A stretch of DNA of 64,000 nucleotides from assembly GCA_964645315.1 (NCBI GenBank), contig CAZYBH010000004.1:853-64852 (forward strand), given 5' to 3'. This document shows, piece after piece, positions 1 to 64,000 of this stretch. Each line of letters begins with the position of its first letter. The stretch's first letter is position 1. The position numbers and the translations under genes are program-made. This DNA is from an uncultured Candidatus Saccharibacteria bacterium (lineage in GTDB: Bacteria; Patescibacteriota; Minisyncoccia; Phycocordibacterales; PALSA-1337). The notes under the pieces were generated by a model that saw nothing but the letters and a program-made list of their open reading frames with translations, did no database searches and had not been told where the DNA came from.

Positions 1-112
1 CGTACCGCGGGGCCGGAGCCCCGCCCCCGACCGTGGCCACATAGGTGCTGGAGCAACCAGCACCCACAATGGCCAGCCAGGCCAGAGAAATCAAACCAAA
101 AATCATTTTCAT
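1..112 (-). CDS. Partial CDS (N-terminal 37 aa only, runs off the window): secreted or lipoprotein-like signal peptide MKMIFGLISLAWLAIVGAGCSS...
   Basis: Reverse-strand ATG at 112-110 preceded by an AAGGAA-like RBS; hydrophobic signal peptide ending in AGC (lipobox-like). The first ~100 nt are about 70% GC, which is strongly atypical for this window. Confidence 0.35.
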   Translation of the reverse strand, partial: MKMIFGLISLAWLAIVGAGCSSTYVATVGGGAPAPRY

Positions 113-343
113 TTCAACGTTCCTTTCCCTAATATTATATCATATTAAAGCATATTGTCAAGCACACAACAAATGAGAGAGCTTGGTCGATATTTCTATT
201 GATATTAGGTCTAATACTTCTCAACTAGGACATTATTTACATATTAAAATTGATCTTAAATTAGATTATTTTTGCAACAAAAATGCGGGAAATCCCGCAC
301 TTTGCGCGTATCTTTGATGGGAGTTGTGTGCCGTTACGTCGAG

Positions 344-471
344 GGAATAGGAACACAACTTGCAATGATAACGGCCAGAACCAAGAAGGTCACGACCGAT
401 CCGATAACAACCTTGATGCGATCACGAAGAACACCACAACTGATTCCGTACTCATCGTTTTTGACGCTCAT
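344..471 (-). CDS. Small hydrophobic protein (42 aa), MSVKNDEYGISCGVLRDRIKVVIGSVVTFLVLAVIIASCVPIPST
   Basis: Reverse-strand ATG at 471 with a GGAGG Shine-Dalgarno 6 nt upstream; one predicted TM helix. It lies in a locally GC-elevated stretch and is not in the ORF track because it is shorter than 60 aa. Confidence 0.3.
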
Positions 472-564
472 ATTTCCTCCTGCAGATAGATTAGCAAAAT
501 CACTTTTTTATGCAAGATTTATAGTCGCTAGGTATAACCTCACAATTTTTGTATAATATAACAA

Positions 565-2238
565 ATGACAATCATATTTGATGAAGATAAACAAAAAAGA
601 AAACTAAATGATCTTTTGCACAAAGAGGAAGAGGAGCTTGTAAGCATACTGGCAAACAAATTTGGTCTTGAATACACAAACCTCATCACTACACCCATAA
701 ACGCTGATGCAATAAAACTCATAAACGAACAAAAAGCTCGCGATGCTCAAGTTGTAGCTTTTGCTCTTATAGATAAGAAAGTGAAGGTTGCAACAAGAAA
801 TCCAGAAAATCCATTACTAAATGAGATTCTTAGCGACCTCAAAAGCGCCGGTTACTATCCGGAGCTTTTCATGACCTCGACCGAAAGCCTGACAAAAGCT
901 TGGCAGACTTACAAAGATCTTTCATTTGCTTACGAAAGCAAATCTGGGTCATTGGAAATTTCAAATGAAGAGATAAACCGCATAATAAGCGAACAAAAAA
1001 GTCTTCCCCAAATAATATCAACACTAGAAAGTTTACTCGGATCAAAGATGAGCTATAGGATATCGAGAATATTGGAGACTACTATAGCCGGAGCTTTGGC
1101 TGTCGACGCTTCAGATATTCACTTCGAACCAGAGGAAAAGTACTGTCTTTTGAGATACAGATTGGATGGAGTACTTCACGATATTATCCATTTTGATAAT
1201 GAAACCTATGCCCTTCTCATTTCCCGTATCAAGTTGATTTCTGGCATGAAATTAAATATCAAAAAAGAAAATCAAGATGGCCGATTTAGTATTCGTTTGC
1301 CGATCGGTGATGTAGAGGTCCGTTCTTCTATTTTGCCAGGAGCATACAATGAGTCGATCGTCCTTAGACTTCTCAATCCAAAATCAATCGACGTCCCACT
1401 CGAAAATCTAGGCATTCATCCGAAGTTACTTGCTATCATACAAAAGTCTATTGATATGCCAGACAAAATGATATTGACCACTGGCCCGACCGGATCCGGC
1501 AAAACCACAACACTTTATGCTATTTTGAAAAAAATAAAATCTCCTGATTTGAAAATCATTACTCTAGAAGATCCGATCGAATACCATCTCGAGGGTATAG
1601 TCCAAACCCAGGTCAATGACAAAGGCTACAATTTTGCTGAAGGTTTGAGAGCTACCGTCAGACAAGATCCGGATGTTATTATGATTGGAGAAATAAGAGA
1701 CAGCGATACGGCAAATATTGCGGTCAATTCCGCCCTAACTGGACACTTGGTCTTCTCTACCCTACACACAAATGATGCGGCAGGCACATATCCAAGACTT
1801 ATCGATCTTGGCGTAAATTCAAAAGTTCTTACATCAGCAATCAGAATTGCCATGGCCCAAAGGTTGGCTCGTAAACTCTGCAATAATTGCAAAAAAGAAA
1901 TTGCAGTAGAAGGTCAAATAAAAACTTCTATTGATACAATATTGAATGAAATTGAAGATAAAACTCTAATTCCAAAAGACTATTCCAAAATATACGAAGC
2001 GACAGGTTGTGATCAGTGCAATAACACAGGATACAAAGGAAGAATTGGTATTTACGAAGCAATACTTACCGATCAAAATATCGAAAAAGTCGTAGAGATG
2101 AATCCAAGCGAAAGAGAGATTTGGCAAGCGGCCAAGGGTCAGGGATTATTGACCATGAAGCAAGATGGCATACTCAAGGTTTTGGGTGGTATCACCTCCA
2201 TACTAGAGCTAGAAAGAGTCATTGCCCTTACGGATTAG
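565..2238 (+). CDS. pilB: Type IV pilus / type II secretion family assembly ATPase (PilB/GspE-like), paralog 1
   Basis: N-terminal GSPII_E_N-like domain; Walker A GPTGSGKTTTLYA; Asp box DPDVIMIGEIRD; His box TGHLVFSTLHTND; tetracysteine CNNC...CDQC zinc motif. A TATAAT-like element at 552-557 sits only 7 nt before the ATG. Confidence 0.85.
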   Translation: MTIIFDEDKQKRKLNDLLHKEEEELVSILANKFGLEYTNLITTPINADAIKLINEQKARDAQVVAFALIDKKVKVATRNPENPLLNEILSDLKSAGYYPELFMTSTESLTKAWQTYKDLSFAYESKSGSLEISNEEINRIISEQKSLPQIISTLESLLGSKMSYRISRILETTIAGALAVDASDIHFEPEEKYCLLRYRLDGVLHDIIHFDNETYALLISRIKLISGMKLNIKKENQDGRFSIRLPIGDVEVRSSILPGAYNESIVLRLLNPKSIDVPLENLGIHPKLLAIIQKSIDMPDKMILTTGPTGSGKTTTLYAILKKIKSPDLKIITLEDPIEYHLEGIVQTQVNDKGYNFAEGLRATVRQDPDVIMIGEIRDSDTANIAVNSALTGHLVFSTLHTNDAAGTYPRLIDLGVNSKVLTSAIRIAMAQRLARKLCNNCKKEIAVEGQIKTSIDTILNEIEDKTLIPKDYSKIYEATGCDQCNNTGYKGRIGIYEAILTDQNIEKVVEMNPSEREIWQAAKGQGLLTMKQDGILKVLGGITSILELERVIALTD

Positions 2239-2644
2239 TTGTGTTTTTATTTAACTTTTTTAGTCCAAATTAGATTTATCCACCGTGTCAATTGATTTTT
2301 TGCTGTGGACAAGGTTAGGATGATTTCAGACGAGAAATTAAGGAGACTTGAAGATCTTCAAATTTAAATACTATTGAGGATCAACGTCGAGAACGTAAAT
2401 CTCTAAGCAATATCATATCGCGTGATGCGGTATGCGAGGCATAGTCCCGAGGATAATGCCAGTACGCAATGACAAGCATTGCAACCAATATGTCCTTAGC
2501 ACTATGCCCAAACCTCGGAAGGCCATTGCTTAGAGGTTTACAGTCTCGAATTCAAAAAGGCACAAAAAATAAAACTCAATGAGTCTTTTTATTACAAAAT
2601 GTCATCAAACTGATACACCAGTATACTAGCATACAGCATCACAA

Positions 2645-3652
2645 ATGTCAAGGACTAATAACAATCCAAATAATGTCGAGAAGGAGGCGGGATTTCTAGA
2701 TCAAACCTTGCGACCTTATAGCTGGAGCGAATACATTGGTCAAAAAAACATAAAAGACAATCTTCACATCCTTCTTACCGCTGCAAAAGAACGCAATCAC
2801 CCACCAGAACATATACTTTTTTATGGTCCTCCTGGACTAGGCAAGACTACCCTAGCCCACCTCATAGCAAAAGAGACCGGCGCTCAAATGAAGGTTACTT
2901 CTGGTCCAGCAATACTCAAAGTTGGCGACCTCGCTTCTGTCCTAACAAACCTTTCCGCTGGCGATATTTTATTTATCGATGAAATTCACAGATTAAATAA
3001 GGCCATAGAGGAAGTCCTCTATCCAGCAATGGAAAGTGGCAAATTGGACATAATCATAGGCAAAGGACCTTCTGCAAGGACCATCCAACTCGACTTGCCA
3101 CCTTTCACTCTTATCGCAGCCACCACCCGGATAGCGATGATTTCTGCCCCGCTTCGCTCGAGGTTTTCTGGTGGTGTTTTCAAATTGGAATTTTATACAA
3201 ATGATGAAATAAGTGAGATTATCAAACGCTCATCGAAGATTTTGGATATCGGTATAGAGCCAGAAGCTATAAGAGAGATCGCTATACGCTCACGCTTTAC
3301 ACCTCGCACAGCAAACTATCATCTCAAACGCTGTCGAGATTTCGCTCAGATAAACAAATCGTCTCTGACAAAAAATATTGTAGAGAAGGCTTTGTCTATG
3401 CTTGGTGTAGACAATATTGGTCTAAACAATGCCGATAGAGAAATTATCAAAACCGTTATAGACAAATTCAATGGTGGTCCTGTAGGTCTAAATACCATAG
3501 CCGCTGCCCTATCAGAAGAACAAGCTACTATCGAAGAAGTTTATGAACCATATCTTATCCAGATGGGTTTATTGGAAAGAACCCCAAGAGGCAGGATCGT
3601 AACAGACAAAGGCTACAAACATCTCGGTATGATCAATGATCGATTGCTCTAA
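2645..3652 (+). CDS. ruvB: Holliday junction branch-migration helicase RuvB
   Basis: AAA+ Walker A LFYGPPGLGKTTLAHLIA, Walker B ILFIDEIHRL, sensor and arginine-finger regions; length is typical (335 aa). Confidence 0.95.
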   Translation: MSRTNNNPNNVEKEAGFLDQTLRPYSWSEYIGQKNIKDNLHILLTAAKERNHPPEHILFYGPPGLGKTTLAHLIAKETGAQMKVTSGPAILKVGDLASVLTNLSAGDILFIDEIHRLNKAIEEVLYPAMESGKLDIIIGKGPSARTIQLDLPPFTLIAATTRIAMISAPLRSRFSGGVFKLEFYTNDEISEIIKRSSKILDIGIEPEAIREIAIRSRFTPRTANYHLKRCRDFAQINKSSLTKNIVEKALSMLGVDNIGLNNADREIIKTVIDKFNGGPVGLNTIAAALSEEQATIEEVYEPYLIQMGLLERTPRGRIVTDKGYKHLGMINDRLL

Positions 3653-4112
3653 TTTTTAAAAAACTAACTATTACTTATCTATAGACTAAATTGCTGCTTT
3701 ATAGTATTAATTTGACGGACTTTGATTAGTTGTACTATCAAAACAAAAAGCGCCCCCCACAGGCGACGCTGATAATTTTTTCGCTAGGTTTTTTCCTAGT
3801 GATCCTTTATTTGCTCCTTTGGATCTCCCAATTTATATTCCGCTTGCGTCTTACTTCGCAAACAAGCGGTCGTACTTGGTGGATCTTAATGATCCCGTTC
3901 CGAGAGAATACTTTCGTATTCTTCCTCGGTCACCCAAGTACCATCAGGAAGCAAACGGCGCTTCATGGTACTTGAATATTATACCATATTATAATCCTAT
4001 GTCAAGTACCAAGAAATGCCCCTAAAAATATAGAAAACGGAGACATAAAATGCTAGAGTAAGAGTAATTAATAAACAGATTTAATGTTTTAGATTTTAAA
4101 TTTAAGATTTAT

Positions 4113-4643
4113 ATGGCTGGACACAATAAATATTCAAAAATAAAGCATATCAAAGCCAAGAATGATGCCCAAAAGAGCAAACAATTCGGCAAATTGGTGA
4201 GATTGATAACCGTAGAAGCAAAAGCTGCAAAAGGTAATGTGGCATCACCGGGACTTGCAAATGCCATCGAAAAAGCTCGCAAAGAAAATATGCCAAATGA
4301 CACTATAGATCGAGCGATCAAAAAGGCAATTACCGACAATAGTGCATCCATGGAAAGTGTAGTATATGAGACTTATGGACCAGGAGGAGTAGCAATCCTT
4401 ATTTCCGCCCTCACCGACAATCGCAACAAAACCGCCCAGGAGATCAAGCATATCTTATCCCTAAATGGTTTCGAATTGGCTTCTCCAGGAAGTGCATCAT
4501 GGGCTTTCGAAAAAGACCACAATGGTTACAAAGCTACTTCTACCCTACCACTCGAGGACAATGATATAGAAATTCTTACAAAACTTGTAGAGGACTTAGA
4601 AAATAACGATGATGTCCAAGAAGTCTTCACCAATGCCGAATAA
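4113..4643 (+). CDS. yebC: YebC/PmpR (TACO1) family probable transcriptional regulator, short form
   Basis: N-terminus MAGHNKYSKIKHIKA...; middle YETYGPGGVAILISALTDNRNKT; C-terminus NNDDVQEVFTNAE. These match the YebC signature regions. At 176 aa it is shorter than the typical ~240 aa. It overlaps the ruvC start. Confidence 0.8.
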   Translation: MAGHNKYSKIKHIKAKNDAQKSKQFGKLVRLITVEAKAAKGNVASPGLANAIEKARKENMPNDTIDRAIKKAITDNSASMESVVYETYGPGGVAILISALTDNRNKTAQEIKHILSLNGFELASPGSASWAFEKDHNGYKATSTLPLEDNDIEILTKLVEDLENNDDVQEVFTNAE

Positions 4644-5124
4644 AGACAATGTGCGAGTCATAGGTATCGACCCTGGTTACGGTCGTTTGGGTATTTGTAT
4701 TGTAGAAAAAGGACTAAATAAAAAAGAAGAGGTTATATACTCAAATTGTATTGAAACGGGAGCTTCAGAAGATATTTATTCTCGATTTTTGGATATAGGT
4801 AAAGCTGTAGGAAAAGTAATAGATCAATTCAAGCCAAGTGAAATGGCTTTGGAATCACTTTTTATTTCAAAAAATAAAAAAACGGCTATGAGAGTGGCTG
4901 AAGTAAGAGGTATTGTTATATTTCAAGGCTTATCAAAAGATCTTACTATACACGAATACACTCCCCTTCAAATAAAGATGGCAATAACAGGTGACGGCAC
5001 AAGCGACAAAAGCAGAATAATAAAAATGATCCATTTACTGACAAAAATTACCAAAAAAATAAAACTAGATGATGAATACGATGCAATTGCAGTAGCTTTG
5101 ACACATTTTGCAAGAAAAAGATAA
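4609..5124 (+). CDS. ruvC: Crossover junction endodeoxyribonuclease RuvC
   Basis: N-terminal VIGIDPGYGRLGICIV catalytic Asp motif; C-terminal DEYDAIAVALTHF motif; located next to the yebC-family gene as in the classical yebC-ruvC arrangement. Confidence 0.88.
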   Translation: MMSKKSSPMPNKDNVRVIGIDPGYGRLGICIVEKGLNKKEEVIYSNCIETGASEDIYSRFLDIGKAVGKVIDQFKPSEMALESLFISKNKKTAMRVAEVRGIVIFQGLSKDLTIHEYTPLQIKMAITGDGTSDKSRIIKMIHLLTKITKKIKLDDEYDAIAVALTHFARKR

Positions 5125-5266
5125 ATGATCGGGTGATTAAATCTTTGATATTATTTTGCATAATTTTTTATTATTAATTTTTAAAATTTAATTTTGAAAC
5201 TTATCAACATTTATTAACTCTTGCAAAAAAGATAGGATTTGATAAAAGTATTGCATTATTTGTTTA

Positions 5267-5590
5267 ATGAAAAATGAGATGGCTCCTAAGAAAAAAATAA
5301 TCAAAAGCAAGGCAAAAAAGGTAAAAGGTAAAGAAGAAGAACCAAAAGAAACCGAAAACGAAGCAGAATTGGAGGATGAAGAAGAATCAGAAGACGAAGA
5401 TATAGTCCCAGCCGGACCAAAAGCCAAGAAATCCCCTATTGATATCGAGTCTGTACTTGAGCCAGCGCCTATCATTGACGAAAAAGAAGATGATGTTCCA
5501 GTAGCAGGAGATGATGATGAATTGAACACTGAGGATCTAACTTTGGACGATGACGATCTAAATCCATTTGGTGATAAGTGGGAGCAGTAG
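5267..5590 (+). CDS. Small highly acidic protein (Lys-rich N-terminus, Glu/Asp-rich body)
   Basis: ORF with GAA/GAT-rich codon usage consistent with the host. The opposite-strand Ser-rich ORF looks like its antisense shadow. No recognisable domain. Confidence 0.4.
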   Translation: MKNEMAPKKKIIKSKAKKVKGKEEEPKETENEAELEDEEESEDEDIVPAGPKAKKSPIDIESVLEPAPIIDEKEDDVPVAGDDDELNTEDLTLDDDDLNPFGDKWEQ

Positions 5591-5621
5591 CAAAGTACAA
5601 AGTTTGCTACAATATAAATAA

Positions 5622-8144
5622 ATGATCTCTAGAAAAAAGGTAAGGTTACATCATATCAAGTCAGGAATATTACTGATCGCCTCTTTTGTTTTGATTTTTA
5701 TTGGACTTTTTTCATTGTGGCTTGCAACACTCAAAATCCCAGACCTTAGTTCATTCCAAAATCGCAAGGTGGTCGAATCGACAAAAATCTATGATCGAAC
5801 TGGCGAAGTCTTGCTCTACGATACAGGATCTAAGACCAAATCTACTTCGGTGCCACTTACCCAGATTTCTCCTTATATCCAAAAAGGCACAATAGCCATA
5901 GAAGATGCAAATTTTTATAATAATGTCGGAGTAGAACCAACTTCCATTATCCGTGCTGTTATTGCAAACTTTCTGACCGCAAACTATAGCCAAGGCGCAT
6001 CGACCATCACTCAGCAGGTCATAAAAAATTCTCTTTTGACCACAGACAAAACCTTTACCCGAAAGATAAAGGAGGCGATTTTGGCAATAAAGCTTACTCG
6101 AACAATGAGTAAAGATCAGATTTTGGAAGTTTATCTCAATGAATCACCTTATGGTGGTACGATTTACGGAGTCGAACAGGCTAGTCAGACATTTTTCGGC
6201 AGGCCGGCAAAAGAAGTTTCCTTGGCTCAAGCAGCATATATAGCCGCTATACCAAAAGCTCCGACTTATTATTCTCCTTATGGTACACACAGAGAAGCTC
6301 TTGATGCTCGCCAAAAAGCTGTTCTCCAAAAAATGCTTTCTCTTGGCATGATTACAAAAGATGATTACAAAAAAGCAATTGACGAAAAGGTTCAATTTTT
6401 GGCCAAAAATTCCGAAAATATCCGTGCTCCCCACTTCGTCATGTATGTTCGCGACTATCTTGTCCAAAAATATGGCGAGGATGCTGTCACGAGTGGCGGA
6501 CTAAGGGTCAAAACCACACTTGATTATGGTATGCAACAAAAAGCTGAGGATGTAATAGAAAAATTCGCTCCTACTATTGCCGAAACATACAATGCAAACA
6601 ATGCCGGTATGATCGCTATAGACCCAAAATCTGGAGATATTTTGACTATGGTTGGTTCAAAAGACTATTTTAGTAGGACGATCGAAGGAAATTTCAATGT
6701 AACTCTAGCAAAGAGACAACCAGGATCAACTTTCAAACCTTTTGTCTACGCTACCCTATTCAAAAAAGGCTATACACCAGAAACTGTTCTCTATGACTAT
6801 CAAATGGAATTTTCTCAATATTGTAATCCAGACGGAACTCCGAAAAATAGTAGTGATGATCCACAAAAAGTCTGTTACTCACCTCAAGAATTCGACAAAA
6901 TCTATACTGGACCAATGACAATACGCCAAGCCTTGGCTCAATCTAGAAATATTCCGGCAGTTCAAGGTTTGTATTTGGCTGGTATGAGAGATTCTTTGCA
7001 GACTGCTGAAGATTTGGGTATTACAACCCTTGATGATCCAAATCGCTATGGCCTAACTCTTGTTTTGGGTGGAGGAGAAGTAAGTCCTCTAGAAATCACT
7101 AGCGCATATGGAGTATTTGCAAATGATGGAATAAGAAACCCAACCAGATCAGTACTAGAAGTCAAAGATAGTAAAGGTAATGTTTTAGAACAGTCTACAC
7201 TGACACCATTCAAAGCTCTGGAACCAGATGTGGCGAGACAAATTACAAGTATACTATCCGACAATACAGTAAGAATGGCCAGCCTAAAACCTATTACAGA
7301 TGCAATAGGTCGCAAAGTAGCAATGAAGACAGGTACAACAAACGATTTTAGAGATGTTTGGGCTATAGGCTACACACCAAGTCTTGTAGTCGGTGCTTGG
7401 GCCGGAAACAATGACAATAGTCCTATGAGCCAAAACATTGCCGGCCTCATTATCTCACCGCTTTGGGGAGCTTATATGAGCCAGGTTGCCAAGAATTTCC
7501 CTCCAGAGGACTTCCCTCTCGCCCCTACACCAAAGACCGATACAAAGCCTGTTATGCGCGGAATCTGGCAAGGCGGACTTTCTTATAGGATTGATACCGT
7601 ATCAGGCAAACTTGCTACCGAATATACTCCAAAAGAAACAACAAAAGAAAATGTTTTCAATAGTATTCATTCAATTTTGCACTGGGTAGATAAGAGTGAT
7701 CCGAACGGGCCTATTCCTACAAATCCATCACAAGATCCTCAATATGACCATTGGGAATATGCTGTGAGAAAATGGTTTGATCAATGGAAAACTGTTCATC
7801 CAGAATTCAAAGAATCCACGGATATCCGAATACCAACAGAAAAAGATGATGTCCATGTACCAGAAAAGGCACCCAAGGTAAGCATTATATCTCCAGCAAA
7901 CGGCTTGATAGTTAATCCAAATAACACTCTATTCGTAAAGATTCAATCAATGGGTAATTTCCCTGCAAAAAAGACTGAATTATACTTAAATGGTAAATAT
8001 ATTTTGACCAATGAAACTTCGCCTACAGATATATCATTTATCCCTGCGGATGTCGGCGATTTACAAAGCATAAACACAATAAAAGTTAAACTATTTGACT
8101 CGGTCTACAATAGCAGCGAGGCTAGTGTACAATTTGGAATATAA
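5622..8144 (+). CDS. mrcA: Class A penicillin-binding protein (bifunctional glycosyltransferase/transpeptidase, PBP1A-like) with a C-terminal extension
   Basis: N-terminal TM anchor; GT51 motifs EDANFYNNVG and GASTITQQ; transpeptidase SxxK (STFKPF), SRN and KTGTT motifs. Confidence 0.9.
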   Translation: MISRKKVRLHHIKSGILLIASFVLIFIGLFSLWLATLKIPDLSSFQNRKVVESTKIYDRTGEVLLYDTGSKTKSTSVPLTQISPYIQKGTIAIEDANFYNNVGVEPTSIIRAVIANFLTANYSQGASTITQQVIKNSLLTTDKTFTRKIKEAILAIKLTRTMSKDQILEVYLNESPYGGTIYGVEQASQTFFGRPAKEVSLAQAAYIAAIPKAPTYYSPYGTHREALDARQKAVLQKMLSLGMITKDDYKKAIDEKVQFLAKNSENIRAPHFVMYVRDYLVQKYGEDAVTSGGLRVKTTLDYGMQQKAEDVIEKFAPTIAETYNANNAGMIAIDPKSGDILTMVGSKDYFSRTIEGNFNVTLAKRQPGSTFKPFVYATLFKKGYTPETVLYDYQMEFSQYCNPDGTPKNSSDDPQKVCYSPQEFDKIYTGPMTIRQALAQSRNIPAVQGLYLAGMRDSLQTAEDLGITTLDDPNRYGLTLVLGGGEVSPLEITSAYGVFANDGIRNPTRSVLEVKDSKGNVLEQSTLTPFKALEPDVARQITSILSDNTVRMASLKPITDAIGRKVAMKTGTTNDFRDVWAIGYTPSLVVGAWAGNNDNSPMSQNIAGLIISPLWGAYMSQVAKNFPPEDFPLAPTPKTDTKPVMRGIWQGGLSYRIDTVSGKLATEYTPKETTKENVFNSIHSILHWVDKSDPNGPIPTNPSQDPQYDHWEYAVRKWFDQWKTVHPEFKESTDIRIPTEKDDVHVPEKAPKVSIISPANGLIVNPNNTLFVKIQSMGNFPAKKTELYLNGKYILTNETSPTDISFIPADVGDLQSINTIKVKLFDSVYNSSEASVQFGI

Positions 8145-8399
8145 TTATCTTATATCAGTAACATTTAGGCCTTTATCTATAAGTACTTGGACTATTTTGG
8201 GTTTCTTTATAAAAATAGCAGATAAAACTGCTGGACTTTGTCTTTTTATACTTATTACCCCATCACTAACTGATATATCTTCTATTTTTAATTCTATATT
8301 TGTCTGATTCTTGATAGAGTCTTTGATTGCATTTCGTACAAAAAACTCTTTTGCAAAAGTTTTTTGGATATTACTAAAAAATTGCGATAAACCAAACAT
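8145..8399 (-). CDS. Small protein immediately downstream of dnaN, possibly DUF721/DciA-like
   Basis: 84-aa ORF starting 2 nt after the dnaN stop. The segment DGVISIKRQSPAVLSAIFIKKPKIVQVLIDKG resembles the DUF721 core (DGVL-V-V-S-W-QEL--LK--IL-KLN). Pattern-level resemblance only. Confidence 0.35.
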   Translation of the reverse strand: MFGLSQFFSNIQKTFAKEFFVRNAIKDSIKNQTNIELKIEDISVSDGVISIKRQSPAVLSAIFIKKPKIVQVLIDKGLNVTDIR

Positions 8400-8400
8400 A

Positions 8401-9507
8401 TTATCTATTCATTGGCATAGCCAAGTACATAAAGGTCTGATCACCTGAAATTGGTCTTATAACCATCGGTCGATTTGTACCAGAGAATTGCATAGTCAAA
8501 CTATCAGAATCGATGGACTGGAAACTATCAGCCACATATTTGTAATTAAAATTGATATCTACAGAATCTCCCGATAATGCCCCATCGACAAGGGTGTTAT
8601 TTTCTCCTATGTCGCTATTTTTTGTTTGAATTTTGAATTGTTTTGCTTTTGGATCTATAGAGAAGCTTATTTTATTGAATTTGTCTGAGAAAATGTTTGA
8701 AACTTTCAAACTTGAAACCAAATCTTGCTTCAAAACAACAACTTCTGTAGAAAAGGTCTTGGGAATAATCTGTCTATAATCTGGGAAAACACCGTCGATC
8801 AATCTGGAAACAAGATAAATCTCACCTGAAGAAAAAGATATTAGGTTCTTATTCAAACAGATTTCTACATTTCCATGGATATTTTCTAAAACCCTGAGTA
8901 TATCTGGGATGTTTTTGAATGGAATGAGAATATCCCCAAAGTCTATATTACCTGTTAGTTTTATTTTCTTTTCTGCGAGACGAAATGAATCTGTAGCAAC
9001 GAAAACCAGGTTTTGACTATCTTTGTAGATATAAACACTAGATAATTCTGGTTTAACACTTGAAATAGATGAGCTATACCAAACTGATTTCAAACCTTTC
9101 AAAAAAGCTTCTGCTGGCAAAGAAAGCTTTTTGCCGTCCAAAACACGAGGAATCGATGGAAAATCATCAAATGCTTGGGTTTTGATTGTTCCCTTTGTTT
9201 TTTGGGTGGATATCAAAAGATTTTGCTCTACATCTTCCAATCGAACAATTTGATCATCTCCAGAAATTTGGGAAATGAAAGAAGATAAGATTGAGGCGGG
9301 TACAGCCAACTGACCATTGCCAGTTGATTTGACTGGCAAAACAATCTCCAAACCAACATCCAAATTTGTAGCCTTGATCGTAGCTGTATTATCTTTTACT
9401 TCAAGAAGGATACAAGAAAGCACTGGTAGGGTCATGTGTTTGCCGGCGACCCTATCCACAATCTGCACAGATTCTTTTAGTTTCTTTAGTGTTAGTTCTA
9501 ATTTCAT
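8401..9507 (-). CDS. dnaN: DNA polymerase III beta sliding clamp
   Basis: Typical N-terminus MKLELTLKKLKESVQIV...TLPVLSCILLEV; three-domain length (368 aa); positioned after dnaA. Confidence 0.95.
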   Translation of the reverse strand: MKLELTLKKLKESVQIVDRVAGKHMTLPVLSCILLEVKDNTATIKATNLDVGLEIVLPVKSTGNGQLAVPASILSSFISQISGDDQIVRLEDVEQNLLISTQKTKGTIKTQAFDDFPSIPRVLDGKKLSLPAEAFLKGLKSVWYSSSISSVKPELSSVYIYKDSQNLVFVATDSFRLAEKKIKLTGNIDFGDILIPFKNIPDILRVLENIHGNVEICLNKNLISFSSGEIYLVSRLIDGVFPDYRQIIPKTFSTEVVVLKQDLVSSLKVSNIFSDKFNKISFSIDPKAKQFKIQTKNSDIGENNTLVDGALSGDSVDINFNYKYVADSFQSIDSDSLTMQFSGTNRPMVIRPISGDQTFMYLAMPMNR

Positions 9508-9725
9508 ATTTTTTAAAGTTTATTACTATTAAGGCTGTGAATATGTTGATTGGTATATGGTGGCTTGGTTAACTGCTTGTTTGAAATGCTCTGTAAAATT
9601 TCTTGTGAATAATTTTTTATAACTAATCGTTCTGTAATTTGATACTATTTTCTCAACTTCTTATTAATTTATTATCCCAATACTTTTCCCCAACAAAATC
9701 CTTATTATCAACAACATTTCCACAG

Positions 9726-11078
9726 TTACAACATAGAACGAAGCTGATTTATTTCTTGTTCTAAGACAGTATCAGTCTTGATCTCCCCTTTTATCTTTTC
9801 GTAGGAGTGAATGGCTGTCGTATGGTCGCGACCACCAAGCTTCTCGCCGATCGAAGGGAAAGATACACCAAAATCTTCTCTCAAAAGGAAAATGATAACT
9901 TGTCTTGGTCTTACAACCTCTTTTCTACGGGTTTTATTGTAAATACTTTCTTCATCAATATTGTAAAATTCGGATACAACCTTGACGACATCTTTGATCA
10001 TAACCGTCTTTTTTGGTTTCGAGCTATTTTTGAGGATGTTTTTTACTTCATTTACGGTCAATTCTCGATTTCTAAGTTGGGTCTGACAAGCAATGACATT
10101 GATTATACCTTCTATCTCACGGATATTGTCGCTTATGGCTTCGGTAATAAGACCAATAGCTTCTTCTGGTAGAGATATAGAATGAGTAGCGCACTTTGTT
10201 TTGACTATGGCATTTCGAGATTCATTGTCTGGTTCGGGTATATCGACTATCATACCGACACTAAACCTACCTCTCAAACGATCCTCAAGGCCAGGAATGA
10301 CATTTGGGTGGCGATCAGAAGAAAAGATAAGTTGTCTTCCGGTATCGTGGAATGTATTGAAGAAATGAAATAATTCTTCTTGAAACTTCTCTTTATTTGA
10401 GAAGAATTGGACATCATCCATGATAATAACGTCGTATTTCCTGTATTTGTCTTTGAATGGCTGGACCTTACCTTCTTGGATGGCGACGAAAAACTCTGAT
10501 CCGAACTTTTCGGAGGTAAGATAATAGACTTTTTTGTTTGGGAAACTAGTCTTGATCTGATTGCCAATAGCTTGGATAAGGTGGGTTTTGCCTCTACCAG
10601 TAGAACCATAGACGAAAAGCGGGTTATAGACCATTCCTGGGCTTTTGATGACCGCTTGGGATGCTGCATGAGCCAATTCATTGAATGGGCCAACAACGAA
10701 ATTTTCGAAGGTATATCTGGGATTGAGATTGTCTTCTTTGTTTATGTAGAAATCCTGCAAAGGCATGGATATAGTCTGAGCAGAAAGGAGCTTTTTGTTC
10801 ATTTCTCCCCTCTTTTGGGCATCATCTTTGATAATAATGTACTCCAAAGCCCTGACATGATCATTTAGCTGTCTTAATATTCTTAAAATAGAATTGTGGA
10901 ATTTCTTATGAAGCCATTCTTGAGTAAAAGAATTTGGAACACCAAGATATACAACACCGTCTTCTTCCCTAATAATATTTGTCTCCTTGAACCATGTAGA
11001 AAAGTTTGCCTGGGAAACTCCAGATTGAATCTCGATCAAAGCCGTTTGCCACATCTTTGAAAAGTCTTGCATGCACAT
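9726..11078 (-). CDS. dnaA: Chromosomal replication initiator DnaA
   Basis: AAA+ Walker A GSTGRGKTHLIQAIGN, Walker B VIIMDDVQF, C-terminal DNA-binding helix GRDHTTAIHSYEKI. Start set at the ATG (MCMQDFSKMWQTAL) rather than the TTG-extended ORF reaching 11150. Confidence 0.93.
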   Translation of the reverse strand: MCMQDFSKMWQTALIEIQSGVSQANFSTWFKETNIIREEDGVVYLGVPNSFTQEWLHKKFHNSILRILRQLNDHVRALEYIIIKDDAQKRGEMNKKLLSAQTISMPLQDFYINKEDNLNPRYTFENFVVGPFNELAHAASQAVIKSPGMVYNPLFVYGSTGRGKTHLIQAIGNQIKTSFPNKKVYYLTSEKFGSEFFVAIQEGKVQPFKDKYRKYDVIIMDDVQFFSNKEKFQEELFHFFNTFHDTGRQLIFSSDRHPNVIPGLEDRLRGRFSVGMIVDIPEPDNESRNAIVKTKCATHSISLPEEAIGLITEAISDNIREIEGIINVIACQTQLRNRELTVNEVKNILKNSSKPKKTVMIKDVVKVVSEFYNIDEESIYNKTRRKEVVRPRQVIIFLLREDFGVSFPSIGEKLGGRDHTTAIHSYEKIKGEIKTDTVLEQEINQLRSML

Positions 11079-11268
11079 AGTATATACTTGTTTATAATTC
11101 TGAAAACTTGTGGAATGGTACAAAATATGTTGATAAGATGTTGATAACAATTTTTTAGTCTATTTTTAAAATAAATTATTAATTTTCCAAATTTCTAATT
11201 GTTTTGAACTGGATTTAATATAATTATTTTAAACTTGAAAAAATTTATAAATACTGTATAGTGTCTCC
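11079..11268. promoter_or_regulatory. Putative oriC / dnaA promoter region with tandem DnaA-box-like repeats and an AT-rich unwinding stretch
   Basis: Two direct TGTTGATAA repeats (one mismatch to TGTGGATAA) at 11128-11136 and 11139-11147. The same 9-mer occurs in inverted orientation at 9706-9714 between dnaA and dnaN. An AT-rich block follows at 11150-11268. Divergent rpmH/dnaA gene organisation. Confidence 0.5.
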
Positions 11269-11403
11269 ATGTCATTTACGTATAATCCAAACAAAAGAAA
11301 AAGAGCAAAGACTCACGGTTTTCGTGTCCGCATGAAAAGTCCTGGAGGCAAGAACGTCTTGGCTCGTCGCAGATCCAAGGGTCGTGCGCGCCTAGCTGTA
11401 TAA
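11269..11403 (+). CDS. rpmH: 50S ribosomal protein L34
   Basis: 44-aa [47 protein letters not shown] matching the L34 consensus. Missing from the ORF track because it is short. Confidence 0.9.
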
Positions 11404-11405
11404 TT

Positions 11406-11741
11406 ATGCTTCCTAGCTCAAATAGGCTATCGGTAAAAGAGTTTAATGAAGTATTAGAAAAAGGAAGGGTTGTACACAATCCCCTTTTTTGGCTAAGAAC
11501 AATAAACTCCACAGACAAAACCCAAGTTTCGGTTATTTGCCCAAAAAAGGTTGGTAAAAATGCTGTTATTAGAAATAGATTTCGTAGGGTCGTTTACAGA
11601 TTAATTCAAGAAAATATCTTCAATTCTCTAGTTAATTCAAAAAATATCATATGTTTGAAAGATCCGGTAATTAAGGCCAACAGTACAGATTTGAGCCAAA
11701 ATTTAAAAGATATTTTTGTAAAAGCTAAGCTTTTGAAGTAG
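11406..11741 (+). CDS. rnpA: Ribonuclease P protein component
   Basis: RnpA RNR motif (VIRNRFRRVVYRLI); position directly after rpmH. Confidence 0.85.
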   Translation: MLPSSNRLSVKEFNEVLEKGRVVHNPLFWLRTINSTDKTQVSVICPKKVGKNAVIRNRFRRVVYRLIQENIFNSLVNSKNIICLKDPVIKANSTDLSQNLKDIFVKAKLLK

Positions 11742-11750
11742 AATAAGCCA

Positions 11751-12512
11751 ATGTACAATACACTAATATTTACTCCTCTCTATAATATTTTGGTAGAGAT
11801 AATGAATCTAATTCCAGGTATCGGTCTTGGTGTGGCAGTGATTATATTTACTATAGTTATAAAGGTTATTCTCTTCCCTTTGACCAAGAAGGCGCTTATT
11901 ACACAAGTCAAAATGAAGGCTATAGAACCCGAAGTCAATAAGATCAGGCTTCAGTATGCAAATAATAAGCAAGAGCAGGCCATCAAAATAATGGAATTTT
12001 ACAAAGCAAAAAATATTAAGCCTTTATTCGGTGTTTTGCTCATGTTTATTCAGTTGCCAATACTTTTTGCTTTGATTTCGGTTATTTATCATGTTATCCC
12101 TGAGGTCAATCCACAATATTTGTATTCTTTTGTAACCGTTCCTCATATTAGTACAACATTGTTTGGTATAGATATTACAAACAAAAGTTTGATTTTGGCT
12201 TTGCTTGTGGCTGTTTCTCAATATATTCAGCTCAAATACTCTGTTTCGATGCGCCAACAAAAATCCGTTAGTGACAAAATTTTGAAGAATGGTGGCAAAC
12301 TAGATGCACCATCCGAGATAGCAAACAATCTAAACAGTCAGATGAAAATCATGATGCCTATTTTGGCCTTTGTTTCGGTTTATTGGCTTATTCCTATCAA
12401 GTTCCCTGCCGCTTCGTCGGTTATCGCCATATATTGGATAGTAAGTTCACTCTTCACTCTTGCTCAAGAGTTGTATATCAAACGCAAACATCTAGGAGAA
12501 GAGATTGCTTAG
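11751..12512 (+). CDS. yidC: Membrane protein insertase YidC/Oxa1 (short form)
   Basis: Multi-TM 253-aa protein with a YidC-like core (KAL...QVKMKAIEPEVNKIRLQYANNKQEQ...FYK...NIKP); canonical rpmH-rnpA-yidC order. Confidence 0.88.
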   Translation: MYNTLIFTPLYNILVEIMNLIPGIGLGVAVIIFTIVIKVILFPLTKKALITQVKMKAIEPEVNKIRLQYANNKQEQAIKIMEFYKAKNIKPLFGVLLMFIQLPILFALISVIYHVIPEVNPQYLYSFVTVPHISTTLFGIDITNKSLILALLVAVSQYIQLKYSVSMRQQKSVSDKILKNGGKLDAPSEIANNLNSQMKIMMPILAFVSVYWLIPIKFPAASSVIAIYWIVSSLFTLAQELYIKRKHLGEEIA

Positions 12513-13798
12513 ATACCGACAAGATCTAGAGACCAAAGACTTAGATCGTCTTTGTTCATGAAGAATAGATAATCATCTTTGCTATCAGTGCTTAAATTGA
12601 AAGCATTTATTAGGCTATTACTGTTTAGGAGATTTGCTATCAATCGTACATCAGCGGATTTTATATTGTATTGCCAGATTTTGTCATTTGAAGTGACAAT
12701 TCCCTTATACCAATCATCTGGATAGACAGCGTTTGTAGGCAAAGAAGGTGTAGCACAATACAATAGCTCTTTATAGAAATTACCCCAAGTACATTTTTCT
12801 GCCAAGGTGCGCAATGTAGTCTCTATTGGCGTGCTTGAACCAACTTTGTATATATTTGTAAGAATATTTTGTTCCTTACCGGTTGAAGAGGTCAAAACAT
12901 ATTTTGCATCTTTACTGGTCTTTGTTGCTAGACCATTTATCGGACCAAGGATTTTTTTGAATAGGCCGGTTTTTGGATTGACGAAATATAAATATCCAGA
13001 GACATAAGCGCCTGCTTTTGTAGTGATTGAAATAGTATTTTCTTCCGGCCACTCAGATACTACTTGAGTAAGTGGTTGAGTGAAGATTTTTGTTACAGAA
13101 GTACCGTCAAATTTGGATATATAACCGACTCCTTGACCGTTTTCTTTTATTAGCATGAAAATCCTATCTCTCTTGGGAGAAACAGCATAAGCAATCATGT
13201 TTTCTGGCAGATTTTTGCCTCTCAAATTGTAAGGGGTAATGTTTGTCGTTGTGGCTTGAGTCGAACTGGCTTGTTTATTGAGTTTTGCATAGACAACATT
13301 TGGTGTATCAGAATTTGCTGGTATGATCGTGCCGATAAGAGCACCCAAATCTTTGCTCCAAACACTTTCATACATTCTAGGTATAACAGTGTTTGATAGT
13401 GTAGCAATCTCTGTACTATCGCCTTTGGTCTCCAAGACATTGCCCCTACCCCTCTCTATCCAGCGTATAATAGTCGTACTTGCAGTCGTGCTTGCTCCAT
13501 AACCACCGACGGGCTCTTGGCTCAATTGCCTAAGGCTTGGGGCTTTCTCATTTGAGATTGTAGATTGATTGCTTGAGCTTGTGGCCTCGGTTGTCTGGTT
13601 TGTATCGGGAGTTGTGGTGTTTTGTTGATCAACCATCTTGCCTCCAATAGGTACGAAACCTCCACTACTGCCATTGTTTGGATTTTGATTGGTTTGTAGA
13701 GTGCCATTGCCTGGTCCATAGAAGAACATATACCAATATACCCCACCAGCGATGAGTAGAAGTAGTACCGTGAAAATTATTATTTTTGTGGGTTTCAT
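12509..13798 (-). CDS. Bitopic protein: N-terminal TM anchor, Ser/Thr/Asn-rich linker, beta-rich extracytoplasmic domain (last gene of the T4SS-like operon)
   Basis: N-terminal hydrophobic helix IIIFTVLLLLIAGGVYWYMFFY; low-complexity linker; no recognisable catalytic motifs. Confidence 0.5.
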   Translation of the reverse strand: MKPTKIIIFTVLLLLIAGGVYWYMFFYGPGNGTLQTNQNPNNGSSGGFVPIGGKMVDQQNTTTPDTNQTTEATSSSNQSTISNEKAPSLRQLSQEPVGGYGASTTASTTIIRWIERGRGNVLETKGDSTEIATLSNTVIPRMYESVWSKDLGALIGTIIPANSDTPNVVYAKLNKQASSTQATTTNITPYNLRGKNLPENMIAYAVSPKRDRIFMLIKENGQGVGYISKFDGTSVTKIFTQPLTQVVSEWPEENTISITTKAGAYVSGYLYFVNPKTGLFKKILGPINGLATKTSKDAKYVLTSSTGKEQNILTNIYKVGSSTPIETTLRTLAEKCTWGNFYKELLYCATPSLPTNAVYPDDWYKGIVTSNDKIWQYNIKSADVRLIANLLNSNSLINAFNLSTDSKDDYLFFMNKDDLSLWSLDLVGI

Positions 13799-13800
13799 AA

Positions 13801-15030
13801 TTATTTTAGATACTCATTTTGATCTATGTCATTTATCATTGAATCACAATCTGAATCGAAAAGCTTTTTTAATTCAGGATCAGGACTTAATGATTGGCCA
13901 TTAGATTTTATTATTCTGGTCCAGGATTTCAAAAACTTAGTAGCTGCATCTTTGGAAGGAAAAGTTACGATCGTACCATCCGCATTGACCATTTCAACTT
14001 TTCCAGACGGTTTAATTTCTCTTACAGACATATTTGCAAGTTTAATCCTCTGAAGATTCAAGAGGTTTTGTCCGTAGGTGTCCAAGCGGTTAATTGGTTC
14101 AATGTCTACGGCTCCTACTTCTTGCAAATTTTTTATTCTCCTGTTTTTTAATTCAGTCAATGAGTCCTTATTTTTTCCTATTTCTTTCATTGCACGTTGC
14201 ATATCTTCCTGATTATACTTGTCTTCAAATGCTCCATCTATTCTGTTCAATGAGTCTCTTATGAGTCCATTTACATCTATCTTAAATTCGCTAATATTTA
14301 GACTTATAATTTTTTCGCTTACAATTTGAAGCTCACTTGCCCATTGTTTTTCGAGTTCTGATATTAGTTTTGCGTTTTCGGTAGAAGAAGCGGCGCTTTT
14401 GAGCTCGTTAATTTTTTTGGCAGTTTCGTTTGCTTTCGCAATAGCTTCTCGCAGCTCTGTTTTATCAGCACTAACCTCATTACCTATTTCATATCCTCGC
14501 ATCGTGTATTTTGATGTATCAGAAGCAACTGAATTCATAAGTTTTGCATACGCGTCATTTGCAAGTTCTGAATTAAAAGTTATTTCTGGTACCAAAGTAT
14601 TTGGTATTTCGGTAAGTCGAGGATCGACGGTGCGAAGAATTATAAATGAAGTTAGAACTAAGACAAGGCCTATAATGGCATTCTTTGCTCGATCAAGACT
14701 AGATTTTTTGTTTGTAACCGAGGTTGTGATTATGTATTCAAGACCTCCCCAGACCAATTGGACTACAGCGAAAGCGGCAGAAAGAGCGATGAGTAGATTG
14801 AAGGTATATTGAACATAAGTTTTGAAGTCTACTGTTTCCACCAATGAACCATTGCCATCTTTACAAGAGATTCCATTTCCCTCTATACATGGAAGTGGTG
14901 CTAGTACTGTATATTTACCATCAGAAGTGGTTTCGGCACCTCTCGATATGTGTGGCGTTGCTACAAGGCCAAGTCCTATCGATAAGGTTATAGTTAGAGC
15001 AAGGAGATTTTTTTTGAAATTATAAGACAT
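13801..15030 (-). CDS. Signal peptide + VirB2/TrbC-like two-helix pilin module fused to a ~270-aa coiled-coil C-terminal domain
   Basis: Cleavable signal peptide (…PHISRGAE), then two hydrophobic helices (FNLLIALSAAFAVVQLVWGGLEYI / IIGLVLVLTSFIILRTV) separated by a short basic loop (TNKKSSLDRAKNA). This is the topology of VirB2/TrbC pilins. The C-terminus is predicted coiled coil. The call rests on topology only. Confidence 0.4.
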   Translation of the reverse strand: MSYNFKKNLLALTITLSIGLGLVATPHISRGAETTSDGKYTVLAPLPCIEGNGISCKDGNGSLVETVDFKTYVQYTFNLLIALSAAFAVVQLVWGGLEYIITTSVTNKKSSLDRAKNAIIGLVLVLTSFIILRTVDPRLTEIPNTLVPEITFNSELANDAYAKLMNSVASDTSKYTMRGYEIGNEVSADKTELREAIAKANETAKKINELKSAASSTENAKLISELEKQWASELQIVSEKIISLNISEFKIDVNGLIRDSLNRIDGAFEDKYNQEDMQRAMKEIGKNKDSLTELKNRRIKNLQEVGAVDIEPINRLDTYGQNLLNLQRIKLANMSVREIKPSGKVEMVNADGTIVTFPSKDAATKFLKSWTRIIKSNGQSLSPDPELKKLFDSDCDSMINDIDQNEYLK

Positions 15031-15031
15031 A

Positions 15032-16048
15032 TTAATTATTGTTGGTGTCTATAGAATTAAACCTAATGGTAAAGTTTGAGCTGGCTTTTTGGAGTATGTC
15101 TTTTTTGTTTTTGATTGTTAATTCGATATTTGATGCACCGGATGAATTTTCTGGAGCACGGAGAGTAACTGATTGATTTTGAGATAATTCTGGTTTTTCG
15201 TAGTTATTTATCATCCATGTAAGTAGAAGATTGCCCAATCCATTGATTGGTTTATTGAAACCATAAGGTTGCATTATGACACTAACCTCTTTTTCTTTGC
15301 CGATAACGATATTTTCTGGCAAGATTTTGTTGTAAAGTGGTCCATATAGCGGATCATCGATATAAAAATTGAGACTAGGTGAGGCATAGCTTATGTTTAT
15401 GTATCCGGAGACTTTTTTCTGACCATCTCTTGTAAAAGCCGTGACTGTAATGGTCGTATCTCTGGGCACGATTTCACCCACTAGATTGAAACTTTGTTTG
15501 CCATAGCCACTTTGATCTTCGACACTTCGACTATTTCTCTTCCATTCATAAACAAGATTTTTTGGATCGTATTCTACACCTTTGGAATCAGCCAAATGAG
15601 GAATAGCAATAATATTTAGAGAATTTTGATAGGACACTGGTAATTTGCCCAAAAAGAGCGGTGGTGTATGGCCATCATTTTCTACAATCAAGTCTATAGA
15701 ACCAGAGCCGACTGACAATTTTCCTGAAACGCTAATGCCGTTTGATGAAAGGGCTTGGACTGTGACCAATGTCTCTTTGCCAAGAGCTGGGGCGGTGATC
15801 TCGTAGGAAGTTAGACCTGTACCCTTTTGGACTACCTTGTCATTTACTGACCAGGTCACATTTGCAGAATCTATATCTATGCTATAGCTACGCGCTCGGA
15901 TTGAGACTTTTTGACCTGGAGCGGGACTATCTATAGATGCGGTAAGCTCTAGACTATTTGCACTTACAGGTACACCTTGAGCATGAGCAAAGTCAAACTG
16001 AAATATAGAAAATGTTAGAGAAAATAATAAGAACAGAATTCTATTCAT
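15032..16048 (-). CDS. Secreted beta-rich protein (signal peptide), T4SS-like operon member
   Basis: Signal peptide MNRILFLLFSLTFSIFQFDFAHAQG; no TM beyond it; no identifiable domain. Confidence 0.55.
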   Translation of the reverse strand: MNRILFLLFSLTFSIFQFDFAHAQGVPVSANSLELTASIDSPAPGQKVSIRARSYSIDIDSANVTWSVNDKVVQKGTGLTSYEITAPALGKETLVTVQALSSNGISVSGKLSVGSGSIDLIVENDGHTPPLFLGKLPVSYQNSLNIIAIPHLADSKGVEYDPKNLVYEWKRNSRSVEDQSGYGKQSFNLVGEIVPRDTTITVTAFTRDGQKKVSGYINISYASPSLNFYIDDPLYGPLYNKILPENIVIGKEKEVSVIMQPYGFNKPINGLGNLLLTWMINNYEKPELSQNQSVTLRAPENSSGASNIELTIKNKKDILQKASSNFTIRFNSIDTNNN

Positions 16049-16081
16049 GGCTATATTTTAGCACAACAATTACAAAAACTA

Positions 16082-16519
16082 TTAGTCCAATCTTGGTGGA
16101 CGCACACCATTTTCATTGACCGGACTGGAACTATTGTAATTTGCATTTGAAGGCAATCTTACACCATCTTGGTATGCTGGCTTTCTTGGGTTGGAATATA
16201 TCTCTTCTTCGGCTTGTCGTTGTTTAAATTGAGCGTTGTCTTTTCGTGAAGCTTGATGAATGTAGAAAATATCTACTATCCAGGCCGGTGCAATTCCAAC
16301 AGAAAAAAACTCAGCTGCAGCAGTAAAACCAAGAAGTGAAATCAGTCTTGTGGGATGTTTTGTTAGATCTAAACCCCGCAATTTAAAATAACCAAAGAAT
16401 CCAATACCTATAAAAACATCAGCTAATAGATCAGCACCAGGAAAAAATATCTGAACAATATCGATTATAATAGCTACTATATAAACAAATATCCACTCGA
16501 TTATTCCTATTTTTGACAT
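16082..16519 (-). CDS. Small polytopic membrane protein (about 3 TM) with a Pro/Asn-rich tail, T4SS-like operon member
   Basis: Hydrophobic segments IIEWIFVYIVAIIIDIVQIFF, VFIGIGFFGYF, LISLLGFTAAAEFFSVGIAPAWIV. Confidence 0.55.
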   Translation of the reverse strand: MSKIGIIEWIFVYIVAIIIDIVQIFFPGADLLADVFIGIGFFGYFKLRGLDLTKHPTRLISLLGFTAAAEFFSVGIAPAWIVDIFYIHQASRKDNAQFKQRQAEEEIYSNPRKPAYQDGVRLPSNANYNSSSPVNENGVRPPRLD

Positions 16520-16520
16520 A

Positions 16521-18332
16521 TTATTGACCGGATTGCTCCAATTGCTTCTTTGCTTCCTTGATCTGCATAACTTGGGCTGGATTTGTGGTAATGATCTGAT
16601 CCTCGGTGTACGAACCTACGATTTTGATGGCGACATGCTTGAGTCCTACGAAGAATATACCCTCTCCCACGTCAGATTCTAGTAATAGATATTTCTCTTC
16701 ATCAGTAAGATTGAAGGTTTTTTGGATATGATCAATAACGGTTGGAGATTGCTTGAGTAGGATTTGCATTGAAGAGTTGGTAAGAATTGGCAAACCGTAA
16801 GGAGATTTGAGGAAGTCGTCCACGTCTTGGGTAATAGTTGCAAGACCAAGGAAATATTTGCGACCTCTCTTCGCTAGACCGAAAAGGAATGAGGCAGTAT
16901 CTTCTGATTTCATCATCCACCACGCCTCATCAATAACAAGAAGTCTTTTCTTGAGATTTTTGCGGATTGCATTCCAAATATAGTGAGTAACGATGTACAT
17001 AGCTACTGGTTTCAATTCGTCTTCCATGTCTCTTAGTGAAAAGACCACGAAGCGCTTATTGATATCGACATTTGTGGGACGATTGATGAAACTTGACCAG
17101 GTACCCTTTGTATATTTTGTAAGTCTTTGGACCAAAGATTCGGTGCCTTCCATTCCTGTCAAAACTAATTCGAAATCGGAAAGAAGCGGTGGCTCTATAT
17201 TGGCAAAATTGGATTCTGGAGTTATGTCTTTCAAAGCGTAGGTTTCGGTTATTGCCCTATCGATAATAGCGTCTTCTTCTTGAGTAAGCCCACCAAGCAT
17301 GATGCGGAATAGTCCAACTAGGTTTATTATATTTGAACGCAGAACATCACTAGCGGATTCATCTTCTCTTGGTATTGGTAGATCAAAAGGATTGATATGG
17401 TGTTCGGAATTGAGAGAAATGTTGAAATATTTGCCACCAGTAGCTGTGGACATATACTCATATTCTTTTTCGGGATCGATAACTATAACATCTGTATCAA
17501 ACATCAATGTTCTCAATATTTCTAGCTTGGTACAGTAGGATTTACCAGAACCAGCAACGGCAAAAGTAACTGAATTGTAATTTTCTAGGCTAAATCGATC
17601 AAATAAGACCAAAGAAGAATTGTGTCTATTTATGCCATAAAGTATGCCTTTGTCTGAAGTCAGGTCAAAAGAAACAAATGGAAATAGTGAAGAAAGTGGT
17701 GATGAATTGAGCTTTGAATTGACTTGAAGCATATCGTCACCTATCGGTATTACACTCTTGAAACCCTCTTCTTGTTGGAATAGGGCTGGTTTTACATAGA
17801 CAAGTTTGGATTCTAGTATTGATTTTATTTCTGATTCCAATTTGTCTAGCTCATTTTCATTGTCGGCAAAGATTGTAATATAAACACCAACATCAAAAAG
17901 GTGCTCTTGAGCTTGCATCAATTGATCGCGAAGATTTTCGAGATCTTGATAGGCTGTATCGAGCGATGGTTCGCGGACTAGACCCTTCTCTTCTCTTCTT
18001 GCTATCTGGCTTTGGACTTCAGCTACTTTCTTTTTGAAATGATGGAGAATCTTGGCTGTATCGACTGGATGAATGAAAATTGAAACATTAAAAACCTTGT
18101 CGAGATTGATTATTGGAGCAAACCAACCTTCATCGACAAATCTTGGATATGAAATGACGAAAAGTGTTCTGCCGATCTTTTCGCCTAAGTTGATATCTTT
18201 TGGGCTAATTTTGAGGGCGGAAGGAGCGATAATGTCTCTCAATTCCAAAACTCCAGCTTGATATATCTCTTCAGGCAAAACTGAGACTATTGGATCCTCT
18301 TTTTTACCAAATAATTTTGAAAAAAATGCCAT
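16521..18332 (-). CDS. virB4: VirB4/TrbE/CagE-family type IV secretion ATPase, ATPase (C-terminal) portion
   Basis: Walker A FAVAGSGKSYCTK; hallmark VirB4 Walker B LLVIDEAWWMM (DEAW); motif GLATITQDVDDF. Its start lies 1 nt after the stop of the upstream N-domain ORF. Confidence 0.8.
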   Translation of the reverse strand: MAFFSKLFGKKEDPIVSVLPEEIYQAGVLELRDIIAPSALKISPKDINLGEKIGRTLFVISYPRFVDEGWFAPIINLDKVFNVSIFIHPVDTAKILHHFKKKVAEVQSQIARREEKGLVREPSLDTAYQDLENLRDQLMQAQEHLFDVGVYITIFADNENELDKLESEIKSILESKLVYVKPALFQQEEGFKSVIPIGDDMLQVNSKLNSSPLSSLFPFVSFDLTSDKGILYGINRHNSSLVLFDRFSLENYNSVTFAVAGSGKSYCTKLEILRTLMFDTDVIVIDPEKEYEYMSTATGGKYFNISLNSEHHINPFDLPIPREDESASDVLRSNIINLVGLFRIMLGGLTQEEDAIIDRAITETYALKDITPESNFANIEPPLLSDFELVLTGMEGTESLVQRLTKYTKGTWSSFINRPTNVDINKRFVVFSLRDMEDELKPVAMYIVTHYIWNAIRKNLKKRLLVIDEAWWMMKSEDTASFLFGLAKRGRKYFLGLATITQDVDDFLKSPYGLPILTNSSMQILLKQSPTVIDHIQKTFNLTDEEKYLLLESDVGEGIFFVGLKHVAIKIVGSYTEDQIITTNPAQVMQIKEAKKQLEQSGQ

Positions 18333-18333
18333 A

Positions 18334-18975
18334 TTATCTAATTTGAATTGGCTTTTCGGTCTCGCCAGGATTGAAAAGCTTATAATATAATTCTACCACT
18401 TCTTCGGTACCTAGCTCGGCTGTTCTTATCCCACATCTTACAAGTCCTTGCTCTACGACAGCTATTCTCTGCTCAAGCTGGCTTCTATTTTCTTTGAATT
18501 GCATTTCGGCCGTCTCTTTTTGATCTTTGCCATGCGATCTACCAGGGAGAATCCTGGTAAGAGGATTGTTCGATATGCTTTGAGGGATCGGATCATAAGG
18601 CACTACGACAAAGAAACTTTTTGACATAATGTTTGTATTTTCTACAAAAGCCTTTACGAATTCTATATACTCGCGGACTTGAATTTTCATCAATTCGCTA
18701 ACCTGCTCTTTGTATCGATCTTCCAATAAAGCAATATATGGCCTTATATCGAGCTTTTTTGATTGGATTACAATTTGAACTGAGAAATCCAATGAGTTTA
18801 GGAAATTTTGGAATTGGAGAAGTATCGAAGCTTGCTCATCTTGAGACTTAAGAGCGAAGTTTAGAGATGAGGCCAATACAATAGATCTCATGCCTCCGTT
18901 TTTGAGGATAATAACCCCATCGCGAATCTCTTGAATGGGAACAAATTCTTGAGTTGTTTTTGAAGCTGTAGCCAT
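18334..18975 (-). CDS. VirB4 N-terminal domain encoded as a separate ORF (split VirB4)
   Basis: The pattern QEIRDGVIILKNGGMRSIVLASSLNFALKSQDEQ... matches the conserved start of VirB4/TraC N-domains (I-x-DG-x-I-x-x-x-G-x-x-x-x-x-I-x-L-x-G-x-x-F-x-L). 213 + 603 aa equals a typical full-length VirB4. Confidence 0.6.
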   Translation of the reverse strand: MATASKTTQEFVPIQEIRDGVIILKNGGMRSIVLASSLNFALKSQDEQASILLQFQNFLNSLDFSVQIVIQSKKLDIRPYIALLEDRYKEQVSELMKIQVREYIEFVKAFVENTNIMSKSFFVVVPYDPIPQSISNNPLTRILPGRSHGKDQKETAEMQFKENRSQLEQRIAVVEQGLVRCGIRTAELGTEEVVELYYKLFNPGETEKPIQIR

Positions 18976-19433
18976 TATTTTTGATTTTGATTAGAGTACA
19001 TACTCTCTTTGATATCCAATGACCATGTGAGATCTTTGAGTTTGCTGTCGGAGATTTTTGGTACCATAACTGAAGCGTAATTTTGATTTTCTTGAGCTTT
19101 ATCTTGCTTTTTGATGGGTTTATCGGACTTTTTCCAGATATATAGTTTGCTATTTGTATAATAATGAAAAGCTGATTCTAGTACACTGACGAAAGGTTTG
19201 TTGTTTATCTTGAGAAATGCCAAAGCGCTAGATGCTCCCATGATTATTGCTGCTGGGAATAATGAAAGGATGAAGTTGTCCAATATGACATATATGATAA
19301 ACGACAACCCTGCCCCACCGACGAGATAAATAAACTGCTTTAGGGTTAATTGCCCAAAGATCTTATCTTCCACTTCAATAAATTGAGGAACTTGGAATCG
19401 CATCGAATATATTATAACCCAAGCACAAAACAA
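18975..19433 (-). CDS. VirB3-like small membrane protein
   Basis: Immediately precedes the VirB4 N-domain ORF with a TAATG stop/start overlap. Contains a FGQLTLKQFIYLVGGAGLSFIIYVIL segment followed by a second hydrophobic helix, as in VirB3/TrbD/PrgI-type proteins. Confidence 0.5.
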   Translation of the reverse strand: MFCAWVIIYSMRFQVPQFIEVEDKIFGQLTLKQFIYLVGGAGLSFIIYVILDNFILSLFPAAIIMGASSALAFLKINNKPFVSVLESAFHYYTNSKLYIWKKSDKPIKKQDKAQENQNYASVMVPKISDSKLKDLTWSLDIKESMYSNQNQK

Positions 19434-19441
19434 AGTCTTGT

Positions 19442-21199
19442 TTATTCTATTGGTTCGCGATACGGATCGCCTTTATTGGATGTGCTTGGTCTTGAAATTG
19501 GACTAGGAATTGGCTTCGATTGATCAGTGAAGACCTTGTCACTGATGAAATGTGGCTTTGCCGGCTCCTCCACTTTGTCTTCAAGCATTTTTTCGGCCTG
19601 TTTGAAGTTATTTGGATCACTGATATCTATCGAAGGACTATTTTGGGCGATTTGCGATCTGATATCATTCCTCAATTCTTCTTGACTAGGTTCTGGCTTT
19701 TTTTCTTCCACTTTTGGTTCTTCGGTTTTCTTGATATTTTGCTTATCAAGTAAATTGATCGATTCTGCTGGAGGATTGCTTTCTATTGCTTTTATTGTTT
19801 CTTCGGCGACCTTTATATTGGCATCTTTTTTTGGCTCTTCGGCTGGAATCTGGCTAATTAATTTATTTAGCTCTACATCAATTGGCTTGGGGTTTGGCGT
19901 TTGTACTGGTATTGATGTTTGTATTGGTGTTTCTGTCGGAGTAGGTATGGTATCTGGAGTAGAAACTGGTGCTTGCACAGGTTCTGGCATATGTCTGACT
20001 TCTGCTGTGTCTGGTCTTACAACTTCTACGGATTCTTCTGTTGGCAAATTTGCTGGTATAGCAACCTCCTCTTTTTGCGGTTTAAACTCGTTTGTTCCTC
20101 CTTCTACAGTATTTTTGACCGTTTCTTCTTCAGTCTGATGTTCTTTTATTGCATCGTATAAATCAAAACTTGGTTTTGCATTTTCATCATCTTCTATATC
20201 AGAGTATTCGCCACTTTTGTTATCACTTTCATTATTATCGACTTCACCTTCTTCTTCCTCTTCCTTATCTGACTTCGTTTCCGTGTATTCATTTTTTCCC
20301 TCATCCTCTTCAATATCTGACTTCACTTCCCCATCTTCAATTTTTTCTTGATCCGCTTCTACTGTTTCCTCGTTTTTCTTTTCTCTTTTGTCCTCTGCTA
20401 TCTTTGCACTTTCATCGGTGTTTTCTGATTTTGATTCTGTTTCTGTATTTTGCTCTTCCCTGCTTTCTTCATTTGCACTAGAAAAATTGTAGTAAGTATG
20501 AGGATCAAAGTTTGATGCAACTTCATTTTCTGTGCTTACTATCTTTTCCTCCGTAATAGGTTTAATTTCTTCAGCTTTTATTTTTTGTTCAGGAATTTTC
20601 GCTTCCTCTATTTTTGTAATTGGTACATCTACTTTTGGTTTTGGAGCAATGCTATAAGCTTCTGAAGCTTTTTGTTCTTCCATAGCTCTTTGTTTTGCCA
20701 AGTATTCCCTTCTCTCTTGCATCATTTCTAATTCTGTCGGTACTGTAGTTTCAATTTTGAAATCACCAGCGCTTTCGAGGTCGGCGTGAGGAGACTCCTC
20801 CGCATCTTCTTTATCAATTCTGCCAAATTGACCAGAATTGGTCTTATAAGTTTCATTTACAATTTTTGGCGATGGAGCAGTATGGTTTTCGGATGATCTC
20901 ATAGACTCTCTTATTGAAGAGAATACTTTATCGCTAATCTCGGCAGTAATAATTCGGGCTTGTTTTTCGCCAATATTTAGTTCTCGAGCTAATGTTTGAG
21001 TGAATTGATTTTGTGGTATCAAGCCGAGCATTACATAGCTAGTAACATCAAATAAAATATCCATTTGGTCCAAAAGCAAGCCAAATTTACTGGATATTTC
21101 TTTTATATTTTCTGCGACTTGCGGAGAAGTCATGGCGAATTTGACTTCATCTGGAAGTGAAAGAAATTTATCTTCTATTGTTGAATAATCGAATTCCAT
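19442..21199 (-). CDS. Large acidic, low-complexity protein with a ~100-aa structured N-terminal domain (T4SS-like operon member)
   Basis: 585 aa; the N-terminal region looks globular; the remainder is E/K/D/T/P-rich and predicted disordered. The opposite-strand ORFs at 19520-20481 are compositional shadows. Confidence 0.6.
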   Translation of the reverse strand: MEFDYSTIEDKFLSLPDEVKFAMTSPQVAENIKEISSKFGLLLDQMDILFDVTSYVMLGLIPQNQFTQTLARELNIGEKQARIITAEISDKVFSSIRESMRSSENHTAPSPKIVNETYKTNSGQFGRIDKEDAEESPHADLESAGDFKIETTVPTELEMMQERREYLAKQRAMEEQKASEAYSIAPKPKVDVPITKIEEAKIPEQKIKAEEIKPITEEKIVSTENEVASNFDPHTYYNFSSANEESREEQNTETESKSENTDESAKIAEDKREKKNEETVEADQEKIEDGEVKSDIEEDEGKNEYTETKSDKEEEEEGEVDNNESDNKSGEYSDIEDDENAKPSFDLYDAIKEHQTEEETVKNTVEGGTNEFKPQKEEVAIPANLPTEESVEVVRPDTAEVRHMPEPVQAPVSTPDTIPTPTETPIQTSIPVQTPNPKPIDVELNKLISQIPAEEPKKDANIKVAEETIKAIESNPPAESINLLDKQNIKKTEEPKVEEKKPEPSQEELRNDIRSQIAQNSPSIDISDPNNFKQAEKMLEDKVEEPAKPHFISDKVFTDQSKPIPSPISRPSTSNKGDPYREPIE

Positions 21200-23151
21200 T
21201 ATCTAATTAATTTTGCATTATCAATCATATCTTGTAGATCATCTGTTCCCATTTGTGTAATATCGGTCGATCCTGCTGGTCCCCTTGTTGCCGCAGCAAT
21301 TTTTGCCTGCAAATCGCCCTCCTCGCGTAAGTTTAATGGACTAGCTGCTCCAAACCTAGCTTTCTCTCTTCTAATGTCAACTTGAACAGTCTCAAGTTTC
21401 TTCTTAAGATCGCCAATTGCCTCCTTCTTTTTATCGAGCTGCTTTTGCCAGACATCGATATTGATTTTTGCTGCAGCTGCTTTATTTTTTCTAGCTATTT
21501 TTGTAAATAAAGTTTCCGGATTAGCCATTCTACCCGCAATTCTTTTGGCGTAATCTGCCTGTCTTTCTTTTTGCTTGTTTGTTACGGCAGTTCCTAGCTG
21601 TCTCTTGAGATTTTCAACGTTTGCTTTATGCATATCGGCCATAGCTGTTCGTCCGGCTGCCCTCTCAATCTTCTCCATTGCAGACTCATCACGAATTAAT
21701 TCACCAGCTTCTCTTTTCATTTTTTGTACAGCTCCCTCATCAAAACCAAGAGAATTAGCAAAGTCTGTTCGCTCTTTTACCTGTTTATCAAGTTTTTCAT
21801 TGTAACTTTTTGCAGCACCGCGCAAATTATTTAGGGCAAATTGGCCTAAAGCATTTTTGGCTGCAAAATTTTTGACACCTTCAAGATTTGCCAACTTGCT
21901 AGCGGCTCTTCCTCCTGTATTTTGCCAAGCAGTGGCACCGGTACTATTCCAAGTTCTATTTCCAATAGTTTTCCAAATAGACAAAGCATCAAACTTACCT
22001 TTGTACTTGCTAATTATTTGTGTAGACCAGCCACCCATACTCAAAGCAACGAAAAGCGGTAGGTTTAGGACGACAATAACTATAGCGAAATTTACACCGA
22101 TTATAATAAATGGAAGAAGCCAGTTTGTACCTGTCATAGATGCATCATTCAGTGTATTACCGGTATCGAAAAATTCACTACCATTCAGAATAGAAAGCCC
22201 GACATACATAAGTAGTAGATATGTAGGCAAAAATATCAATTGTGCTTTGAGTTGAGTGGTAAAAAATGAAAAATGCTTCTTTACATCTGGTAATACCATG
22301 CCCGCCCAGTGCATAGATGAAAAGGCTAAGAGGAAAATTAGAACAACGGTTCTTGCCATCACTGCTATGGAGGCTAGAAGGAAGCTAATTCCAGTGGTAA
22401 ACATCATGACTACTCCAGCTAGACTAATGAGAGCAATTTTGACTGGATTTCCAAGGTTTGTACCAAGTTTATTGCCATTTGAATCGTATATTTTTTGAAT
22501 TCTAAGACTATTCATAAATATATTGGAAATATTGGCTTTTGAGTCACTTGCGACAATAGATGTTAGATTATTATCTTTATCAATTTTCACAACATTGTGT
22601 GTTGGTAGTATTGCATTGTATATTGCCTGAGAGACAATATTTGAAGCATCGATACCTACACTTGTAATGAAGAAGCTAAAATTAACAAGTACACCGGCAA
22701 TTACTATGTTTTTTATGGTTTTGCCATAATTACCCTCTCCCCAACCAGTGATCATCTGTATGGCTGCATAAAGCAAGTAGAAGATAAAGGCCATACCTGT
22801 AATGTCTCTCAATATTCTCCAAGTAGAAAATACGGCTGGGGTGGCATTGACAAAGTCTTTTATATTGAGAGTTAATCTCATGGCAACATCGAAGATATAG
22901 GCGCAAAAACCGAGGAATGTGGCGGTCGTAGACATTGCGAAAACTCCAATCATTGCCACTAGAGAATTGAACATATCTTGCAAACTCTCCGAACCAAATA
23001 TTTTTGCAAGCACGCTATTTCCTTGATTGTTAACATTTGACTGTACAGCTGAGCCAGTAGGTTTGTCTTGAGCAAATACAGGTGAAGCAATAGCAAAAAC
23101 ACTTGTTATTATCAGACTAAATATTAAGATTTTTGCTAATGTTTTTTTCAT
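21199..23151 (-). CDS. VirB6/TrbL-like polytopic membrane protein with signal peptide and a long charged coiled-coil C-terminal tail
   Basis: Signal peptide (…SPVFAQD); at least 6 predicted TM helices across residues ~60-380; about 270-aa K/E/R/A-rich C-terminal region. Co-operonic with VirB3/VirB4. Confidence 0.55.
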   Translation of the reverse strand: MKKTLAKILIFSLIITSVFAIASPVFAQDKPTGSAVQSNVNNQGNSVLAKIFGSESLQDMFNSLVAMIGVFAMSTTATFLGFCAYIFDVAMRLTLNIKDFVNATPAVFSTWRILRDITGMAFIFYLLYAAIQMITGWGEGNYGKTIKNIVIAGVLVNFSFFITSVGIDASNIVSQAIYNAILPTHNVVKIDKDNNLTSIVASDSKANISNIFMNSLRIQKIYDSNGNKLGTNLGNPVKIALISLAGVVMMFTTGISFLLASIAVMARTVVLIFLLAFSSMHWAGMVLPDVKKHFSFFTTQLKAQLIFLPTYLLLMYVGLSILNGSEFFDTGNTLNDASMTGTNWLLPFIIIGVNFAIVIVVLNLPLFVALSMGGWSTQIISKYKGKFDALSIWKTIGNRTWNSTGATAWQNTGGRAASKLANLEGVKNFAAKNALGQFALNNLRGAAKSYNEKLDKQVKERTDFANSLGFDEGAVQKMKREAGELIRDESAMEKIERAAGRTAMADMHKANVENLKRQLGTAVTNKQKERQADYAKRIAGRMANPETLFTKIARKNKAAAAKINIDVWQKQLDKKKEAIGDLKKKLETVQVDIRREKARFGAASPLNLREEGDLQAKIAAATRGPAGSTDITQMGTDDLQDMIDNAKLIR

Positions 23152-23152
23152 T

Positions 23153-24742
23153 TTATTGAACGTAACCTATACACATATAATTGTATTGACTCAATCTACC
23201 ATCGAGTTCCCTTGCTTTTGCTCTTGCTTCTGCAAGTTCGGTATCTGCCGAATCTATCTTAGATATCACACTAGCACCTCCGTTTGTAAGATAATCTGTA
23301 TACTTTACTGTTTGAGGTTGAATTTGATTTGAAGGATCATTTTCTACAGCATTGAGCATATCTTGAAGAGTTTTCTTTTCTTTCATACCGTCGTCATATT
23401 TCTTTTGATATTTTTGAATTAGAGGATCAATTTCATTGAATACAGTATTATCTATATCAGTAAGACCACCATTGAATCCTGTGCTATTTTGTCGTTCTGC
23501 AAGGCAAGATCTTACCGAGGTATATTTATTTCTTATAGCTGTCAATTCTGCTACAGCTACTTTATATTGATCTGTATACTTCGGAACTTGGGCTATAGAA
23601 GTGCTTATCGAATCCTTAAGCGATCCGGCTGTGTTCTTTAGAGCTTCTTGAGAGCTAATTTCTTTTGCCATAATTGATGAAGCAGAATTACTACCTCCAG
23701 AACTAAAGTTTTTCAAACCGCCACCCAAAACTTCCATTGTTAGTCTTGATACTAGTGCGGAGATGATTGCGTTTATATCATTTGCAAGCTCGAGTTCTAC
23801 AGTTGGAACATTGAGGCTTGTGTGTAGCTGATTTGCAATGACCGAACCTGGAGTCTGTGTTTCGCAAGTCTGGACTGTCTCAGTACCATTTTTATTTTTC
23901 TTGACTCTAGTACCAGCATCATTGCCTACAATGCCGTTAACTTCTTGTACTTGACCTGCATCTTCAGGATCATAAGTACCACCGGGCACATCCTTACAGC
24001 TTTGCCATGACATGAATCCTTGACCAAGCTGGAGATCGGCTCTTATAACATTTTGTCTTGAATTTATCCTTGCATCCAAATCAGCTTGAGCAGAAAGGAA
24101 TGCTCCATAAGGATTGTTTTGTGGTTCGGTAGTGAGAGCGAGGAATGCTGGCCAGCCACCTTGATTGAAATCACCTTTTAGGAATCCATTGTATGAGCTA
24201 TTGCTTGATCGTACTACTTTGCCATTTACTATTATGTCCGGACCATTCTTCTGGGCTTCTATTATTTTGCCAACCGTACATGTATATCTTTCGGTTGTCA
24301 GATTTGTCTTGCTTAGAGCAAGTGAAAGTCTAATATCTATTGCAAAAGGTGAACAGAGTGCTGATAGTGGTCCATTTGTAGCTAAGAATGCTCCGGTCAC
24401 TTGATCTGCGGCATCTAGGAAAAATGCTCCAGGATTGGACAAAAATGCTGGACTTCCCTCAAAGCCGTGATTTATCCAGTTGATGACATCTAGAGTAATT
24501 TTGTGTAATAGTTGTTTTGCTGCCAAAACCGCTGCTTTGTTTAGGACGAAATCTTTTAGATGGGTCCAAGTCAAGTTTAGGTAATTGGAAATACCTGTTG
24601 GGCTAGTATCTGCATTGACTATTACGCTATCTGCAACTCCGGCAACAGCATGAACTCTTCCAATATTTACAAATATGCTAGAAATAAAAATTGACAATAC
24701 AAGCAGTTTTAATATTAATTTTTTTGTTGAGGAAAAATTCAT
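23153..24742 (-). CDS. Secreted 529-aa protein (signal peptide), T4SS-like operon member
   Basis: Signal peptide MNFSSTKKLILKLLVLSIFISSIFVNIGRVHA; no TM afterwards; no recognisable catalytic motif. Confidence 0.55.
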   Translation of the reverse strand: MNFSSTKKLILKLLVLSIFISSIFVNIGRVHAVAGVADSVIVNADTSPTGISNYLNLTWTHLKDFVLNKAAVLAAKQLLHKITLDVINWINHGFEGSPAFLSNPGAFFLDAADQVTGAFLATNGPLSALCSPFAIDIRLSLALSKTNLTTERYTCTVGKIIEAQKNGPDIIVNGKVVRSSNSSYNGFLKGDFNQGGWPAFLALTTEPQNNPYGAFLSAQADLDARINSRQNVIRADLQLGQGFMSWQSCKDVPGGTYDPEDAGQVQEVNGIVGNDAGTRVKKNKNGTETVQTCETQTPGSVIANQLHTSLNVPTVELELANDINAIISALVSRLTMEVLGGGLKNFSSGGSNSASSIMAKEISSQEALKNTAGSLKDSISTSIAQVPKYTDQYKVAVAELTAIRNKYTSVRSCLAERQNSTGFNGGLTDIDNTVFNEIDPLIQKYQKKYDDGMKEKKTLQDMLNAVENDPSNQIQPQTVKYTDYLTNGGASVISKIDSADTELAEARAKARELDGRLSQYNYMCIGYVQ

Positions 24743-25695
24743 TATTTTTTATTTGTAATGAAAACCAAGCCATACTGATCAAATATAGTCTTCATATCAT
24801 CGACGGCCGAGCTGACTTTTTGGATTGAATCTAATTCGTGTCTGATGCCATTTAGAGCAGGAAGAGGATCTTTCTCTATATTTCTGATTACTTTTGCATT
24901 ATATATCTGCATCGAGACACCGTTTATAAGATTAAGATGTGGCAGTGCGAGCGTCTCTGGTACAGTGAGTGATTTGAGGCTATTGAGAGTTTTTTGGTAG
25001 CCAGAGATTATAGGATCGATATCCTTCAACAATTCCATATTGTCGGTTTCAAGAGCGCTCGTGACTATCTCTGCTTCATTTTTGTCAGGCATCCATTTGC
25101 TCAAAATACTCATGAGAGTTTCGGCGTAGTTTTTTATTGATTGAGCATCATTTGCATTTGGATTTATTTTTATGTCTTTGAGATCATAAACTTTTGCCCC
25201 GTCCATTTTGTCCAAACTTTCATTGATCAGTTGATTGGTTACTGATTCTACGGCACTGGCATTGTTGTTTAGGCCGGATTGTCTAAGTTCTGCGTATTTT
25301 GTAAAGAAATTTCTACTGAAAACTTCTGTGGCGGTTAGTTTTTGGTTTTGATTGGATTTGCTTATGTCGGTGGCTTTTTTTGTATCGACTTTTTGTTGTT
25401 TTTGATCGAAGAATTCTTTTTGCCAAGGCTCTTCCTTGAAACTTGTATCTTCTTTGACATTTATGATTGGTTTTACAGATTCGTTTTTGAATGAAACCTG
25501 TTTTGAGGAAGAAGGAAGGCCGTTTATCGCTATGTATGTACCAATAACAAAGAAGCCTGAAACAATAAATGTAATAAAAGTTTGGCTGCGTGGGTAGTAT
25601 TTAGCCATGCTATAAAGAATTATAGCAAAGAACCAAGCAAAATCGTATTTTTCTGTGGACAGTTTTATTGAATTTCTTTTGCAATCAAAAACCAA
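24742..25695 (-). CDS. Bitopic membrane protein (N-terminal TM helices + ~250-aa extracytoplasmic domain), first gene of the T4SS-like operon
   Basis: N-terminal hydrophobic helices FAWFFAIILYSMA / FITFIVSGFFVIGTYIAI. It overlaps the ksgA 3' end by 31 nt if the first ATG is used; a later start (M30) is possible. VirB8-like topology only. Confidence 0.45.
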   Translation of the reverse strand: MVFDCKRNSIKLSTEKYDFAWFFAIILYSMAKYYPRSQTFITFIVSGFFVIGTYIAINGLPSSSKQVSFKNESVKPIINVKEDTSFKEEPWQKEFFDQKQQKVDTKKATDISKSNQNQKLTATEVFSRNFFTKYAELRQSGLNNNASAVESVTNQLINESLDKMDGAKVYDLKDIKINPNANDAQSIKNYAETLMSILSKWMPDKNEAEIVTSALETDNMELLKDIDPIISGYQKTLNSLKSLTVPETLALPHLNLINGVSMQIYNAKVIRNIEKDPLPALNGIRHELDSIQKVSSAVDDMKTIFDQYGLVFITNKK

Positions 25696-26456
25696 GTCTC
25701 AACTGCTATTTCCTCTGCCCTAATTTTGGGATTAAGATTCAATTTTTGCCATATCGAGGCCAGCTTTTCTTTATTGGAAATGAAATTTTCGAGATTTTTT
25801 ATGGCAAATTTCCTCTTGTGAGCAAAAGCGGACTTGATCATTTGGAAAAAGGAGGAAATTTGGATATTTGATCTCTTGAATTGTTCGTCATTTATATCTT
25901 CTATTGATAAAATTGCAGAATCGACTGTTGGTGCTGGACTAAAAGCATTTCTCGATACTTTTGAGATGATCTTTGGTCGACCAAACGCTTTGACTGATAT
26001 AGATAGTATACTTTCTTTATTATCTTTTGTAATAATCCTATCGGCCACCTCTTTTTGGACTAGAAGAACCATTTTTGTAGGCCTTTTTTGACCTTCAAGA
26101 AACTTTTCTAGTATAGCTCCAGTAATATAATAAGGGATATTGGCTATAACCTTGAACGCAGAATCAGGAATATGGCTATCTGAAATCAAAATATCATCCT
26201 CAATAAGCTTTAATTGGTCATTATTTATATAATTGCTGAATTTTTGATCAAGTAAAGCTATTGCCCTACTGTCTTTTTCGATGGCTATGACTTTTGCTCC
26301 AGCATCGAGTAATCCTTGAGTCAAAATGCCCGTTCCGGGGCCAATTTCCAAGATAATTTCGTCTTTTTGAATGTTTCCAGCGGAAATAATCTCATCAAGA
26401 GCTTTTTTTGATGTTAGGAAATGTTGCCCCAGAGTTTTTTTTGCTTGCAAATTCAT
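25665..26456 (-). CDS. rsmA: 16S rRNA (adenine1518/1519-N6)-dimethyltransferase RsmA/KsgA
   Basis: N-terminus KKTLGQHFLTSKKALDEI; SAM-binding motif LEIGPGTGILT; length 263 aa. Confidence 0.9.
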   Translation of the reverse strand: MNLQAKKTLGQHFLTSKKALDEIISAGNIQKDEIILEIGPGTGILTQGLLDAGAKVIAIEKDSRAIALLDQKFSNYINNDQLKLIEDDILISDSHIPDSAFKVIANIPYYITGAILEKFLEGQKRPTKMVLLVQKEVADRIITKDNKESILSISVKAFGRPKIISKVSRNAFSPAPTVDSAILSIEDINDEQFKRSNIQISSFFQMIKSAFAHKRKFAIKNLENFISNKEKLASIWQKLNLNPKIRAEEIAVETWFLIAKEIQ

Positions 26457-26531
26457 TGTTTTATCTTAACTTATATTTATGATTTGTGAATGGTATTTTC
26501 AAATACAACTCTATTTCAATCTATAAATATT

Positions 26532-28466
26532 TTAAAAATCTATAAAAATAGCTTTGACTCCAGATGGTTTCTCTACCACACCCTCTTCAATCAGATTTTT
26601 CTCAATATCTTGGATGAATTCTGATGGATTATTGACTTTTTGGGCACCATAAACGCTTCTGATAAGAGCATAACTCAAAAAAACTTTTTTCTTGGCTCTA
26701 GTCAAGGCTACATAGAACAATCTCCTTTCTTCTTCCTCTTCATTTTTATTTATCTCTGCTTCGTCCATGTGTTTGTATGGGAATAGATCTTGTTCCATGC
26801 CAGCAATGAAGACATATTCAAACTCTAGACCTTTCGAAGCGTGGATGGTCATTAGTTTTACGGCGTTTTCATTTTTTTCTAAATCGTCTTGATCGGTGGC
26901 AAGCGCAGTGTTTGTAAGAAGAGCTTGTATACCCTCTTCACCGATTAGTGTGTCATATTGTGAAGCTACGCTGACCAATTCGCGAACGTTTAGCAACCTT
27001 TCTTCACCTTCACTATCACCTTCCCTCAATGATTTCTCAATTCCAGTTTCTTGGATGATAAATTTTATAACTTCACTAGGTTTTTTATTTTGAGCTTCAG
27101 TTTTTATATCATCAAGTAATTTCCAAAAATTACTGATTTTGATTTGCATATTTTGGGGTAAGTCGGCTGTATTGTTTGAGGCTACCTTTGCTATAGTAGC
27201 TTTGCCTATACCACGCACTGGGACATTGATTATCCTATTTATATCGCTCCAACTATCGCGATTTAGAGCAGATCTTAGATAAGATAAGACATCCTTGATC
27301 TCTTTTCGATCAAAGAATTTTGTACCAAGCATTTGGTATTTGATATTTTTTTTGATGAAGGCTTCTTCTATGGCTCTAGATTGGAAGTTTGTCCTGTACA
27401 AAACTGCTATTTCTCTAGGATCTACACCTTTTTCTACTAGATTTCTTGCTTCATCGGCTATATTTCTGGCCTCATCTGTCTCGGTATATGAAGTAGAAAG
27501 TGAAATCTTCTCACCACCGTCATTGTCTGTATATAGATTTTTCTTTTTGCGCAGTTTATTTTGTTTGATTATTCCATTTGCCGCCTCCAAGATTATTTTT
27601 GTCGAACGGTAGTTCTTTTCTAGGGTTATAACGCTTGCATTTGGATAATCCTTTTCGAAATTTAGAATATTTTCGATTGTGGCACCTCTCCAACTATAGA
27701 TATTTTGATCGGCGTCACCGACTACGCAAATATTATTGTGAAATTGTGTCAAATACCTAACTATCTTGTATTGGACGCGGTTTGTATCTTGATATTCATC
27801 GACATGGATGTATTTCCAGGTCTCACTGTATTTCTTTTTTACTTCCGGATGACTTTCCAATAAATTTGCTGTTTTCAATAACAGATCATCGAAGTCCAAA
27901 GCTTTTTCTTTTGCCAATTGATTGTCGTATTTTTCCCAAACTTCGGCGACAACTTCTTCCATATAGCCTTTTGCATGATCTTTGTAGGTCAATAGATTGA
28001 TACCATCACCTTTTGCTCTTGAAATCATATTTAATATTATTCCCGGATCGTACTGTTTTGGGTCAAGAGAAAGGTTTTGGAGAGATTCTTTGATAACTCT
28101 TTTTGAATCTGATCTATCAAATATGGTGAAGTTTTTGTTTAGGCCAAGCAAGATGGAATTTTCACGAATGATATGTACTCCAAGTGCATGGAATGTACTA
28201 ATAAAGGGTCTTTCGGCAAAAGAAATAGGGCGATTTAGCTCTTTGTCTCTGGAAAGAGCATGATTTACCCTCTCTCGCATCTCGCTCGCCGCTTTATTTG
28301 TAAAGGTTATAGCCAAAATATTGAATGGAGCAGTGCCAGACTTAATAATATTTACGATCCTTTCGGTTATTACTCTGGTCTTGCCTGTGCCCGCTCCAGC
28401 GACAATGAGCACCGGTCCCTCGGTCGTTTTTACTGCTTTTTCTTGTGCTTCATTTAGATTTTGCAT
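26532..28466 (-). CDS. uvrD: ATP-dependent DNA helicase UvrD/PcrA family
   Basis: N-terminus LNEAQEKAVKTTEGPVLIVAGAGTGKTRVITERI (Walker A); motifs II-VI of SF1 helicases (VDEYQDTN, YRS, TIHASKGLEF). Confidence 0.9.
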   Translation of the reverse strand: MQNLNEAQEKAVKTTEGPVLIVAGAGTGKTRVITERIVNIIKSGTAPFNILAITFTNKAASEMRERVNHALSRDKELNRPISFAERPFISTFHALGVHIIRENSILLGLNKNFTIFDRSDSKRVIKESLQNLSLDPKQYDPGIILNMISRAKGDGINLLTYKDHAKGYMEEVVAEVWEKYDNQLAKEKALDFDDLLLKTANLLESHPEVKKKYSETWKYIHVDEYQDTNRVQYKIVRYLTQFHNNICVVGDADQNIYSWRGATIENILNFEKDYPNASVITLEKNYRSTKIILEAANGIIKQNKLRKKKNLYTDNDGGEKISLSTSYTETDEARNIADEARNLVEKGVDPREIAVLYRTNFQSRAIEEAFIKKNIKYQMLGTKFFDRKEIKDVLSYLRSALNRDSWSDINRIINVPVRGIGKATIAKVASNNTADLPQNMQIKISNFWKLLDDIKTEAQNKKPSEVIKFIIQETGIEKSLREGDSEGEERLLNVRELVSVASQYDTLIGEEGIQALLTNTALATDQDDLEKNENAVKLMTIHASKGLEFEYVFIAGMEQDLFPYKHMDEAEINKNEEEEERRLFYVALTRAKKKVFLSYALIRSVYGAQKVNNPSEFIQDIEKNLIEEGVVEKPSGVKAIFIDF

Positions 28467-28703
28467 CGTATAAGTCTATCATATTTATTTTTTTATTTTT
28501 TAAATAAAATTATAGCAACGAAAATTGACCAAGTATCAAATATTGTGTCTGTGTATAATGGTTATTGACTTTGTTTATGACCTTGCTAACCTATTGAGGT
28601 GTCAATATGATATATTGATACTATACGGCTTAGTAGAGCCATATCGCAATTTTAAAGATTTAGCATTTTGGATGAATTAACTGCTTTCGGCTATTGATAA
28701 AGT

Positions 28704-29804
28704 TTGCGATTTGTTATGAAATATTCTATTAAAAACTTAAGAAAAATAAAAATAAATCCTCATATAAGGATTCCACTTTTTCTATTTATTTTTTTACTTT
28801 TTGCTTTAATTGGTTTTAATTCAAATCAGCAACAGTTCGCCTATCAGTATTTATCGATTTCCAAACCAGTTATAGCAAAATCGATTACTACAACTAGATT
28901 AACTTCCCAAAACATCCCCCTCCCTATTGTTGCAGTCAATATCGATCCAAACCCTGAGAAAAAGTACGAAATCATCCCTGTGGTCGGTGGCAAAACCCTT
29001 GCTTCTGATTTGGCCAGTGCAAATATCAATCAAAATGATTCAAATATTATTAGCGTGTATACAGTAAGAGAGGGAGATACGATTGATAGCATCGCAAAAA
29101 TGTTTGGTGTTTCTGTGAACACTATTATTTGGGCAAATGATTTGGTCAATAAAAAAGATATTAAAGTTGGCGATAATATTACTATCCTTCCAGTCTCTGG
29201 TATCAAGTATTCAATAAAAAAGGGTGACAATATCGAGTCAATTGCCAAGAAATATAATGCAGATATCGATGAAATTTATAAATTCAATGATTTGGATAAA
29301 AATACCAAGCTATCGATCGGTATGAGTATTATTATCCCAGATGCTGAATTATCTTTTGGATCAAATGGAGTTGTCCGTGCTTTGAATGGCATGATCGTCC
29401 CAGATGATCCTCTTTTGGTTAATGTTCGAAAACTAGCTGATCTTGAAGATTATTATTCTTGCCCAGTTGTAGGAAGGTTGACTCAGGGATTACACGGTAG
29501 AAATTCGGTTGATTTGGGTGCACCGATAGGTACAGCAGTACACGCTTCCGCAGAAGGAAGTGTTACGGTTAGCAAAAATTCTGGTTGGAATGGAGGTTAC
29601 GGTAATTTCGTTGTAATCTCTCATCAAAACGGCACCCAAACTCTTTATGCTCATATGCAAAAATCAGTTGTATCGATCGGTGATAAAGTAAAAAGCGGTG
29701 ATATTATAGGCTATGTCGGTGTTTCTGGTATGACGACTGGTCCGCATCTTCATTTCGAAGTTAGAGGAGCAAAGAATCCTTTTGCGGGCAAAAAGTGTAT
29801 ATAA
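28704..29804 (+). CDS. Peptidoglycan endopeptidase: signal/TM anchor + 2x LysM + M23 (LytM) peptidase domain
   Basis: Two LysM repeats (YTVREGDTIDSIAKMFGVSVNTIIWANDL; YSIKKGDNIESIAKKYNADIDEIYKFNDL) and the M23 metal-binding motifs HxxxD ... HLHFEVR. Confidence 0.85.
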   Translation: MRFVMKYSIKNLRKIKINPHIRIPLFLFIFLLFALIGFNSNQQQFAYQYLSISKPVIAKSITTTRLTSQNIPLPIVAVNIDPNPEKKYEIIPVVGGKTLASDLASANINQNDSNIISVYTVREGDTIDSIAKMFGVSVNTIIWANDLVNKKDIKVGDNITILPVSGIKYSIKKGDNIESIAKKYNADIDEIYKFNDLDKNTKLSIGMSIIIPDAELSFGSNGVVRALNGMIVPDDPLLVNVRKLADLEDYYSCPVVGRLTQGLHGRNSVDLGAPIGTAVHASAEGSVTVSKNSGWNGGYGNFVVISHQNGTQTLYAHMQKSVVSIGDKVKSGDIIGYVGVSGMTTGPHLHFEVRGAKNPFAGKKCI

Positions 29805-29806
29805 AT

Positions 29807-31324
29807 TTAGATATTAGTCCTATATTGTAATGCTTCTAAAATATGATTTGTACCGACGATGGGTACACCTTCAAGATCGGCTATGGTCCTGGCTACTTTC
29901 ATAATGCGATGAAATGTTCTACCAGATAAATTTAGTTTTTGTCCATATTGGATCAGAATATTTCGGGCATCATTTTCCAAAATAATTGCCTTTTCCATTT
30001 CGCTACTGCTTATCTCAGAATTGTAATTTTTGACTATTCCTAGTTGCTTGAATCTCTCTTTTTGGATATTTCTTGCTATGGCAATCCTTTGTCTTACGGT
30101 CTTAGAATCTTCATTCGAATTGTTTGTTGCACCAAGTTTGTCATAATCTACTTTGTCTACATTGATCCAGAGATCGATGCGATCTTTGATCGGCCCCGAA
30201 ATCTTCTTTGAGTATCTTTCGAGTGAGGCTTTTGTACAGGTACAACCGGTATTGGTCGGTCTTCCGCAAGGACATGGATTCATCGATATTATAAGGATGC
30301 ATTGTGCTGGAAATGTAACACTACCCCTGGCACGGGATATTGTTATTTCACGATTTTCGAGAGGCTGTCTTAGGGCTTCGATAACATTTTGTTCAAATTC
30401 TGGAAATTCATCTAGAAATAACACTCCTCTATGAGCAAGAGTAAGTTCTCCTGGTTTGGGTATATTGCCACCACCGACTATTGCTGGATATGAAGCGGTA
30501 TGATGGGGTGCACGAAATGGTGGTCGTATGATCAGATTTGAATTGCTGTGATTTGTGATGGAATGAATGCCGGTAACTTCTATTGATTGGTGATAGTCTA
30601 GGTCAGGGAGAATAGATTGGAAACATTGTGCAAGAAGTGTCTTGCCTGTACCTGGAGGTCCGTACAAAGCTATATTGTGAGCACCGGCTCCAGCTATCTC
30701 CAATCCCCTCTTTGCGCTTTCATTGCCTCGCACGGTACTTATATCAAAACGATCTTTGTTGTCGCTAGAAATATTTGGATTGAATATTATTTTATCAATA
30801 GACGATATACCCTTTAGATGGTTTATGACTTCATTTATGTCTTCAGCTGGGTATATGTCAATATTGTCTATCAGGCTAGCTTCCAAACTATTTGATTTAG
30901 GAATTATTGCACAAGTAAAACCGAGGTTTTGTATAGCGGATAGTATAGGTAAAATACCGCTTATTCTATTTATTTTGCCTTCAAGAGATAGTTCTCCAAG
31001 AAATATAATGTTGCCTGAATCAAAACCTATGTCTCCCGAGACCTTGAGGTAGGCCATGGTCATACCAAGGTCAAAAGATGATCCTTCTTTGCGAATGTCT
31101 GCTGGACCAAGAGATATAATGATCTTTTCGTTCTTTTGTTTGGGTGAAGTAAAACCACTATTTTTGATACTAGCACTAATGCGGTCTTTTGCCTCTTCGA
31201 TCGAACGGTCGCCTAGTCCAACTATAGAAAATGAATGAAGACCTTTTGAAATGTCTACTTCAATTGTAATAATCTCAGTTTCTAATCCAATAACTTGGGC
31301 GCTATATGTTTTTGCAATACTCAT
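29807..31324 (-). CDS. comM: YifB/ComM family Mg-chelatase-like AAA+ ATPase
   Basis: N-terminal Lon-like domain; Walker A LYGPPGTGKTLLAQ; Walker B VLFLDEFPEF; typical ~505 aa. Confidence 0.9.
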   Translation of the reverse strand: MSIAKTYSAQVIGLETEIITIEVDISKGLHSFSIVGLGDRSIEEAKDRISASIKNSGFTSPKQKNEKIIISLGPADIRKEGSSFDLGMTMAYLKVSGDIGFDSGNIIFLGELSLEGKINRISGILPILSAIQNLGFTCAIIPKSNSLEASLIDNIDIYPAEDINEVINHLKGISSIDKIIFNPNISSDNKDRFDISTVRGNESAKRGLEIAGAGAHNIALYGPPGTGKTLLAQCFQSILPDLDYHQSIEVTGIHSITNHSNSNLIIRPPFRAPHHTASYPAIVGGGNIPKPGELTLAHRGVLFLDEFPEFEQNVIEALRQPLENREITISRARGSVTFPAQCILIISMNPCPCGRPTNTGCTCTKASLERYSKKISGPIKDRIDLWINVDKVDYDKLGATNNSNEDSKTVRQRIAIARNIQKERFKQLGIVKNYNSEISSSEMEKAIILENDARNILIQYGQKLNLSGRTFHRIMKVARTIADLEGVPIVGTNHILEALQYRTNI

Positions 31325-31386
31325 TACCCAATCATACTATTGTCGTATGAAAAAATAATGAAAAACTTATTAAGAAAAGATAAAAT

Positions 31387-31734
31387 CTATTTTAGGGCAA
31401 GGCGAGCTGATGGATTTGCTTCCAATCTTTCTCTTGGAATTGGTTTGTTTGTAACTTCATCCAAACCATAAGTACCCTTTGATATCCTGTCCAATGCATC
31501 GTTGACCTCTGAGAGTTGTTTTTGGAGTTTGTCTACTAGACCCTTATTTGTCTCGTATTCTTCAAATTTGTCAGCGACTTCATTTTCGTCAGCGGAATCA
31601 ACCTCAATCTCACCGGATGTAGCTTCCCAGCCCTGACCAGGTTCGTTTGTGGCGACTTCACCAAGCTCTTCTTCGAGCTCTTTCTTCTCGTCTAGTAGTC
31701 GTTTTTTGAAATATTCGAGGTCTTTTTTATTCAT
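31387..31734 (-). CDS. DksA/TraR-family protein lacking the zinc-finger cysteines
   Basis: Coiled-coil N-terminal region; C-terminal GTYGLDEVTNKPIPRERLEANPSARLALK aligns with the DksA C4 region, but all four Cys are absent. Confidence 0.55.
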   Translation of the reverse strand: MNKKDLEYFKKRLLDEKKELEEELGEVATNEPGQGWEATSGEIEVDSADENEVADKFEEYETNKGLVDKLQKQLSEVNDALDRISKGTYGLDEVTNKPIPRERLEANPSARLALK

Positions 31735-31743
31735 GCCTTTATT

Positions 31744-33510
31744 CTATCGAACAAAAGCATTTTTTTCAAGCCTTAAAATTATATTTTCGAGAGCTTGTTC
31801 ATCGTTGGTAATTATAAGCTTATCGTTGCTCAAGAATGAGTAAAGAAAGATAATATGGTCATTTTCGGATATATATTCACGAACGTCCTTATTGCGTACT
31901 ATCTTGTCTTTGTAGCTACCTTTTAGGGTAAATTGGGTGGTATTGTCAAATAAGAAGTCTTTGAGGTCTTCTGGAATGTTCTTTTCCCATTCGATCATGC
32001 CGGCAAATGTATTTTGGAAGAAATTGTTTGTTGTAATAGCGAAGAAATTCTTTTGACCACCAATACCATTGTAGACACCGAGCATATAATCTTCGGTAAG
32101 AGATCTGGTGATAAGGCTTGGAGCGTCTATTTTCAAGATTTCCTGTAATTCACTGGCCGTAGCCTTTCTTATTGTATTATTTTCATTTTTTGTTGGTATG
32201 ATCTCTTCTATGGTATTTTCTTGGCCGACTTTGTCTATCTGATTTCGGATCGAAGTAATAATTTGATTTTTATTTTTGGCATCGATAGATATCTTAGTTT
32301 GCTTATCTGCTGGAAAAATAGAATTTGTGGCAATAACATTTGGATTTGAAGCTGTAGTTGGCTTTGGAGAAGTAAATTGAACCAATGAAAGAGGGCTTTT
32401 TTTGTAGAGATAATATCCTGCATAAGCACCACCAGCTATTAGTGCAAGGCTAATAATGATCAAAATAATATTTCTAAAAACATGAGAATCTTGCTTTCTC
32501 TCTGATTCTGGCGCTTTTGCATTTTTCAAATAGTCATTTTTTGCTACAAATGAGGCATTTGGACTAAGGGGAGCTTTTGCTACTGGATTTTGTGGAATAG
32601 GATTAGGATTTAGATTTCTTGCGGGATTTGAATTTTGACTCTGCAAAAAGTTTTCTATTGATGATGCTGGCTTGTCCGAATTGTTTGGATTTGAAAATAG
32701 TGGATTTGATGGTTTCTTTGCTATAGGCATATTGTCTGCAATAGAATTGCTTCTAGGTATAGCAAAACTACTCAAGGTATTTGGTAGAGGTTTTTCGATA
32801 TTGTTTTGTACTTGAACTTCTTTATGGACTTCTTCTTTCTTTTGTTCGGCTATAATGGCTGATGTTGTGGTAATGCGCTTTCTAGCCATAGCTTCGGCAA
32901 AATCGGTCTCATATGTCCTAAGAGGTCGTAACTTACTATCCTTCTTCCCTTCATAAGGACGGGGTGGGATTGTGGCTGGGGTTTTTTGGTCTGGGCTAAG
33001 TTTGATAGATGAAACTGCATCTTGAAGGTTCGAAGGTTCGGTCTTATTTGGCTCAACAAATTCTTTATTGAAAGATATTTTGTTCATACCAATAGTCTTT
33101 GCAGGAGGGTTTGCTGGACCGAAGCTAGGGACTGGTTCAACGGTGTTATTTTGCAATTGACCAGTAAAGCCGGTAGGCTTTTGATTTTCAACAATTTTGT
33201 CTATGGTCAATTCGGTAAGTTGTGGGGCGCTCTGATCTTTTTGATTTGAAGGTGGGAGGACGGTGACTTTGCCTAGATTTTTCTCAGAAATGTCGACTAT
33301 ATTTGGAATATTGACCTTTTCTTGAGGCAAATTGCTTGGTATTGGAGTCGGTGCATTTTGATTTTCTTCATCTTTGACTGGAGAAATATTGAGATCGGGG
33401 GTTATGTCGAAAACTCTCGAACTTGCCGGATTGTCGGATTTCGATTCTTCACTATCAGCATCTGTAGATGTCATATCCTGAGCTCGAACTTTTGAGATAT
33501 CATCGTTCAT
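31744..33510 (-). CDS. Bitopic protein: ~330-aa Pro/Asn/Ser-rich disordered cytoplasmic region, single TM (IILIIISLALIAGGAYAGYYLY), ~190-aa extracytoplasmic domain
   Basis: Composition and hydropathy only; no catalytic motifs. Confidence 0.5.
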   Translation of the reverse strand: MNDDISKVRAQDMTSTDADSEESKSDNPASSRVFDITPDLNISPVKDEENQNAPTPIPSNLPQEKVNIPNIVDISEKNLGKVTVLPPSNQKDQSAPQLTELTIDKIVENQKPTGFTGQLQNNTVEPVPSFGPANPPAKTIGMNKISFNKEFVEPNKTEPSNLQDAVSSIKLSPDQKTPATIPPRPYEGKKDSKLRPLRTYETDFAEAMARKRITTTSAIIAEQKKEEVHKEVQVQNNIEKPLPNTLSSFAIPRSNSIADNMPIAKKPSNPLFSNPNNSDKPASSIENFLQSQNSNPARNLNPNPIPQNPVAKAPLSPNASFVAKNDYLKNAKAPESERKQDSHVFRNIILIIISLALIAGGAYAGYYLYKKSPLSLVQFTSPKPTTASNPNVIATNSIFPADKQTKISIDAKNKNQIITSIRNQIDKVGQENTIEEIIPTKNENNTIRKATASELQEILKIDAPSLITRSLTEDYMLGVYNGIGGQKNFFAITTNNFFQNTFAGMIEWEKNIPEDLKDFLFDNTTQFTLKGSYKDKIVRNKDVREYISENDHIIFLYSFLSNDKLIITNDEQALENIILRLEKNAFVR

Positions 33511-33560
33511 CTCTTAATTATATCAGATAGTTTTATTTCTGAAGAATTTTTGTGGATACT

Positions 33561-35696
33561 TTAGAACTTTTTGTGTGGTGCTCTAGGCTTCGGAGTCTCT
33601 TCCTTTTTTGTAAAGAAGTTTGAATCTGCGGATTTGATGGATAGATTTAGTCTGCCCTTCTCGTCTTTTTCTTTTACGACAACTGGGACTTTGTCTCCTT
33701 CTTTGAGGTATGTTTCTACTCTTTCTACTCTAAATGGTGCTATTTCGGAAACATGAACCAAGCCTTCTGCATTTGGACCAATCTTTACGAATGCTCCGAA
33801 ATCCATCATCTTGACCACTTCCCCTTCGAACCTTTCACCGGGCAAATACTCTCTTGTCATGCCGTATATAATATCCTTGGCTTTTTGAGCGGTTTCATTC
33901 TTGCCAGTAATGAAGACGGTACCATCGTCTTCTATCGTAATATCTTCTACTTGAGTAACTTCTCTAATTTCATTTATAGTTTTACCACCAGTACCGATAA
34001 CGAGACCGATTTGATCGACTTTGATCTTCATCACGATGATTTCTGGTGCATTTGGTGAAATCTTCTCTCTTGGTTTGCTTATCTCCTTTTCGATAACATC
34101 AAGAATCCTTAGTCTTGCACTTTTTGCTTTTTCGAAGGCTTCGCTAAGTATTTTGAGTGGTATTCCACCGACTTTGACATCCATCTGGACTGCAGTGACT
34201 CCATCTCTTGTGCCCGCAACTTTGAAATCCATATCACCATGATGATCTTCTGGACCTTGAATATCGGTAAGAACCTTGTACTCTTTGTCATTTTTCATCA
34301 TAAGTCCAGAAGCGATACCTGCTACCGGAGCCTTGATAGGTACACCACCGTCCATAAGAGCTAGTGTAGAACCGCAAACCGAACCCATCGATGTTGAACC
34401 ATTTGAAGCTAGAGCTTCTGATACAAGACGGATTGTATATGGAAATACTTCTTTGTCTGGTATCACTGCTTGCAAAGCTTTTTCTGCCAAAGCGCCGTGG
34501 CCGATCATTCTTCTATTTGTACCACCCATCCTTCCCACTTCACCAGTCGAAAATGGTGGAAAATTGTAATGATGCATGAATCGCTTATTTTCTTGGACTG
34601 TTAGACCATCAATGAGTAGAGCATCTCCTGGTGATCCCAAAGTGAGAATAGAAAGAACGTGAGTACCTCCACGATAAAACGTACCCGCTCCATGAATAAT
34701 CGGTGAAATACCGCCAGCTTTTGCAAAAAGTGGTCTTATCTCATCCATAGTACGTCCATCAGGTCTACGATTGTTATTTATAGCTTGTTCGTGTAGCAAA
34801 TCATTGACCGCTTCATCGAAAATCATCATAGCCATGCCTAGATTTCCTTCTGGGAAGTTTTGTATGAATACTTTTTCCCATTTATCGGTTATTTCTTCTA
34901 GTTTTTTCTTGCCCGGTCCACTGAAAACATAATCAGGTAAGTCATTTTTGATTTCTTTATCAAATAGTTCTCTAGTACCAGGAGTCTCTTCGGGCAATTG
35001 GACCTGTCTTTTTGTCTTGCCTATTTCTTTTATAATATTTTTTTGCCAGACTTGAATCTTCTCTATCTCGCTACTTGCCAAAGCCAAAGCTTCGTTTATG
35101 AGATCTTCTTTTACTTCTTTACTACCAACTTCAATCATATTTATCATGCCATCTTTACCGCAAGCTATAAGATCAAGGCTAGAATCAACAGCTTCCCTGT
35201 CTTTTGTTAGAGGGTTAACGATCAAAGCTTCCTTTTTTGCAATTCTTACAGCCGAAGCGGGTCCATTCCATGGAATATCGGATGTACCAAGCGCAAGTGA
35301 TGCGGCTATTACAGAGATTGGATCAGGATCTTCTTCTCCTATAGAAATAGTAGTCACAACGACCTGTACTTCATTGCGGATTTTCTGATCAAATAAAGGG
35401 CGAATTGTACGATCGACAATTCTTCCAGAAAGTATTGCCTCCGTGGAAGGTCTACCCTCTCTTCTCATGAATCTTGAGCCTAGGATCTTACCTGTTGCAT
35501 AAAAACGCTCTTCATAATCGACAGTCAATGGGAAAAAGTCTCCGTCTTTTGGATTTTTGCCCATAACAGATGTTGCTAATATTACGGTATTGCCGTATTT
35601 CAAACTAACAGAACCGTGGCTTTGATCTGCCAAGTCATTAAATTCGGCTGTAAGTGTCTTACCTCCGATTTCTATTGAGTATTCTTTTTTTGTCAT
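33561..35696 (-). CDS. pnp: Polyribonucleotide nucleotidyltransferase (PNPase)
   Basis: Two RNase PH domains, KH and S1 C-terminal domains; motifs such as GGTNRRMIGHGALAE; 711 aa. Confidence 0.95.
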   Translation of the reverse strand: MTKKEYSIEIGGKTLTAEFNDLADQSHGSVSLKYGNTVILATSVMGKNPKDGDFFPLTVDYEERFYATGKILGSRFMRREGRPSTEAILSGRIVDRTIRPLFDQKIRNEVQVVVTTISIGEEDPDPISVIAASLALGTSDIPWNGPASAVRIAKKEALIVNPLTKDREAVDSSLDLIACGKDGMINMIEVGSKEVKEDLINEALALASSEIEKIQVWQKNIIKEIGKTKRQVQLPEETPGTRELFDKEIKNDLPDYVFSGPGKKKLEEITDKWEKVFIQNFPEGNLGMAMMIFDEAVNDLLHEQAINNNRRPDGRTMDEIRPLFAKAGGISPIIHGAGTFYRGGTHVLSILTLGSPGDALLIDGLTVQENKRFMHHYNFPPFSTGEVGRMGGTNRRMIGHGALAEKALQAVIPDKEVFPYTIRLVSEALASNGSTSMGSVCGSTLALMDGGVPIKAPVAGIASGLMMKNDKEYKVLTDIQGPEDHHGDMDFKVAGTRDGVTAVQMDVKVGGIPLKILSEAFEKAKSARLRILDVIEKEISKPREKISPNAPEIIVMKIKVDQIGLVIGTGGKTINEIREVTQVEDITIEDDGTVFITGKNETAQKAKDIIYGMTREYLPGERFEGEVVKMMDFGAFVKIGPNAEGLVHVSEIAPFRVERVETYLKEGDKVPVVVKEKDEKGRLNLSIKSADSNFFTKKEETPKPRAPHKKF

Positions 35697-35722
35697 TTTA
35701 GTATTACTACTTAATCCCTTGT

Positions 35723-35778
35723 CTCCAGATTACAGATTGCAATTTATACAAATTGCTATCAAACCTGTTTATCTGGAG
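35723..35778 (-). promoter_or_regulatory. pnp 5'-leader stem-loop (candidate RNase III / autoregulatory hairpin)
   Basis: Inverted repeat CTCCAGAT ... ATCTGGAG enclosing an inner hairpin TTGCAATTT/AAATTGC, located 27-82 nt upstream of the pnp start codon. Confidence 0.4.
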
Positions 35779-35844
35779 GCAATTATTACTAATCCAAAGA
35801 GGGTTCTTTGGTTTTATAAATTTAGCACAATATCTATATAAAGG

Positions 35845-36372
35845 CTACGACTTCTCTTTGCCTCTTATTTTCATCAAATATTTCTCTGGATGTTGGTCCA
35901 AATCCATAAAATGATCGGCCACCTCTATGAGCTTTGCTGAAGTAGATTTGCCGAAGCAGGCTACTTCTACCTGGCAACCCTGATTCATTTGGAGGAATTC
36001 TACAAGCGGTACGAAGTCTCCATCTCCTGTCACAAGTACGACAGAGTCGAGTTTTGGGGCCATCTTGACTGCATCTATAGCAAGACCGACATCCCAGTCT
36101 GCCTTCTTTGCTCCAGAACTAAATATCTGTAGATCTTTGACTTTTGTTTCGATGCCGACCTTTGTCAAAGCATCAAAAAAAGCATTTTCATCTCCTGATT
36201 CTGTAGAGATTACATAAGCGACGGCGCGGACAAGCTTCCTTCCGTCCAAGGCGTCTTTCAAAATTTGGCCAAAATTGACCTTTGAATGATAAATGTTTTT
36301 GCCACTATGATAGAGGTTTTGCGTGTCTATAAAAATGCCGACACGCTGTTCTTTATGTTTAATTATTGACAT
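35845..36372 (-). CDS. NYN-domain (LabA/DUF88, PIN-like) protein, predicted RNase-fold
   Basis: VGIFIDTQNLYHS ... VLVTGDGDFVPLVE: the conserved acidic residues of the NYN/PIN fold. It sits between rpsO and pnp. Confidence 0.7.
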   Translation of the reverse strand: MSIIKHKEQRVGIFIDTQNLYHSGKNIYHSKVNFGQILKDALDGRKLVRAVAYVISTESGDENAFFDALTKVGIETKVKDLQIFSSGAKKADWDVGLAIDAVKMAPKLDSVVLVTGDGDFVPLVEFLQMNQGCQVEVACFGKSTSAKLIEVADHFMDLDQHPEKYLMKIRGKEKS

Positions 36373-36422
36373 ATGAAAATTATTAATAACTTATTAAAAT
36401 GATTCTAATTGAATTATAGCAG

Positions 36423-36525
36423 ATTCCGCGGTGCAGGCATATTTTATTTTTATGCGCCCTGCATAACTCGCTTCGCTCAAACATGCTCGGACTCATAAAA
36501 ATAAAATATGCCTGCACCGCGGAAT
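36423..36525. repeat. Perfect 32-bp inverted repeat (arms 36423-36454 and 36494-36525) with a 39-nt spacer
   Basis: ATTCCGCGGTGCAGGCATATTTTATTTTTATG and its exact reverse complement. Read on the - strand it lies in the rpsO 3'UTR / NYN-gene 5' region. Confidence 0.8.
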
Positions 36526-36548
36526 TTATCTACTCTAGACAGATTGAA

Positions 36549-36662
36549 GTTGCGGTAATGTATATTTTTAAAAAATCTTGCGCAGGCACACAGGTGCCGA
36601 GCAAAAGGAAAAATCCTAGCAAGGATTTATTCCGGTTTTTTAAAAATATACATTAACGCAAC
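36549..36662. repeat. 27-bp inverted repeat with one mismatch (arms 36549-36575 and 36636-36662), 60-nt spacer containing two inner hairpins
   Basis: GTTGCGGTAATGTATATTTTTAAAAAA versus TTTTTTAAAAATATACATTAACGCAAC. The spacer contains AAATCCTAGCAAGGATTT and GCAGGCACACAGGTGCC stems. It starts 7 nt after the rpsO stop. Confidence 0.75.
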
Positions 36663-36668
36663 GAGAGA

Positions 36669-36935
36669 CTACTTCTTGAGGTCTAGTTTCTTGATCAAAG
36701 ATGAGTATCTTCGAGGATGATTCTTCTTGAGATAGTTGAGGTGGTTTTGACGATCTGCAACCATACCTAGCAATCCCCTTCTTGAGTGATTGTCCTTGCG
36801 ATGTTTGCGTAGATGATCGGTCAATTCGTCAATTCGCTTTGTGAGAAGAGCAATCTGCACTTCAGGAGAGCCATTGTCCTTATCGTGAATGGCTGTTTCT
36901 TTTATAATTTTGCTCTTTTGTCTTGGGGTTAACAT
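36669..36935 (-). CDS. rpsO: 30S ribosomal protein S15
   Basis: …GSPEVQIALLTKRIDELTDHLRKHRKDNHSRRGLLGMVADRQNHLNYLKK matches the S15 consensus. Start placed at MLTPRQK; the track ORF extends 24 codons further upstream. Confidence 0.9.
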   Translation of the reverse strand: MLTPRQKSKIIKETAIHDKDNGSPEVQIALLTKRIDELTDHLRKHRKDNHSRRGLLGMVADRQNHLNYLKKNHPRRYSSLIKKLDLKK

Positions 36936-37045
36936 GTGCAACATCATAGCATGAATAAAAAATAGACGCAAGGCTTCGTTTTGTCTATGCAAAAACAAAC
37001 TCGGCATCTCATTCTGATGCCGAGCTGGAAACGGTGATGTTTTGC

Positions 37046-37261
37046 CTAGTATGTTTGGCTAAACTGTTGCGTGAAGACCCTGATCGGTCCGTACCAAGAG
37101 TAGCCACCTATGTCGTTTGAGTTGAGTGGATAACTCCACGTTGTGATCCACACAAGTCCATCGGACACATTCCTTCCGAGATCGGTAATAATATGCCTCA
37201 TTCCTTTGCCTGCTCCCGGGCCGTTATACTGCCAAACCTGACCTTGTTTTATTTCATTCAT
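37046..37261 (-). CDS. Small conserved-looking protein (71 aa), unknown function
   Basis: ORF only; Gly/Trp/Tyr-rich (QGQVWQYNGPGAGKG...GLVWITTWSYP); no motif recognised. Confidence 0.3.
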   Translation of the reverse strand: MNEIKQGQVWQYNGPGAGKGMRHIITDLGRNVSDGLVWITTWSYPLNSNDIGGYSWYGPIRVFTQQFSQTY

Positions 37262-37325
37262 CTAAATAGCAGTATATTCAAATTTATTTAATTGGCAATA
37301 TAAAAAAATTAAAATATCGTATAAT

Positions 37326-38249
37326 ATGAACATGTCGCACAATATCGAGGAAGCAAAACAGCAATTTTTGGAATATGTTGAGATAGAAAAAGGCCGATCT
37401 TTGAATACGGTTCGCAATTATGATCAGTACTTGACCCGTTTTATAGACTATACAAAACTCAAAAACGCCGAGGATATTACAGAAAAAGTTGTGCGAGAGT
37501 TCCATCTATGGCTCAATAGACAACTAAGTGACAAAAAGCAAAAGACGACCCTAAAAAGAAAAACTCAAAACTATTATCTAATTGCTTTACGATCCTTCCT
37601 CAAATTTCTTGCAAAAAGAGGTATAAAATCCCTTTCTCCAGAACATATAGAATTAGCTAAGGTTGGTGAAAGACCTCTCGATCTGATATCAGGTGAAGAG
37701 CTAAAAAGGTTGATGAATTCGTCAAATGGTCAGGATCTTAAGTCTTTGCGTGATAAAGCTATATTGGAATTACTATTTTCTACTGGTTTGCGTGTATCCG
37801 AGCTTTGTTCCCTATCTAGAGATGTAGATATTGATGCAGATGAATTATCGATAAGAGGCAAAGGTGAGAAAATTCGAGTGGTTTTCATTTCTCCTGAAGC
37901 TAGAAAGGCAGTCAAAGAATATTTGAATAAAAGAGCAGATATAGACGACGCTTTATTTATTAGGATGAATCGTGAAGAAGCAAAAGGTGGTGATATGGCT
38001 CTAGATACCCGTTCGGTACAGAGGATTATCAAGCAATGCGCCATTAAGGCCGGTATTTCAAAAAAAGTTACTCCTCACGTAATTCGCCATTGTTTTGCCA
38101 CTGACCTACTATCAAATGGAGCCGATCTACGCTCTGTACAGATGCTTTTGGGTCATTCAAATATAAGTACGACGCAGATATATACTCATATAACAGATTC
38201 GGAACTCAAAAGGGTTCATAAGCAGTTTCATAATAAAAAACGGGGGTAA
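37326..38249 (+). CDS. xerD: Tyrosine site-specific recombinase XerC/XerD family
   Basis: Core-binding N-domain; catalytic R...HxxR...Y motifs: LRVSELCSL, HVIRHCFATDLLSNGADLRSVQMLLGHSNISTTQIYTH. Confidence 0.9.
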   Translation: MNMSHNIEEAKQQFLEYVEIEKGRSLNTVRNYDQYLTRFIDYTKLKNAEDITEKVVREFHLWLNRQLSDKKQKTTLKRKTQNYYLIALRSFLKFLAKRGIKSLSPEHIELAKVGERPLDLISGEELKRLMNSSNGQDLKSLRDKAILELLFSTGLRVSELCSLSRDVDIDADELSIRGKGEKIRVVFISPEARKAVKEYLNKRADIDDALFIRMNREEAKGGDMALDTRSVQRIIKQCAIKAGISKKVTPHVIRHCFATDLLSNGADLRSVQMLLGHSNISTTQIYTHITDSELKRVHKQFHNKKRG

Positions 38250-38315
38250 TTACGCAGGTTGCACCTCTACAAATAATATTTATTCAGGGCTTTATTTATT
38301 AGCAAACAAAAAAGG

Positions 38316-38340
38316 GACCGGTCGTATAGACCAGTCCCTG
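38316..38340. terminator. Bidirectional intrinsic terminator between convergent xerD and the 38368-38817 gene
   Basis: GGGACCGGTC-gtata-GACCAGTCCC hairpin preceded by an A-run. Confidence 0.5.
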
Positions 38341-38367
38341 TGTGGCTTTCAGTGAGATCTTCAACTC

Positions 38368-38817
38368 TTACGAGCCAAAGACCTTGATTAGATCGGCACA
38401 GTATGAGACAGCTTCTTTGGTACAGGGCCCGAACTCATAGTAGTGCTTGATCATTGTAGCCGGGTTGTTGATACTATAATACCGGTCGAAATGTGGAACG
38501 GCACTTACCTTTTCCATCATTTCTTTGGCCAGTCTGTGAGCATTATCCCATGCCGCAAGTTCCCTTTTGAAAGCTTTTTCGAACTCTTTATGTGCTTCAT
38601 CGTATAGACGATATGGTACACGAGATTGTTCGGCACTTTTCTTACTAGCTTCTCTCCAGAGGTCTACATAATCCTTTAAGTCGGATTGGATCTGTGGCAC
38701 ATATTTCGCCACGATCACACTGACCTGCTTTCGAACAGATTCCCGTTCCGCACGGAAGTGAGGAATCGCAAGTAGGATGCTGAGGATGATACCAGTCTTC
38801 TCGATGTTATTTTTCAT
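38368..38817 (-). CDS. Hypothetical protein, 149 aa (N-terminal hydrophobic segment)
   Basis: ORF only; no motif recognised. Confidence 0.45.
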   Translation of the reverse strand: MKNNIEKTGIILSILLAIPHFRAERESVRKQVSVIVAKYVPQIQSDLKDYVDLWREASKKSAEQSRVPYRLYDEAHKEFEKAFKRELAAWDNAHRLAKEMMEKVSAVPHFDRYYSINNPATMIKHYYEFGPCTKEAVSYCADLIKVFGS

Positions 38818-38911
38818 AGATCAATGATTGTTGACTTTCTGTTATAAGTATAGCATAGTGTATCTTATTTGTCAACTAGACAGGGTGACAAAATATGATA
38901 ATATATATAAT

Positions 38912-39673
38912 ATGGCTATAAATAAGGATATTATAGAGTTGCAGAAGATAGGTTTTTTGGCAAATGATGCAATCGTTTACTTGAAACTTATAGAGATTGG
39001 GACCTCCAGCGCCGGGCCTATTATTACCGGTACTGCCCTTCATAGAAATGTCGTATATACGTCTTTAGACCATCTTATTAGCCGTAAACTTGTCGAAGTT
39101 AAGGAAATTAGAGGTGTAAAGACATTTTCTGCGGTCGAACCATCAGTATTGTTGACAGAATTTGATGAAAAGAAGCGGATTGCTGACAATATAGTACAGA
39201 CTTTGAGTCAGAGAATTGGTAGTAATAAACAAGAAATTACAATACATGAAGGTAATGATGAATACCTTTTATTGTTGACCAATTTGATCGGCGCAATGCC
39301 AAAATATTCAACCAAGTACGTCCTAGGCACAGGTGGCCAAGATTTTATGGACGCCACGATGATCCCTATTTGGAAAAAATACCACAAAGTCGCCCATTCT
39401 CGCGGTATATCCATAAAAATGATCGGATACGACTTGCAAAGAAAGATAATTCAATCATATACAGATTCCGAAAAGATATATGATATTCGTTACCTTCCAT
39501 CAGACCAAGAAAATCCTGCAGGTGTCCACATCTATCCAGAACTTGGTGTTGTGCTAAATATTATCTACTCAACAAAAAATACTCCAGTAACAGCTATTAA
39601 AATAAAAAACAAAGCTTTTGTAGAAAGTTATCTTTCTATGTTCAAAAATCTCTGGGAAAAGGCAATAGCTTAG
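38912..39673 (+). CDS. TrmB-family-like transcriptional regulator (wHTH N-domain + C-terminal domain)
   Basis: N-terminal ELQKIGFLANDAIVYLKLIEIGTSSAGPIITGTALHRNVVYTSLDHLISRKLVEV resembles the TrmB wHTH. Start chosen at M29 of the track ORF. Confidence 0.5.
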   Translation: MAINKDIIELQKIGFLANDAIVYLKLIEIGTSSAGPIITGTALHRNVVYTSLDHLISRKLVEVKEIRGVKTFSAVEPSVLLTEFDEKKRIADNIVQTLSQRIGSNKQEITIHEGNDEYLLLLTNLIGAMPKYSTKYVLGTGGQDFMDATMIPIWKKYHKVAHSRGISIKMIGYDLQRKIIQSYTDSEKIYDIRYLPSDQENPAGVHIYPELGVVLNIIYSTKNTPVTAIKIKNKAFVESYLSMFKNLWEKAIA

Positions 39674-39776
39674 ACAAAATAGTTTGTGTTGTTTTACTAT
39701 ATACTCAGTTAGCTATTTTGAGACTGTATGTAGCCAATTTTGCTATAAATATAAATAATGATGCTATAATCTCTCC

Positions 39777-40571
39777 ATGCGCATAATATCTTGGAATGTA
39801 AACGGCCTTCGCGCCAATATAAAAAAGGGTGGCTTTGATTGGTTTTTGAATGAAAGTCCGGATATATATTGTCTTCAGGAAGTCAAAGCGGAAGCTCAGC
39901 AATTGGAACAAAATATTGTTAAACCAGCTGGATATTTTGCCTATTTTGATCATTCAAAAGGTCGCAAAGGATATAGCGGAGTGGCTGTATACAGCAAAGT
40001 TGAACCAAAAAAGGTCGAATATGGCATGGGCAAACAGGATTACGATCAAGAAGGACGATTTTTGGCTCTATTTTTCGAAAAAAATGCTTTTGGAAATGGT
40101 ATGGATAAGTTCGTCTTACTCAATGTCTACTTCCCCAATGGTGGTGGAGGTCCAGATAGATTGAAATTTAAGCTCGAGTATTATGATCATTTCCTAGAAT
40201 ACATAAATAATCTTCGCAAAGATGGATACGAGATTATTTTTTGTGGTGATGTAAATACGGCTCATATGGAGATAGATCTCGCTAGGCCAAAGGAAAATGT
40301 AGACAATACAGGCTTTCTACCTATCGAACGTGCGTGGTTGGATAGGGTTGTGAACTCAGGATATGTTGACGTTTTTCGCCATTTTTTTCCAAAAGATGTT
40401 GGAAAATATACATACTGGGATATGAAAACCTTTGCTCGTGAAAGAAATGTTGGCTGGCGTATAGATTATTTCTTTGTAACGCCAGAAATTCTCAAAAAAG
40501 TGCGAAATACCAAGATTCTTGAACATGTTATGGGGAGCGATCATTGCCCTATTTATTTGGAACTTAGGTAG
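39777..40571 (+). CDS. xth: Exodeoxyribonuclease III (AP endonuclease, Xth family)
   Basis: MRIISWNVNGLRA N-terminus; LQEVK; catalytic C-terminal GSDHCPIYLEL; 264 aa. Confidence 0.93.
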   Translation: MRIISWNVNGLRANIKKGGFDWFLNESPDIYCLQEVKAEAQQLEQNIVKPAGYFAYFDHSKGRKGYSGVAVYSKVEPKKVEYGMGKQDYDQEGRFLALFFEKNAFGNGMDKFVLLNVYFPNGGGGPDRLKFKLEYYDHFLEYINNLRKDGYEIIFCGDVNTAHMEIDLARPKENVDNTGFLPIERAWLDRVVNSGYVDVFRHFFPKDVGKYTYWDMKTFARERNVGWRIDYFFVTPEILKKVRNTKILEHVMGSDHCPIYLELR

Positions 40572-41167
40572 GTTAGGAGCATAGCAAATGTTAGTTTTTC
40601 AGACACGCGAAGTCTTGCAAGACTTTGCTCTGTTTCGGAAATTTCTTGCTAGAAATTTCCTGCAAACGGTCTTCAAAACCAACATTTGCAATGCCGATTA
40701 CTCACTGAATTAGTCGTAAAGAATTAGAAGTAAAAAACCGCGTGGAGCGCAGTCTAGGAAAGACTGGTCACGCGGTTTATAGTCTTCCCGAAAGAAGACG
40801 AAAGGGACCAAAGAACAAGGGGTACGAAAACCCTGTGGCCATAAATGAATAGGCCATTTCCTGACAAGACGATTCCTAATGGGAGATCAAACGCATTGCT
40901 ACTCTACATGCTGTGCTCTCCAGATTGGAGGCAATTTTTTTATTGAGAGAGAATGTTTGACCTTTGACCCCGAGCAATCGAACGTCGGAAAAAAGTTTCG
41001 GAAAGACTTCGAACGGAGTATGAAGCCTACCACACACATTTTCCAAAGAACATTTTCATCTGATTGTGGAACTTTAAAAACAAATATATTTTTATTTTCA
41101 AAATTCCACAATCTCCTCGGTCGATGAACTTGTCTGGGTATATTTTATGTCCTTAATAAAAAAGTGT

Positions 41168-41207
41168 AAAGGACATACTGTGGATAACTCAAAATATTGT
41201 GTCCTTT
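41168..41207. terminator. Hairpin AAAGGACA-N24-TGTCCTTT (candidate cca terminator on the - strand) carrying a perfect DnaA box TGTGGATAA in its loop
   Basis: 8-bp stem; on the - strand it is followed by a T-run. The loop contains TGTGGATAA (41179-41187). Confidence 0.4.
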
Positions 41208-41263
41208 ATATATTTGAATTTTGACTTTTATTTTGTTAGCCAAAAATACCCTTATTTATAGGC

Positions 41264-42748
41264 TTATTTTACTCTATGCTTTTGTCTTATTTCTTCCAAC
41301 TCTTTTTCTTCTGCTTGATATTTTTTATTTTTTCCTGCTTCAGATAGTTTTATTAATTCATCATTTTCCATTTTATTGAGATCAATTGCTCTATTGGATA
41401 AATATTCTTCAGTATTAAGTTTTGGATCTTCCAATACTTCTTCCATTAGAGCATTAAGTATGTATCCGATTTTCGGACCTGGTTGAATATTGAGCTTGTC
41501 CATAATCATTTTTCCGTCAATTCTTAGCATTTTTACGGAAATTGGGTCTCTTAAGGCCTCCTCTATCATTGCGTGGTACTTCCTAAGTCTATATGGGTCT
41601 TCTTTTGGTCTACCTGTACCGATTCTATCGCAAATCCTTAGATTCATTAGGTCCCAGATATTTTCAGGTCCAACGTTTACAATCATTCTTCTTACAGCTG
41701 ATAGGGTAATATGCTCGGTATCAGCAAAAAACATGTGCCAACGCACCATTTTTACAACTTTTTCTATTGTTCCACGTGAAAACTTCATTCTTTCAAGTAT
41801 TTTGCGTGTTTCACGTGAACCAACTATTTCATGGCCATAAAACGTCGGTTGATTTGTTACACGTGAAAAACCTTTAGTTTTTGGCTTTCCTATATCGTGA
41901 AATAGGGCAGAAAGCCTCATTTCTAGGTTATACCCCTTATCGGCAGAATGCTGTAATGTTCTAAGTAAATGTTCCCAAACGTCATAAGAGTGCGCTTGGG
42001 GTTGAATAACACCCTTTCCAATTTCGAGCTCAGGTGCAATATATTGGAGCAGACCGAATACACTAAGCATTTCTAGGCCTAGTTTCGGTTGATCGGACAT
42101 TATAATTCGTGAAAATTCGTCCCTCACTCTTTCCATAGAGACCTCTTTAATCAATGAATTATGGCTCTGTATAGCCAAAACCGTATCTTTGTTACACGTG
42201 AAATCTAGTTCTACAGATAGTCTGACCGCACGCATCATCCTAAGAGCATCTTCATTGAATCTTTCCAAAGGATCACCAACTGTCCTTAAAATTTTTGCGT
42301 TCATGTCTGATATGCCTCCGTAAAGGTCTATAACGTCCTTTATTGCTCCATTGGACAAACTTATGGCAATGGCATTGATTGTGAAATCTCTACGCTTCAA
42401 ATCGTCGTTAATCGAGTCGCTGAATTTGACTTGATCAGGATGTCTTCGATCTGAATATGTTGTCTCCGTTCTATAAGGAGTAATCTCAACAATTTTTAGA
42501 CTTTCATCCTCGGTATTTTCATTTACTACAGCTACGGTACCGAATACATTTTCGTATACTGTTTTTGGAAATAGACTTTGTATGGCTTCGGGCTTAGCAT
42601 TTGTCGTAATATCCCAGTCTTTTGGCTTCTTGCCCAAAAATATATCTCTTACACAACCACCGACCAAATAAGCCTGAAAACCAGCGTTTTCAAGGGTTTT
42701 AACGCAATTTACTATCTCATTTGGAATGGCCTGTTCGTTCCTATTCAT
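41264..42748 (-). CDS. cca: CCA-adding tRNA nucleotidyltransferase with HD domain
   Basis: N-terminal Pol-beta NT motif GGCVRDIFLGKKPKDWDITT; RxxRxxRF-type region; C-terminal HD motif (HSYDVWEHL, LFHDIGKP). Confidence 0.88.
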   Translation of the reverse strand: MNRNEQAIPNEIVNCVKTLENAGFQAYLVGGCVRDIFLGKKPKDWDITTNAKPEAIQSLFPKTVYENVFGTVAVVNENTEDESLKIVEITPYRTETTYSDRRHPDQVKFSDSINDDLKRRDFTINAIAISLSNGAIKDVIDLYGGISDMNAKILRTVGDPLERFNEDALRMMRAVRLSVELDFTCNKDTVLAIQSHNSLIKEVSMERVRDEFSRIIMSDQPKLGLEMLSVFGLLQYIAPELEIGKGVIQPQAHSYDVWEHLLRTLQHSADKGYNLEMRLSALFHDIGKPKTKGFSRVTNQPTFYGHEIVGSRETRKILERMKFSRGTIEKVVKMVRWHMFFADTEHITLSAVRRMIVNVGPENIWDLMNLRICDRIGTGRPKEDPYRLRKYHAMIEEALRDPISVKMLRIDGKMIMDKLNIQPGPKIGYILNALMEEVLEDPKLNTEEYLSNRAIDLNKMENDELIKLSEAGKNKKYQAEEKELEEIRQKHRVK

Positions 42749-42803
42749 TTTGTGATTTTACAATAGTTTGGGATTTTATCAAAGTTATTGTAGTATTGAC
42801 TTA

Positions 42804-42875
42804 CGCCCTCGTGGTGAAATGGATATCACATCGGTCTTCGGAACCGCTATTGGGGGTTCGAATCCCTCCGAGGGC
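42804..42875 (+). tRNA. tRNA-Arg (anticodon TCG)
   Basis: Manual cloverleaf: acceptor GCCCTCG/CGAGGGC; D-arm GTGA-AATGGATA-TCAC; anticodon loop CTTCGGA; T-arm GGGGG-TTCGAAT-CCCTC; discriminator A; CCA not encoded. Confidence 0.75.
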
Positions 42876-43027
42876 ACATTTTTAACGTATTGATAAAATA
42901 ATAGTAAATAGCACGTACTATTAGTTTTTGTTATATAAATAAAAAAACATTTGTAAAAAAATAATATTAGGTTATACTAGGTCATTATAGTTTGTAGGGA
43001 ATTGTAAGGAGACCTACAAATATTAAT

Positions 43028-43098
43028 GCGGGTATAGTTTAGTGGTAGAACGTATCGTTGCCAACGATAAGATGGGAGTTCGATTCTCCCTACCCGCA
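43028..43098 (+). tRNA. tRNA-Gly (anticodon GCC)
   Basis: Acceptor GCGGGTA/TACCCGC; anticodon stem TATCG/CGATA; loop TTGCCAA; T-arm GGGAG-TTCGATT-CTCCC. Confidence 0.88.
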
Positions 43099-43226
43099 CA
43101 GGAATAAATCAAATTGGTCTTTTTCTTATTCACATCGTGAAAATGTGGTTAATTGTTCTATAGTCCTTGAAATATGGCTATAAATATAGGAATTATTATT
43201 CCTATACTCAAAACTAACAGACAACT

Positions 43227-43246
43227 GTGGATAACTTTGTGGATTA
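43227..43246 (+). promoter_or_regulatory. Pair of DnaA boxes (TGTGGATAA perfect, TGTGGATTA one mismatch) in direct orientation, 11 bp apart, upstream of yraN
   Basis: Exact consensus 9-mer at 43227-43235 and a near-consensus at 43238-43246, about 30-50 nt upstream of the yraN ATG. Confidence 0.4.
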
Positions 43247-43276
43247 TGTTAATAAAAGACGGCTTTTATGGCTTAA

Positions 43277-43672
43277 ATGCGTAGAATTTTGAATAGAAAT
43301 ACACATGAAAAGGGTATTATTGGAGAGAAAATAGCCTCAAAATACTTGATAAATAAGGGTTATTCTATAATTGATCGAAATTTTCGAAAAAGATGGGGTG
43401 AAATAGACATTATTGCTAATAAGGACAGCGTGATCCATTTTATAGAGGTCAAAAGCATCATAGACAATGAAAAAACTGAAGGGGATATACATAGACCAGA
43501 AGATAATGTTAGCGGCAGGAAAATTCATAAAATACGCCGGATGGTCGAGACTTATTTTGATGAAAAAATAAAAGACACTAGCCAGAATTTTGCTTTTCAT
43601 GTAATCTGTGTATACTTGAATTTCGTAAAGAGAAAGGCAAGGATAAAGATGATAGAGAATATTATCCTATGA
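43277..43672 (+). CDS. yraN: YraN-family (UPF0102) predicted endonuclease
   Basis: GEKIASKYLINKGYSIIDRNFRKRWGEIDIIANKDSVIHFIEVKS matches the YraN core (G-E-A-YL-G--IL-RN-R---GEID-IA----V-FVEVK). Confidence 0.75.
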   Translation: MRRILNRNTHEKGIIGEKIASKYLINKGYSIIDRNFRKRWGEIDIIANKDSVIHFIEVKSIIDNEKTEGDIHRPEDNVSGRKIHKIRRMVETYFDEKIKDTSQNFAFHVICVYLNFVKRKARIKMIENIIL

Positions 43673-43691
43673 TATGTTAGGATAATACAAA

Positions 43692-43764
43692 CGGAGCGTG
43701 GTGTAACGGCTAACATTCCTCTTTTGGGAAGAGGCGACTCCGGGTTCGAATCCCGGCGCTCCGA
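43692..43764 (+). tRNA. tRNA-Pro (anticodon TGG)
   Basis: Acceptor CGGAGCG/CGCTCCG; D-loop with GG; anticodon stem CCTCT/AGAGG; loop TTTGGGA; T-arm CCGGG-TTCGAAT-CCCGG; discriminator A. Confidence 0.85.
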
Positions 43765-43835
43765 CAAGAAAGTCCAAAGTTTTGGTAATCTTTGTCTATT
43801 AATTGTTTTGAAATAGTGAAAAGTGCAAAGTTTGC

Positions 43836-44288
43836 ATGCAAATATGTTATTATTTAATCATGATTAGGAAAGTAATTAATTTTTTTGATAAATTTGAAGA
43901 TTATGTTAGGGGGCATCTAAGTCGTTATCCTATCGCTTATACGATGATTGGCGGTGTAGCGATCGTGCTGTTTTGGAGAGGGGTTTGGCATACTGCCGAT
44001 CTATTGCAAGAGAAGGGAGGTTGGTTGGGTTGGTTATTTTATGAGCCTACAAATCTAGCTATTGTTACGATTATTCTTCTTGCTACTGGTCTATTTGTCT
44101 CTTATTTTATCGGAGATACGATACTTATGAGTGGAATGAGGGGGGAAAAGAAGATTGCTGATAAGACCGAAAGGGAAATAAGGGAAGAAGAGGAAGAACT
44201 AAAAAAGATTCAAGATACAATAAAGGTTATAGAAAAGGACGTAGAAGCTATAAAGGAGGCGGTTATCGGTGGAGAAAAAAAGGTTTAG
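43836..44288 (+). CDS. Small membrane protein (2-3 TM) with a charged coiled-coil C-terminus
   Basis: Hydrophobic helices IAYTMIGGVAIVLFW and LAIVTIILLATGLFVSYFI; EEEEELKK tail. The start may be at a downstream Met (MIRKV). Confidence 0.45.
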   Translation: MQICYYLIMIRKVINFFDKFEDYVRGHLSRYPIAYTMIGGVAIVLFWRGVWHTADLLQEKGGWLGWLFYEPTNLAIVTIILLATGLFVSYFIGDTILMSGMRGEKKIADKTEREIREEEEELKKIQDTIKVIEKDVEAIKEAVIGGEKKV

Positions 44289-44345
44289 TTTGTTTTGCTG
44301 AATTTATGATATAATAGCAGTTATTCAACTCTATTTTGTTCATAA

Positions 44346-45008
44346 ATGCACAAGCAATTAATTAAAGAAAAGGCGATAGAATTGAGAAAACAAGGTAATT
44401 CCTTTGCCTTTATCTCTTCAAAATTAAATATTGCAAAAAGTACGTTAAGCATTTGGCTTAAAGGAATTAATTTTATGCCAAATGAAGCTTATGTAAATAA
44501 TGTTTTGCGTAATACCCAAAAACTCGTTGAAATAAAGAGGGTCGATAAAATGGCTTCACTAAGAGCGGCGCGTTTATATGCTGACACAAGTGTTGGTAAA
44601 ACCGATAAAAGAGATAACTTTATATTTGGACTGGGTATTTATCTTGGTGAAGGGAGTAAGTCAGACATAAGAATTTCTAATTCAGATCCAAGAATAATAA
44701 AATTTTCAATAAATTGGTTTAAAGAACATTTTGGCCTAACAGACAGCAATTTTCGTATTAGGCTACATATTTATCCAGATAAAGATAAAACCGAACTTAT
44801 TGAATTCTGGAGTAAGGCTGTTGACTTAAGCGAGAAGTATTTTTTTGATTGTTACGTAGATATACGCACGAACAAGAAGAAAGATAGACGAGGGATTTTG
44901 CCGTATGGAACTGCTCATCTAAGTATTGTAAGTAATGGTAATAAAAACTTCGGCGTCTTGTTACACAGGAAAATTATTGCTAGTATTGATCGAGTTCTTC
45001 AATTGTAG
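44346..45008 (+). CDS. HTH-domain protein with a LAGLIDADG-like motif (possible free-standing homing-endonuclease-like gene) embedded in the tRNA cluster
   Basis: N-terminal HTH-like LRKQGNSFAFISSKLNIAKSTLSIWLKG; central FIFGLGIYLGEGSK resembles LAGLIDADG (LAG-IDGDGS). Flanked by tRNA genes on both sides. Confidence 0.35.
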   Translation: MHKQLIKEKAIELRKQGNSFAFISSKLNIAKSTLSIWLKGINFMPNEAYVNNVLRNTQKLVEIKRVDKMASLRAARLYADTSVGKTDKRDNFIFGLGIYLGEGSKSDIRISNSDPRIIKFSINWFKEHFGLTDSNFRIRLHIYPDKDKTELIEFWSKAVDLSEKYFFDCYVDIRTNKKKDRRGILPYGTAHLSIVSNGNKNFGVLLHRKIIASIDRVLQL

Positions 45009-45015
45009 GGTATTT

Positions 45016-45089
45016 GCGGGTATGGTTTAGTGGTAGAATGACACACTTCCAATGTGTAGACGGGAGTTCGATTCTCCCTACCCGCACCA
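45016..45089 (+). tRNA. tRNA-Gly (anticodon TCC), 3' CCA encoded
   Basis: Acceptor GCGGGTA/TACCCGC; anticodon stem ACACA/TGTGT; loop CTTCCAA; T-arm GGGAG-TTCGATT-CTCCC; ACCA at the 3' end. Confidence 0.88.
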
Positions 45090-45091
45090 AT

Positions 45092-45130
45092 AAGCAAACC
45101 GTCCCTAGATAAACTAGGGACGGTTTGCTT
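45092..45130 (+). terminator. Intrinsic terminator after tRNA-Gly(TCC)
   Basis: Perfect hairpin GCAAACCGTCCCTAG-ataaa-CTAGGGACGGTTTGC followed by a T-rich tract. Confidence 0.7.
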
Positions 45131-45232
45131 TGTATTATAGATATAATTCGTCACGATTAATCGTTTAATCACAAAAACACACAAATAACCGTTATCATGT
45201 ATAATAATAAAGTTAATAATTAACTAATCATA

Positions 45233-45778
45233 ATGGATTATTATATTGGTGCGTTTAATAAGTATGCGGTGTTTAGTGGAAGAGCTACAAGGAAAGAGTA
45301 TTGGATGTTTATTTTGATAAACTCCATAATAACGGTAGCCCTTTCTTTTTTATTCGATAATATTAAAGGTCTAGCTTTCATACCTACTATCTATGGTTTG
45401 GCTACACTAATTCCAATATTGGCAATTGGTTGCAGAAGACTTCATGATGTTGGTAAGTCAGGTTGGTGGCTTCTAATAATGTTGGTTCCTTTTATTGGAA
45501 GTTTAGTATTGCTTGTGTTCGCTGTTATGGATAGTCAAACTGGTACAAATAAATACGGACCAAATCCGAAGGGTGAAGGTTATGTACAAAAGAGTGCTGG
45601 AGGACTAATTGCATTAGTGATTTCAGTCTATGTTATTGGAATTGCTATTATGGTTATACTTGTCAGTGTTGTATTTGCTGCTCTTTCGGAATCAAGAAAT
45701 GCAAAGAGTGCTGGTAGCGGGGCAATAGAGAAGCAAGTTCAGCAAGAAATTCAACAAAAGCTCGAATCAAATAAGTAA
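45233..45778 (+). CDS. DUF805 family inner-membrane protein
   Basis: FSGRATRKEYWMFILIN ... GCRRLHDVGKSGWWLL: the diagnostic DUF805 motifs (GR-xR-EYW, RRLHD-G-SGWW). Confidence 0.75.
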   Translation: MDYYIGAFNKYAVFSGRATRKEYWMFILINSIITVALSFLFDNIKGLAFIPTIYGLATLIPILAIGCRRLHDVGKSGWWLLIMLVPFIGSLVLLVFAVMDSQTGTNKYGPNPKGEGYVQKSAGGLIALVISVYVIGIAIMVILVSVVFAALSESRNAKSAGSGAIEKQVQQEIQQKLESNK

Positions 45779-45822
45779 GAAGCATAAATACATAAGTCTG
45801 ACATATGTATGTTGATCAAAAC

Positions 45823-45853
45823 AAAATCCCCGAGAAAGGGGATTTTGTTTTTC
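45823..45853. terminator. Bidirectional intrinsic terminator between the DUF805 gene (+) and hup (-)
   Basis: AAAATCCCC-gagaaa-GGGGATTTT followed by GTTTTTC. Confidence 0.65.
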
Positions 45854-45887
45854 TTATATATAAGAACTAAAATAGGCTGTAAGAGTG

Positions 45888-46160
45888 TTATTTTACAGCG
45901 TCCTTTAGAGCCTTTGCGGCACGGAACTTAGGAACTTTCATTGCTGGGACTTTGATTGTTTCACCAGTGCGAGGATTTCGGGCTTCGCGAGCAGCTCTCT
46001 GCTTGACTGAGAAGATACCGAGACCAGCGATAGATACTTCATCACCCTTCTTTAGGGAGTCGATGACTGAATTGATAACTGCTTCTACGGCCTGTTCTGC
46101 TTGGACCTTTGTGCTTCCAAGAACTGCGTGAACTGCATCAACAATACTTGCTTTGTTCAT
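45888..46160 (-). CDS. hup: Nucleoid-associated DNA-binding protein HU
   Basis: MNKASIVDAV...GDEVSIAGLGIFSVKQRAAREARNPRTGETIKVPAMKVPKFRAAKALKDAV: the canonical HU/IHF fold signature (GFGxF, RNPxTGE). Confidence 0.95.
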   Translation of the reverse strand: MNKASIVDAVHAVLGSTKVQAEQAVEAVINSVIDSLKKGDEVSIAGLGIFSVKQRAAREARNPRTGETIKVPAMKVPKFRAAKALKDAVK

Positions 46161-46544
46161 TTGTTTATTTATTATCTATTAATTTTTAATGGTCTCGATC
46201 ATATTCATAAAACAATGAACCTGAATCGAGTTTCGTACCACGGCATAATTATATAATAAGCCATTTTTTAAGCAACAGGTAACTGTGAGTTGACATATTA
46301 GATAAATATTGTTACAATTCTATAAGAAATTTTAAATTGTTGTATTTGAGGTGAGGGGTGCCAGGTGGTAAATCTTCTGAGTCGACGAGTCCGATTTCGC
46401 TGAGTTTTTTCCTTGTGGAAAGTTGATCCGGCGAACAGGATTTTTAAATTCACGACACAATGATGAAAACACCTCGTCCTTGCCCATGCCCTGGATGACG
46501 AATCGCAGGGCTTACCTCAAATATTGCAATTTAGTAAAATTAAC

Positions 46545-46571
46545 AAAAAACACCATTTCACGGTGTTTTTT
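46545..46571. terminator. Intrinsic terminator downstream of rny (-); may also close a + strand transcript
   Basis: AAAAAACACC-atttcac-GGTGTTTTTT: a perfect stem flanked by A- and T-runs, bidirectional in form. Confidence 0.65.
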
Positions 46572-46614
46572 GTTTATAATTGTTATTCTACTTGGCTTTA
46601 CCTTCTTGAAGACC

Positions 46615-48144
46615 CTACCTCGCAAACTCGATTGTTCTAGTTTCACGAATGACGATAACTTTGATTTCACCAGGGTATTTGAGATCTTTTTCGATTTTGA
46701 GGGCTATATCTCGAGCTAGTGTTTTGGATTCTACATCGCCCAATTCTTCTGGTTTAACGAAAATACGTATTTCACGGCCAGCTTGTAGCGCATATGTCTT
46801 TTCTATTCCTGGGAATGAATTTGCCAATGCTTCTAGATCTGCAAGTCTCTTGAGGTAGTTTTCGATATTGTCTCTTCTTGCTCCTGGCCTTGCTCCAGAT
46901 ATAGCATCTGCGGTCTGGACTATGCGTGATTCGACGGTCTCATAAGGATATTCTTCATGATGAGCTTGCATGGCCTTGATAATATCTTCTGAGGCACCGA
47001 ATTTTTGTAATATACGACGACCGATCTCGACGTGAGTTCCAGCGACTTCATGATCGAGAGCCTTACCTATATCATGAAGTAGGGCACCGGCCTTTGCTAC
47101 ATGGACATTTGCTCCGAGCTCTTCTGCTATCATGCCGGCTATATGAGCCATCTCAACAGAGTGTTGTAAGACATTTTGACCGAAGCTTGTGCGGAAGTGC
47201 AAACGACCAAGGACAAGTAATATCCTTGGATCAAGACCGATAACTCCGCAATCATATGCAGCTTGTTCACCTTTTTCTTTGATTGTTTTGTTTATGTCTT
47301 GTTTTGCTTTTTCTACGATTTGCTCGATTTTGGCTGGTTGGATACGGCCATCTTTGATAAGTTCGGCTAAAGCAAGCTTTGCTACATGCCTTCTTACTGG
47401 GTCAAATGAAGATATTGTGATAGCTCCAGGTGTATCGTCGACCAAAACTTCGACTCCAGTTATCCTTTCGAAAGCTTTGATATTTCTACCTTCCTTTCCA
47501 ATAATCTTACCCTTTATATCATCGCTTGGAATCTCGAGGGTTGTGGACATGACATCTTGAGCCACTGATGAAGCAAGTCTTTGGATGGAAATAGCCAAGA
47601 TATCTTTTGCTTTTTGGGCAAGCATATCCTCACCCTGATTTTCGAGCTTATTTAGCCTTACCATTATGTCTTCTTCATGTTGTTTCTCGGCAAGCTTAAT
47701 AATCTGCTCTCTAGCTTCTTCGGTGGTCAATTTTGCTATGCGTTCTAATTCTTGCTTTCTTTCTTCTTCCAATTTATCGGTTTTCTCTCGAATAGCCTTG
47801 ATTTCGGCTACTCTCTGCTTGATCATTTCCACCTCTTTGTCTATATCTGATTGACGTTTGTCCAAAAGATCCTCTCTTTTCATGAGGCGATCTTCGGTTT
47901 GGTGGATTTTATCTTCTTTTTCTTTGATTTCTAACCTTGCATCATCGTGGATTTTGGTGGCTTTGGCTTCTGCATCGGCGGTGATCTTCTTGGCTTCTTC
48001 TTTGGCTGCAAGGAGCATCTCTTTGATCTCTAGCTCCATCGAACCCTTTTTGCCCAATGATATGATCAAACGCAAATAGTAACCAATAGCTACACCTGCT
48101 ATTCCAGCAATGGAAAGGTAAAGTGCGACTAATTTGAGTGACAT
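46615..48144 (-). CDS. rny: Ribonuclease Y
   Basis: N-terminal TM anchor, coiled coil, KH domain (IGKEGRNIKAFERITGV), HD domain (HSVEMAHIAGMIAEELG...LLHDIGK). Confidence 0.93.
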   Translation of the reverse strand: MSLKLVALYLSIAGIAGVAIGYYLRLIISLGKKGSMELEIKEMLLAAKEEAKKITADAEAKATKIHDDARLEIKEKEDKIHQTEDRLMKREDLLDKRQSDIDKEVEMIKQRVAEIKAIREKTDKLEEERKQELERIAKLTTEEAREQIIKLAEKQHEEDIMVRLNKLENQGEDMLAQKAKDILAISIQRLASSVAQDVMSTTLEIPSDDIKGKIIGKEGRNIKAFERITGVEVLVDDTPGAITISSFDPVRRHVAKLALAELIKDGRIQPAKIEQIVEKAKQDINKTIKEKGEQAAYDCGVIGLDPRILLVLGRLHFRTSFGQNVLQHSVEMAHIAGMIAEELGANVHVAKAGALLHDIGKALDHEVAGTHVEIGRRILQKFGASEDIIKAMQAHHEEYPYETVESRIVQTADAISGARPGARRDNIENYLKRLADLEALANSFPGIEKTYALQAGREIRIFVKPEELGDVESKTLARDIALKIEKDLKYPGEIKVIVIRETRTIEFAR

Positions 48145-48466
48145 ATTCGGTTGGATTCGCCAAAAGCGAACTTCTATTGTGAATGTAACTTATGATCTTT
48201 TATGAAGGTTTCAAAATCAATATATTTCATAGGTTTATAACAATTTCAGTTCGTTAAAGCGATATCAAAATTAAAATTTAGTAACAAATTCATCTTATAA
48301 CTAAATGGAGTTATTGTCTAGTTTTTGTGATTTATAGGTAGGGTATGGAGGTATTTTCTTTGATTGTGGTTGAGAAAAATACTACTTCCGAACTTTACAT
48401 ACGGAAACTTGAAAAAAAGCGTCACATGATATATGATATGTCAATAAGCTTAATTATATAAATAAT

Positions 48467-49048
48467 ATGTTAATCCCTACAGTCATAGAAAAATCAAGTT
48501 TTGGCGAGCGAGCATACGATATATATTCGAGGCTTCTTCGAGATAATATTATTTTCTTGGGTGGCCCTATAGATGATCATTCAGCAAATCTTATTATTGC
48601 ACAGTTGCTATTCTTGCAATCCGAAGATCCAAAGAAAGACATTTATCTATATATCAATTCTCCAGGAGGCTCCGTAACATCGACATTGGCTATTATCGAT
48701 ACAATGAATCATATAAAGAACGACATATATACTGTTTGTGTCGGTATCGCTGCTTCTGGTGCTGCTTTGATCCTTTCATCTGGCACAAAAGGCAAGAGGA
48801 TGGCTTTACCAAATTCTGAAGTGATGATCCATCAGCCACTTGGTGGGGCAGAAGGTCAAGCTTCTGATATTGAGATTAGTGCAAAGCATATCTTGAAGAC
48901 AAGATCATCTCTAAATAAGCTCTTGGCAAAGAATACTGGTCAAAGTCTTTCAAGAATTGAGAAAGATGTCGATCGTGACTTCTTCATGGATGCAGAAGAA
49001 GCGAAGAAATACGGTATTATCGATCAGGTAGCATCAGTCAAGAAATAA
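48467..49048 (+). CDS. clpP: ATP-dependent Clp protease proteolytic subunit
   Basis: Catalytic triad context GxSxxG (AASGAALI) ... MIHQPLGG; [10 protein letters not shown] motif. Confidence 0.95.
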
Positions 49049-49053
49049 TAAAT

Positions 49054-49755
49054 ATGAGATTACACCGTTTCTATTTATCAGAGAAAATAGGTGATAGAAA
49101 AGAGGTGGCGATAAACTCGGCAGACTTTATTCATCAAGTCGGTCGAGTTTTTCGCTTGAATGTAGGTGATTTGATAATATTATTTGATGGTTCGGGAAGT
49201 GATTTTATTTCTACGATCAAAAATTTATCCAAAAGCGAAATAATTCTTGAAATAGTAGAAATCAGACCGAGCGAATACATGCCGAGTAAGAGAGTTTTTC
49301 TATTTCAGTCAATTATAAAGAAGGATAAATTTGAATGGGTAGTAGAAAAAGCTGCTGAGCTAGGAATTACTGATATTGTGCCAGTATTATCGGAAAGAAG
49401 TGAGAAAAAAGACTTGAATTTATATAGATTGAATAAAATAGCGATCGAAGCTAGTGAACAATGTCATAGAGGTGATGTGCCGGTAATCCATAATCCTATG
49501 AAATTAGATCTCGCAATCAGAAATAATTTTGATTGCAATATGGTGGTTATGCACATGGTCGGTGAAAATTTGTCTCTTATGAGGTTAAATCTGGCAAAAA
49601 GTGATATTGGAGTTTTCATAGGTCCTGAAGGAGGCTGGTCTCCTAGAGAATTGGAGATGTTTCACAGTGCAAATATACCTATATATAGCTTGGGTAAACA
49701 GGTTTTGAGAGCAGAAACAGCTTCAGTCTCTACTCTTTCTTTGTTAATGTTATAG
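49054..49755 (+). CDS. rsmE: 16S rRNA (uracil1498-N3)-methyltransferase RsmE family
   Basis: MRLHRFYL N-terminus; PUA-like N-domain; SPOUT C-terminal motifs (FIGPEGGWSPREL). Confidence 0.85.
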   Translation: MRLHRFYLSEKIGDRKEVAINSADFIHQVGRVFRLNVGDLIILFDGSGSDFISTIKNLSKSEIILEIVEIRPSEYMPSKRVFLFQSIIKKDKFEWVVEKAAELGITDIVPVLSERSEKKDLNLYRLNKIAIEASEQCHRGDVPVIHNPMKLDLAIRNNFDCNMVVMHMVGENLSLMRLNLAKSDIGVFIGPEGGWSPRELEMFHSANIPIYSLGKQVLRAETASVSTLSLLML

Positions 49756-49851
49756 CTTTTTTATTTTTCACTGGATAAAGTTTCACAAATACTTAGTATT
49801 TTTGATTTTGATAAATATCATTTTCATGTAAAATGATTGAGGAGGTTTCAC

Positions 49852-50094
49852 ATGATCGACATTGCAAGAATTACCAAAACTCTGCGCGAAGAAGGGTGTA
49901 CGGATGGTGTGATGCGGGAGGTGGTTCAATACTGCGAGAACCATCCTTCGGTATCACTTGCCGACATCGGTCGTTTTTTGAATACGATTGCTGCAAGGAA
50001 TGGGTATTCGGATTATCATGCGTTCGCGAGTCATGGATTTCGTCCTATCAAACGTGATGAACGTCTTGTTACGAAGATCTATTCTCCTGCGTGA
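49852..50094 (+). CDS. Small protein (80 aa) encoded in a GC-rich island; unknown function
   Basis: ATG at 49852 with a GAGGAGG Shine-Dalgarno 7 nt upstream. Local GC is about 50% versus roughly 33% in the flanks. Codons such as GCG/CGC/CGG are atypical for this genome. Followed by GC-rich hairpins (50095-50150). Confidence 0.4.
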   Translation: MIDIARITKTLREEGCTDGVMREVVQYCENHPSVSLADIGRFLNTIAARNGYSDYHAFASHGFRPIKRDERLVTKIYSPA

Positions 50095-50151
50095 TACTCC
50101 GCAGGTTTACAGTGTGCGCACAAAGCGGGATTTGATCCCGCTTTTGTTTTC

Positions 50152-51228
50152 CTACTTAACCCCCTCCAACATTGCAAATACCTTCTCATTTGTAAGCACG
50201 GTCTCGGCATATATGGCAGCGCGTTCGCGATCCGCATCTTTGTAGTGTTCGACAATATGATTTACTTCTTCATCAATCTCTTTTTGATCTGGCCTTATCT
50301 TTTCTGCGGAAGCGATAGAATTTAGAATGATTTGGAGCTTAGCTTTCTTTTCGGCATGAGGTGCCCAATCTTTTCTGATTTCATCTAGAGATTTTTTGGC
50401 ATGTTTGAGATAATCTTCAAGCTTGACGCCCATTCTTTCGATATCGCTTTCAAATTGAGCTTGGGTTCGGTCGATTTCGCTTTGAATCATGATTTCTGGT
50501 ATCTCTACAGATGTTTTTTCGGCAATAGCATCAGCAATCTTGATCCTGGTCTTTTCTTTTGCTTCATCGGTCTTATTTTGTCCGATCATTTCTCTAACTT
50601 TGGTCTTGAAGTCAGCGATATCTTTGAAATCACCCAAGGTCCTGACAAATTCATCATTAAATTCTGGTAGAGAATCCATAATGACTTTTTCATGTTCTTC
50701 TGGAGTCAATTTGTCATGATCATGATCTTCATGTGAGACTCTAGACTTTCGAATCTTCAATATAGCTTCATCGACATCCTTATCTTCTACTTTTATTTCA
50801 TTTTTTGATTCTTTTGTTGCTATATCTTTTGCAATCTTCTTGTAATCAGGAAGTTTAACTTCTGGCATAACAGCAGTTACGGCTTTGAATTCCAAAGGAT
50901 TACCATGAGCCAATTTTGTAATTTGGACCTGAGGTTTGCCGATAGCATCTATTTGATTGTCTATGACGATCTGAATATAGACTTTTGATAGGGCAATTTC
51001 TGCCATTTCTTCATTGATGACCTGTTCACCGACTTTACTTATAAGAATGTTTTCTGGCACCATGCCCTTGCGGAAACCGTCGATGGTAACAGTTTCATTA
51101 ATGTTTTTTAGGGCTTTATTTCTATTTTGCTCCCAAAATGAAGCGGGAATTGAAGCGACAATCTCGATTTGAGATTTATCAAGCTTAGTTATTTTTAGAT
51201 TTTCGTAGTTTTTATTTGTATTTGTCAT
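50152..51228 (-). CDS. tig: Trigger factor (short form)
   Basis: N-terminal ribosome-binding signature TIDGFRKGMVP; C-terminal chaperone arm. About 358 aa from the MTNTNK start, shorter than the typical ~430 aa. Confidence 0.82.
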   Translation of the reverse strand: MTNTNKNYENLKITKLDKSQIEIVASIPASFWEQNRNKALKNINETVTIDGFRKGMVPENILISKVGEQVINEEMAEIALSKVYIQIVIDNQIDAIGKPQVQITKLAHGNPLEFKAVTAVMPEVKLPDYKKIAKDIATKESKNEIKVEDKDVDEAILKIRKSRVSHEDHDHDKLTPEEHEKVIMDSLPEFNDEFVRTLGDFKDIADFKTKVREMIGQNKTDEAKEKTRIKIADAIAEKTSVEIPEIMIQSEIDRTQAQFESDIERMGVKLEDYLKHAKKSLDEIRKDWAPHAEKKAKLQIILNSIASAEKIRPDQKEIDEEVNHIVEHYKDADRERAAIYAETVLTNEKVFAMLEGVK

Positions 51229-51270
51229 GAAGGCCAGTCTATAGCAAGATTTGCTACTTGGCAAGTAAAC

Positions 51271-51299
51271 AAAAAACTGACATATTTTGTCAGTTTTTT
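51271..51299. terminator. Bidirectional intrinsic terminator (perfect 12-bp stem AAAAAACTGACA / TGTCAGTTTTTT)
   Basis: Perfect stem with a 5-nt loop and flanking A/T runs; sits between the 51319-51699 gene and the tig start. Confidence 0.7.
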
Positions 51300-51318
51300 G
51301 CTTTGATTTTGATAAAAA

Positions 51319-51699
51319 TTAAATTCCGGTCGAGTCTAAGCCCTTAATAGAGGCATTTAGATCACTTTGCAAGCTATCTACATCATCTTTTGTATTTGTG
51401 ATAGGGGTCAAAGTCTCTTGTGGAACTACGGCCTTGCTTGTTGTATCACTTACAACAGTATTTACATTTGCACCGGTCTGGGCCTGTTCATTTGTAGGGC
51501 TAACTACGGTGTATCTTGAAGAATACATATATATAGCAACGGCTATAATCACGACTACCGCAACAGCAATAGCGATGATCGGTCCAACTTTCTTTGGGTG
51601 ACTTGCATATTGCAATGGTTCTGGAGCAGGGCTTGGACTAGGTGCTGGAGATTGTGGCATTTGATAATTTTGATTTGATGACATATTTTGTGGGTCCAT
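51319..51699 (-). CDS. Bitopic membrane protein with a Pro-rich N-terminus and a single TM (IIAIAVAVVVIIAVAIYMY)
   Basis: Hydropathy and composition only. Confidence 0.5.
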   Translation of the reverse strand: MDPQNMSSNQNYQMPQSPAPSPSPAPEPLQYASHPKKVGPIIAIAVAVVVIIAVAIYMYSSRYTVVSPTNEQAQTGANVNTVVSDTTSKAVVPQETLTPITNTKDDVDSLQSDLNASIKGLDSTGI

Positions 51700-51716
51700 A
51701 TATTTATTTAATTAAA

Positions 51717-52697
51717 TTATTGATTTGTTGAACCAGTACTTGTACTAGGAGATTGACTTGGCTGTGTCTCTGGTCGGTCATTTCTTGGTGGATTCATACC
51801 AGAAATCTTGGCCAAAGCAACAACAGAATCATTTAGAGCTTTGTGAGCATCTTTTATGGCCATTTGAGCTTTTTCGACTAATTCTCTAACTGGACCCAAA
51901 GCTACTACTTTGAATGGAATCTTGCAGTTTTGCTGAGTTGAAGTGCTTGCATTGTTTTTGTTTAGACAAGGTGCGGGGCAGGTAGAATCCGTACAGTTTG
52001 CTGTTGTTGTACTTACTGCGGAATTTTCTGGCTTATATGCTTTGACCGCATCTACCGCACTCTTTGCTATAGCGAGTTTTTCATCTGCAATTTTGAGTAG
52101 ATTGTTGACTGAAGACATGTCTTTGTTTGAATTTCTATCCTTTTCTACTCTTGCCTGAATTCTTTTTCTCAATTCTGAGAGATTTCTTAGGGCAATATCG
52201 AGATTTTTTGTAACTTCATCTCTCTTTTGTTTGAGATTATCCAAGGCCATTTCTTTGACTTGTTCTCTTCGATCTTGTGGATCGTCTCTTCGGTCTTGTC
52301 TTTCATCTTGCCTATCTTCTCTTCGATCTTGCCTGTCTTCGATCCTCTCTTTCATGTTTTGGAATCGAGTGGATGTGCTTGTTGAAGCCAACTTCTGAAG
52401 CATTGGAGGTCTGCCTAGAGGTCCTCGAGGAGATGTTGTGGCTATTTTGTAGCCATTTTCGATCATTTGATTTCTAAATTCTTGATTGTTCTTTGCATTT
52501 TGCATCTTTGAATCAAGATCGGCCCTAATCTTCTCCCTGATTTGTGGGGGATTGACTGGTCTTGAGTCTAGGGTATTGGAAATACCAGTTGCTCCAGTCG
52601 TTTCAATGAGACTTTGAGCATTGGAGACCTTTGTACTTACTAATATTGATAATACTGCTAATAATACGAAACCTATAGGACTTGTTTTTATTTTCAT
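51717..52697 (-). CDS. Secreted protein with an RQD/RED charged repeat region and predicted coiled coils
   Basis: Signal peptide MKIKTSPIGFVLLAVLSILVSTKVSNAQS; repeats RQDRREDRQDERQDRRDDPQDRRE. Confidence 0.5.
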   Translation of the reverse strand: MKIKTSPIGFVLLAVLSILVSTKVSNAQSLIETTGATGISNTLDSRPVNPPQIREKIRADLDSKMQNAKNNQEFRNQMIENGYKIATTSPRGPLGRPPMLQKLASTSTSTRFQNMKERIEDRQDRREDRQDERQDRRDDPQDRREQVKEMALDNLKQKRDEVTKNLDIALRNLSELRKRIQARVEKDRNSNKDMSSVNNLLKIADEKLAIAKSAVDAVKAYKPENSAVSTTTANCTDSTCPAPCLNKNNASTSTQQNCKIPFKVVALGPVRELVEKAQMAIKDAHKALNDSVVALAKISGMNPPRNDRPETQPSQSPSTSTGSTNQ

Positions 52698-52750
52698 ATA
52701 TATAATTGCCCATGAATAACATGGTTTAGTCTATTGTAACATTTCCAAAC

Positions 52751-52780
52751 AAAAAATCCCCGAATACTGGGGATTCTTTG
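52751..52780 (-). terminator. Intrinsic terminator after hppA
   Basis: AATCCCC-gaatact-GGGGATT hairpin; on the - strand it is followed by a T-run. Confidence 0.6.
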
Positions 52781-52798
52781 TTCTAATTTTGTAACAAA

Positions 52799-54784
52799 CT
52801 AGATAAGGAAAGCGACGATAAGTAGAGCAACAATGTTTAGGATCTTAATCATTGGATTGATAGCAGGTCCTGCTGTATCCTTGTATGGATCTCCGACTGT
52901 ATCTCCGGTGACTGCTGCTTTGTGAGCATCAGAGCCTTTTCCTCCATGATTGCCTTGCTCGATATGCTTCTTTGCATTATCCCAAGCACCTCCACCTGAA
53001 GTCATGGAAATCGCTACGAATAGACCAGTGATAATTGATCCGACCAAGAGACCGCCAAGAGCGATTGGTCCCAAGACGAAACCTACTACTATTGGAGCTA
53101 GGACTGGTATAAGAGCAGGAGCGATCATTTCTTTTATTGCTCCGCTTGTGACGATATCGACACATCGAGCATAATCTGGCTTTGCTGTTCCTTGCATTAT
53201 GCCCTTGATCTCACGGAACTGACGACGGACTTCATCGACGACTTTGCCTGCAGCTTTTCCTACAGCTTCCATACATAGAGCAGCGAAGTAATAAGGTAAT
53301 AGGCCTCCAATGAATAGACCAACAATAACCTTTGGATCACTTAGATTGAAGGTAATGTTTGAACCAATAGCTTCTGTATATGAGGCAAACAAGACAAGAG
53401 CGGCAAGTCCGGCAGAACCGATAGCATAACCCTTTGTAACGGCCTTTGTTGTGTTTCCGACTGCATCAAGAGGGTCAGTAATATCACGGATTTCTTTTGG
53501 AAGATCGGACATTTCTGCAATACCTCCAGCGTTATCTGTGATAGGTCCGTATGAGTCGATAGCAACGATGATACCCGCCATCGAAAGCATACTCATAGCG
53601 GCAATAGCGATACCGTAGAGACCGGCGAAATGATACGCAGCTAGAATACCAGCAACAATAGTAATCAAAGGCCAAGCGGTAGATTTCATAGAAATGGCCA
53701 AACCTTGGATAATGTTTGTTCCATGTCCAGAATTTGAAGCTTGAGCAATAGATTTTACAGGATAGTATTTTGTTGAGGTGTAATATTCTGTAATGAATAC
53801 TAATAGGGCTGTAACAATGAGACCAACAAGAGTTGTACCATATAGATTTAGGACGCTATAAGTACCGTTGCCCTTCATCATGACATTTGTAGTTGGGTAG
53901 AAAGCAAGAGCAGAAAGGATACCTGAAGCGATGAGTCCTTTGTACATAGCACCCATGATGTTTTGAGATTTGCCCAATTTGACAAACCAAGTACCGATAA
54001 TTGATGCAAATATTGCTATTGCACCCAAAGCCAGAGGGTAAAGAATAGCACTATCAAATGATTTGAATATTGTCGCACCCAAGATCATTGCAGCAATTGT
54101 AGTTACGGCATATGTCTCAAATAGGTCTGCGGCCATACCAGCACAGTCACCGACATTGTCACCGACATTGTCTGCGATAACACCAGGATTTCTTGGATCA
54201 TCTTCTGGAATACCAGCCTCTACTTTTCCGACTAAGTCTGTACCGACATCGGCTGCCTTTGTGAATATACCTCCACCAAGTCTAGCGAAGACGGAGATAA
54301 GACTAGAACCGAAAGCAAGACCAATCATTGAATCGACGTCTTTTGTGAAAGCATAGAATGCTGTTACACCCAAAAGAGCAAGACCTACGACTAGAAGTCC
54401 TGTAACGGATCCGCCCTTGAAAGCCAATGATAGGGCATTGCCAAGGCCGTGTTTTGCAGCCTCCGCAGTCCTAACATTTGTGCGGACTGATACATTCATG
54501 CCAATATAACCAGCCAAAGCCGATAATACAGCACCGACTACGAAACCGATGGCGATCTTGATGTCTAGGAAAATCCAAAGGACAATGAAGAGCACCAAAG
54601 CGATAATTGTAATGGTCTTGTACTGGCGATTTAGATAAGCTTTTGCTCCGGCCTGGATAGCGGAAGCGATTTCTCTCATCTTTTCGTTACCAGCAGGCTT
54701 TTTCATGATTGTTGAAACCAAGAAAAGTCCGTAAACGATTGCAATAATCGAAGCGATTAATGCGAAAATTTCTGACGTTTGCAT
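52799..54784 (-). CDS. hppA: Membrane-bound proton- or sodium-translocating pyrophosphatase (H+-PPase)
   Basis: About 15 TM; signature motifs [24 protein letters not shown] and [10 protein letters not shown]; 661 aa. Confidence 0.95.
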
Positions 54785-55009
54785 TTTATTAATTGTTACT
54801 ATTAATTAAACAATATGACGGATTTTAGCAGAAATTAGGCCATTTGTTATATTGACACAGTATATATTATGTATTGCCGTTATTTAAATAAAATTTCATT
54901 TTTCAAAAAAATTCTATATTTTTATGAAAGTTTTTTATTACAATAAAATATTATTTCTGAATAGATTTCATTTTAATTACTAATGATATAATTATCCTGC
55001 CTGCCAAAG

Positions 55010-55366
55010 ATGCAAAACAATATGATAAACAAAAATAACACTTTGGTTTCGAAGCACGAGCTTTTGGATTATGTATCCAAGAGAGATTTCAACGATTTTG
55101 TCGAAGAAATGAGAGATTTTAGGGATGTTACTGGTACTAGATTCAATTCAGTAGATATAAGGTTTGAATCTATAGAAAGAAGACTAGATTCAATCGAAAG
55201 GAGACTAGATAACCTCGAAAGAAGATTTGATGAATTAAAAAATGACTTTAGGATTCAAGTTGGGGCAGTACTCGATCAATTCAAAGAAAATATGAAGATA
55301 AATATGGAGTATATGCAGGGATTAGAATCCAGACTCTTGCTCAAGATCGGCGAAAGATATTCATGA
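55010..55366 (+). CDS. Small coiled-coil protein with RRLD heptad repeats
   Basis: ERRLDSIERRLDNLERRFDELK repeats; no other motif. Confidence 0.45.
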   Translation: MQNNMINKNNTLVSKHELLDYVSKRDFNDFVEEMRDFRDVTGTRFNSVDIRFESIERRLDSIERRLDNLERRFDELKNDFRIQVGAVLDQFKENMKINMEYMQGLESRLLLKIGERYS

Positions 55367-55424
55367 TCCAAAACTACAAACAAAAAAGGCTCTAAGCCTT
55401 TTTTGTGAATATTCTATTACTAGA

Positions 55425-56582
55425 TTATTTTGTGTTCTCTTCGGTTTCAGGTAGCTCTATTTCTTCTGCACTACCTATAGCTTTTATGTCTATCTTCCAG
55501 CCAGTAAGTTTTGCTGCTAAGCGTACATTTTGGCCACCTTTACCGATAGCTAGAGATTGTTCATCTTCGGTAACAGTAACTATTGCTTTGTGGTCTTTCT
55601 CATCAAGTTCAAGTGATACTACTTCTGCTGGTGATAGAGCCTCTTCGATAAATAGGGCAGGATCTTCATTCCACTCTACTATATCGATTTTTTCTCCAGA
55701 TAGTTCGCTTGTAACTGTTGTAACTCTGACGCCTCTTTGACCAACCATAGAACCTATTGGGTCGATATGAGAATCATGAGAAATTACGGCAATCTTGGAT
55801 CTAGAGCCTGGTTCGCGAGCAATGCTCTTTATTTCGACTATACCAGAAGCGATTTCTGGTGTTTCTGTTTCAAATAGCTTTGCTAAGAATTTTGGATGAG
55901 CTCTTGAGAGCTTGAGAACGATGCCTTTTGGAGATTCTTCTACGGCATATAGATATGCGCGGATTCTGTCTCCAGTCTTCCAGTGTTCGGATGGGATCTG
56001 TTCTTCGTAAGGTATAAGGCCCAAAGCTCGTCCCATATCGACATAGATCACACCTCTTTCTACTCTTTCGACTGTACCGACGACTATTTGACCCTCTTTT
56101 TCGCCATATTCTCCCATAACTGAGACTTTTTCGGCTTCGCGGATCTTTTGAATTATGACCTGTTTTGCTGTTTGAGCGGCAATTCTTCCGAAATCAGCTT
56201 TATTTTCGAGTGGGAAGATTATTTCATCTCCAACTACTGCATCACGCTTGATCCTTTGTGCATCTTCAAGAAGCATGTGCTGTTCTGGATTAAAGCGGAT
56301 CTTGATATCTTCAAGATTTGCATCTTTGAGATTTTCTTCCACTTCTTCATCGCCCTCCATGATGACTTGGTTGCGGTCTACTACTATTTTGACCTGCCAA
56401 AACTCGACACTTCCAGAATTATTGTCGAAAGAGGCGCGTACTATCTGGCCTTTTTTGCCGTACTCTTTTTTGTAAGCTGTGGCAAGAGCCATAGAAATAG
56501 CTTCTAGGCTTTTTTCCCTAGGGATACCACGCTCTTCTTCGAGCTGTTGTACGACAGAATTTATTACTTTTAGATCGAACAT
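55425..56582 (-). CDS. nusA: Transcription termination/antitermination factor NusA (without C-terminal AR repeats)
   Basis: N-terminal domain, S1 domain, KH1/KH2 (GSRSKIAVISHDSHIDPIGSMVGQRGVRV ... GKGGQNVRLAAKLTGWKIDI). Confidence 0.95.
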   Translation of the reverse strand: MFDLKVINSVVQQLEEERGIPREKSLEAISMALATAYKKEYGKKGQIVRASFDNNSGSVEFWQVKIVVDRNQVIMEGDEEVEENLKDANLEDIKIRFNPEQHMLLEDAQRIKRDAVVGDEIIFPLENKADFGRIAAQTAKQVIIQKIREAEKVSVMGEYGEKEGQIVVGTVERVERGVIYVDMGRALGLIPYEEQIPSEHWKTGDRIRAYLYAVEESPKGIVLKLSRAHPKFLAKLFETETPEIASGIVEIKSIAREPGSRSKIAVISHDSHIDPIGSMVGQRGVRVTTVTSELSGEKIDIVEWNEDPALFIEEALSPAEVVSLELDEKDHKAIVTVTEDEQSLAIGKGGQNVRLAAKLTGWKIDIKAIGSAEEIELPETEENTK

Positions 56583-56776
56583 ATTTAGTTTTTATTTAAT
56601 TGTTATTTAATTGTAAGTTTGTTAATTGACCTATTAACAAAAGATTCGCCACAAGGCGAACTTCATACTCCTATAGTGTATCACAAATATTAGAAAAAGC
56701 AATACCTGGAGGATGTCTGACATTCTAGGAGAATCCCCAAGAGATTTAATTTTTTATATTTGATATAATTGTTACG

Positions 56777-58525
56777 ATGTACGTTGAAGATACTCAACTC
56801 TATAAATTTATTTTGGACTCTGGCTTAGTAAGCAAGGAGGATCTTGAGGTCGCAAAAAAAGAAAGCGAATCATCAAAGAAGCATTTGGGGGATGTTTTGG
56901 TAAGTTCCGGCAAGATAAATGCAGACAATCTCCGCAGAATGCAGGCATATAGCCTCGGCATTCCATTCGTCGACCTCAAAGGCAAGAAACTCCCTTTCGA
57001 GACCTTGACCCTTATCCCTGAGCCTATTGCAAGAGCGCACAATATCGTAGCTTTCAAAAAGACCGATGTTGCTCTTGAAGTAGCAATGCTTGATGTAAAT
57101 GACTTGTCTGCTATCGATTTTATTAAGAAAAAAGTCAATCTCAAGATTTTGCCTAGACTTACTGATTCTGATTCAATCAAGGAGGTTTTGGTCCAATACC
57201 AAAAAAGCTTGAAGGCAGAATTTGGCGATTTGATCCAAAAAGAGACCGCTTCTCTAAAGATGATATCAGAAGAGAAGGGTGATGCGGTTACAGAAGCCGA
57301 CCTCAAAAAGATCGCCGAAGACTTACCTGTGGTCCGTATAGTCGACACACTTATCAAGCATGCAATATTGCAAAATGCTTCAGATATTCATATTGAGCCG
57401 ATGGAAGAACAGGTCTTGGTCCGATATCGTATAGATGGACTTCTACATGATGCCATGGTTTTGCCGAAGAAGGCCGGTCCATCGGTCTCTGCTCGTATCA
57501 AGGTCTTGGCAAATCTAAAACTCGACGAAAAAAGACTTCCTCAAGACGGTCGTTTCAAAGTTGATATGAATAGTGAGAAGGTCTCTTTCCGTGTCTCTAT
57601 TCTACCTACTTACTATGGAGAAAAGATCGTCATGCGTCTACTTCGCGAAAGTATATCTGGTTTTACATTGGAATATCTCAATTTCCACGGCCAAGGTCTC
57701 GAAGATATTCACAAAGTTTTGAAGAAGACGACTGGCATGATCCTCATGACTGGACCTACAGGATCAGGTAAGACTACTACTTTGTATACCATGCTTGATA
57801 TTTTGAATACTCCAGACGTAAATATTTCTACAATCGAAGACCCTATCGAATATCAAATGGCTAGGATCAATCAGACTCAAGTCAAACCAGAAATAGGTTT
57901 TTCATTCCCACAAGGTATTAGGACACTAGTTCGTCAGGACCCAGACGTGATCATGGTGGGAGAAATACGCGACAATGAAACCGCAGCTTTGGCCGTAAAT
58001 GCAGCCTTGACTGGTCACTTAGTGCTTTCTACATTGCACACAAACTCTGCCGCTGGTGCTATGCCAAGATTGCTAGATATGAAAGTAGAGCCATTCTTGC
58101 TGGTCTCGACCCTTGATGTTGTTATTGGTCAAAGATTGGTCAGACGTCTAAATGATTTGAAACAACAATACAAACTTACAAAAGACGAATTGGCTCAATT
58201 GGATAAGATTGTCGATCTAAAAAGAATACTAAATTTCTTGAGAGAAGAGAAAATAGTCAAATCGAGCGACGATTGGGATAGTATTAAGTTTTGGAAGGCA
58301 GTACCAGGACCAGATGATGATGGTTTCAAGAGTCGTGTCGGTATACATGAAGTACTTACGATGACTCCTGCCATCAAAAACCTGATTATGAAAAATGCCA
58401 CTGCTCAAGAAATAGAAGATCAAGCAAAAAAAGACGGCATGCTTACTATGCTAGAAGACGGAATATTCAAATGCGTTCAAGGTTTGACCACAATAGAAGA
58501 AGTCCTAAGAGTTATTACTGATTAA
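56777..58525 (+). CDS. pilB: Type IV pilus assembly ATPase PilB (paralog 2, lacks the tetracysteine zinc motif)
   Basis: GSPII_E_N-like N-domain; Walker A GPTGSGKTTTLYTML; DPDVIMVGEIRD; TGHLVLSTLHTNS. No Cys residues in the C-terminal region. Confidence 0.9.
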   Translation: MYVEDTQLYKFILDSGLVSKEDLEVAKKESESSKKHLGDVLVSSGKINADNLRRMQAYSLGIPFVDLKGKKLPFETLTLIPEPIARAHNIVAFKKTDVALEVAMLDVNDLSAIDFIKKKVNLKILPRLTDSDSIKEVLVQYQKSLKAEFGDLIQKETASLKMISEEKGDAVTEADLKKIAEDLPVVRIVDTLIKHAILQNASDIHIEPMEEQVLVRYRIDGLLHDAMVLPKKAGPSVSARIKVLANLKLDEKRLPQDGRFKVDMNSEKVSFRVSILPTYYGEKIVMRLLRESISGFTLEYLNFHGQGLEDIHKVLKKTTGMILMTGPTGSGKTTTLYTMLDILNTPDVNISTIEDPIEYQMARINQTQVKPEIGFSFPQGIRTLVRQDPDVIMVGEIRDNETAALAVNAALTGHLVLSTLHTNSAAGAMPRLLDMKVEPFLLVSTLDVVIGQRLVRRLNDLKQQYKLTKDELAQLDKIVDLKRILNFLREEKIVKSSDDWDSIKFWKAVPGPDDDGFKSRVGIHEVLTMTPAIKNLIMKNATAQEIEDQAKKDGMLTMLEDGIFKCVQGLTTIEEVLRVITD

Positions 58526-58569
58526 TTTTTAATTTTTAAATTTTGATTTTTCATTTTTAAATTTGAAAC

Positions 58570-59787
58570 ATGTCCCACTTTATTTTTAAAGCAAGGAAAC
58601 TGTCTGGAGAAGTCTATAAGGGCGAAAGAGATGCCAATGATCATTTCGAATTGTACAAAATGATGCGTGATCAGGGTGATGAAGTCATAGAATACAAAGA
58701 GAAAAAATCTCGAAGCAAGTTGAATTTCAATATATCGATTCCTTTTTTTGGTGGTGTAAAACCCTTGGAAAAAATCAATTTTGCTAGAAATCTAGGAGCA
58801 ATGCTTGAAGCGGGTCTAGCTTTGTCTCGTGCTTTGGTAGTTATCGAAAAGCAGACCAAAAATCCAGCATTCAAAAAAGTCATTGGTAGTCTTATATCAG
58901 AAGTTGATACTGGTGTGACTTTGGCTGATGCTTTGGATAAATTTCCAAAAGTTTTCCCAAAACTCTTCGTTTCAATGGTCAAAGCTGGTGAACAAAGCGG
59001 TACTTTGGCTGAATCTTTGAAAATTGTTGCTCAGCAGATGGACAGTGCCTATGCTCTAGATAAGAGGATAAAGGGAGCAATGTTGTATCCAGCTGTTATC
59101 GTGACTGCAATGATCATAATTGCTATTTTGATGTTTATTTATGTTGTTCCTACTCTTTTGAAGACATTTACCGAGCTTCATATCAAGTTGCCAGCGACTA
59201 CCCAGTTTGTTTTGGATGTTAGCAATCTTATTAGAGATCATGGTTTGGTAGTACTTATTGTATTTATAATGGTGGCGCTTTTCCTTATTTGGTGGTCCAA
59301 GAAACCTTTGGGTAAGAGAGTTATACATTCTTTGGTATTGAAAATGCCAATTTTTGGAGCCTTGGTTCAAGAAGTCAATACGGCAAGGACGGCAAGGACG
59401 ATGTCTTCTTTGTTGGGTTCTGGTGTCGATGTGGTCGAGACGGTCAATATTACATCTGAAGTTGTTCAAAATGTTTATTTCCAAGAAGTTTTGCAAAAAG
59501 CATCTGCTTCAATCAAAAATGGAGATTTGATGTCAAAAACATTTAGCCAATATTCCAAATATTATCCAATATTTTTTATCGAGATGATGACAGTTGGAGA
59601 GGAGACAGGTAAGACTGGGGAAATGCTAATGGGAGTAGCCAAATATTATGAAGATGATGTCAATCAAAAGACAAAAGATATGTCTACGATTATCGAACCT
59701 ATACTCATCTTGATGATTGGAGGTGCGGTCGGATTCTTCGCAGTTTCTATGATCCAACCTATGTACTCACTCATGGATGCAATATAA
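58570..59787 (+). CDS. pilC: Type IV pilus platform protein PilC / GspF family
   Basis: Two T2SSF repeats, three TM; motifs such as NLGAMLEAGLALSRAL and EMMTVGEETGKTGEML. Confidence 0.9.
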   Translation: MSHFIFKARKLSGEVYKGERDANDHFELYKMMRDQGDEVIEYKEKKSRSKLNFNISIPFFGGVKPLEKINFARNLGAMLEAGLALSRALVVIEKQTKNPAFKKVIGSLISEVDTGVTLADALDKFPKVFPKLFVSMVKAGEQSGTLAESLKIVAQQMDSAYALDKRIKGAMLYPAVIVTAMIIIAILMFIYVVPTLLKTFTELHIKLPATTQFVLDVSNLIRDHGLVVLIVFIMVALFLIWWSKKPLGKRVIHSLVLKMPIFGALVQEVNTARTARTMSSLLGSGVDVVETVNITSEVVQNVYFQEVLQKASASIKNGDLMSKTFSQYSKYYPIFFIEMMTVGEETGKTGEMLMGVAKYYEDDVNQKTKDMSTIIEPILILMIGGAVGFFAVSMIQPMYSLMDAI

Positions 59788-59788
59788 A

Positions 59789-61558
59789 ATGTACAAAAAT
59801 ATAAGAAATAATAGCGGTTTTACTTTGGTAGAAGTAGTAGTCGGCTCTGCTATATTTCTCATTGTTGCCCTTGCTGTCTATAGTACTTTCGTCAGTATTA
59901 TCAATTTGGCAAGTGGAGGTCAATCTAGAAGTCTTGCGGTTGAGCTTGCTGATGAACAATTTGAAATAATTAGAAATTTACCGTATTCAAGTATCGGTCT
60001 TACAAACGGTATACCTGTAGGAGTTTTGCCACAAAATCAAACTCTGAATAGGGGAGGTGTTAGTTTCAATGTATTACTTACTATCAGAAATATAAATTTG
60101 TCTACTTCTACGGTACAGGCCAGTGATAAATTGGTAGAAGTAGAAGTTTCTTGTCCGAAGTGCAAGGATTTCGAAACTGTAACTCTAACCGGACAAGTCT
60201 CTCCAGCCAATCTCCAATCTGCTGGAAGTGGTGGTGCATTGGTTACTCAGGTTTTCGATGGTAGTGGTCAACCGGTCCAAGGTGCTACGGTTTTTTTGCA
60301 AAGTGCAGCCACTGGAACAATTACAAATACTGATGTAACAAATAATTATGGAATTTTGAATGTTATTGGAGTTGCTCAGGGAAATAATATGTACAAGATT
60401 CGAGTTTCGAAAGACGGTTATTCTACAGAAGAGACATATCCTATAGGCGGGGCAGGCAATCCAAATCCAACAAAGCCAAATGCAACGATCTTGAATCAGC
60501 AAGTTACTCAACTTAGTTTTTCTATTGATAAATTGAGTACTTTGCATGTTTCAAGCGTCTCTCCTATGTGTGTTGCAATTCCAAATATAGATTTCAACCT
60601 ATCTGGCGCAAAAATGATTGGCGCAAATCTCAAAAAATACAGTTCCAGCCTTGCTACAAATGGTTCGGGGATATTGAATTTATCAAATATGGAATGGGAT
60701 ACTTATACATTGGATCCAAATGATGGTTCTTATGATTTGGCAGGCATAAATCCAGACGGTCCATTTTCACTTAGTCCAGATACTACGCAAAATATACAAT
60801 TAGTAATGGTGCCAAAAAATGGTAATAGCTTGATGGTTTCTATAATCGATAGTACTACCAAGTTGCCGGTCTCAGGCGCATCAGTTGAGTTGACAAAGGC
60901 TGGTTATGATGTGACGAAGATTACAGGTCAGGGTTATTTGGATCAAATAGATTGGACAAATGGTCCTGGTCAAACTGATTTTATTGATAGTACAAAATAT
61001 TTTGATGAAAATGGCTTGCTCGACACTTCTACTTCATCAGGTGATGTGCTTATGAAAATGATTTTTGGTGCATATACTACAAATGCTACTGGAACATTGG
61101 AATCTTCTACCTTCGACACTGGTACATCGAGCAATTTTTACACATTTTCTTGGCTACCACTTAGTCAGCCGGCTCAAACTGGCCAAAATAGCTTGAAATT
61201 CCAATTTGCTACAAATGCAAGCTCTACAGATCCTTGGACATTTATAGGTCCAGATGGTACTACAAATTCCTACTATATGACTCCAGGTCAGCCTATCAGC
61301 GTAGCAAACAATGGCAAGCAATATGCTAGATACAAAGCATATTTGACTACCGATTCTGCAACAGCAACACCGAAGCTTTCTAGTGTAAACTTTGTCTATA
61401 CATCCGGTTGTATTCCCCCTGGTCAAGTTATTTTCCAAAACCTTAGTACGGGAAATTACACATTGAATGTTACAAAAGCTGGTTATAACAATTACTCTGT
61501 TCCTGTGACGATCAATAATGGCTGGCAAAGACTAGGTGTTTCTTTTGTAGCTCAATAA
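59789..61558 (+). CDS. Giant type IV pilin-like protein (prepilin leader + ~570-aa beta-rich body with CarboxypepD_reg-like segments)
   Basis: Class III signal MYKNIRNNSG|FTLVEVVVGSAIFLIVALAVY (G-1, F+1, E+5); the body contains GSGQPVQGATVFL-type beta-sandwich motifs. Start taken at M5 of the track ORF. Confidence 0.7.
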   Translation: MYKNIRNNSGFTLVEVVVGSAIFLIVALAVYSTFVSIINLASGGQSRSLAVELADEQFEIIRNLPYSSIGLTNGIPVGVLPQNQTLNRGGVSFNVLLTIRNINLSTSTVQASDKLVEVEVSCPKCKDFETVTLTGQVSPANLQSAGSGGALVTQVFDGSGQPVQGATVFLQSAATGTITNTDVTNNYGILNVIGVAQGNNMYKIRVSKDGYSTEETYPIGGAGNPNPTKPNATILNQQVTQLSFSIDKLSTLHVSSVSPMCVAIPNIDFNLSGAKMIGANLKKYSSSLATNGSGILNLSNMEWDTYTLDPNDGSYDLAGINPDGPFSLSPDTTQNIQLVMVPKNGNSLMVSIIDSTTKLPVSGASVELTKAGYDVTKITGQGYLDQIDWTNGPGQTDFIDSTKYFDENGLLDTSTSSGDVLMKMIFGAYTTNATGTLESSTFDTGTSSNFYTFSWLPLSQPAQTGQNSLKFQFATNASSTDPWTFIGPDGTTNSYYMTPGQPISVANNGKQYARYKAYLTTDSATATPKLSSVNFVYTSGCIPPGQVIFQNLSTGNYTLNVTKAGYNNYSVPVTINNGWQRLGVSFVAQ

Positions 61559-61577
61559 AAGCTATAATATAGACAGC

Positions 61578-62210
61578 ATGAGTGAAAAAAATAAACTTTT
61601 TTCTATCAAAAAAAATAGAGGTTTTACATTTGTGGAGCTTTTATTTTTCGTCGGAATTTTCGTAATGATCTATATAGCAGTCTCTGCTATGGGAGCAAAT
61701 CTCTTTATTTTTAATTCAACCACATCGGGTTCTTATCAAGCCACCCAAAATTCGCAGGTTATTTTGAGAACAATGTTGAAAGAAATAAGAGAAGCCTCTC
61801 CTGGAGCAAATGGTGCCTATCCTTTGGTTACGACAGGTAGTACGACATTATCATTCTTCACCGATGTAGATAATGATGGTGTTACTGAGCAAGTTACATA
61901 TTCATTGATCGGCACAACTCTATACCGATCGGTTATAAAGTCTACTGGTACACCGCCGGTCTATAGTGGGGCAAATCAATCCACTTCTACTCTTATAAAT
62001 AATGTTGTAAATGGCTCGGCTACTCCTTCATTTCAATATTTCGATACTTACTACACAGGCACAAGCTCTCCTTTGGTACAGCCAGTAAATCCATCTCAAG
62101 TTAAGCTAATACAGGTAAATCAAAGGATAGATATAGACCCAAATCGATCACCTCTTCCTATTATCTTTACGGTTCAGGCTAGTTTAAGAAATCTAAAATC
62201 AAATCTATGA
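61578..62210 (+). CDS. Type IV (pseudo)pilin, prepilin-type N-terminal methylation domain
   Basis: KKNRG|FTFVELLFFVGIFVMIYIAV: the canonical GFT-x-x-E prepilin signal. Confidence 0.7.
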   Translation: MSEKNKLFSIKKNRGFTFVELLFFVGIFVMIYIAVSAMGANLFIFNSTTSGSYQATQNSQVILRTMLKEIREASPGANGAYPLVTTGSTTLSFFTDVDNDGVTEQVTYSLIGTTLYRSVIKSTGTPPVYSGANQSTSTLINNVVNGSATPSFQYFDTYYTGTSSPLVQPVNPSQVKLIQVNQRIDIDPNRSPLPIIFTVQASLRNLKSNL

Positions 62211-63676
62211 TTATAAATAAACAAAAGGGCAATATTATACTTACGGTTCTAATTTTCGCAGCAATTTCTGTAACGATTTTGGTAGGCTTAGCAAATTGGG
62301 GAGTTACTATGCTTCGAAGTATAAGGACGGTATCTCAAAAAGAACAAGCATTCCAGATAGCAGAGGCTGGTGCGGATTATTATCAATGGCATTTAGCTCA
62401 ATATCCTACAGATTATAAGGATGGTACGGCCACTTCTGGACCTTATGTACACAATTTTTATGATAAAGATGGGAACCTACTTGGTACATACTCTTTGACC
62501 ATTACTCCTCCACTATCCGGTTCTACTGTGGTAAAGATTACTTCTATAGGCAAGTTGGCAAGTTCAACCATTTCAAAAAAAGTCCAAAAAACTCTGGCAA
62601 TTCCATCTTTGGCAAAATATGCCGTAGTTGCAAATGATAATCTTAGATTTGGAGAGGGTACAGAAGTCTTCGGTCCCATTCATTCAAATGGAGGAATTAG
62701 ATTTGACGGTATTACTCACAATCTAATGACTAGTGCCATGGCAACATATACTGATCCGGATACAGGATTAGTACAATGGGGTGTCTACACAACAAGCGGT
62801 CAAGATGATCCAAGGCCAAATGCTCCTGTAAATAATCGTCCAGATGTATTTATGGCAGGAAGACAGTTCCCGGTTCCAGGTAGCGATTTTGCAGGTTTGA
62901 CTTTGGGTTTGACACAGCTTAGAAATTTGGCACAGCCTGCCGCTGGAGGAAAGGAGTGGACTGCTTCAAATAAAAAGGGTTATCAAATTATTTTCAAAGT
63001 AACAAATGGTGTAACTTCATACGATATTTACAAAGTTACAGCTGTGCAATCTGCTCCAAATGGCTGTGGTTCAGATGCGACAGCACAAAGTCAGCTAAAT
63101 GGTCCAAAATATTATCAATGGGATACTTGGAGTATAAAAAGTCCGATAAATAATAATAGGACTCTCATTGGAAATTATCCAATACCAAGTAATGGTGTAA
63201 TATTTGTCGATGATCATGTCTGGGTAGAGGGTACTATCAATAATGCCAGAGTTACAGTTGCTGCTGGCCTCATAGGTAATACTGATCCTACGAAACATGC
63301 AAATATTACGATAAATGAAAACTTAAGATATACAAATTACGATGGTAGAGATTCTATTGGCCTAATTGCTCAAGGAAATGTAAATGTTGGTATGGTGAGT
63401 GCTGATAATTTGAGGATCGATGCGGCTCTTGTAGCAGAAAACGGAAGAGTTGGCAGGTTCTATTACAATAGTAGTTGTACAAACTCAGTAAGAAATACAG
63501 TCACTCTTTTTGGTATGATTGCTAGTTATGTTCGTTATGGTTTCGCTTATACAGATAATACAGGATATACAAATAGGGACATTATTTATGACAATAACTT
63601 GCTCTACGGTCCGCCACCTTCATTCCCTCAATCTACAAATCAATATGAAGTTATCAATTGGCAACAATTGGATTAG
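62207..63676 (+). CDS. PilX-N-like minor pilin / pilus tip protein (489 aa)
   Basis: N-terminus QKGNIILTVLIFAAISVTILVGLANWGVTMLRSI resembles the PilX N-terminal domain. Overlaps the preceding pilin gene by 4 nt. Confidence 0.5.
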   Translation: MIINKQKGNIILTVLIFAAISVTILVGLANWGVTMLRSIRTVSQKEQAFQIAEAGADYYQWHLAQYPTDYKDGTATSGPYVHNFYDKDGNLLGTYSLTITPPLSGSTVVKITSIGKLASSTISKKVQKTLAIPSLAKYAVVANDNLRFGEGTEVFGPIHSNGGIRFDGITHNLMTSAMATYTDPDTGLVQWGVYTTSGQDDPRPNAPVNNRPDVFMAGRQFPVPGSDFAGLTLGLTQLRNLAQPAAGGKEWTASNKKGYQIIFKVTNGVTSYDIYKVTAVQSAPNGCGSDATAQSQLNGPKYYQWDTWSIKSPINNNRTLIGNYPIPSNGVIFVDDHVWVEGTINNARVTVAAGLIGNTDPTKHANITINENLRYTNYDGRDSIGLIAQGNVNVGMVSADNLRIDAALVAENGRVGRFYYNSSCTNSVRNTVTLFGMIASYVRYGFAYTDNTGYTNRDIIYDNNLLYGPPPSFPQSTNQYEVINWQQLD

Positions 63677-63712
63677 TTTGTCTTTTTTGGCTTTGTTAAC
63701 TATAATTTCTCT

Positions 63713-64000
63713 ATGAATAAAAAACTTATTATAGGGAATTGGAAGATGAATCCGGAGAAAAGTGCAGAAGCAAGAGATATTGGTGAAAAAATAATTGCAG
63801 TTGGTCTAGGTCTAGAAAAAACCATAACAGTAATAGCTCCTTCTTTTTTGCATATTGGACTTTTTGATCTCAAAAAGGGTTTAGACAATGTATTCCTTGG
63901 TGCCCAATCTGTCTCTGTAGATGCAGAGGGTGCACATACTGGTGAGGTTAGTGCAAAAATGCTCAAAGATCAGAATGTAAGTTATGTGATAGTTGGTCAT
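63713..64000 (+). CDS. tpiA: Triosephosphate isomerase (5' part; gene continues past the window end)
   Basis: MNKKLIIGNWKMNP... and GAQSVSVDAEGAHTGEVSAKMLKDQNVSYVIVGH match the TIM N-terminal and catalytic-loop signatures. No stop codon within the window. Confidence 0.88.
   Translation, partial: MNKKLIIGNWKMNPEKSAEARDIGEKIIAVGLGLEKTITVIAPSFLHIGLFDLKKGLDNVFLGAQSVSVDAEGAHTGEVSAKMLKDQNVSYVIVGH

What the first reader, a model, noticed from the sequence alone, without database searches (positions are those of the whole stretch)
56777..63676. Type IV pilus locus with pilB-pilC and three pilin-like genes including a 590-aa giant pilin; second PilB paralog elsewhere
pilB(2), pilC, a 590-aa protein with a canonical class III prepilin signal (…NNSG|FTLVEV), a 210-aa pseudopilin and a 489-aa PilX-N-like protein lie in one + strand block. 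The giant pilin has beta-sandwich (CarboxypepD_reg-like) motifs in its body, consistent with an adhesive tip or shaft subunit.

The window also contains a second, orphan PilB/GspE-like ATPase at 565-2238. That paralog keeps the tetracysteine Zn motif, which PilB(2) lacks. The two ATPases may therefore drive distinct filaments, for example an adhesion or twitching pilus versus a competence pilus. No pilT, pilD or pilMNO is present in this window.
Basis: partly seen in the sequence, partly recalled or inferred. Interest (0 to 1): 0.55.

Follow-up and report, generated by a model that had tools for sequence, protein, structure and literature searches.

The report
Patescibacterial pilus motor plus tip-pilin trio
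This is a real, widely conserved type IV pilus operon of an ultrasmall (Patescibacteria) bacterium: an assembly motor, a membrane platform and three large pilin-like proteins that most likely form the pilus tip, one of them folding like the only known pilus-tip DNA receptor.

Summary
Window 56777-63676 (+) is a tight five-gene operon: pilB, pilC, a 593-aa (or 590-aa) prepilin, a 210-aa prepilin and a 489-aa PilX/GspK-like protein. It lies between nusA and tpiA. A second PilB-type ATPase with a CxxC...CxxC motif sits alone at 565-2238. No pilD, pilT, pilMNO or small major pilin is in the window.

New findings:
- The three-pilin block is colinear and adjacent in 72 of 76 related Patescibacteria loci. 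pilB-pilC lies directly upstream in 55 of 62.
- The 489-aa protein keeps Gly-1 but never has Glu+5. Its model matches Thermus ComZ (Foldseek E 1.7e-12), a pilin with a beta-solenoid, so it is probably the filament cap.
- The giant pilin is a small GspI/ComGE-like pilin module fused to about 450 aa of Ig-like/CnaB-like beta-sandwich domains.

I read the trio as a GspI-J-K-like priming and tip complex. The major pilin is encoded elsewhere. The ligand (host surface or DNA) is unresolved.

Both ATPases are extension-type, not PilT. The missing Zn motif in the operon PilB is a gradual lineage loss, not a class marker. "Two filaments" remains untested. This is a new variant of a known kind, of moderate interest.

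The parts
56777..58525 (+). pilB2: operon-linked PilB/GspE-type extension ATPase (582 aa). Walker A at nt 57752-57775, Asp box 57836-57850, Walker B 57938-57973, His box 58010-58045. No tetracysteine motif.
   Evidence: Pfam T2SSE 7e-119 and MshEN 4e-12. NCBIfam PilB 506 bits, GspE 501, PilT 190. Best PDB hit is M. xanthus PilB 3jc8, 4e-116. Motif coordinates.
58570..59787 (+). pilC: PilC/GspF platform protein (405 aa, two T2SSF domains).
   Evidence: Pfam T2SSF 1e-54, two stretches. NCBIfam GspF 308 bits, PilC(Thermus) 286 bits.
59777..61558 (+). Giant modular pilin (593 aa; 590 aa if Met4 at 59786 is the start). The gene overlaps pilC by 11 nt.
   Evidence: N_methyl 2e-7, CarboxypepD_reg 2e-11. 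More than 1,700 full-length homologues of about 590 aa in Patescibacteria. AF2 mean pLDDT 83.
59777..59818 (+). Giant pilin leader peptide (aa 1-14), with predicted prepilin-peptidase cleavage after Gly14 (NNSG|FTLVEV).
   Evidence: Motif found. G-1, F+1, L+3 and E+5 are at least 90% conserved. 68/78 orthologues are canonical; most others have Ala-1 or variant +1 to +3 with Glu+5, one lacks Glu+5, one is a mis-called ORF.
59819..60199 (+). Giant pilin pilin module: alpha1 helix (model aa 17-66; mature protein starts at aa 15) and a four-stranded sheet (aa 87-141), containing the invariant C126-x-x-C129 (nt 60152-60163).
   Evidence: AF2 secondary structure. Invariant Cys columns. N-terminus hits GspI in 38/50 and ComGE in 40/50 family members, all below cutoff.
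60233..61546 (+). Giant pilin body (aa 153-590): tandem beta-sandwich domains. I drew the domain boundaries from the secondary structure; they are not measured. Invariant C265 and C545.
   Evidence: AF2 pLDDT is mostly 80-94 here. Foldseek PDB hits to Gram-positive pilin and adhesin stalk domains: TIE 6fwv 2.7e-11, PitA, SpaA, BcpA, Cna-B. Pfam CarboxypepD_reg at aa 158-220, weak PEGA/SpaA at aa 549-581.
61578..62210 (+). 210-aa minor pilin in the J position. Leader aa 1-15, cleavage after Gly15 (KNRG|FTFVELL).
   Evidence: Motif found. Glu+5 is present in all 78 orthologues; Gly-1 in 68, Ala or Ser in 9, one Gly-1 variant. 53/58 family members hit Pfam N_methyl. The family profile hits type IV pilin N-termini in PDB. 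ComGE, GspI, ComGF and GspJ hits are below cutoff. Structure not modelled.
62207..63676 (+). 489-aa ComZ/GspK-like cap pilin. Leader aa 1-8 (Gly8 invariant), no Glu at +5, alpha1 aa 4-65 (nt 62216-62401), pilin sheet aa 80-131 (nt 62444-62599), beta-rich solenoid-like domain about aa 140-460 (nt 62624-63586), terminal strand aa 481-488.
   Evidence: AF2 pLDDT 89, pTM 0.82. Foldseek top hit is ComZ 6qvi at E 1.7e-12, prob 1.0, followed by ice-binding-protein solenoids. G8 invariant. Position +5 is a non-acidic residue (mostly S, T, N or Q), never E. GspK hits in 19/56 and PilX_N in 9/56 members. More than 3,300 homologues.
565..2238 (+). pilB1: stand-alone PilB/GspE-type ATPase (557 aa). Walker A at nt 1483-1506. 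CxxC motifs at nt 1879-1890 and 2008-2019.
   Evidence: T2SSE 4e-114. PilB 439 and GspE 437.5 bits. Best PDB hit is G. metallireducens PilB, about 1e-93. More than 120 clusters at 70-94% identity; 104 of the 120 listed are exactly 557 aa. The same non-pil neighbourhood occurs in relatives.

Best explanation
The block 56777-63676 is a conserved module for type IV filament assembly and tip formation. It comes from a Patescibacteria (class Paceibacteria, Taylorbacteria-like) genome.

Proposed mechanism:
1. PilB2 is the extension ATPase. It powers the PilC platform, which extracts pilins from the membrane.
2. The three downstream genes encode the complex that starts the filament and ends up at its tip, analogous to GspI-GspJ-GspK or PilV-PilW-PilX.
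3. The 489-aa protein has a cleavable Gly-1 but no Glu+5. It combines a GspK-like pilin domain with a large ComZ-like beta-solenoid. It is inserted first and caps the fibre.
4. The 210-aa pilin (J position) and the giant pilin follow. The giant pilin is a GspI/ComGE-like module carrying a stalk of about 450 aa of Ig-like domains.
5. A small major pilin encoded elsewhere then polymerises beneath them. A prepilin peptidase, PilMNO and any PilT are also encoded elsewhere.

The tip therefore displays a large extracellular complex (mature chains of about 579, 195 and 481 aa) that binds the pilus ligand. My estimate is that attachment to a partner-cell surface is somewhat more likely (about 0.45) than capture of extracellular DNA by the ComZ-like cap (about 0.3-0.35). 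The two are not exclusive.

Shown here: gene content, signals, folds and synteny. Inferred: order of assembly, tip location and ligand.
For: Machinery:
- The ATPase catalytic boxes are intact.

Operon:
- Genes are spaced 44, -11, 19 and -4 nt apart.

Conservation:
- The triad is colinear and adjacent in 72/76 loci.
- pilB-pilC lies upstream on the same strand in 55/62 loci and is convergent in 6.
- In locus L028, pilM-pilN-pilO sit between pilC and the giant pilin. This ties the trio to type IV pilus machinery.

Pilin nature:
- Class III signals are conserved.
- AF2 models of the giant and 489-aa proteins show a long N-terminal helix followed by a four-stranded sheet.
- The share of Gly+Ala+Ser+Thr residues, used as an extracellular-pilin signature in PMC11623550, is 33-37% in the pilins against 23-25% in the ATPases.

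Cap:
- Gly-1 is invariant and Glu+5 is absent in every orthologue.
- GspK and PilX_N hits recur across the family.
- Foldseek gives ComZ at E 1.7e-12, then ice-binding-protein solenoids. The ComZ authors reported the same pair of resemblances and argued that ComZ can only fit at a pilus tip (PMC6561018).

I/J positions:
- GspI/ComGE hits occur in 38-40 of 50 giant-pilin relatives. ComGF/GspJ hits occur among 210-aa relatives.
- Gene order is I-J-K.

Major pilin elsewhere:
- Only 4/80 loci have other small prepilin ORFs within 10 kb.

Precedent:
- In Saccharibacteria TM7x, a large minor pilin (PilX2) is proposed as a tip protein and is needed for host binding (PMC11623550).
Against: - No heteromer was modelled and the 210-aa protein was not folded, so the I-J-K complex is inferred from order, size and N-terminal signals only.
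- All GspI/J/K/ComG hits are below curated cutoffs and cover mainly the N-terminal helix.
- The ComZ similarity is structural only. The family profile finds nothing in PDB by sequence. TM-scores are low (0.26-0.33), although about 550 columns align.
- No major pilin, PilD, PilMNO or PilT is in the window, so assembly of a real fibre is assumed.
- On the ligand: the proteins are acidic (giant pI 4.6; 489-aa family median pI 5.4), which does not favour DNA binding. Conversely, conservation of the cap (median 51% identity, at least that of PilC at 48%) is high for a host-specific adhesin.
Confidence: 0.72

Rival explanations
1. DNA-receptor reading. The trio is a competence-pilus tip. The ComZ-like cap, held by the adjacent pilins, binds extracellular DNA. 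Retraction or depolymerisation then delivers the DNA to ComEC. This would supply nucleotides to an organism that cannot make them.
For: - ComZ is the only significant structural match of the 489-aa protein. ComZ together with its GspI-like partner binds DNA at the tip (PMC6561018).
- ComEC is found in 86% of CPR genomes but the ComEA annotation in only 31%. The authors suggest an alternative DNA-binding mechanism (PMC6744442).
- The cap is as conserved as PilC across lineages, which fits a universal ligand.
- A ComM-like gene lies in the window at 29807-31324; this is weak support.
Against: - There is no sequence similarity to ComZ, and the DNA-contacting lysines could not be mapped.
- The pI is acidic.
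- Beta-solenoids also occur in tapirins and tailspikes, which bind polysaccharide. There are weak tapirin N-terminal hits.
- The Ig-like stalk of the giant pilin is typical of adhesins.
- No comEC, comEA or dprA is in the window.
Confidence: 0.32
2. The giant pilin is an adhesive tip or shaft subunit. The two ATPases drive two different filaments, for example adhesion/twitching versus competence, with the Zn motif marking the difference.
For: - Two divergent PilB paralogues (37% identity) are both strongly conserved. The same contigs carry both PilB1 and the trio (contig lengths 184762, 162964 and 69945 recur).
- TM7x uses two PilBs for two pili (PMC11623550).
- The giant pilin has an adhesin-like stalk.
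Against: - PilB1 has no pilC, pilin or pilM neighbours in the window or in six relatives, so its partner machinery is unknown.
- Loss of the Zn motif is gradual within the operon-linked lineage.
- A shaft of 590-aa subunits is unlikely given the strict linkage to a Glu5-less cap.
Confidence: 0.3
3. A short T2SS-like pseudopilus. PilB2, PilC and the three GspI/J/K-like proteins form a piston or stub that exports proteins through the wall or S-layer, rather than a long pilus.
For: - PilB2 scores equally on the GspE and PilB models (501 versus 506 bits). PilC scores best on GspF.
- The minor pilins resemble T2SS pseudopilins.
- No major pilin lies nearby in 76/80 loci.
Against: - No secretin or GspC/L/M genes are in the window, and CPR are reported to lack PilQ and a Gram-negative-type envelope (PMC6744442).
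- The PDB best hits of PilB2 are T4aP PilBs (392 bits, against 316 for GspE).
- pilMNO is embedded in the operon in L028.
- T4P fibres have been seen on cultivated Saccharibacteria (TM7x) by cryo-ET (PMC11623550); fibres on other CPR cells are from my own knowledge.
- A cap and stalk of this size (mature chains of about 481 and 579 aa) look like a display device, not a piston.
Confidence: 0.08
4. The giant pilin is itself the major, fibre-forming subunit, producing an unusually thick, Ig-decorated pilus.
For: - It has a perfect class III signal with Glu+5.
- No small pilin gene is in the operon.
Against: - At 579 aa mature it far exceeds major pilins, which are typically about 15-20 kDa (my own knowledge); TM7x's major pilins are described as relatively small (PMC11623550).
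- The pilin head is minimal and GspI-like.
- Its conserved partnership with the J and K positions fits a minor-pilin set.
- Major pilin genes are often encoded away from assembly genes, as in TM7x.
Confidence: 0.05

Closest known systems
ComZ-PilA2 tip DNA receptor of the Thermus thermophilus competence pilus (PDB 6qvi; PMC6561018)
   Same: - The 489-aa protein has a long N-terminal helix, a small pilin sheet and a large beta-solenoid, and is encoded last in a minor-pilin cluster.
- Foldseek E is 1.7e-12 over about 550 columns.
- The secondary resemblance to ice-binding-protein solenoids is the same as reported for ComZ.
- A GspI-like partner pilin is encoded nearby.
   Different: - There is no detectable sequence similarity, and TM-scores are low.
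- The host has no outer membrane or secretin.
- The partner I-like pilin carries an extra stalk of about 450 aa.
- DNA binding is untested, and the protein is acidic.
GspI-GspJ-GspK pseudopilus tip complex (T2SS) and the FimU/PilV/PilW/PilX core minor pilins (T4aP)
   Same: - Three consecutive genes in I-J-K order.
- The last and bulkiest member lacks Glu+5 while keeping Gly-1.
- N-terminal regions give recurrent sub-threshold hits to GspI/ComGE, GspJ/ComGF and GspK/PilX_N.
   Different: - Only three members are present; there is no GspH/FimU-like gene here. A separate H-I-J-K-like set does exist in L023 and L031.
- The I-like member is 593 aa rather than about 120 aa.
- None reaches a curated family cutoff.
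Two type IV pilus systems of Saccharibacteria TM7x, with large minor pilins PilX1/PilX2 (PMC11623550)
   Same: - Same phylum.
- Two PilB paralogues.
- Assembly genes are separated from major-pilin genes.
- Large accessory-domain minor pilins are proposed as tip adhesins.
- The Gly+Ala+Ser+Thr share is elevated in pilins.
   Different: - Different class (Paceibacteria).
- TM7x PilX2 carries a beta-propeller, not a solenoid.
- TM7x loci include PilM/N/O, PilT and PilD next to PilB/PilC.
- PilB1 here is a true orphan next to ruvB.
Modular type IV pilins (Streptococcus sanguinis PilB with a vWA module, PMC8179133; also S. sanguinis PilC with a lectin module and ETEC CofB / V. cholerae TcpB, from my own knowledge)
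   Same: A pilin module is fused to bulky extra modules that give the fibre an adhesive or receptor function. Such pilins are low-abundance or tip-located.
   Different: The extra modules here are four or more Ig-like/CnaB-like beta-sandwiches plus a larger beta domain. There is no vWA or lectin signature and no sequence relationship.
Stalk domains of Gram-positive sortase pilins and MSCRAMMs (SpaA, BcpA, PitA, Cna-B, TIE protein)
   Same: The body of the giant pilin matches these tandem Ig-like/CnaB domains by Foldseek (E 1e-11 to 1e-5).
   Different: - Similarity is at domain level only (TM about 0.15).
- There is no LPXTG sorting signal; anchoring is by a type IV pilin helix.
- Isopeptide bonds were not examined.
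Tapirins of Caldicellulosiruptor (cellulose-binding, encoded in a T4P locus, beta-helix C-terminal domain)
   Same: - The N-terminal ~100 residues give weak hits to the tapirin model (E 0.0024 here; 3/56 relatives, best 3.6e-5).
- Both are beta-helix proteins encoded in a T4P locus.
   Different: The scores are far below the cutoff (16 versus 600 bits). The match to the tapirin C-terminal domain is not significant (6n2c, E 1.4).

Membership tests
Type IV pilin / pseudopilin (class III signal peptide) | Gly (or Ala/Ser) at -1 of the cleavage site, preceded by a short basic leader | tested here: met
   - Giant pilin: NNSG|F.
- 210-aa pilin: NRG|F.
- 489-aa protein: KQKG|N.
- Gly-1 is at least 90% conserved (giant), present in 68/78 (Ala/Ser in 9, one Gly-1 variant) (210-aa) and invariant (489-aa).
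Type IV pilin / pseudopilin (class III signal peptide) | Glu at +5 of the mature protein | tested here: met
   Met for the giant pilin (at least 90% conserved) and the 210-aa pilin (78/78). Not met for the 489-aa protein, where +5 is a non-acidic residue (mostly S, T, N or Q) in all orthologues. That is the known exception for GspK/PilX-type cap pilins.
Type IV pilin / pseudopilin (class III signal peptide) | Hydrophobic alpha1-N helix followed by an antiparallel beta-sheet head (the 'lollipop' fold) | tested here: met
   AF2 gives helix 17-66 plus four strands at 87-141 for the giant pilin, and helix 4-65 plus four strands at 80-131 for the 489-aa protein.
Type IV pilin / pseudopilin (class III signal peptide) | Cleavage and N-methylation by a PilD-type prepilin peptidase | not testable with these tools
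   No Peptidase_A24 gene is in the window. The rest of the genome was not available.
PilB/GspE extension ATPases | Walker A, Asp box, Walker B and His box in a T2SSE core, plus an N-terminal MshEN/N1E domain; length about 560 aa (PilT is about 345 aa) | tested here: met
   Both proteins meet this. PDB PilB scores are 392 and 318 bits, against PilT at 123 and 110 bits.
PilB/GspE extension ATPases | Tetracysteine (CxxC...CxxC) zinc motif in the C-terminal domain | tested here: not met
   Met in PilB1 (aa 439-442 and 482-485). Absent in PilB2. Among operon-linked orthologues, 7 keep it, 11 are partial and 41 have lost it. It is therefore not a defining feature within this lineage.
T4aP PilB equivalog (TIGR02538) / T2SS GspE equivalog (TIGR02533) | Score above NCBI's curated cutoff | tested here: not met
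   PilB2 scores 506 (cutoff 675.65) and 501 (cutoff 630.25). PilB1 scores 439 and 437.5. Both are superfamily members but are not assignable to either equivalog.
ComZ-like tip pilin | GspK-like pilin domain combined with a large triangular beta-solenoid | tested here: met
   Foldseek to 6qvi gives E 1.7e-12 and prob 1.0; ice-binding-protein solenoids come next. The order of secondary-structure elements is compatible with a solenoid inserted before a last strand.
ComZ-like tip pilin | Sequence homology to ComZ | tested here: not met
   The A2 family profile finds no PDB sequence at E <= 10.
ComZ-like tip pilin | Binds double-stranded DNA and binds an adjacent GspI-like pilin | not testable with these tools
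   This needs biochemistry or multimer modelling. The only indirect datum is an acidic pI.
GspI-J-K / core minor pilin tip complex | Three or four co-transcribed minor pilins, the terminal one lacking Glu5, forming a heteromer through their N-terminal helices | tested here: inconclusive
   Gene order, co-transcription spacing, the Glu5 pattern and family-level sub-threshold hits all agree. The heteromer itself was not tested.
Complete type IV pilus system | Major pilin, PilD, PilM/N/O (and PilT for retraction) in the genome | not testable with these tools
   None is in this 64-kb window. pilMNO lies inside the orthologous operon in L028, and extra small pilins occur in L023 and L031.

The most novel reading that the evidence does not exclude
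Across Paceibacteria, this conserved trio could be the long-missing extracellular DNA receptor of CPR bacteria. In this reading, a ComZ-like solenoid cap sits on a giant Ig-stalked pilin and substitutes for the frequently absent ComEA. That would make the 'CPR scavenge environmental DNA through pili' hypothesis directly testable with three defined proteins. A further possibility is that the universally conserved orphan PilB1 is a second motor acting on the same platform, for example in place of PilT.
Probability: 0.3. Interest if true: 0.75.

Novelty: new variant of a known kind. Interest (0 to 1): 0.45.

Why it matters
Type IV pili are among the few functions enriched and often essential in the ultrasmall, host-dependent Patescibacteria. 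Outside cultivated Saccharibacteria, nothing is known about what sits at the pilus tip.

This analysis defines a three-protein tip module that is conserved in gene order across Paceibacteria lineages, with thousands of homologues in metagenomes. It assigns its cap to the ComZ fold, so far known from one Thermus protein. It also shows that the "giant pilin" is a pilin fused to a stalk like those of Gram-positive adhesins.

These proteins are concrete candidates for the host-recognition or DNA-capture step of an uncultivated majority lineage. They could be tested with recombinant ectodomains and used as targets for labelling or enrichment of these cells.

The T4P locus itself, and the presence of two PilB paralogues, is ordinary for this phylum.

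Tried and rejected
- Profile searches of the three pilin families against PDB sequences gave no body-domain hits. Only pilin N-termini and a CarboxypepD_reg-like scaffoldin segment matched.
- An exact look-up of the window's own 489-aa protein for a longer contig found no record. Cluster look-up showed only that the source contig is 68,249 bp in NCBI/Logan.
- Promoter and terminator scans were no better than shuffles. The only useful site is a promoter-like match just upstream of tpiA.
- I considered c-di-GMP control of PilB2. The MshEN-motif model scores 28.3 bits against a cutoff of 38, and by eye the key Arg/Gly positions are not kept. I dropped this idea.
- I considered that PilB1 might be PilT-like or ComGA-like. 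I rejected this on length, the N-terminal domain and model scores.
- I looked for a neighbouring major pilin in 80 related loci. One is present in only 4.
- I checked whether PilB1 sits in a pil cluster in relatives. It never does. Its conserved neighbours are tsaE-polA-holA on one side and ruvB-yebC-ruvC-PBP1a-dnaN-dnaA on the other.
- I did not build a formal tree with labelled PilB/PilT/GspE/ComGA references, because no reference sequences are held locally. Curated-model and PDB bit scores were used instead.

Full report
**1. Observation**

- 56777-58525 encodes a 582-aa PilB/GspE-type ATPase. Pfam gives T2SSE 7e-119 and MshEN 4e-12. NCBIfam gives PilB 506 bits, GspE 501, ComGA 253 and PilT 190.
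- 58570-59787 encodes a 405-aa PilC/GspF with two T2SSF domains.
- 59777-61558 encodes a 593-aa protein, or 590 aa from Met4. Its signal reads ...NNSG|FTLVEV. It hits N_methyl (2e-7) and CarboxypepD_reg (2e-11).
- 61578-62210 encodes a 210-aa protein with the signal KNRG|FTFVELL.
- 62207-63676 encodes a 489-aa protein with only weak PilX_N, GspK and tapirin N-terminal hits.

Spacings of 44, -11, 19 and -4 nt indicate one operon. It is bounded upstream by divergent nusA and downstream by tpiA, which starts at 63714 (MNKKLIIGNWKMN) and has its own promoter-like site.

These are the only two G|F-T-x-x-E signals in all six frames of the window. Pfam scans of the 34 other long ORFs I submitted show housekeeping genes and no PilD, PilT or PilM; seven ORFs of the 12509-24742 cluster and yidC were only read by eye. 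The ORFs without hits do not resemble PilN/O or pilins.

The second ATPase (565-2238, 557 aa) is real. It has CNNC and CDQC motifs that PilB2 lacks.

**2. Source organism and family sizes**

GC content is 37.7%. The giant pilin has more than 1,700 homologues. In the 120 listed, these are near full-length (about 540-635 aa, mostly ~590 aa) at 50-95% identity, and every named hit is from Patescibacteria: Paceibacterota, Taylorbacteria or Parcubacteria. The 489-aa protein has more than 3,300 homologues. One is 100% identical and lies on a 68,249-bp NCBI/Logan contig.

A scan of one genome per GTDB species returned 80 loci, again from Patescibacteria. The many TPA records labelled "Saccharibacteria" appear to carry a generic label.

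**3. Synteny**

I ran tblastn of the window's proteins against those loci.

- The giant, 210-aa and 489-aa genes are colinear and adjacent in 72 of 76 loci.
- A PilB2-type ATPase and pilC lie directly upstream on the same strand in 55 of 62 loci and are convergent downstream in 6.
- nusA is a frequent upstream neighbour.
- In 41 loci holding all five genes, median identities to the window are PilB2 70%, PilC 48%, giant 43%, 210-aa 39% and 489-aa 51%. The extracellular cap is thus at least as conserved as the membrane platform.
- At short distance (L001) the pilins diverge faster than housekeeping genes: 69-70% against 92-93%.

In distant loci only the first ~400 residues of the giant pilin align, and lengths vary from 431 to 896 aa. 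This shows a conserved base and a replaceable distal part.

Other lineages insert pilM-pilN-pilO (L028) or a second H-I-J-K-like set of four small pilins (L023, L031) between pilC and the giant pilin. This ties the trio to type IV pilus machinery. Additional small prepilin ORFs occur within 10 kb in only 4 of 80 loci. The major pilin is therefore generally encoded elsewhere, as in TM7x.

**4. The three pilin-like proteins**

*Signals.* In 50 homologues of the giant pilin, Gly-1, Phe+1, Leu+3 and Glu+5 are at least 90% conserved. Among orthologues in other genomes, 68/78 (giant) and 68/78 (210-aa) have the canonical motif. Of the ten other 210-aa orthologues, nine have Ala or Ser at -1 and one has Gly-1 with Met-Met at +1/+2; Glu+5 is universal in the 210-aa family. 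Of the ten other giant-pilin orthologues, most have Ala at -1 or Gly-1 with a variant +1 to +3 and keep Glu+5; L055 lacks Glu+5 and L062 is a mis-called ORF. For the 210-aa family, 53/58 members hit N_methyl and the family profile hits type IV pilin N-termini in PDB.

The 489-aa family has an invariant Gly-1 (G8), but position +5 is a non-acidic residue (mostly Ser, Thr, Asn or Gln) and never Glu. This is the hallmark of GspK/PilX-type subunits, which occupy the very tip; that point rests on established knowledge of T2SS and T4P minor pilins. Family-wide scans agree:

- GspK hits in 19/56 and PilX_N in 9/56 of the 489-aa family.
- GspI in 38/50 and ComGE in 40/50 of the giant family.
- ComGE, GspI, ComGF and GspJ hits in the 210-aa family.

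All these hits are below curated cutoffs and cover mainly the N-terminus.

*Structures.* The giant pilin model has mean pLDDT 83. It shows a helix at 17-66, a four-stranded sheet at 87-141 that carries the invariant C126-x-x-C129, and then beta-sandwich domains to residue 590. Foldseek against PDB returns tandem Ig-like/CnaB stalks of Gram-positive pilins and adhesins: TIE 6fwv at 2.7e-11, then PitA, SpaA, BcpA and Cna-B. TM is about 0.15, so the similarity is at domain level.

The 489-aa model has pLDDT 89 and pTM 0.82. It shows a helix at 4-65, a four-stranded sheet at 80-131, a large beta-rich domain and a final strand at 481-488. Its top PDB matches are the three chains of Thermus thermophilus ComZ (6qvi; E 1.7e-12 to 2.9e-12, prob 1.0, about 550 aligned columns). 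Ice-binding-protein beta-solenoids follow.

This is the same pair of resemblances that the ComZ authors describe: a GspK-like pilin domain plus an ice-binding-protein-like triangular solenoid. They argue that ComZ can only fit at the pilus tip, where it binds DNA together with the GspI-like PilA2 (PMC6561018).

The link is structural only. The family profile finds no PDB sequence, and TM-scores are 0.26-0.33.

*Composition.* The share of Gly+Ala+Ser+Thr is 33-37% in the three pilins against 23-25% in the ATPases. PMC11623550 uses this measure as an extracellular-pilin signature. pI is 4.6 for the giant pilin and 6.7 for the 489-aa protein, with a family median of 5.4. Conservation is even across all domains in the aligned families.

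**5. The two ATPases**

They are 37% identical over about 540 residues. Both carry Walker A, Asp, Walker B and His boxes. Both match solved PilB, PilF and GspE structures far better than PilT: 392/318 bits against 123/110 bits. Neither reaches the NCBIfam equivalog cutoffs for PilB or GspE.

The Zn-motif contrast is not diagnostic. Among operon-linked PilBs of other lineages, 7 keep CxxC...CxxC, 11 keep 2-3 Cys and 41 keep 0-1.

PilB1 is remarkably conserved. More than 120 clusters share 70-94% identity; 104 of the 120 listed are exactly 557 aa. It always stands alone. In relatives it lies between divergent tsaE-polA-holA-like genes and ruvB-yebC-ruvC-PBP1a-dnaN-dnaA. In the window it is preceded by a divergent lipoprotein gene that runs off the left edge.

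This shows that the same genomes carry both PilB1 and the trio. What PilB1 drives cannot be told from this window. Two PilBs serving two pili is documented in TM7x.

**6. Mechanism proposed**

- Shown: a co-transcribed motor, platform and three prepilins; their folds; the Glu5 pattern; deep synteny.
- Inferred: the 489-aa protein enters first and caps the fibre. The 210-aa and giant pilins follow, as in the GspK-J-I arrangement. A major pilin from elsewhere then polymerises below them under PilB2/PilC action. The tip displays a solenoid and an Ig-domain stalk that bind the ligand.

For the ligand, I put host-surface attachment at about 0.45. This rests on the adhesin-like stalk, the TM7x PilX2 precedent and the acidic pI. 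I put DNA capture at about 0.3-0.35. This rests on the ComZ fold, the high conservation, and the fact that CPR commonly have ComEC while the ComEA annotation is found in only 31% of genomes (PMC6744442).

A T2SS-like pseudopilus (0.08) and a fibre built of the giant pilin itself (0.05) are less likely.

**7. Comparison with known systems and novelty**

T4P in CPR, two PilBs and large tip pilins are all known (PMC6744442, PMC11623550, PMC11665869). Three things appear not to have been described. A full-text search for ComZ together with Patescibacteria returned only irrelevant papers.

- The Paceibacteria-wide I-J-K-like trio.
- The ComZ-like fold of its cap.
- The architecture of the giant pilin.

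I class this as a new variant of a known kind, of moderate interest.

**8. Limits**

- No heteromer model was made, and the 210-aa protein was not modelled.
- No genome-wide inventory was possible.

Noticed in passing
window 12509-24742 (- strand): A 12-gene cluster of mostly unannotatable secreted or membrane proteins. It includes a VirB4/TraG-like ATPase (16521-18332; Pfam P-loop_TraG 5.5e-26) and a polytopic VirB6-like protein (21199-23151). It lies next to ksgA, yidC, rnpA, dnaA and dnaN. This matches the origin-proximal Patescibacteria type IV secretion system described in PMC12102498.
   Followed up: partly
window 565-2644; loci L083-L086, L107, L108: pilB1 is a conserved stand-alone gene. 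It lies between divergent tsaE-polA-holA and ruvB-yebC-ruvC-PBP1a. Two relatives examined for it (L107, L108) carry a 107-109-aa coiled-coil ORF 12 nt after pilB1. This ORF has no counterpart in the window's 406-nt pilB1-ruvB gap.
   Followed up: partly
window 1-110 (- strand): The N-terminus of a lipoprotein-like gene (MKMIFGLISLAWLAIVGAGC|SS...) runs off the left edge, divergent from pilB1. The first ~120 nt are unusually GC-rich.
   Followed up: no
window 56777-56950 (PilB2 aa 12-54): The N-terminus scores 28.3 bits (cutoff 38) on the NCBIfam MshE-type c-di-GMP-binding motif model. By eye, the key Arg/Gly positions of the two 24-residue motifs are not kept, so c-di-GMP control is unsupported.
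   Followed up: partly
window 29807-31324 (- strand): A ComM/YifB-like Mg-chelatase-family ATPase, a family linked to natural transformation. It is the only other gene in the window with a possible competence link.
   Followed up: no
loci L023 7241-9860, L031 7288-9431, L028 5998-8326, L021 2325-4957: In other Patescibacteria lineages the orthologous operon carries extra genes. L023 and L031 have a second set of four small H-I-J-K-like minor pilins between pilC and the giant pilin. L028 has pilM-pilN-pilO there. L021 has a sensor-like protein plus a response regulator between pilB and pilC.
   Followed up: partly
window 59777-61558 (giant pilin aa 126, 129, 265, 545): Four invariant cysteines: a CxxC in the pilin head, and a C265/C545 pair that could staple distant domains. 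CPR are reported to be enriched in an MdbA-like thiol-disulfide oxidoreductase, which the authors suggest may help pilins fold (PMC6744442). No such gene was seen in the window.
   Followed up: no
window 40572-41263: An ORF-free stretch of about 690 bp between an exo/endonuclease-phosphatase gene and the CCA-adding enzyme gene. No Rfam match at E <= 0.1.
   Followed up: partly
window 42805-45089: A tRNA cluster (Arg-TCG, Gly-GCC, Pro-TGG, Gly-TCC) interleaved with small genes. One is a 220-aa ORF (44346-45008) with no Pfam hit. Its FIFGLGIYLGEGSK segment looks LAGLIDADG-like; this is from memory and was not tested.
   Followed up: no
window 8401-12512: dnaN, dnaA, rnpA and yidC are together, so the window probably spans the chromosomal replication origin region. 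The GC-skew profile shows no clear switch.
   Followed up: no
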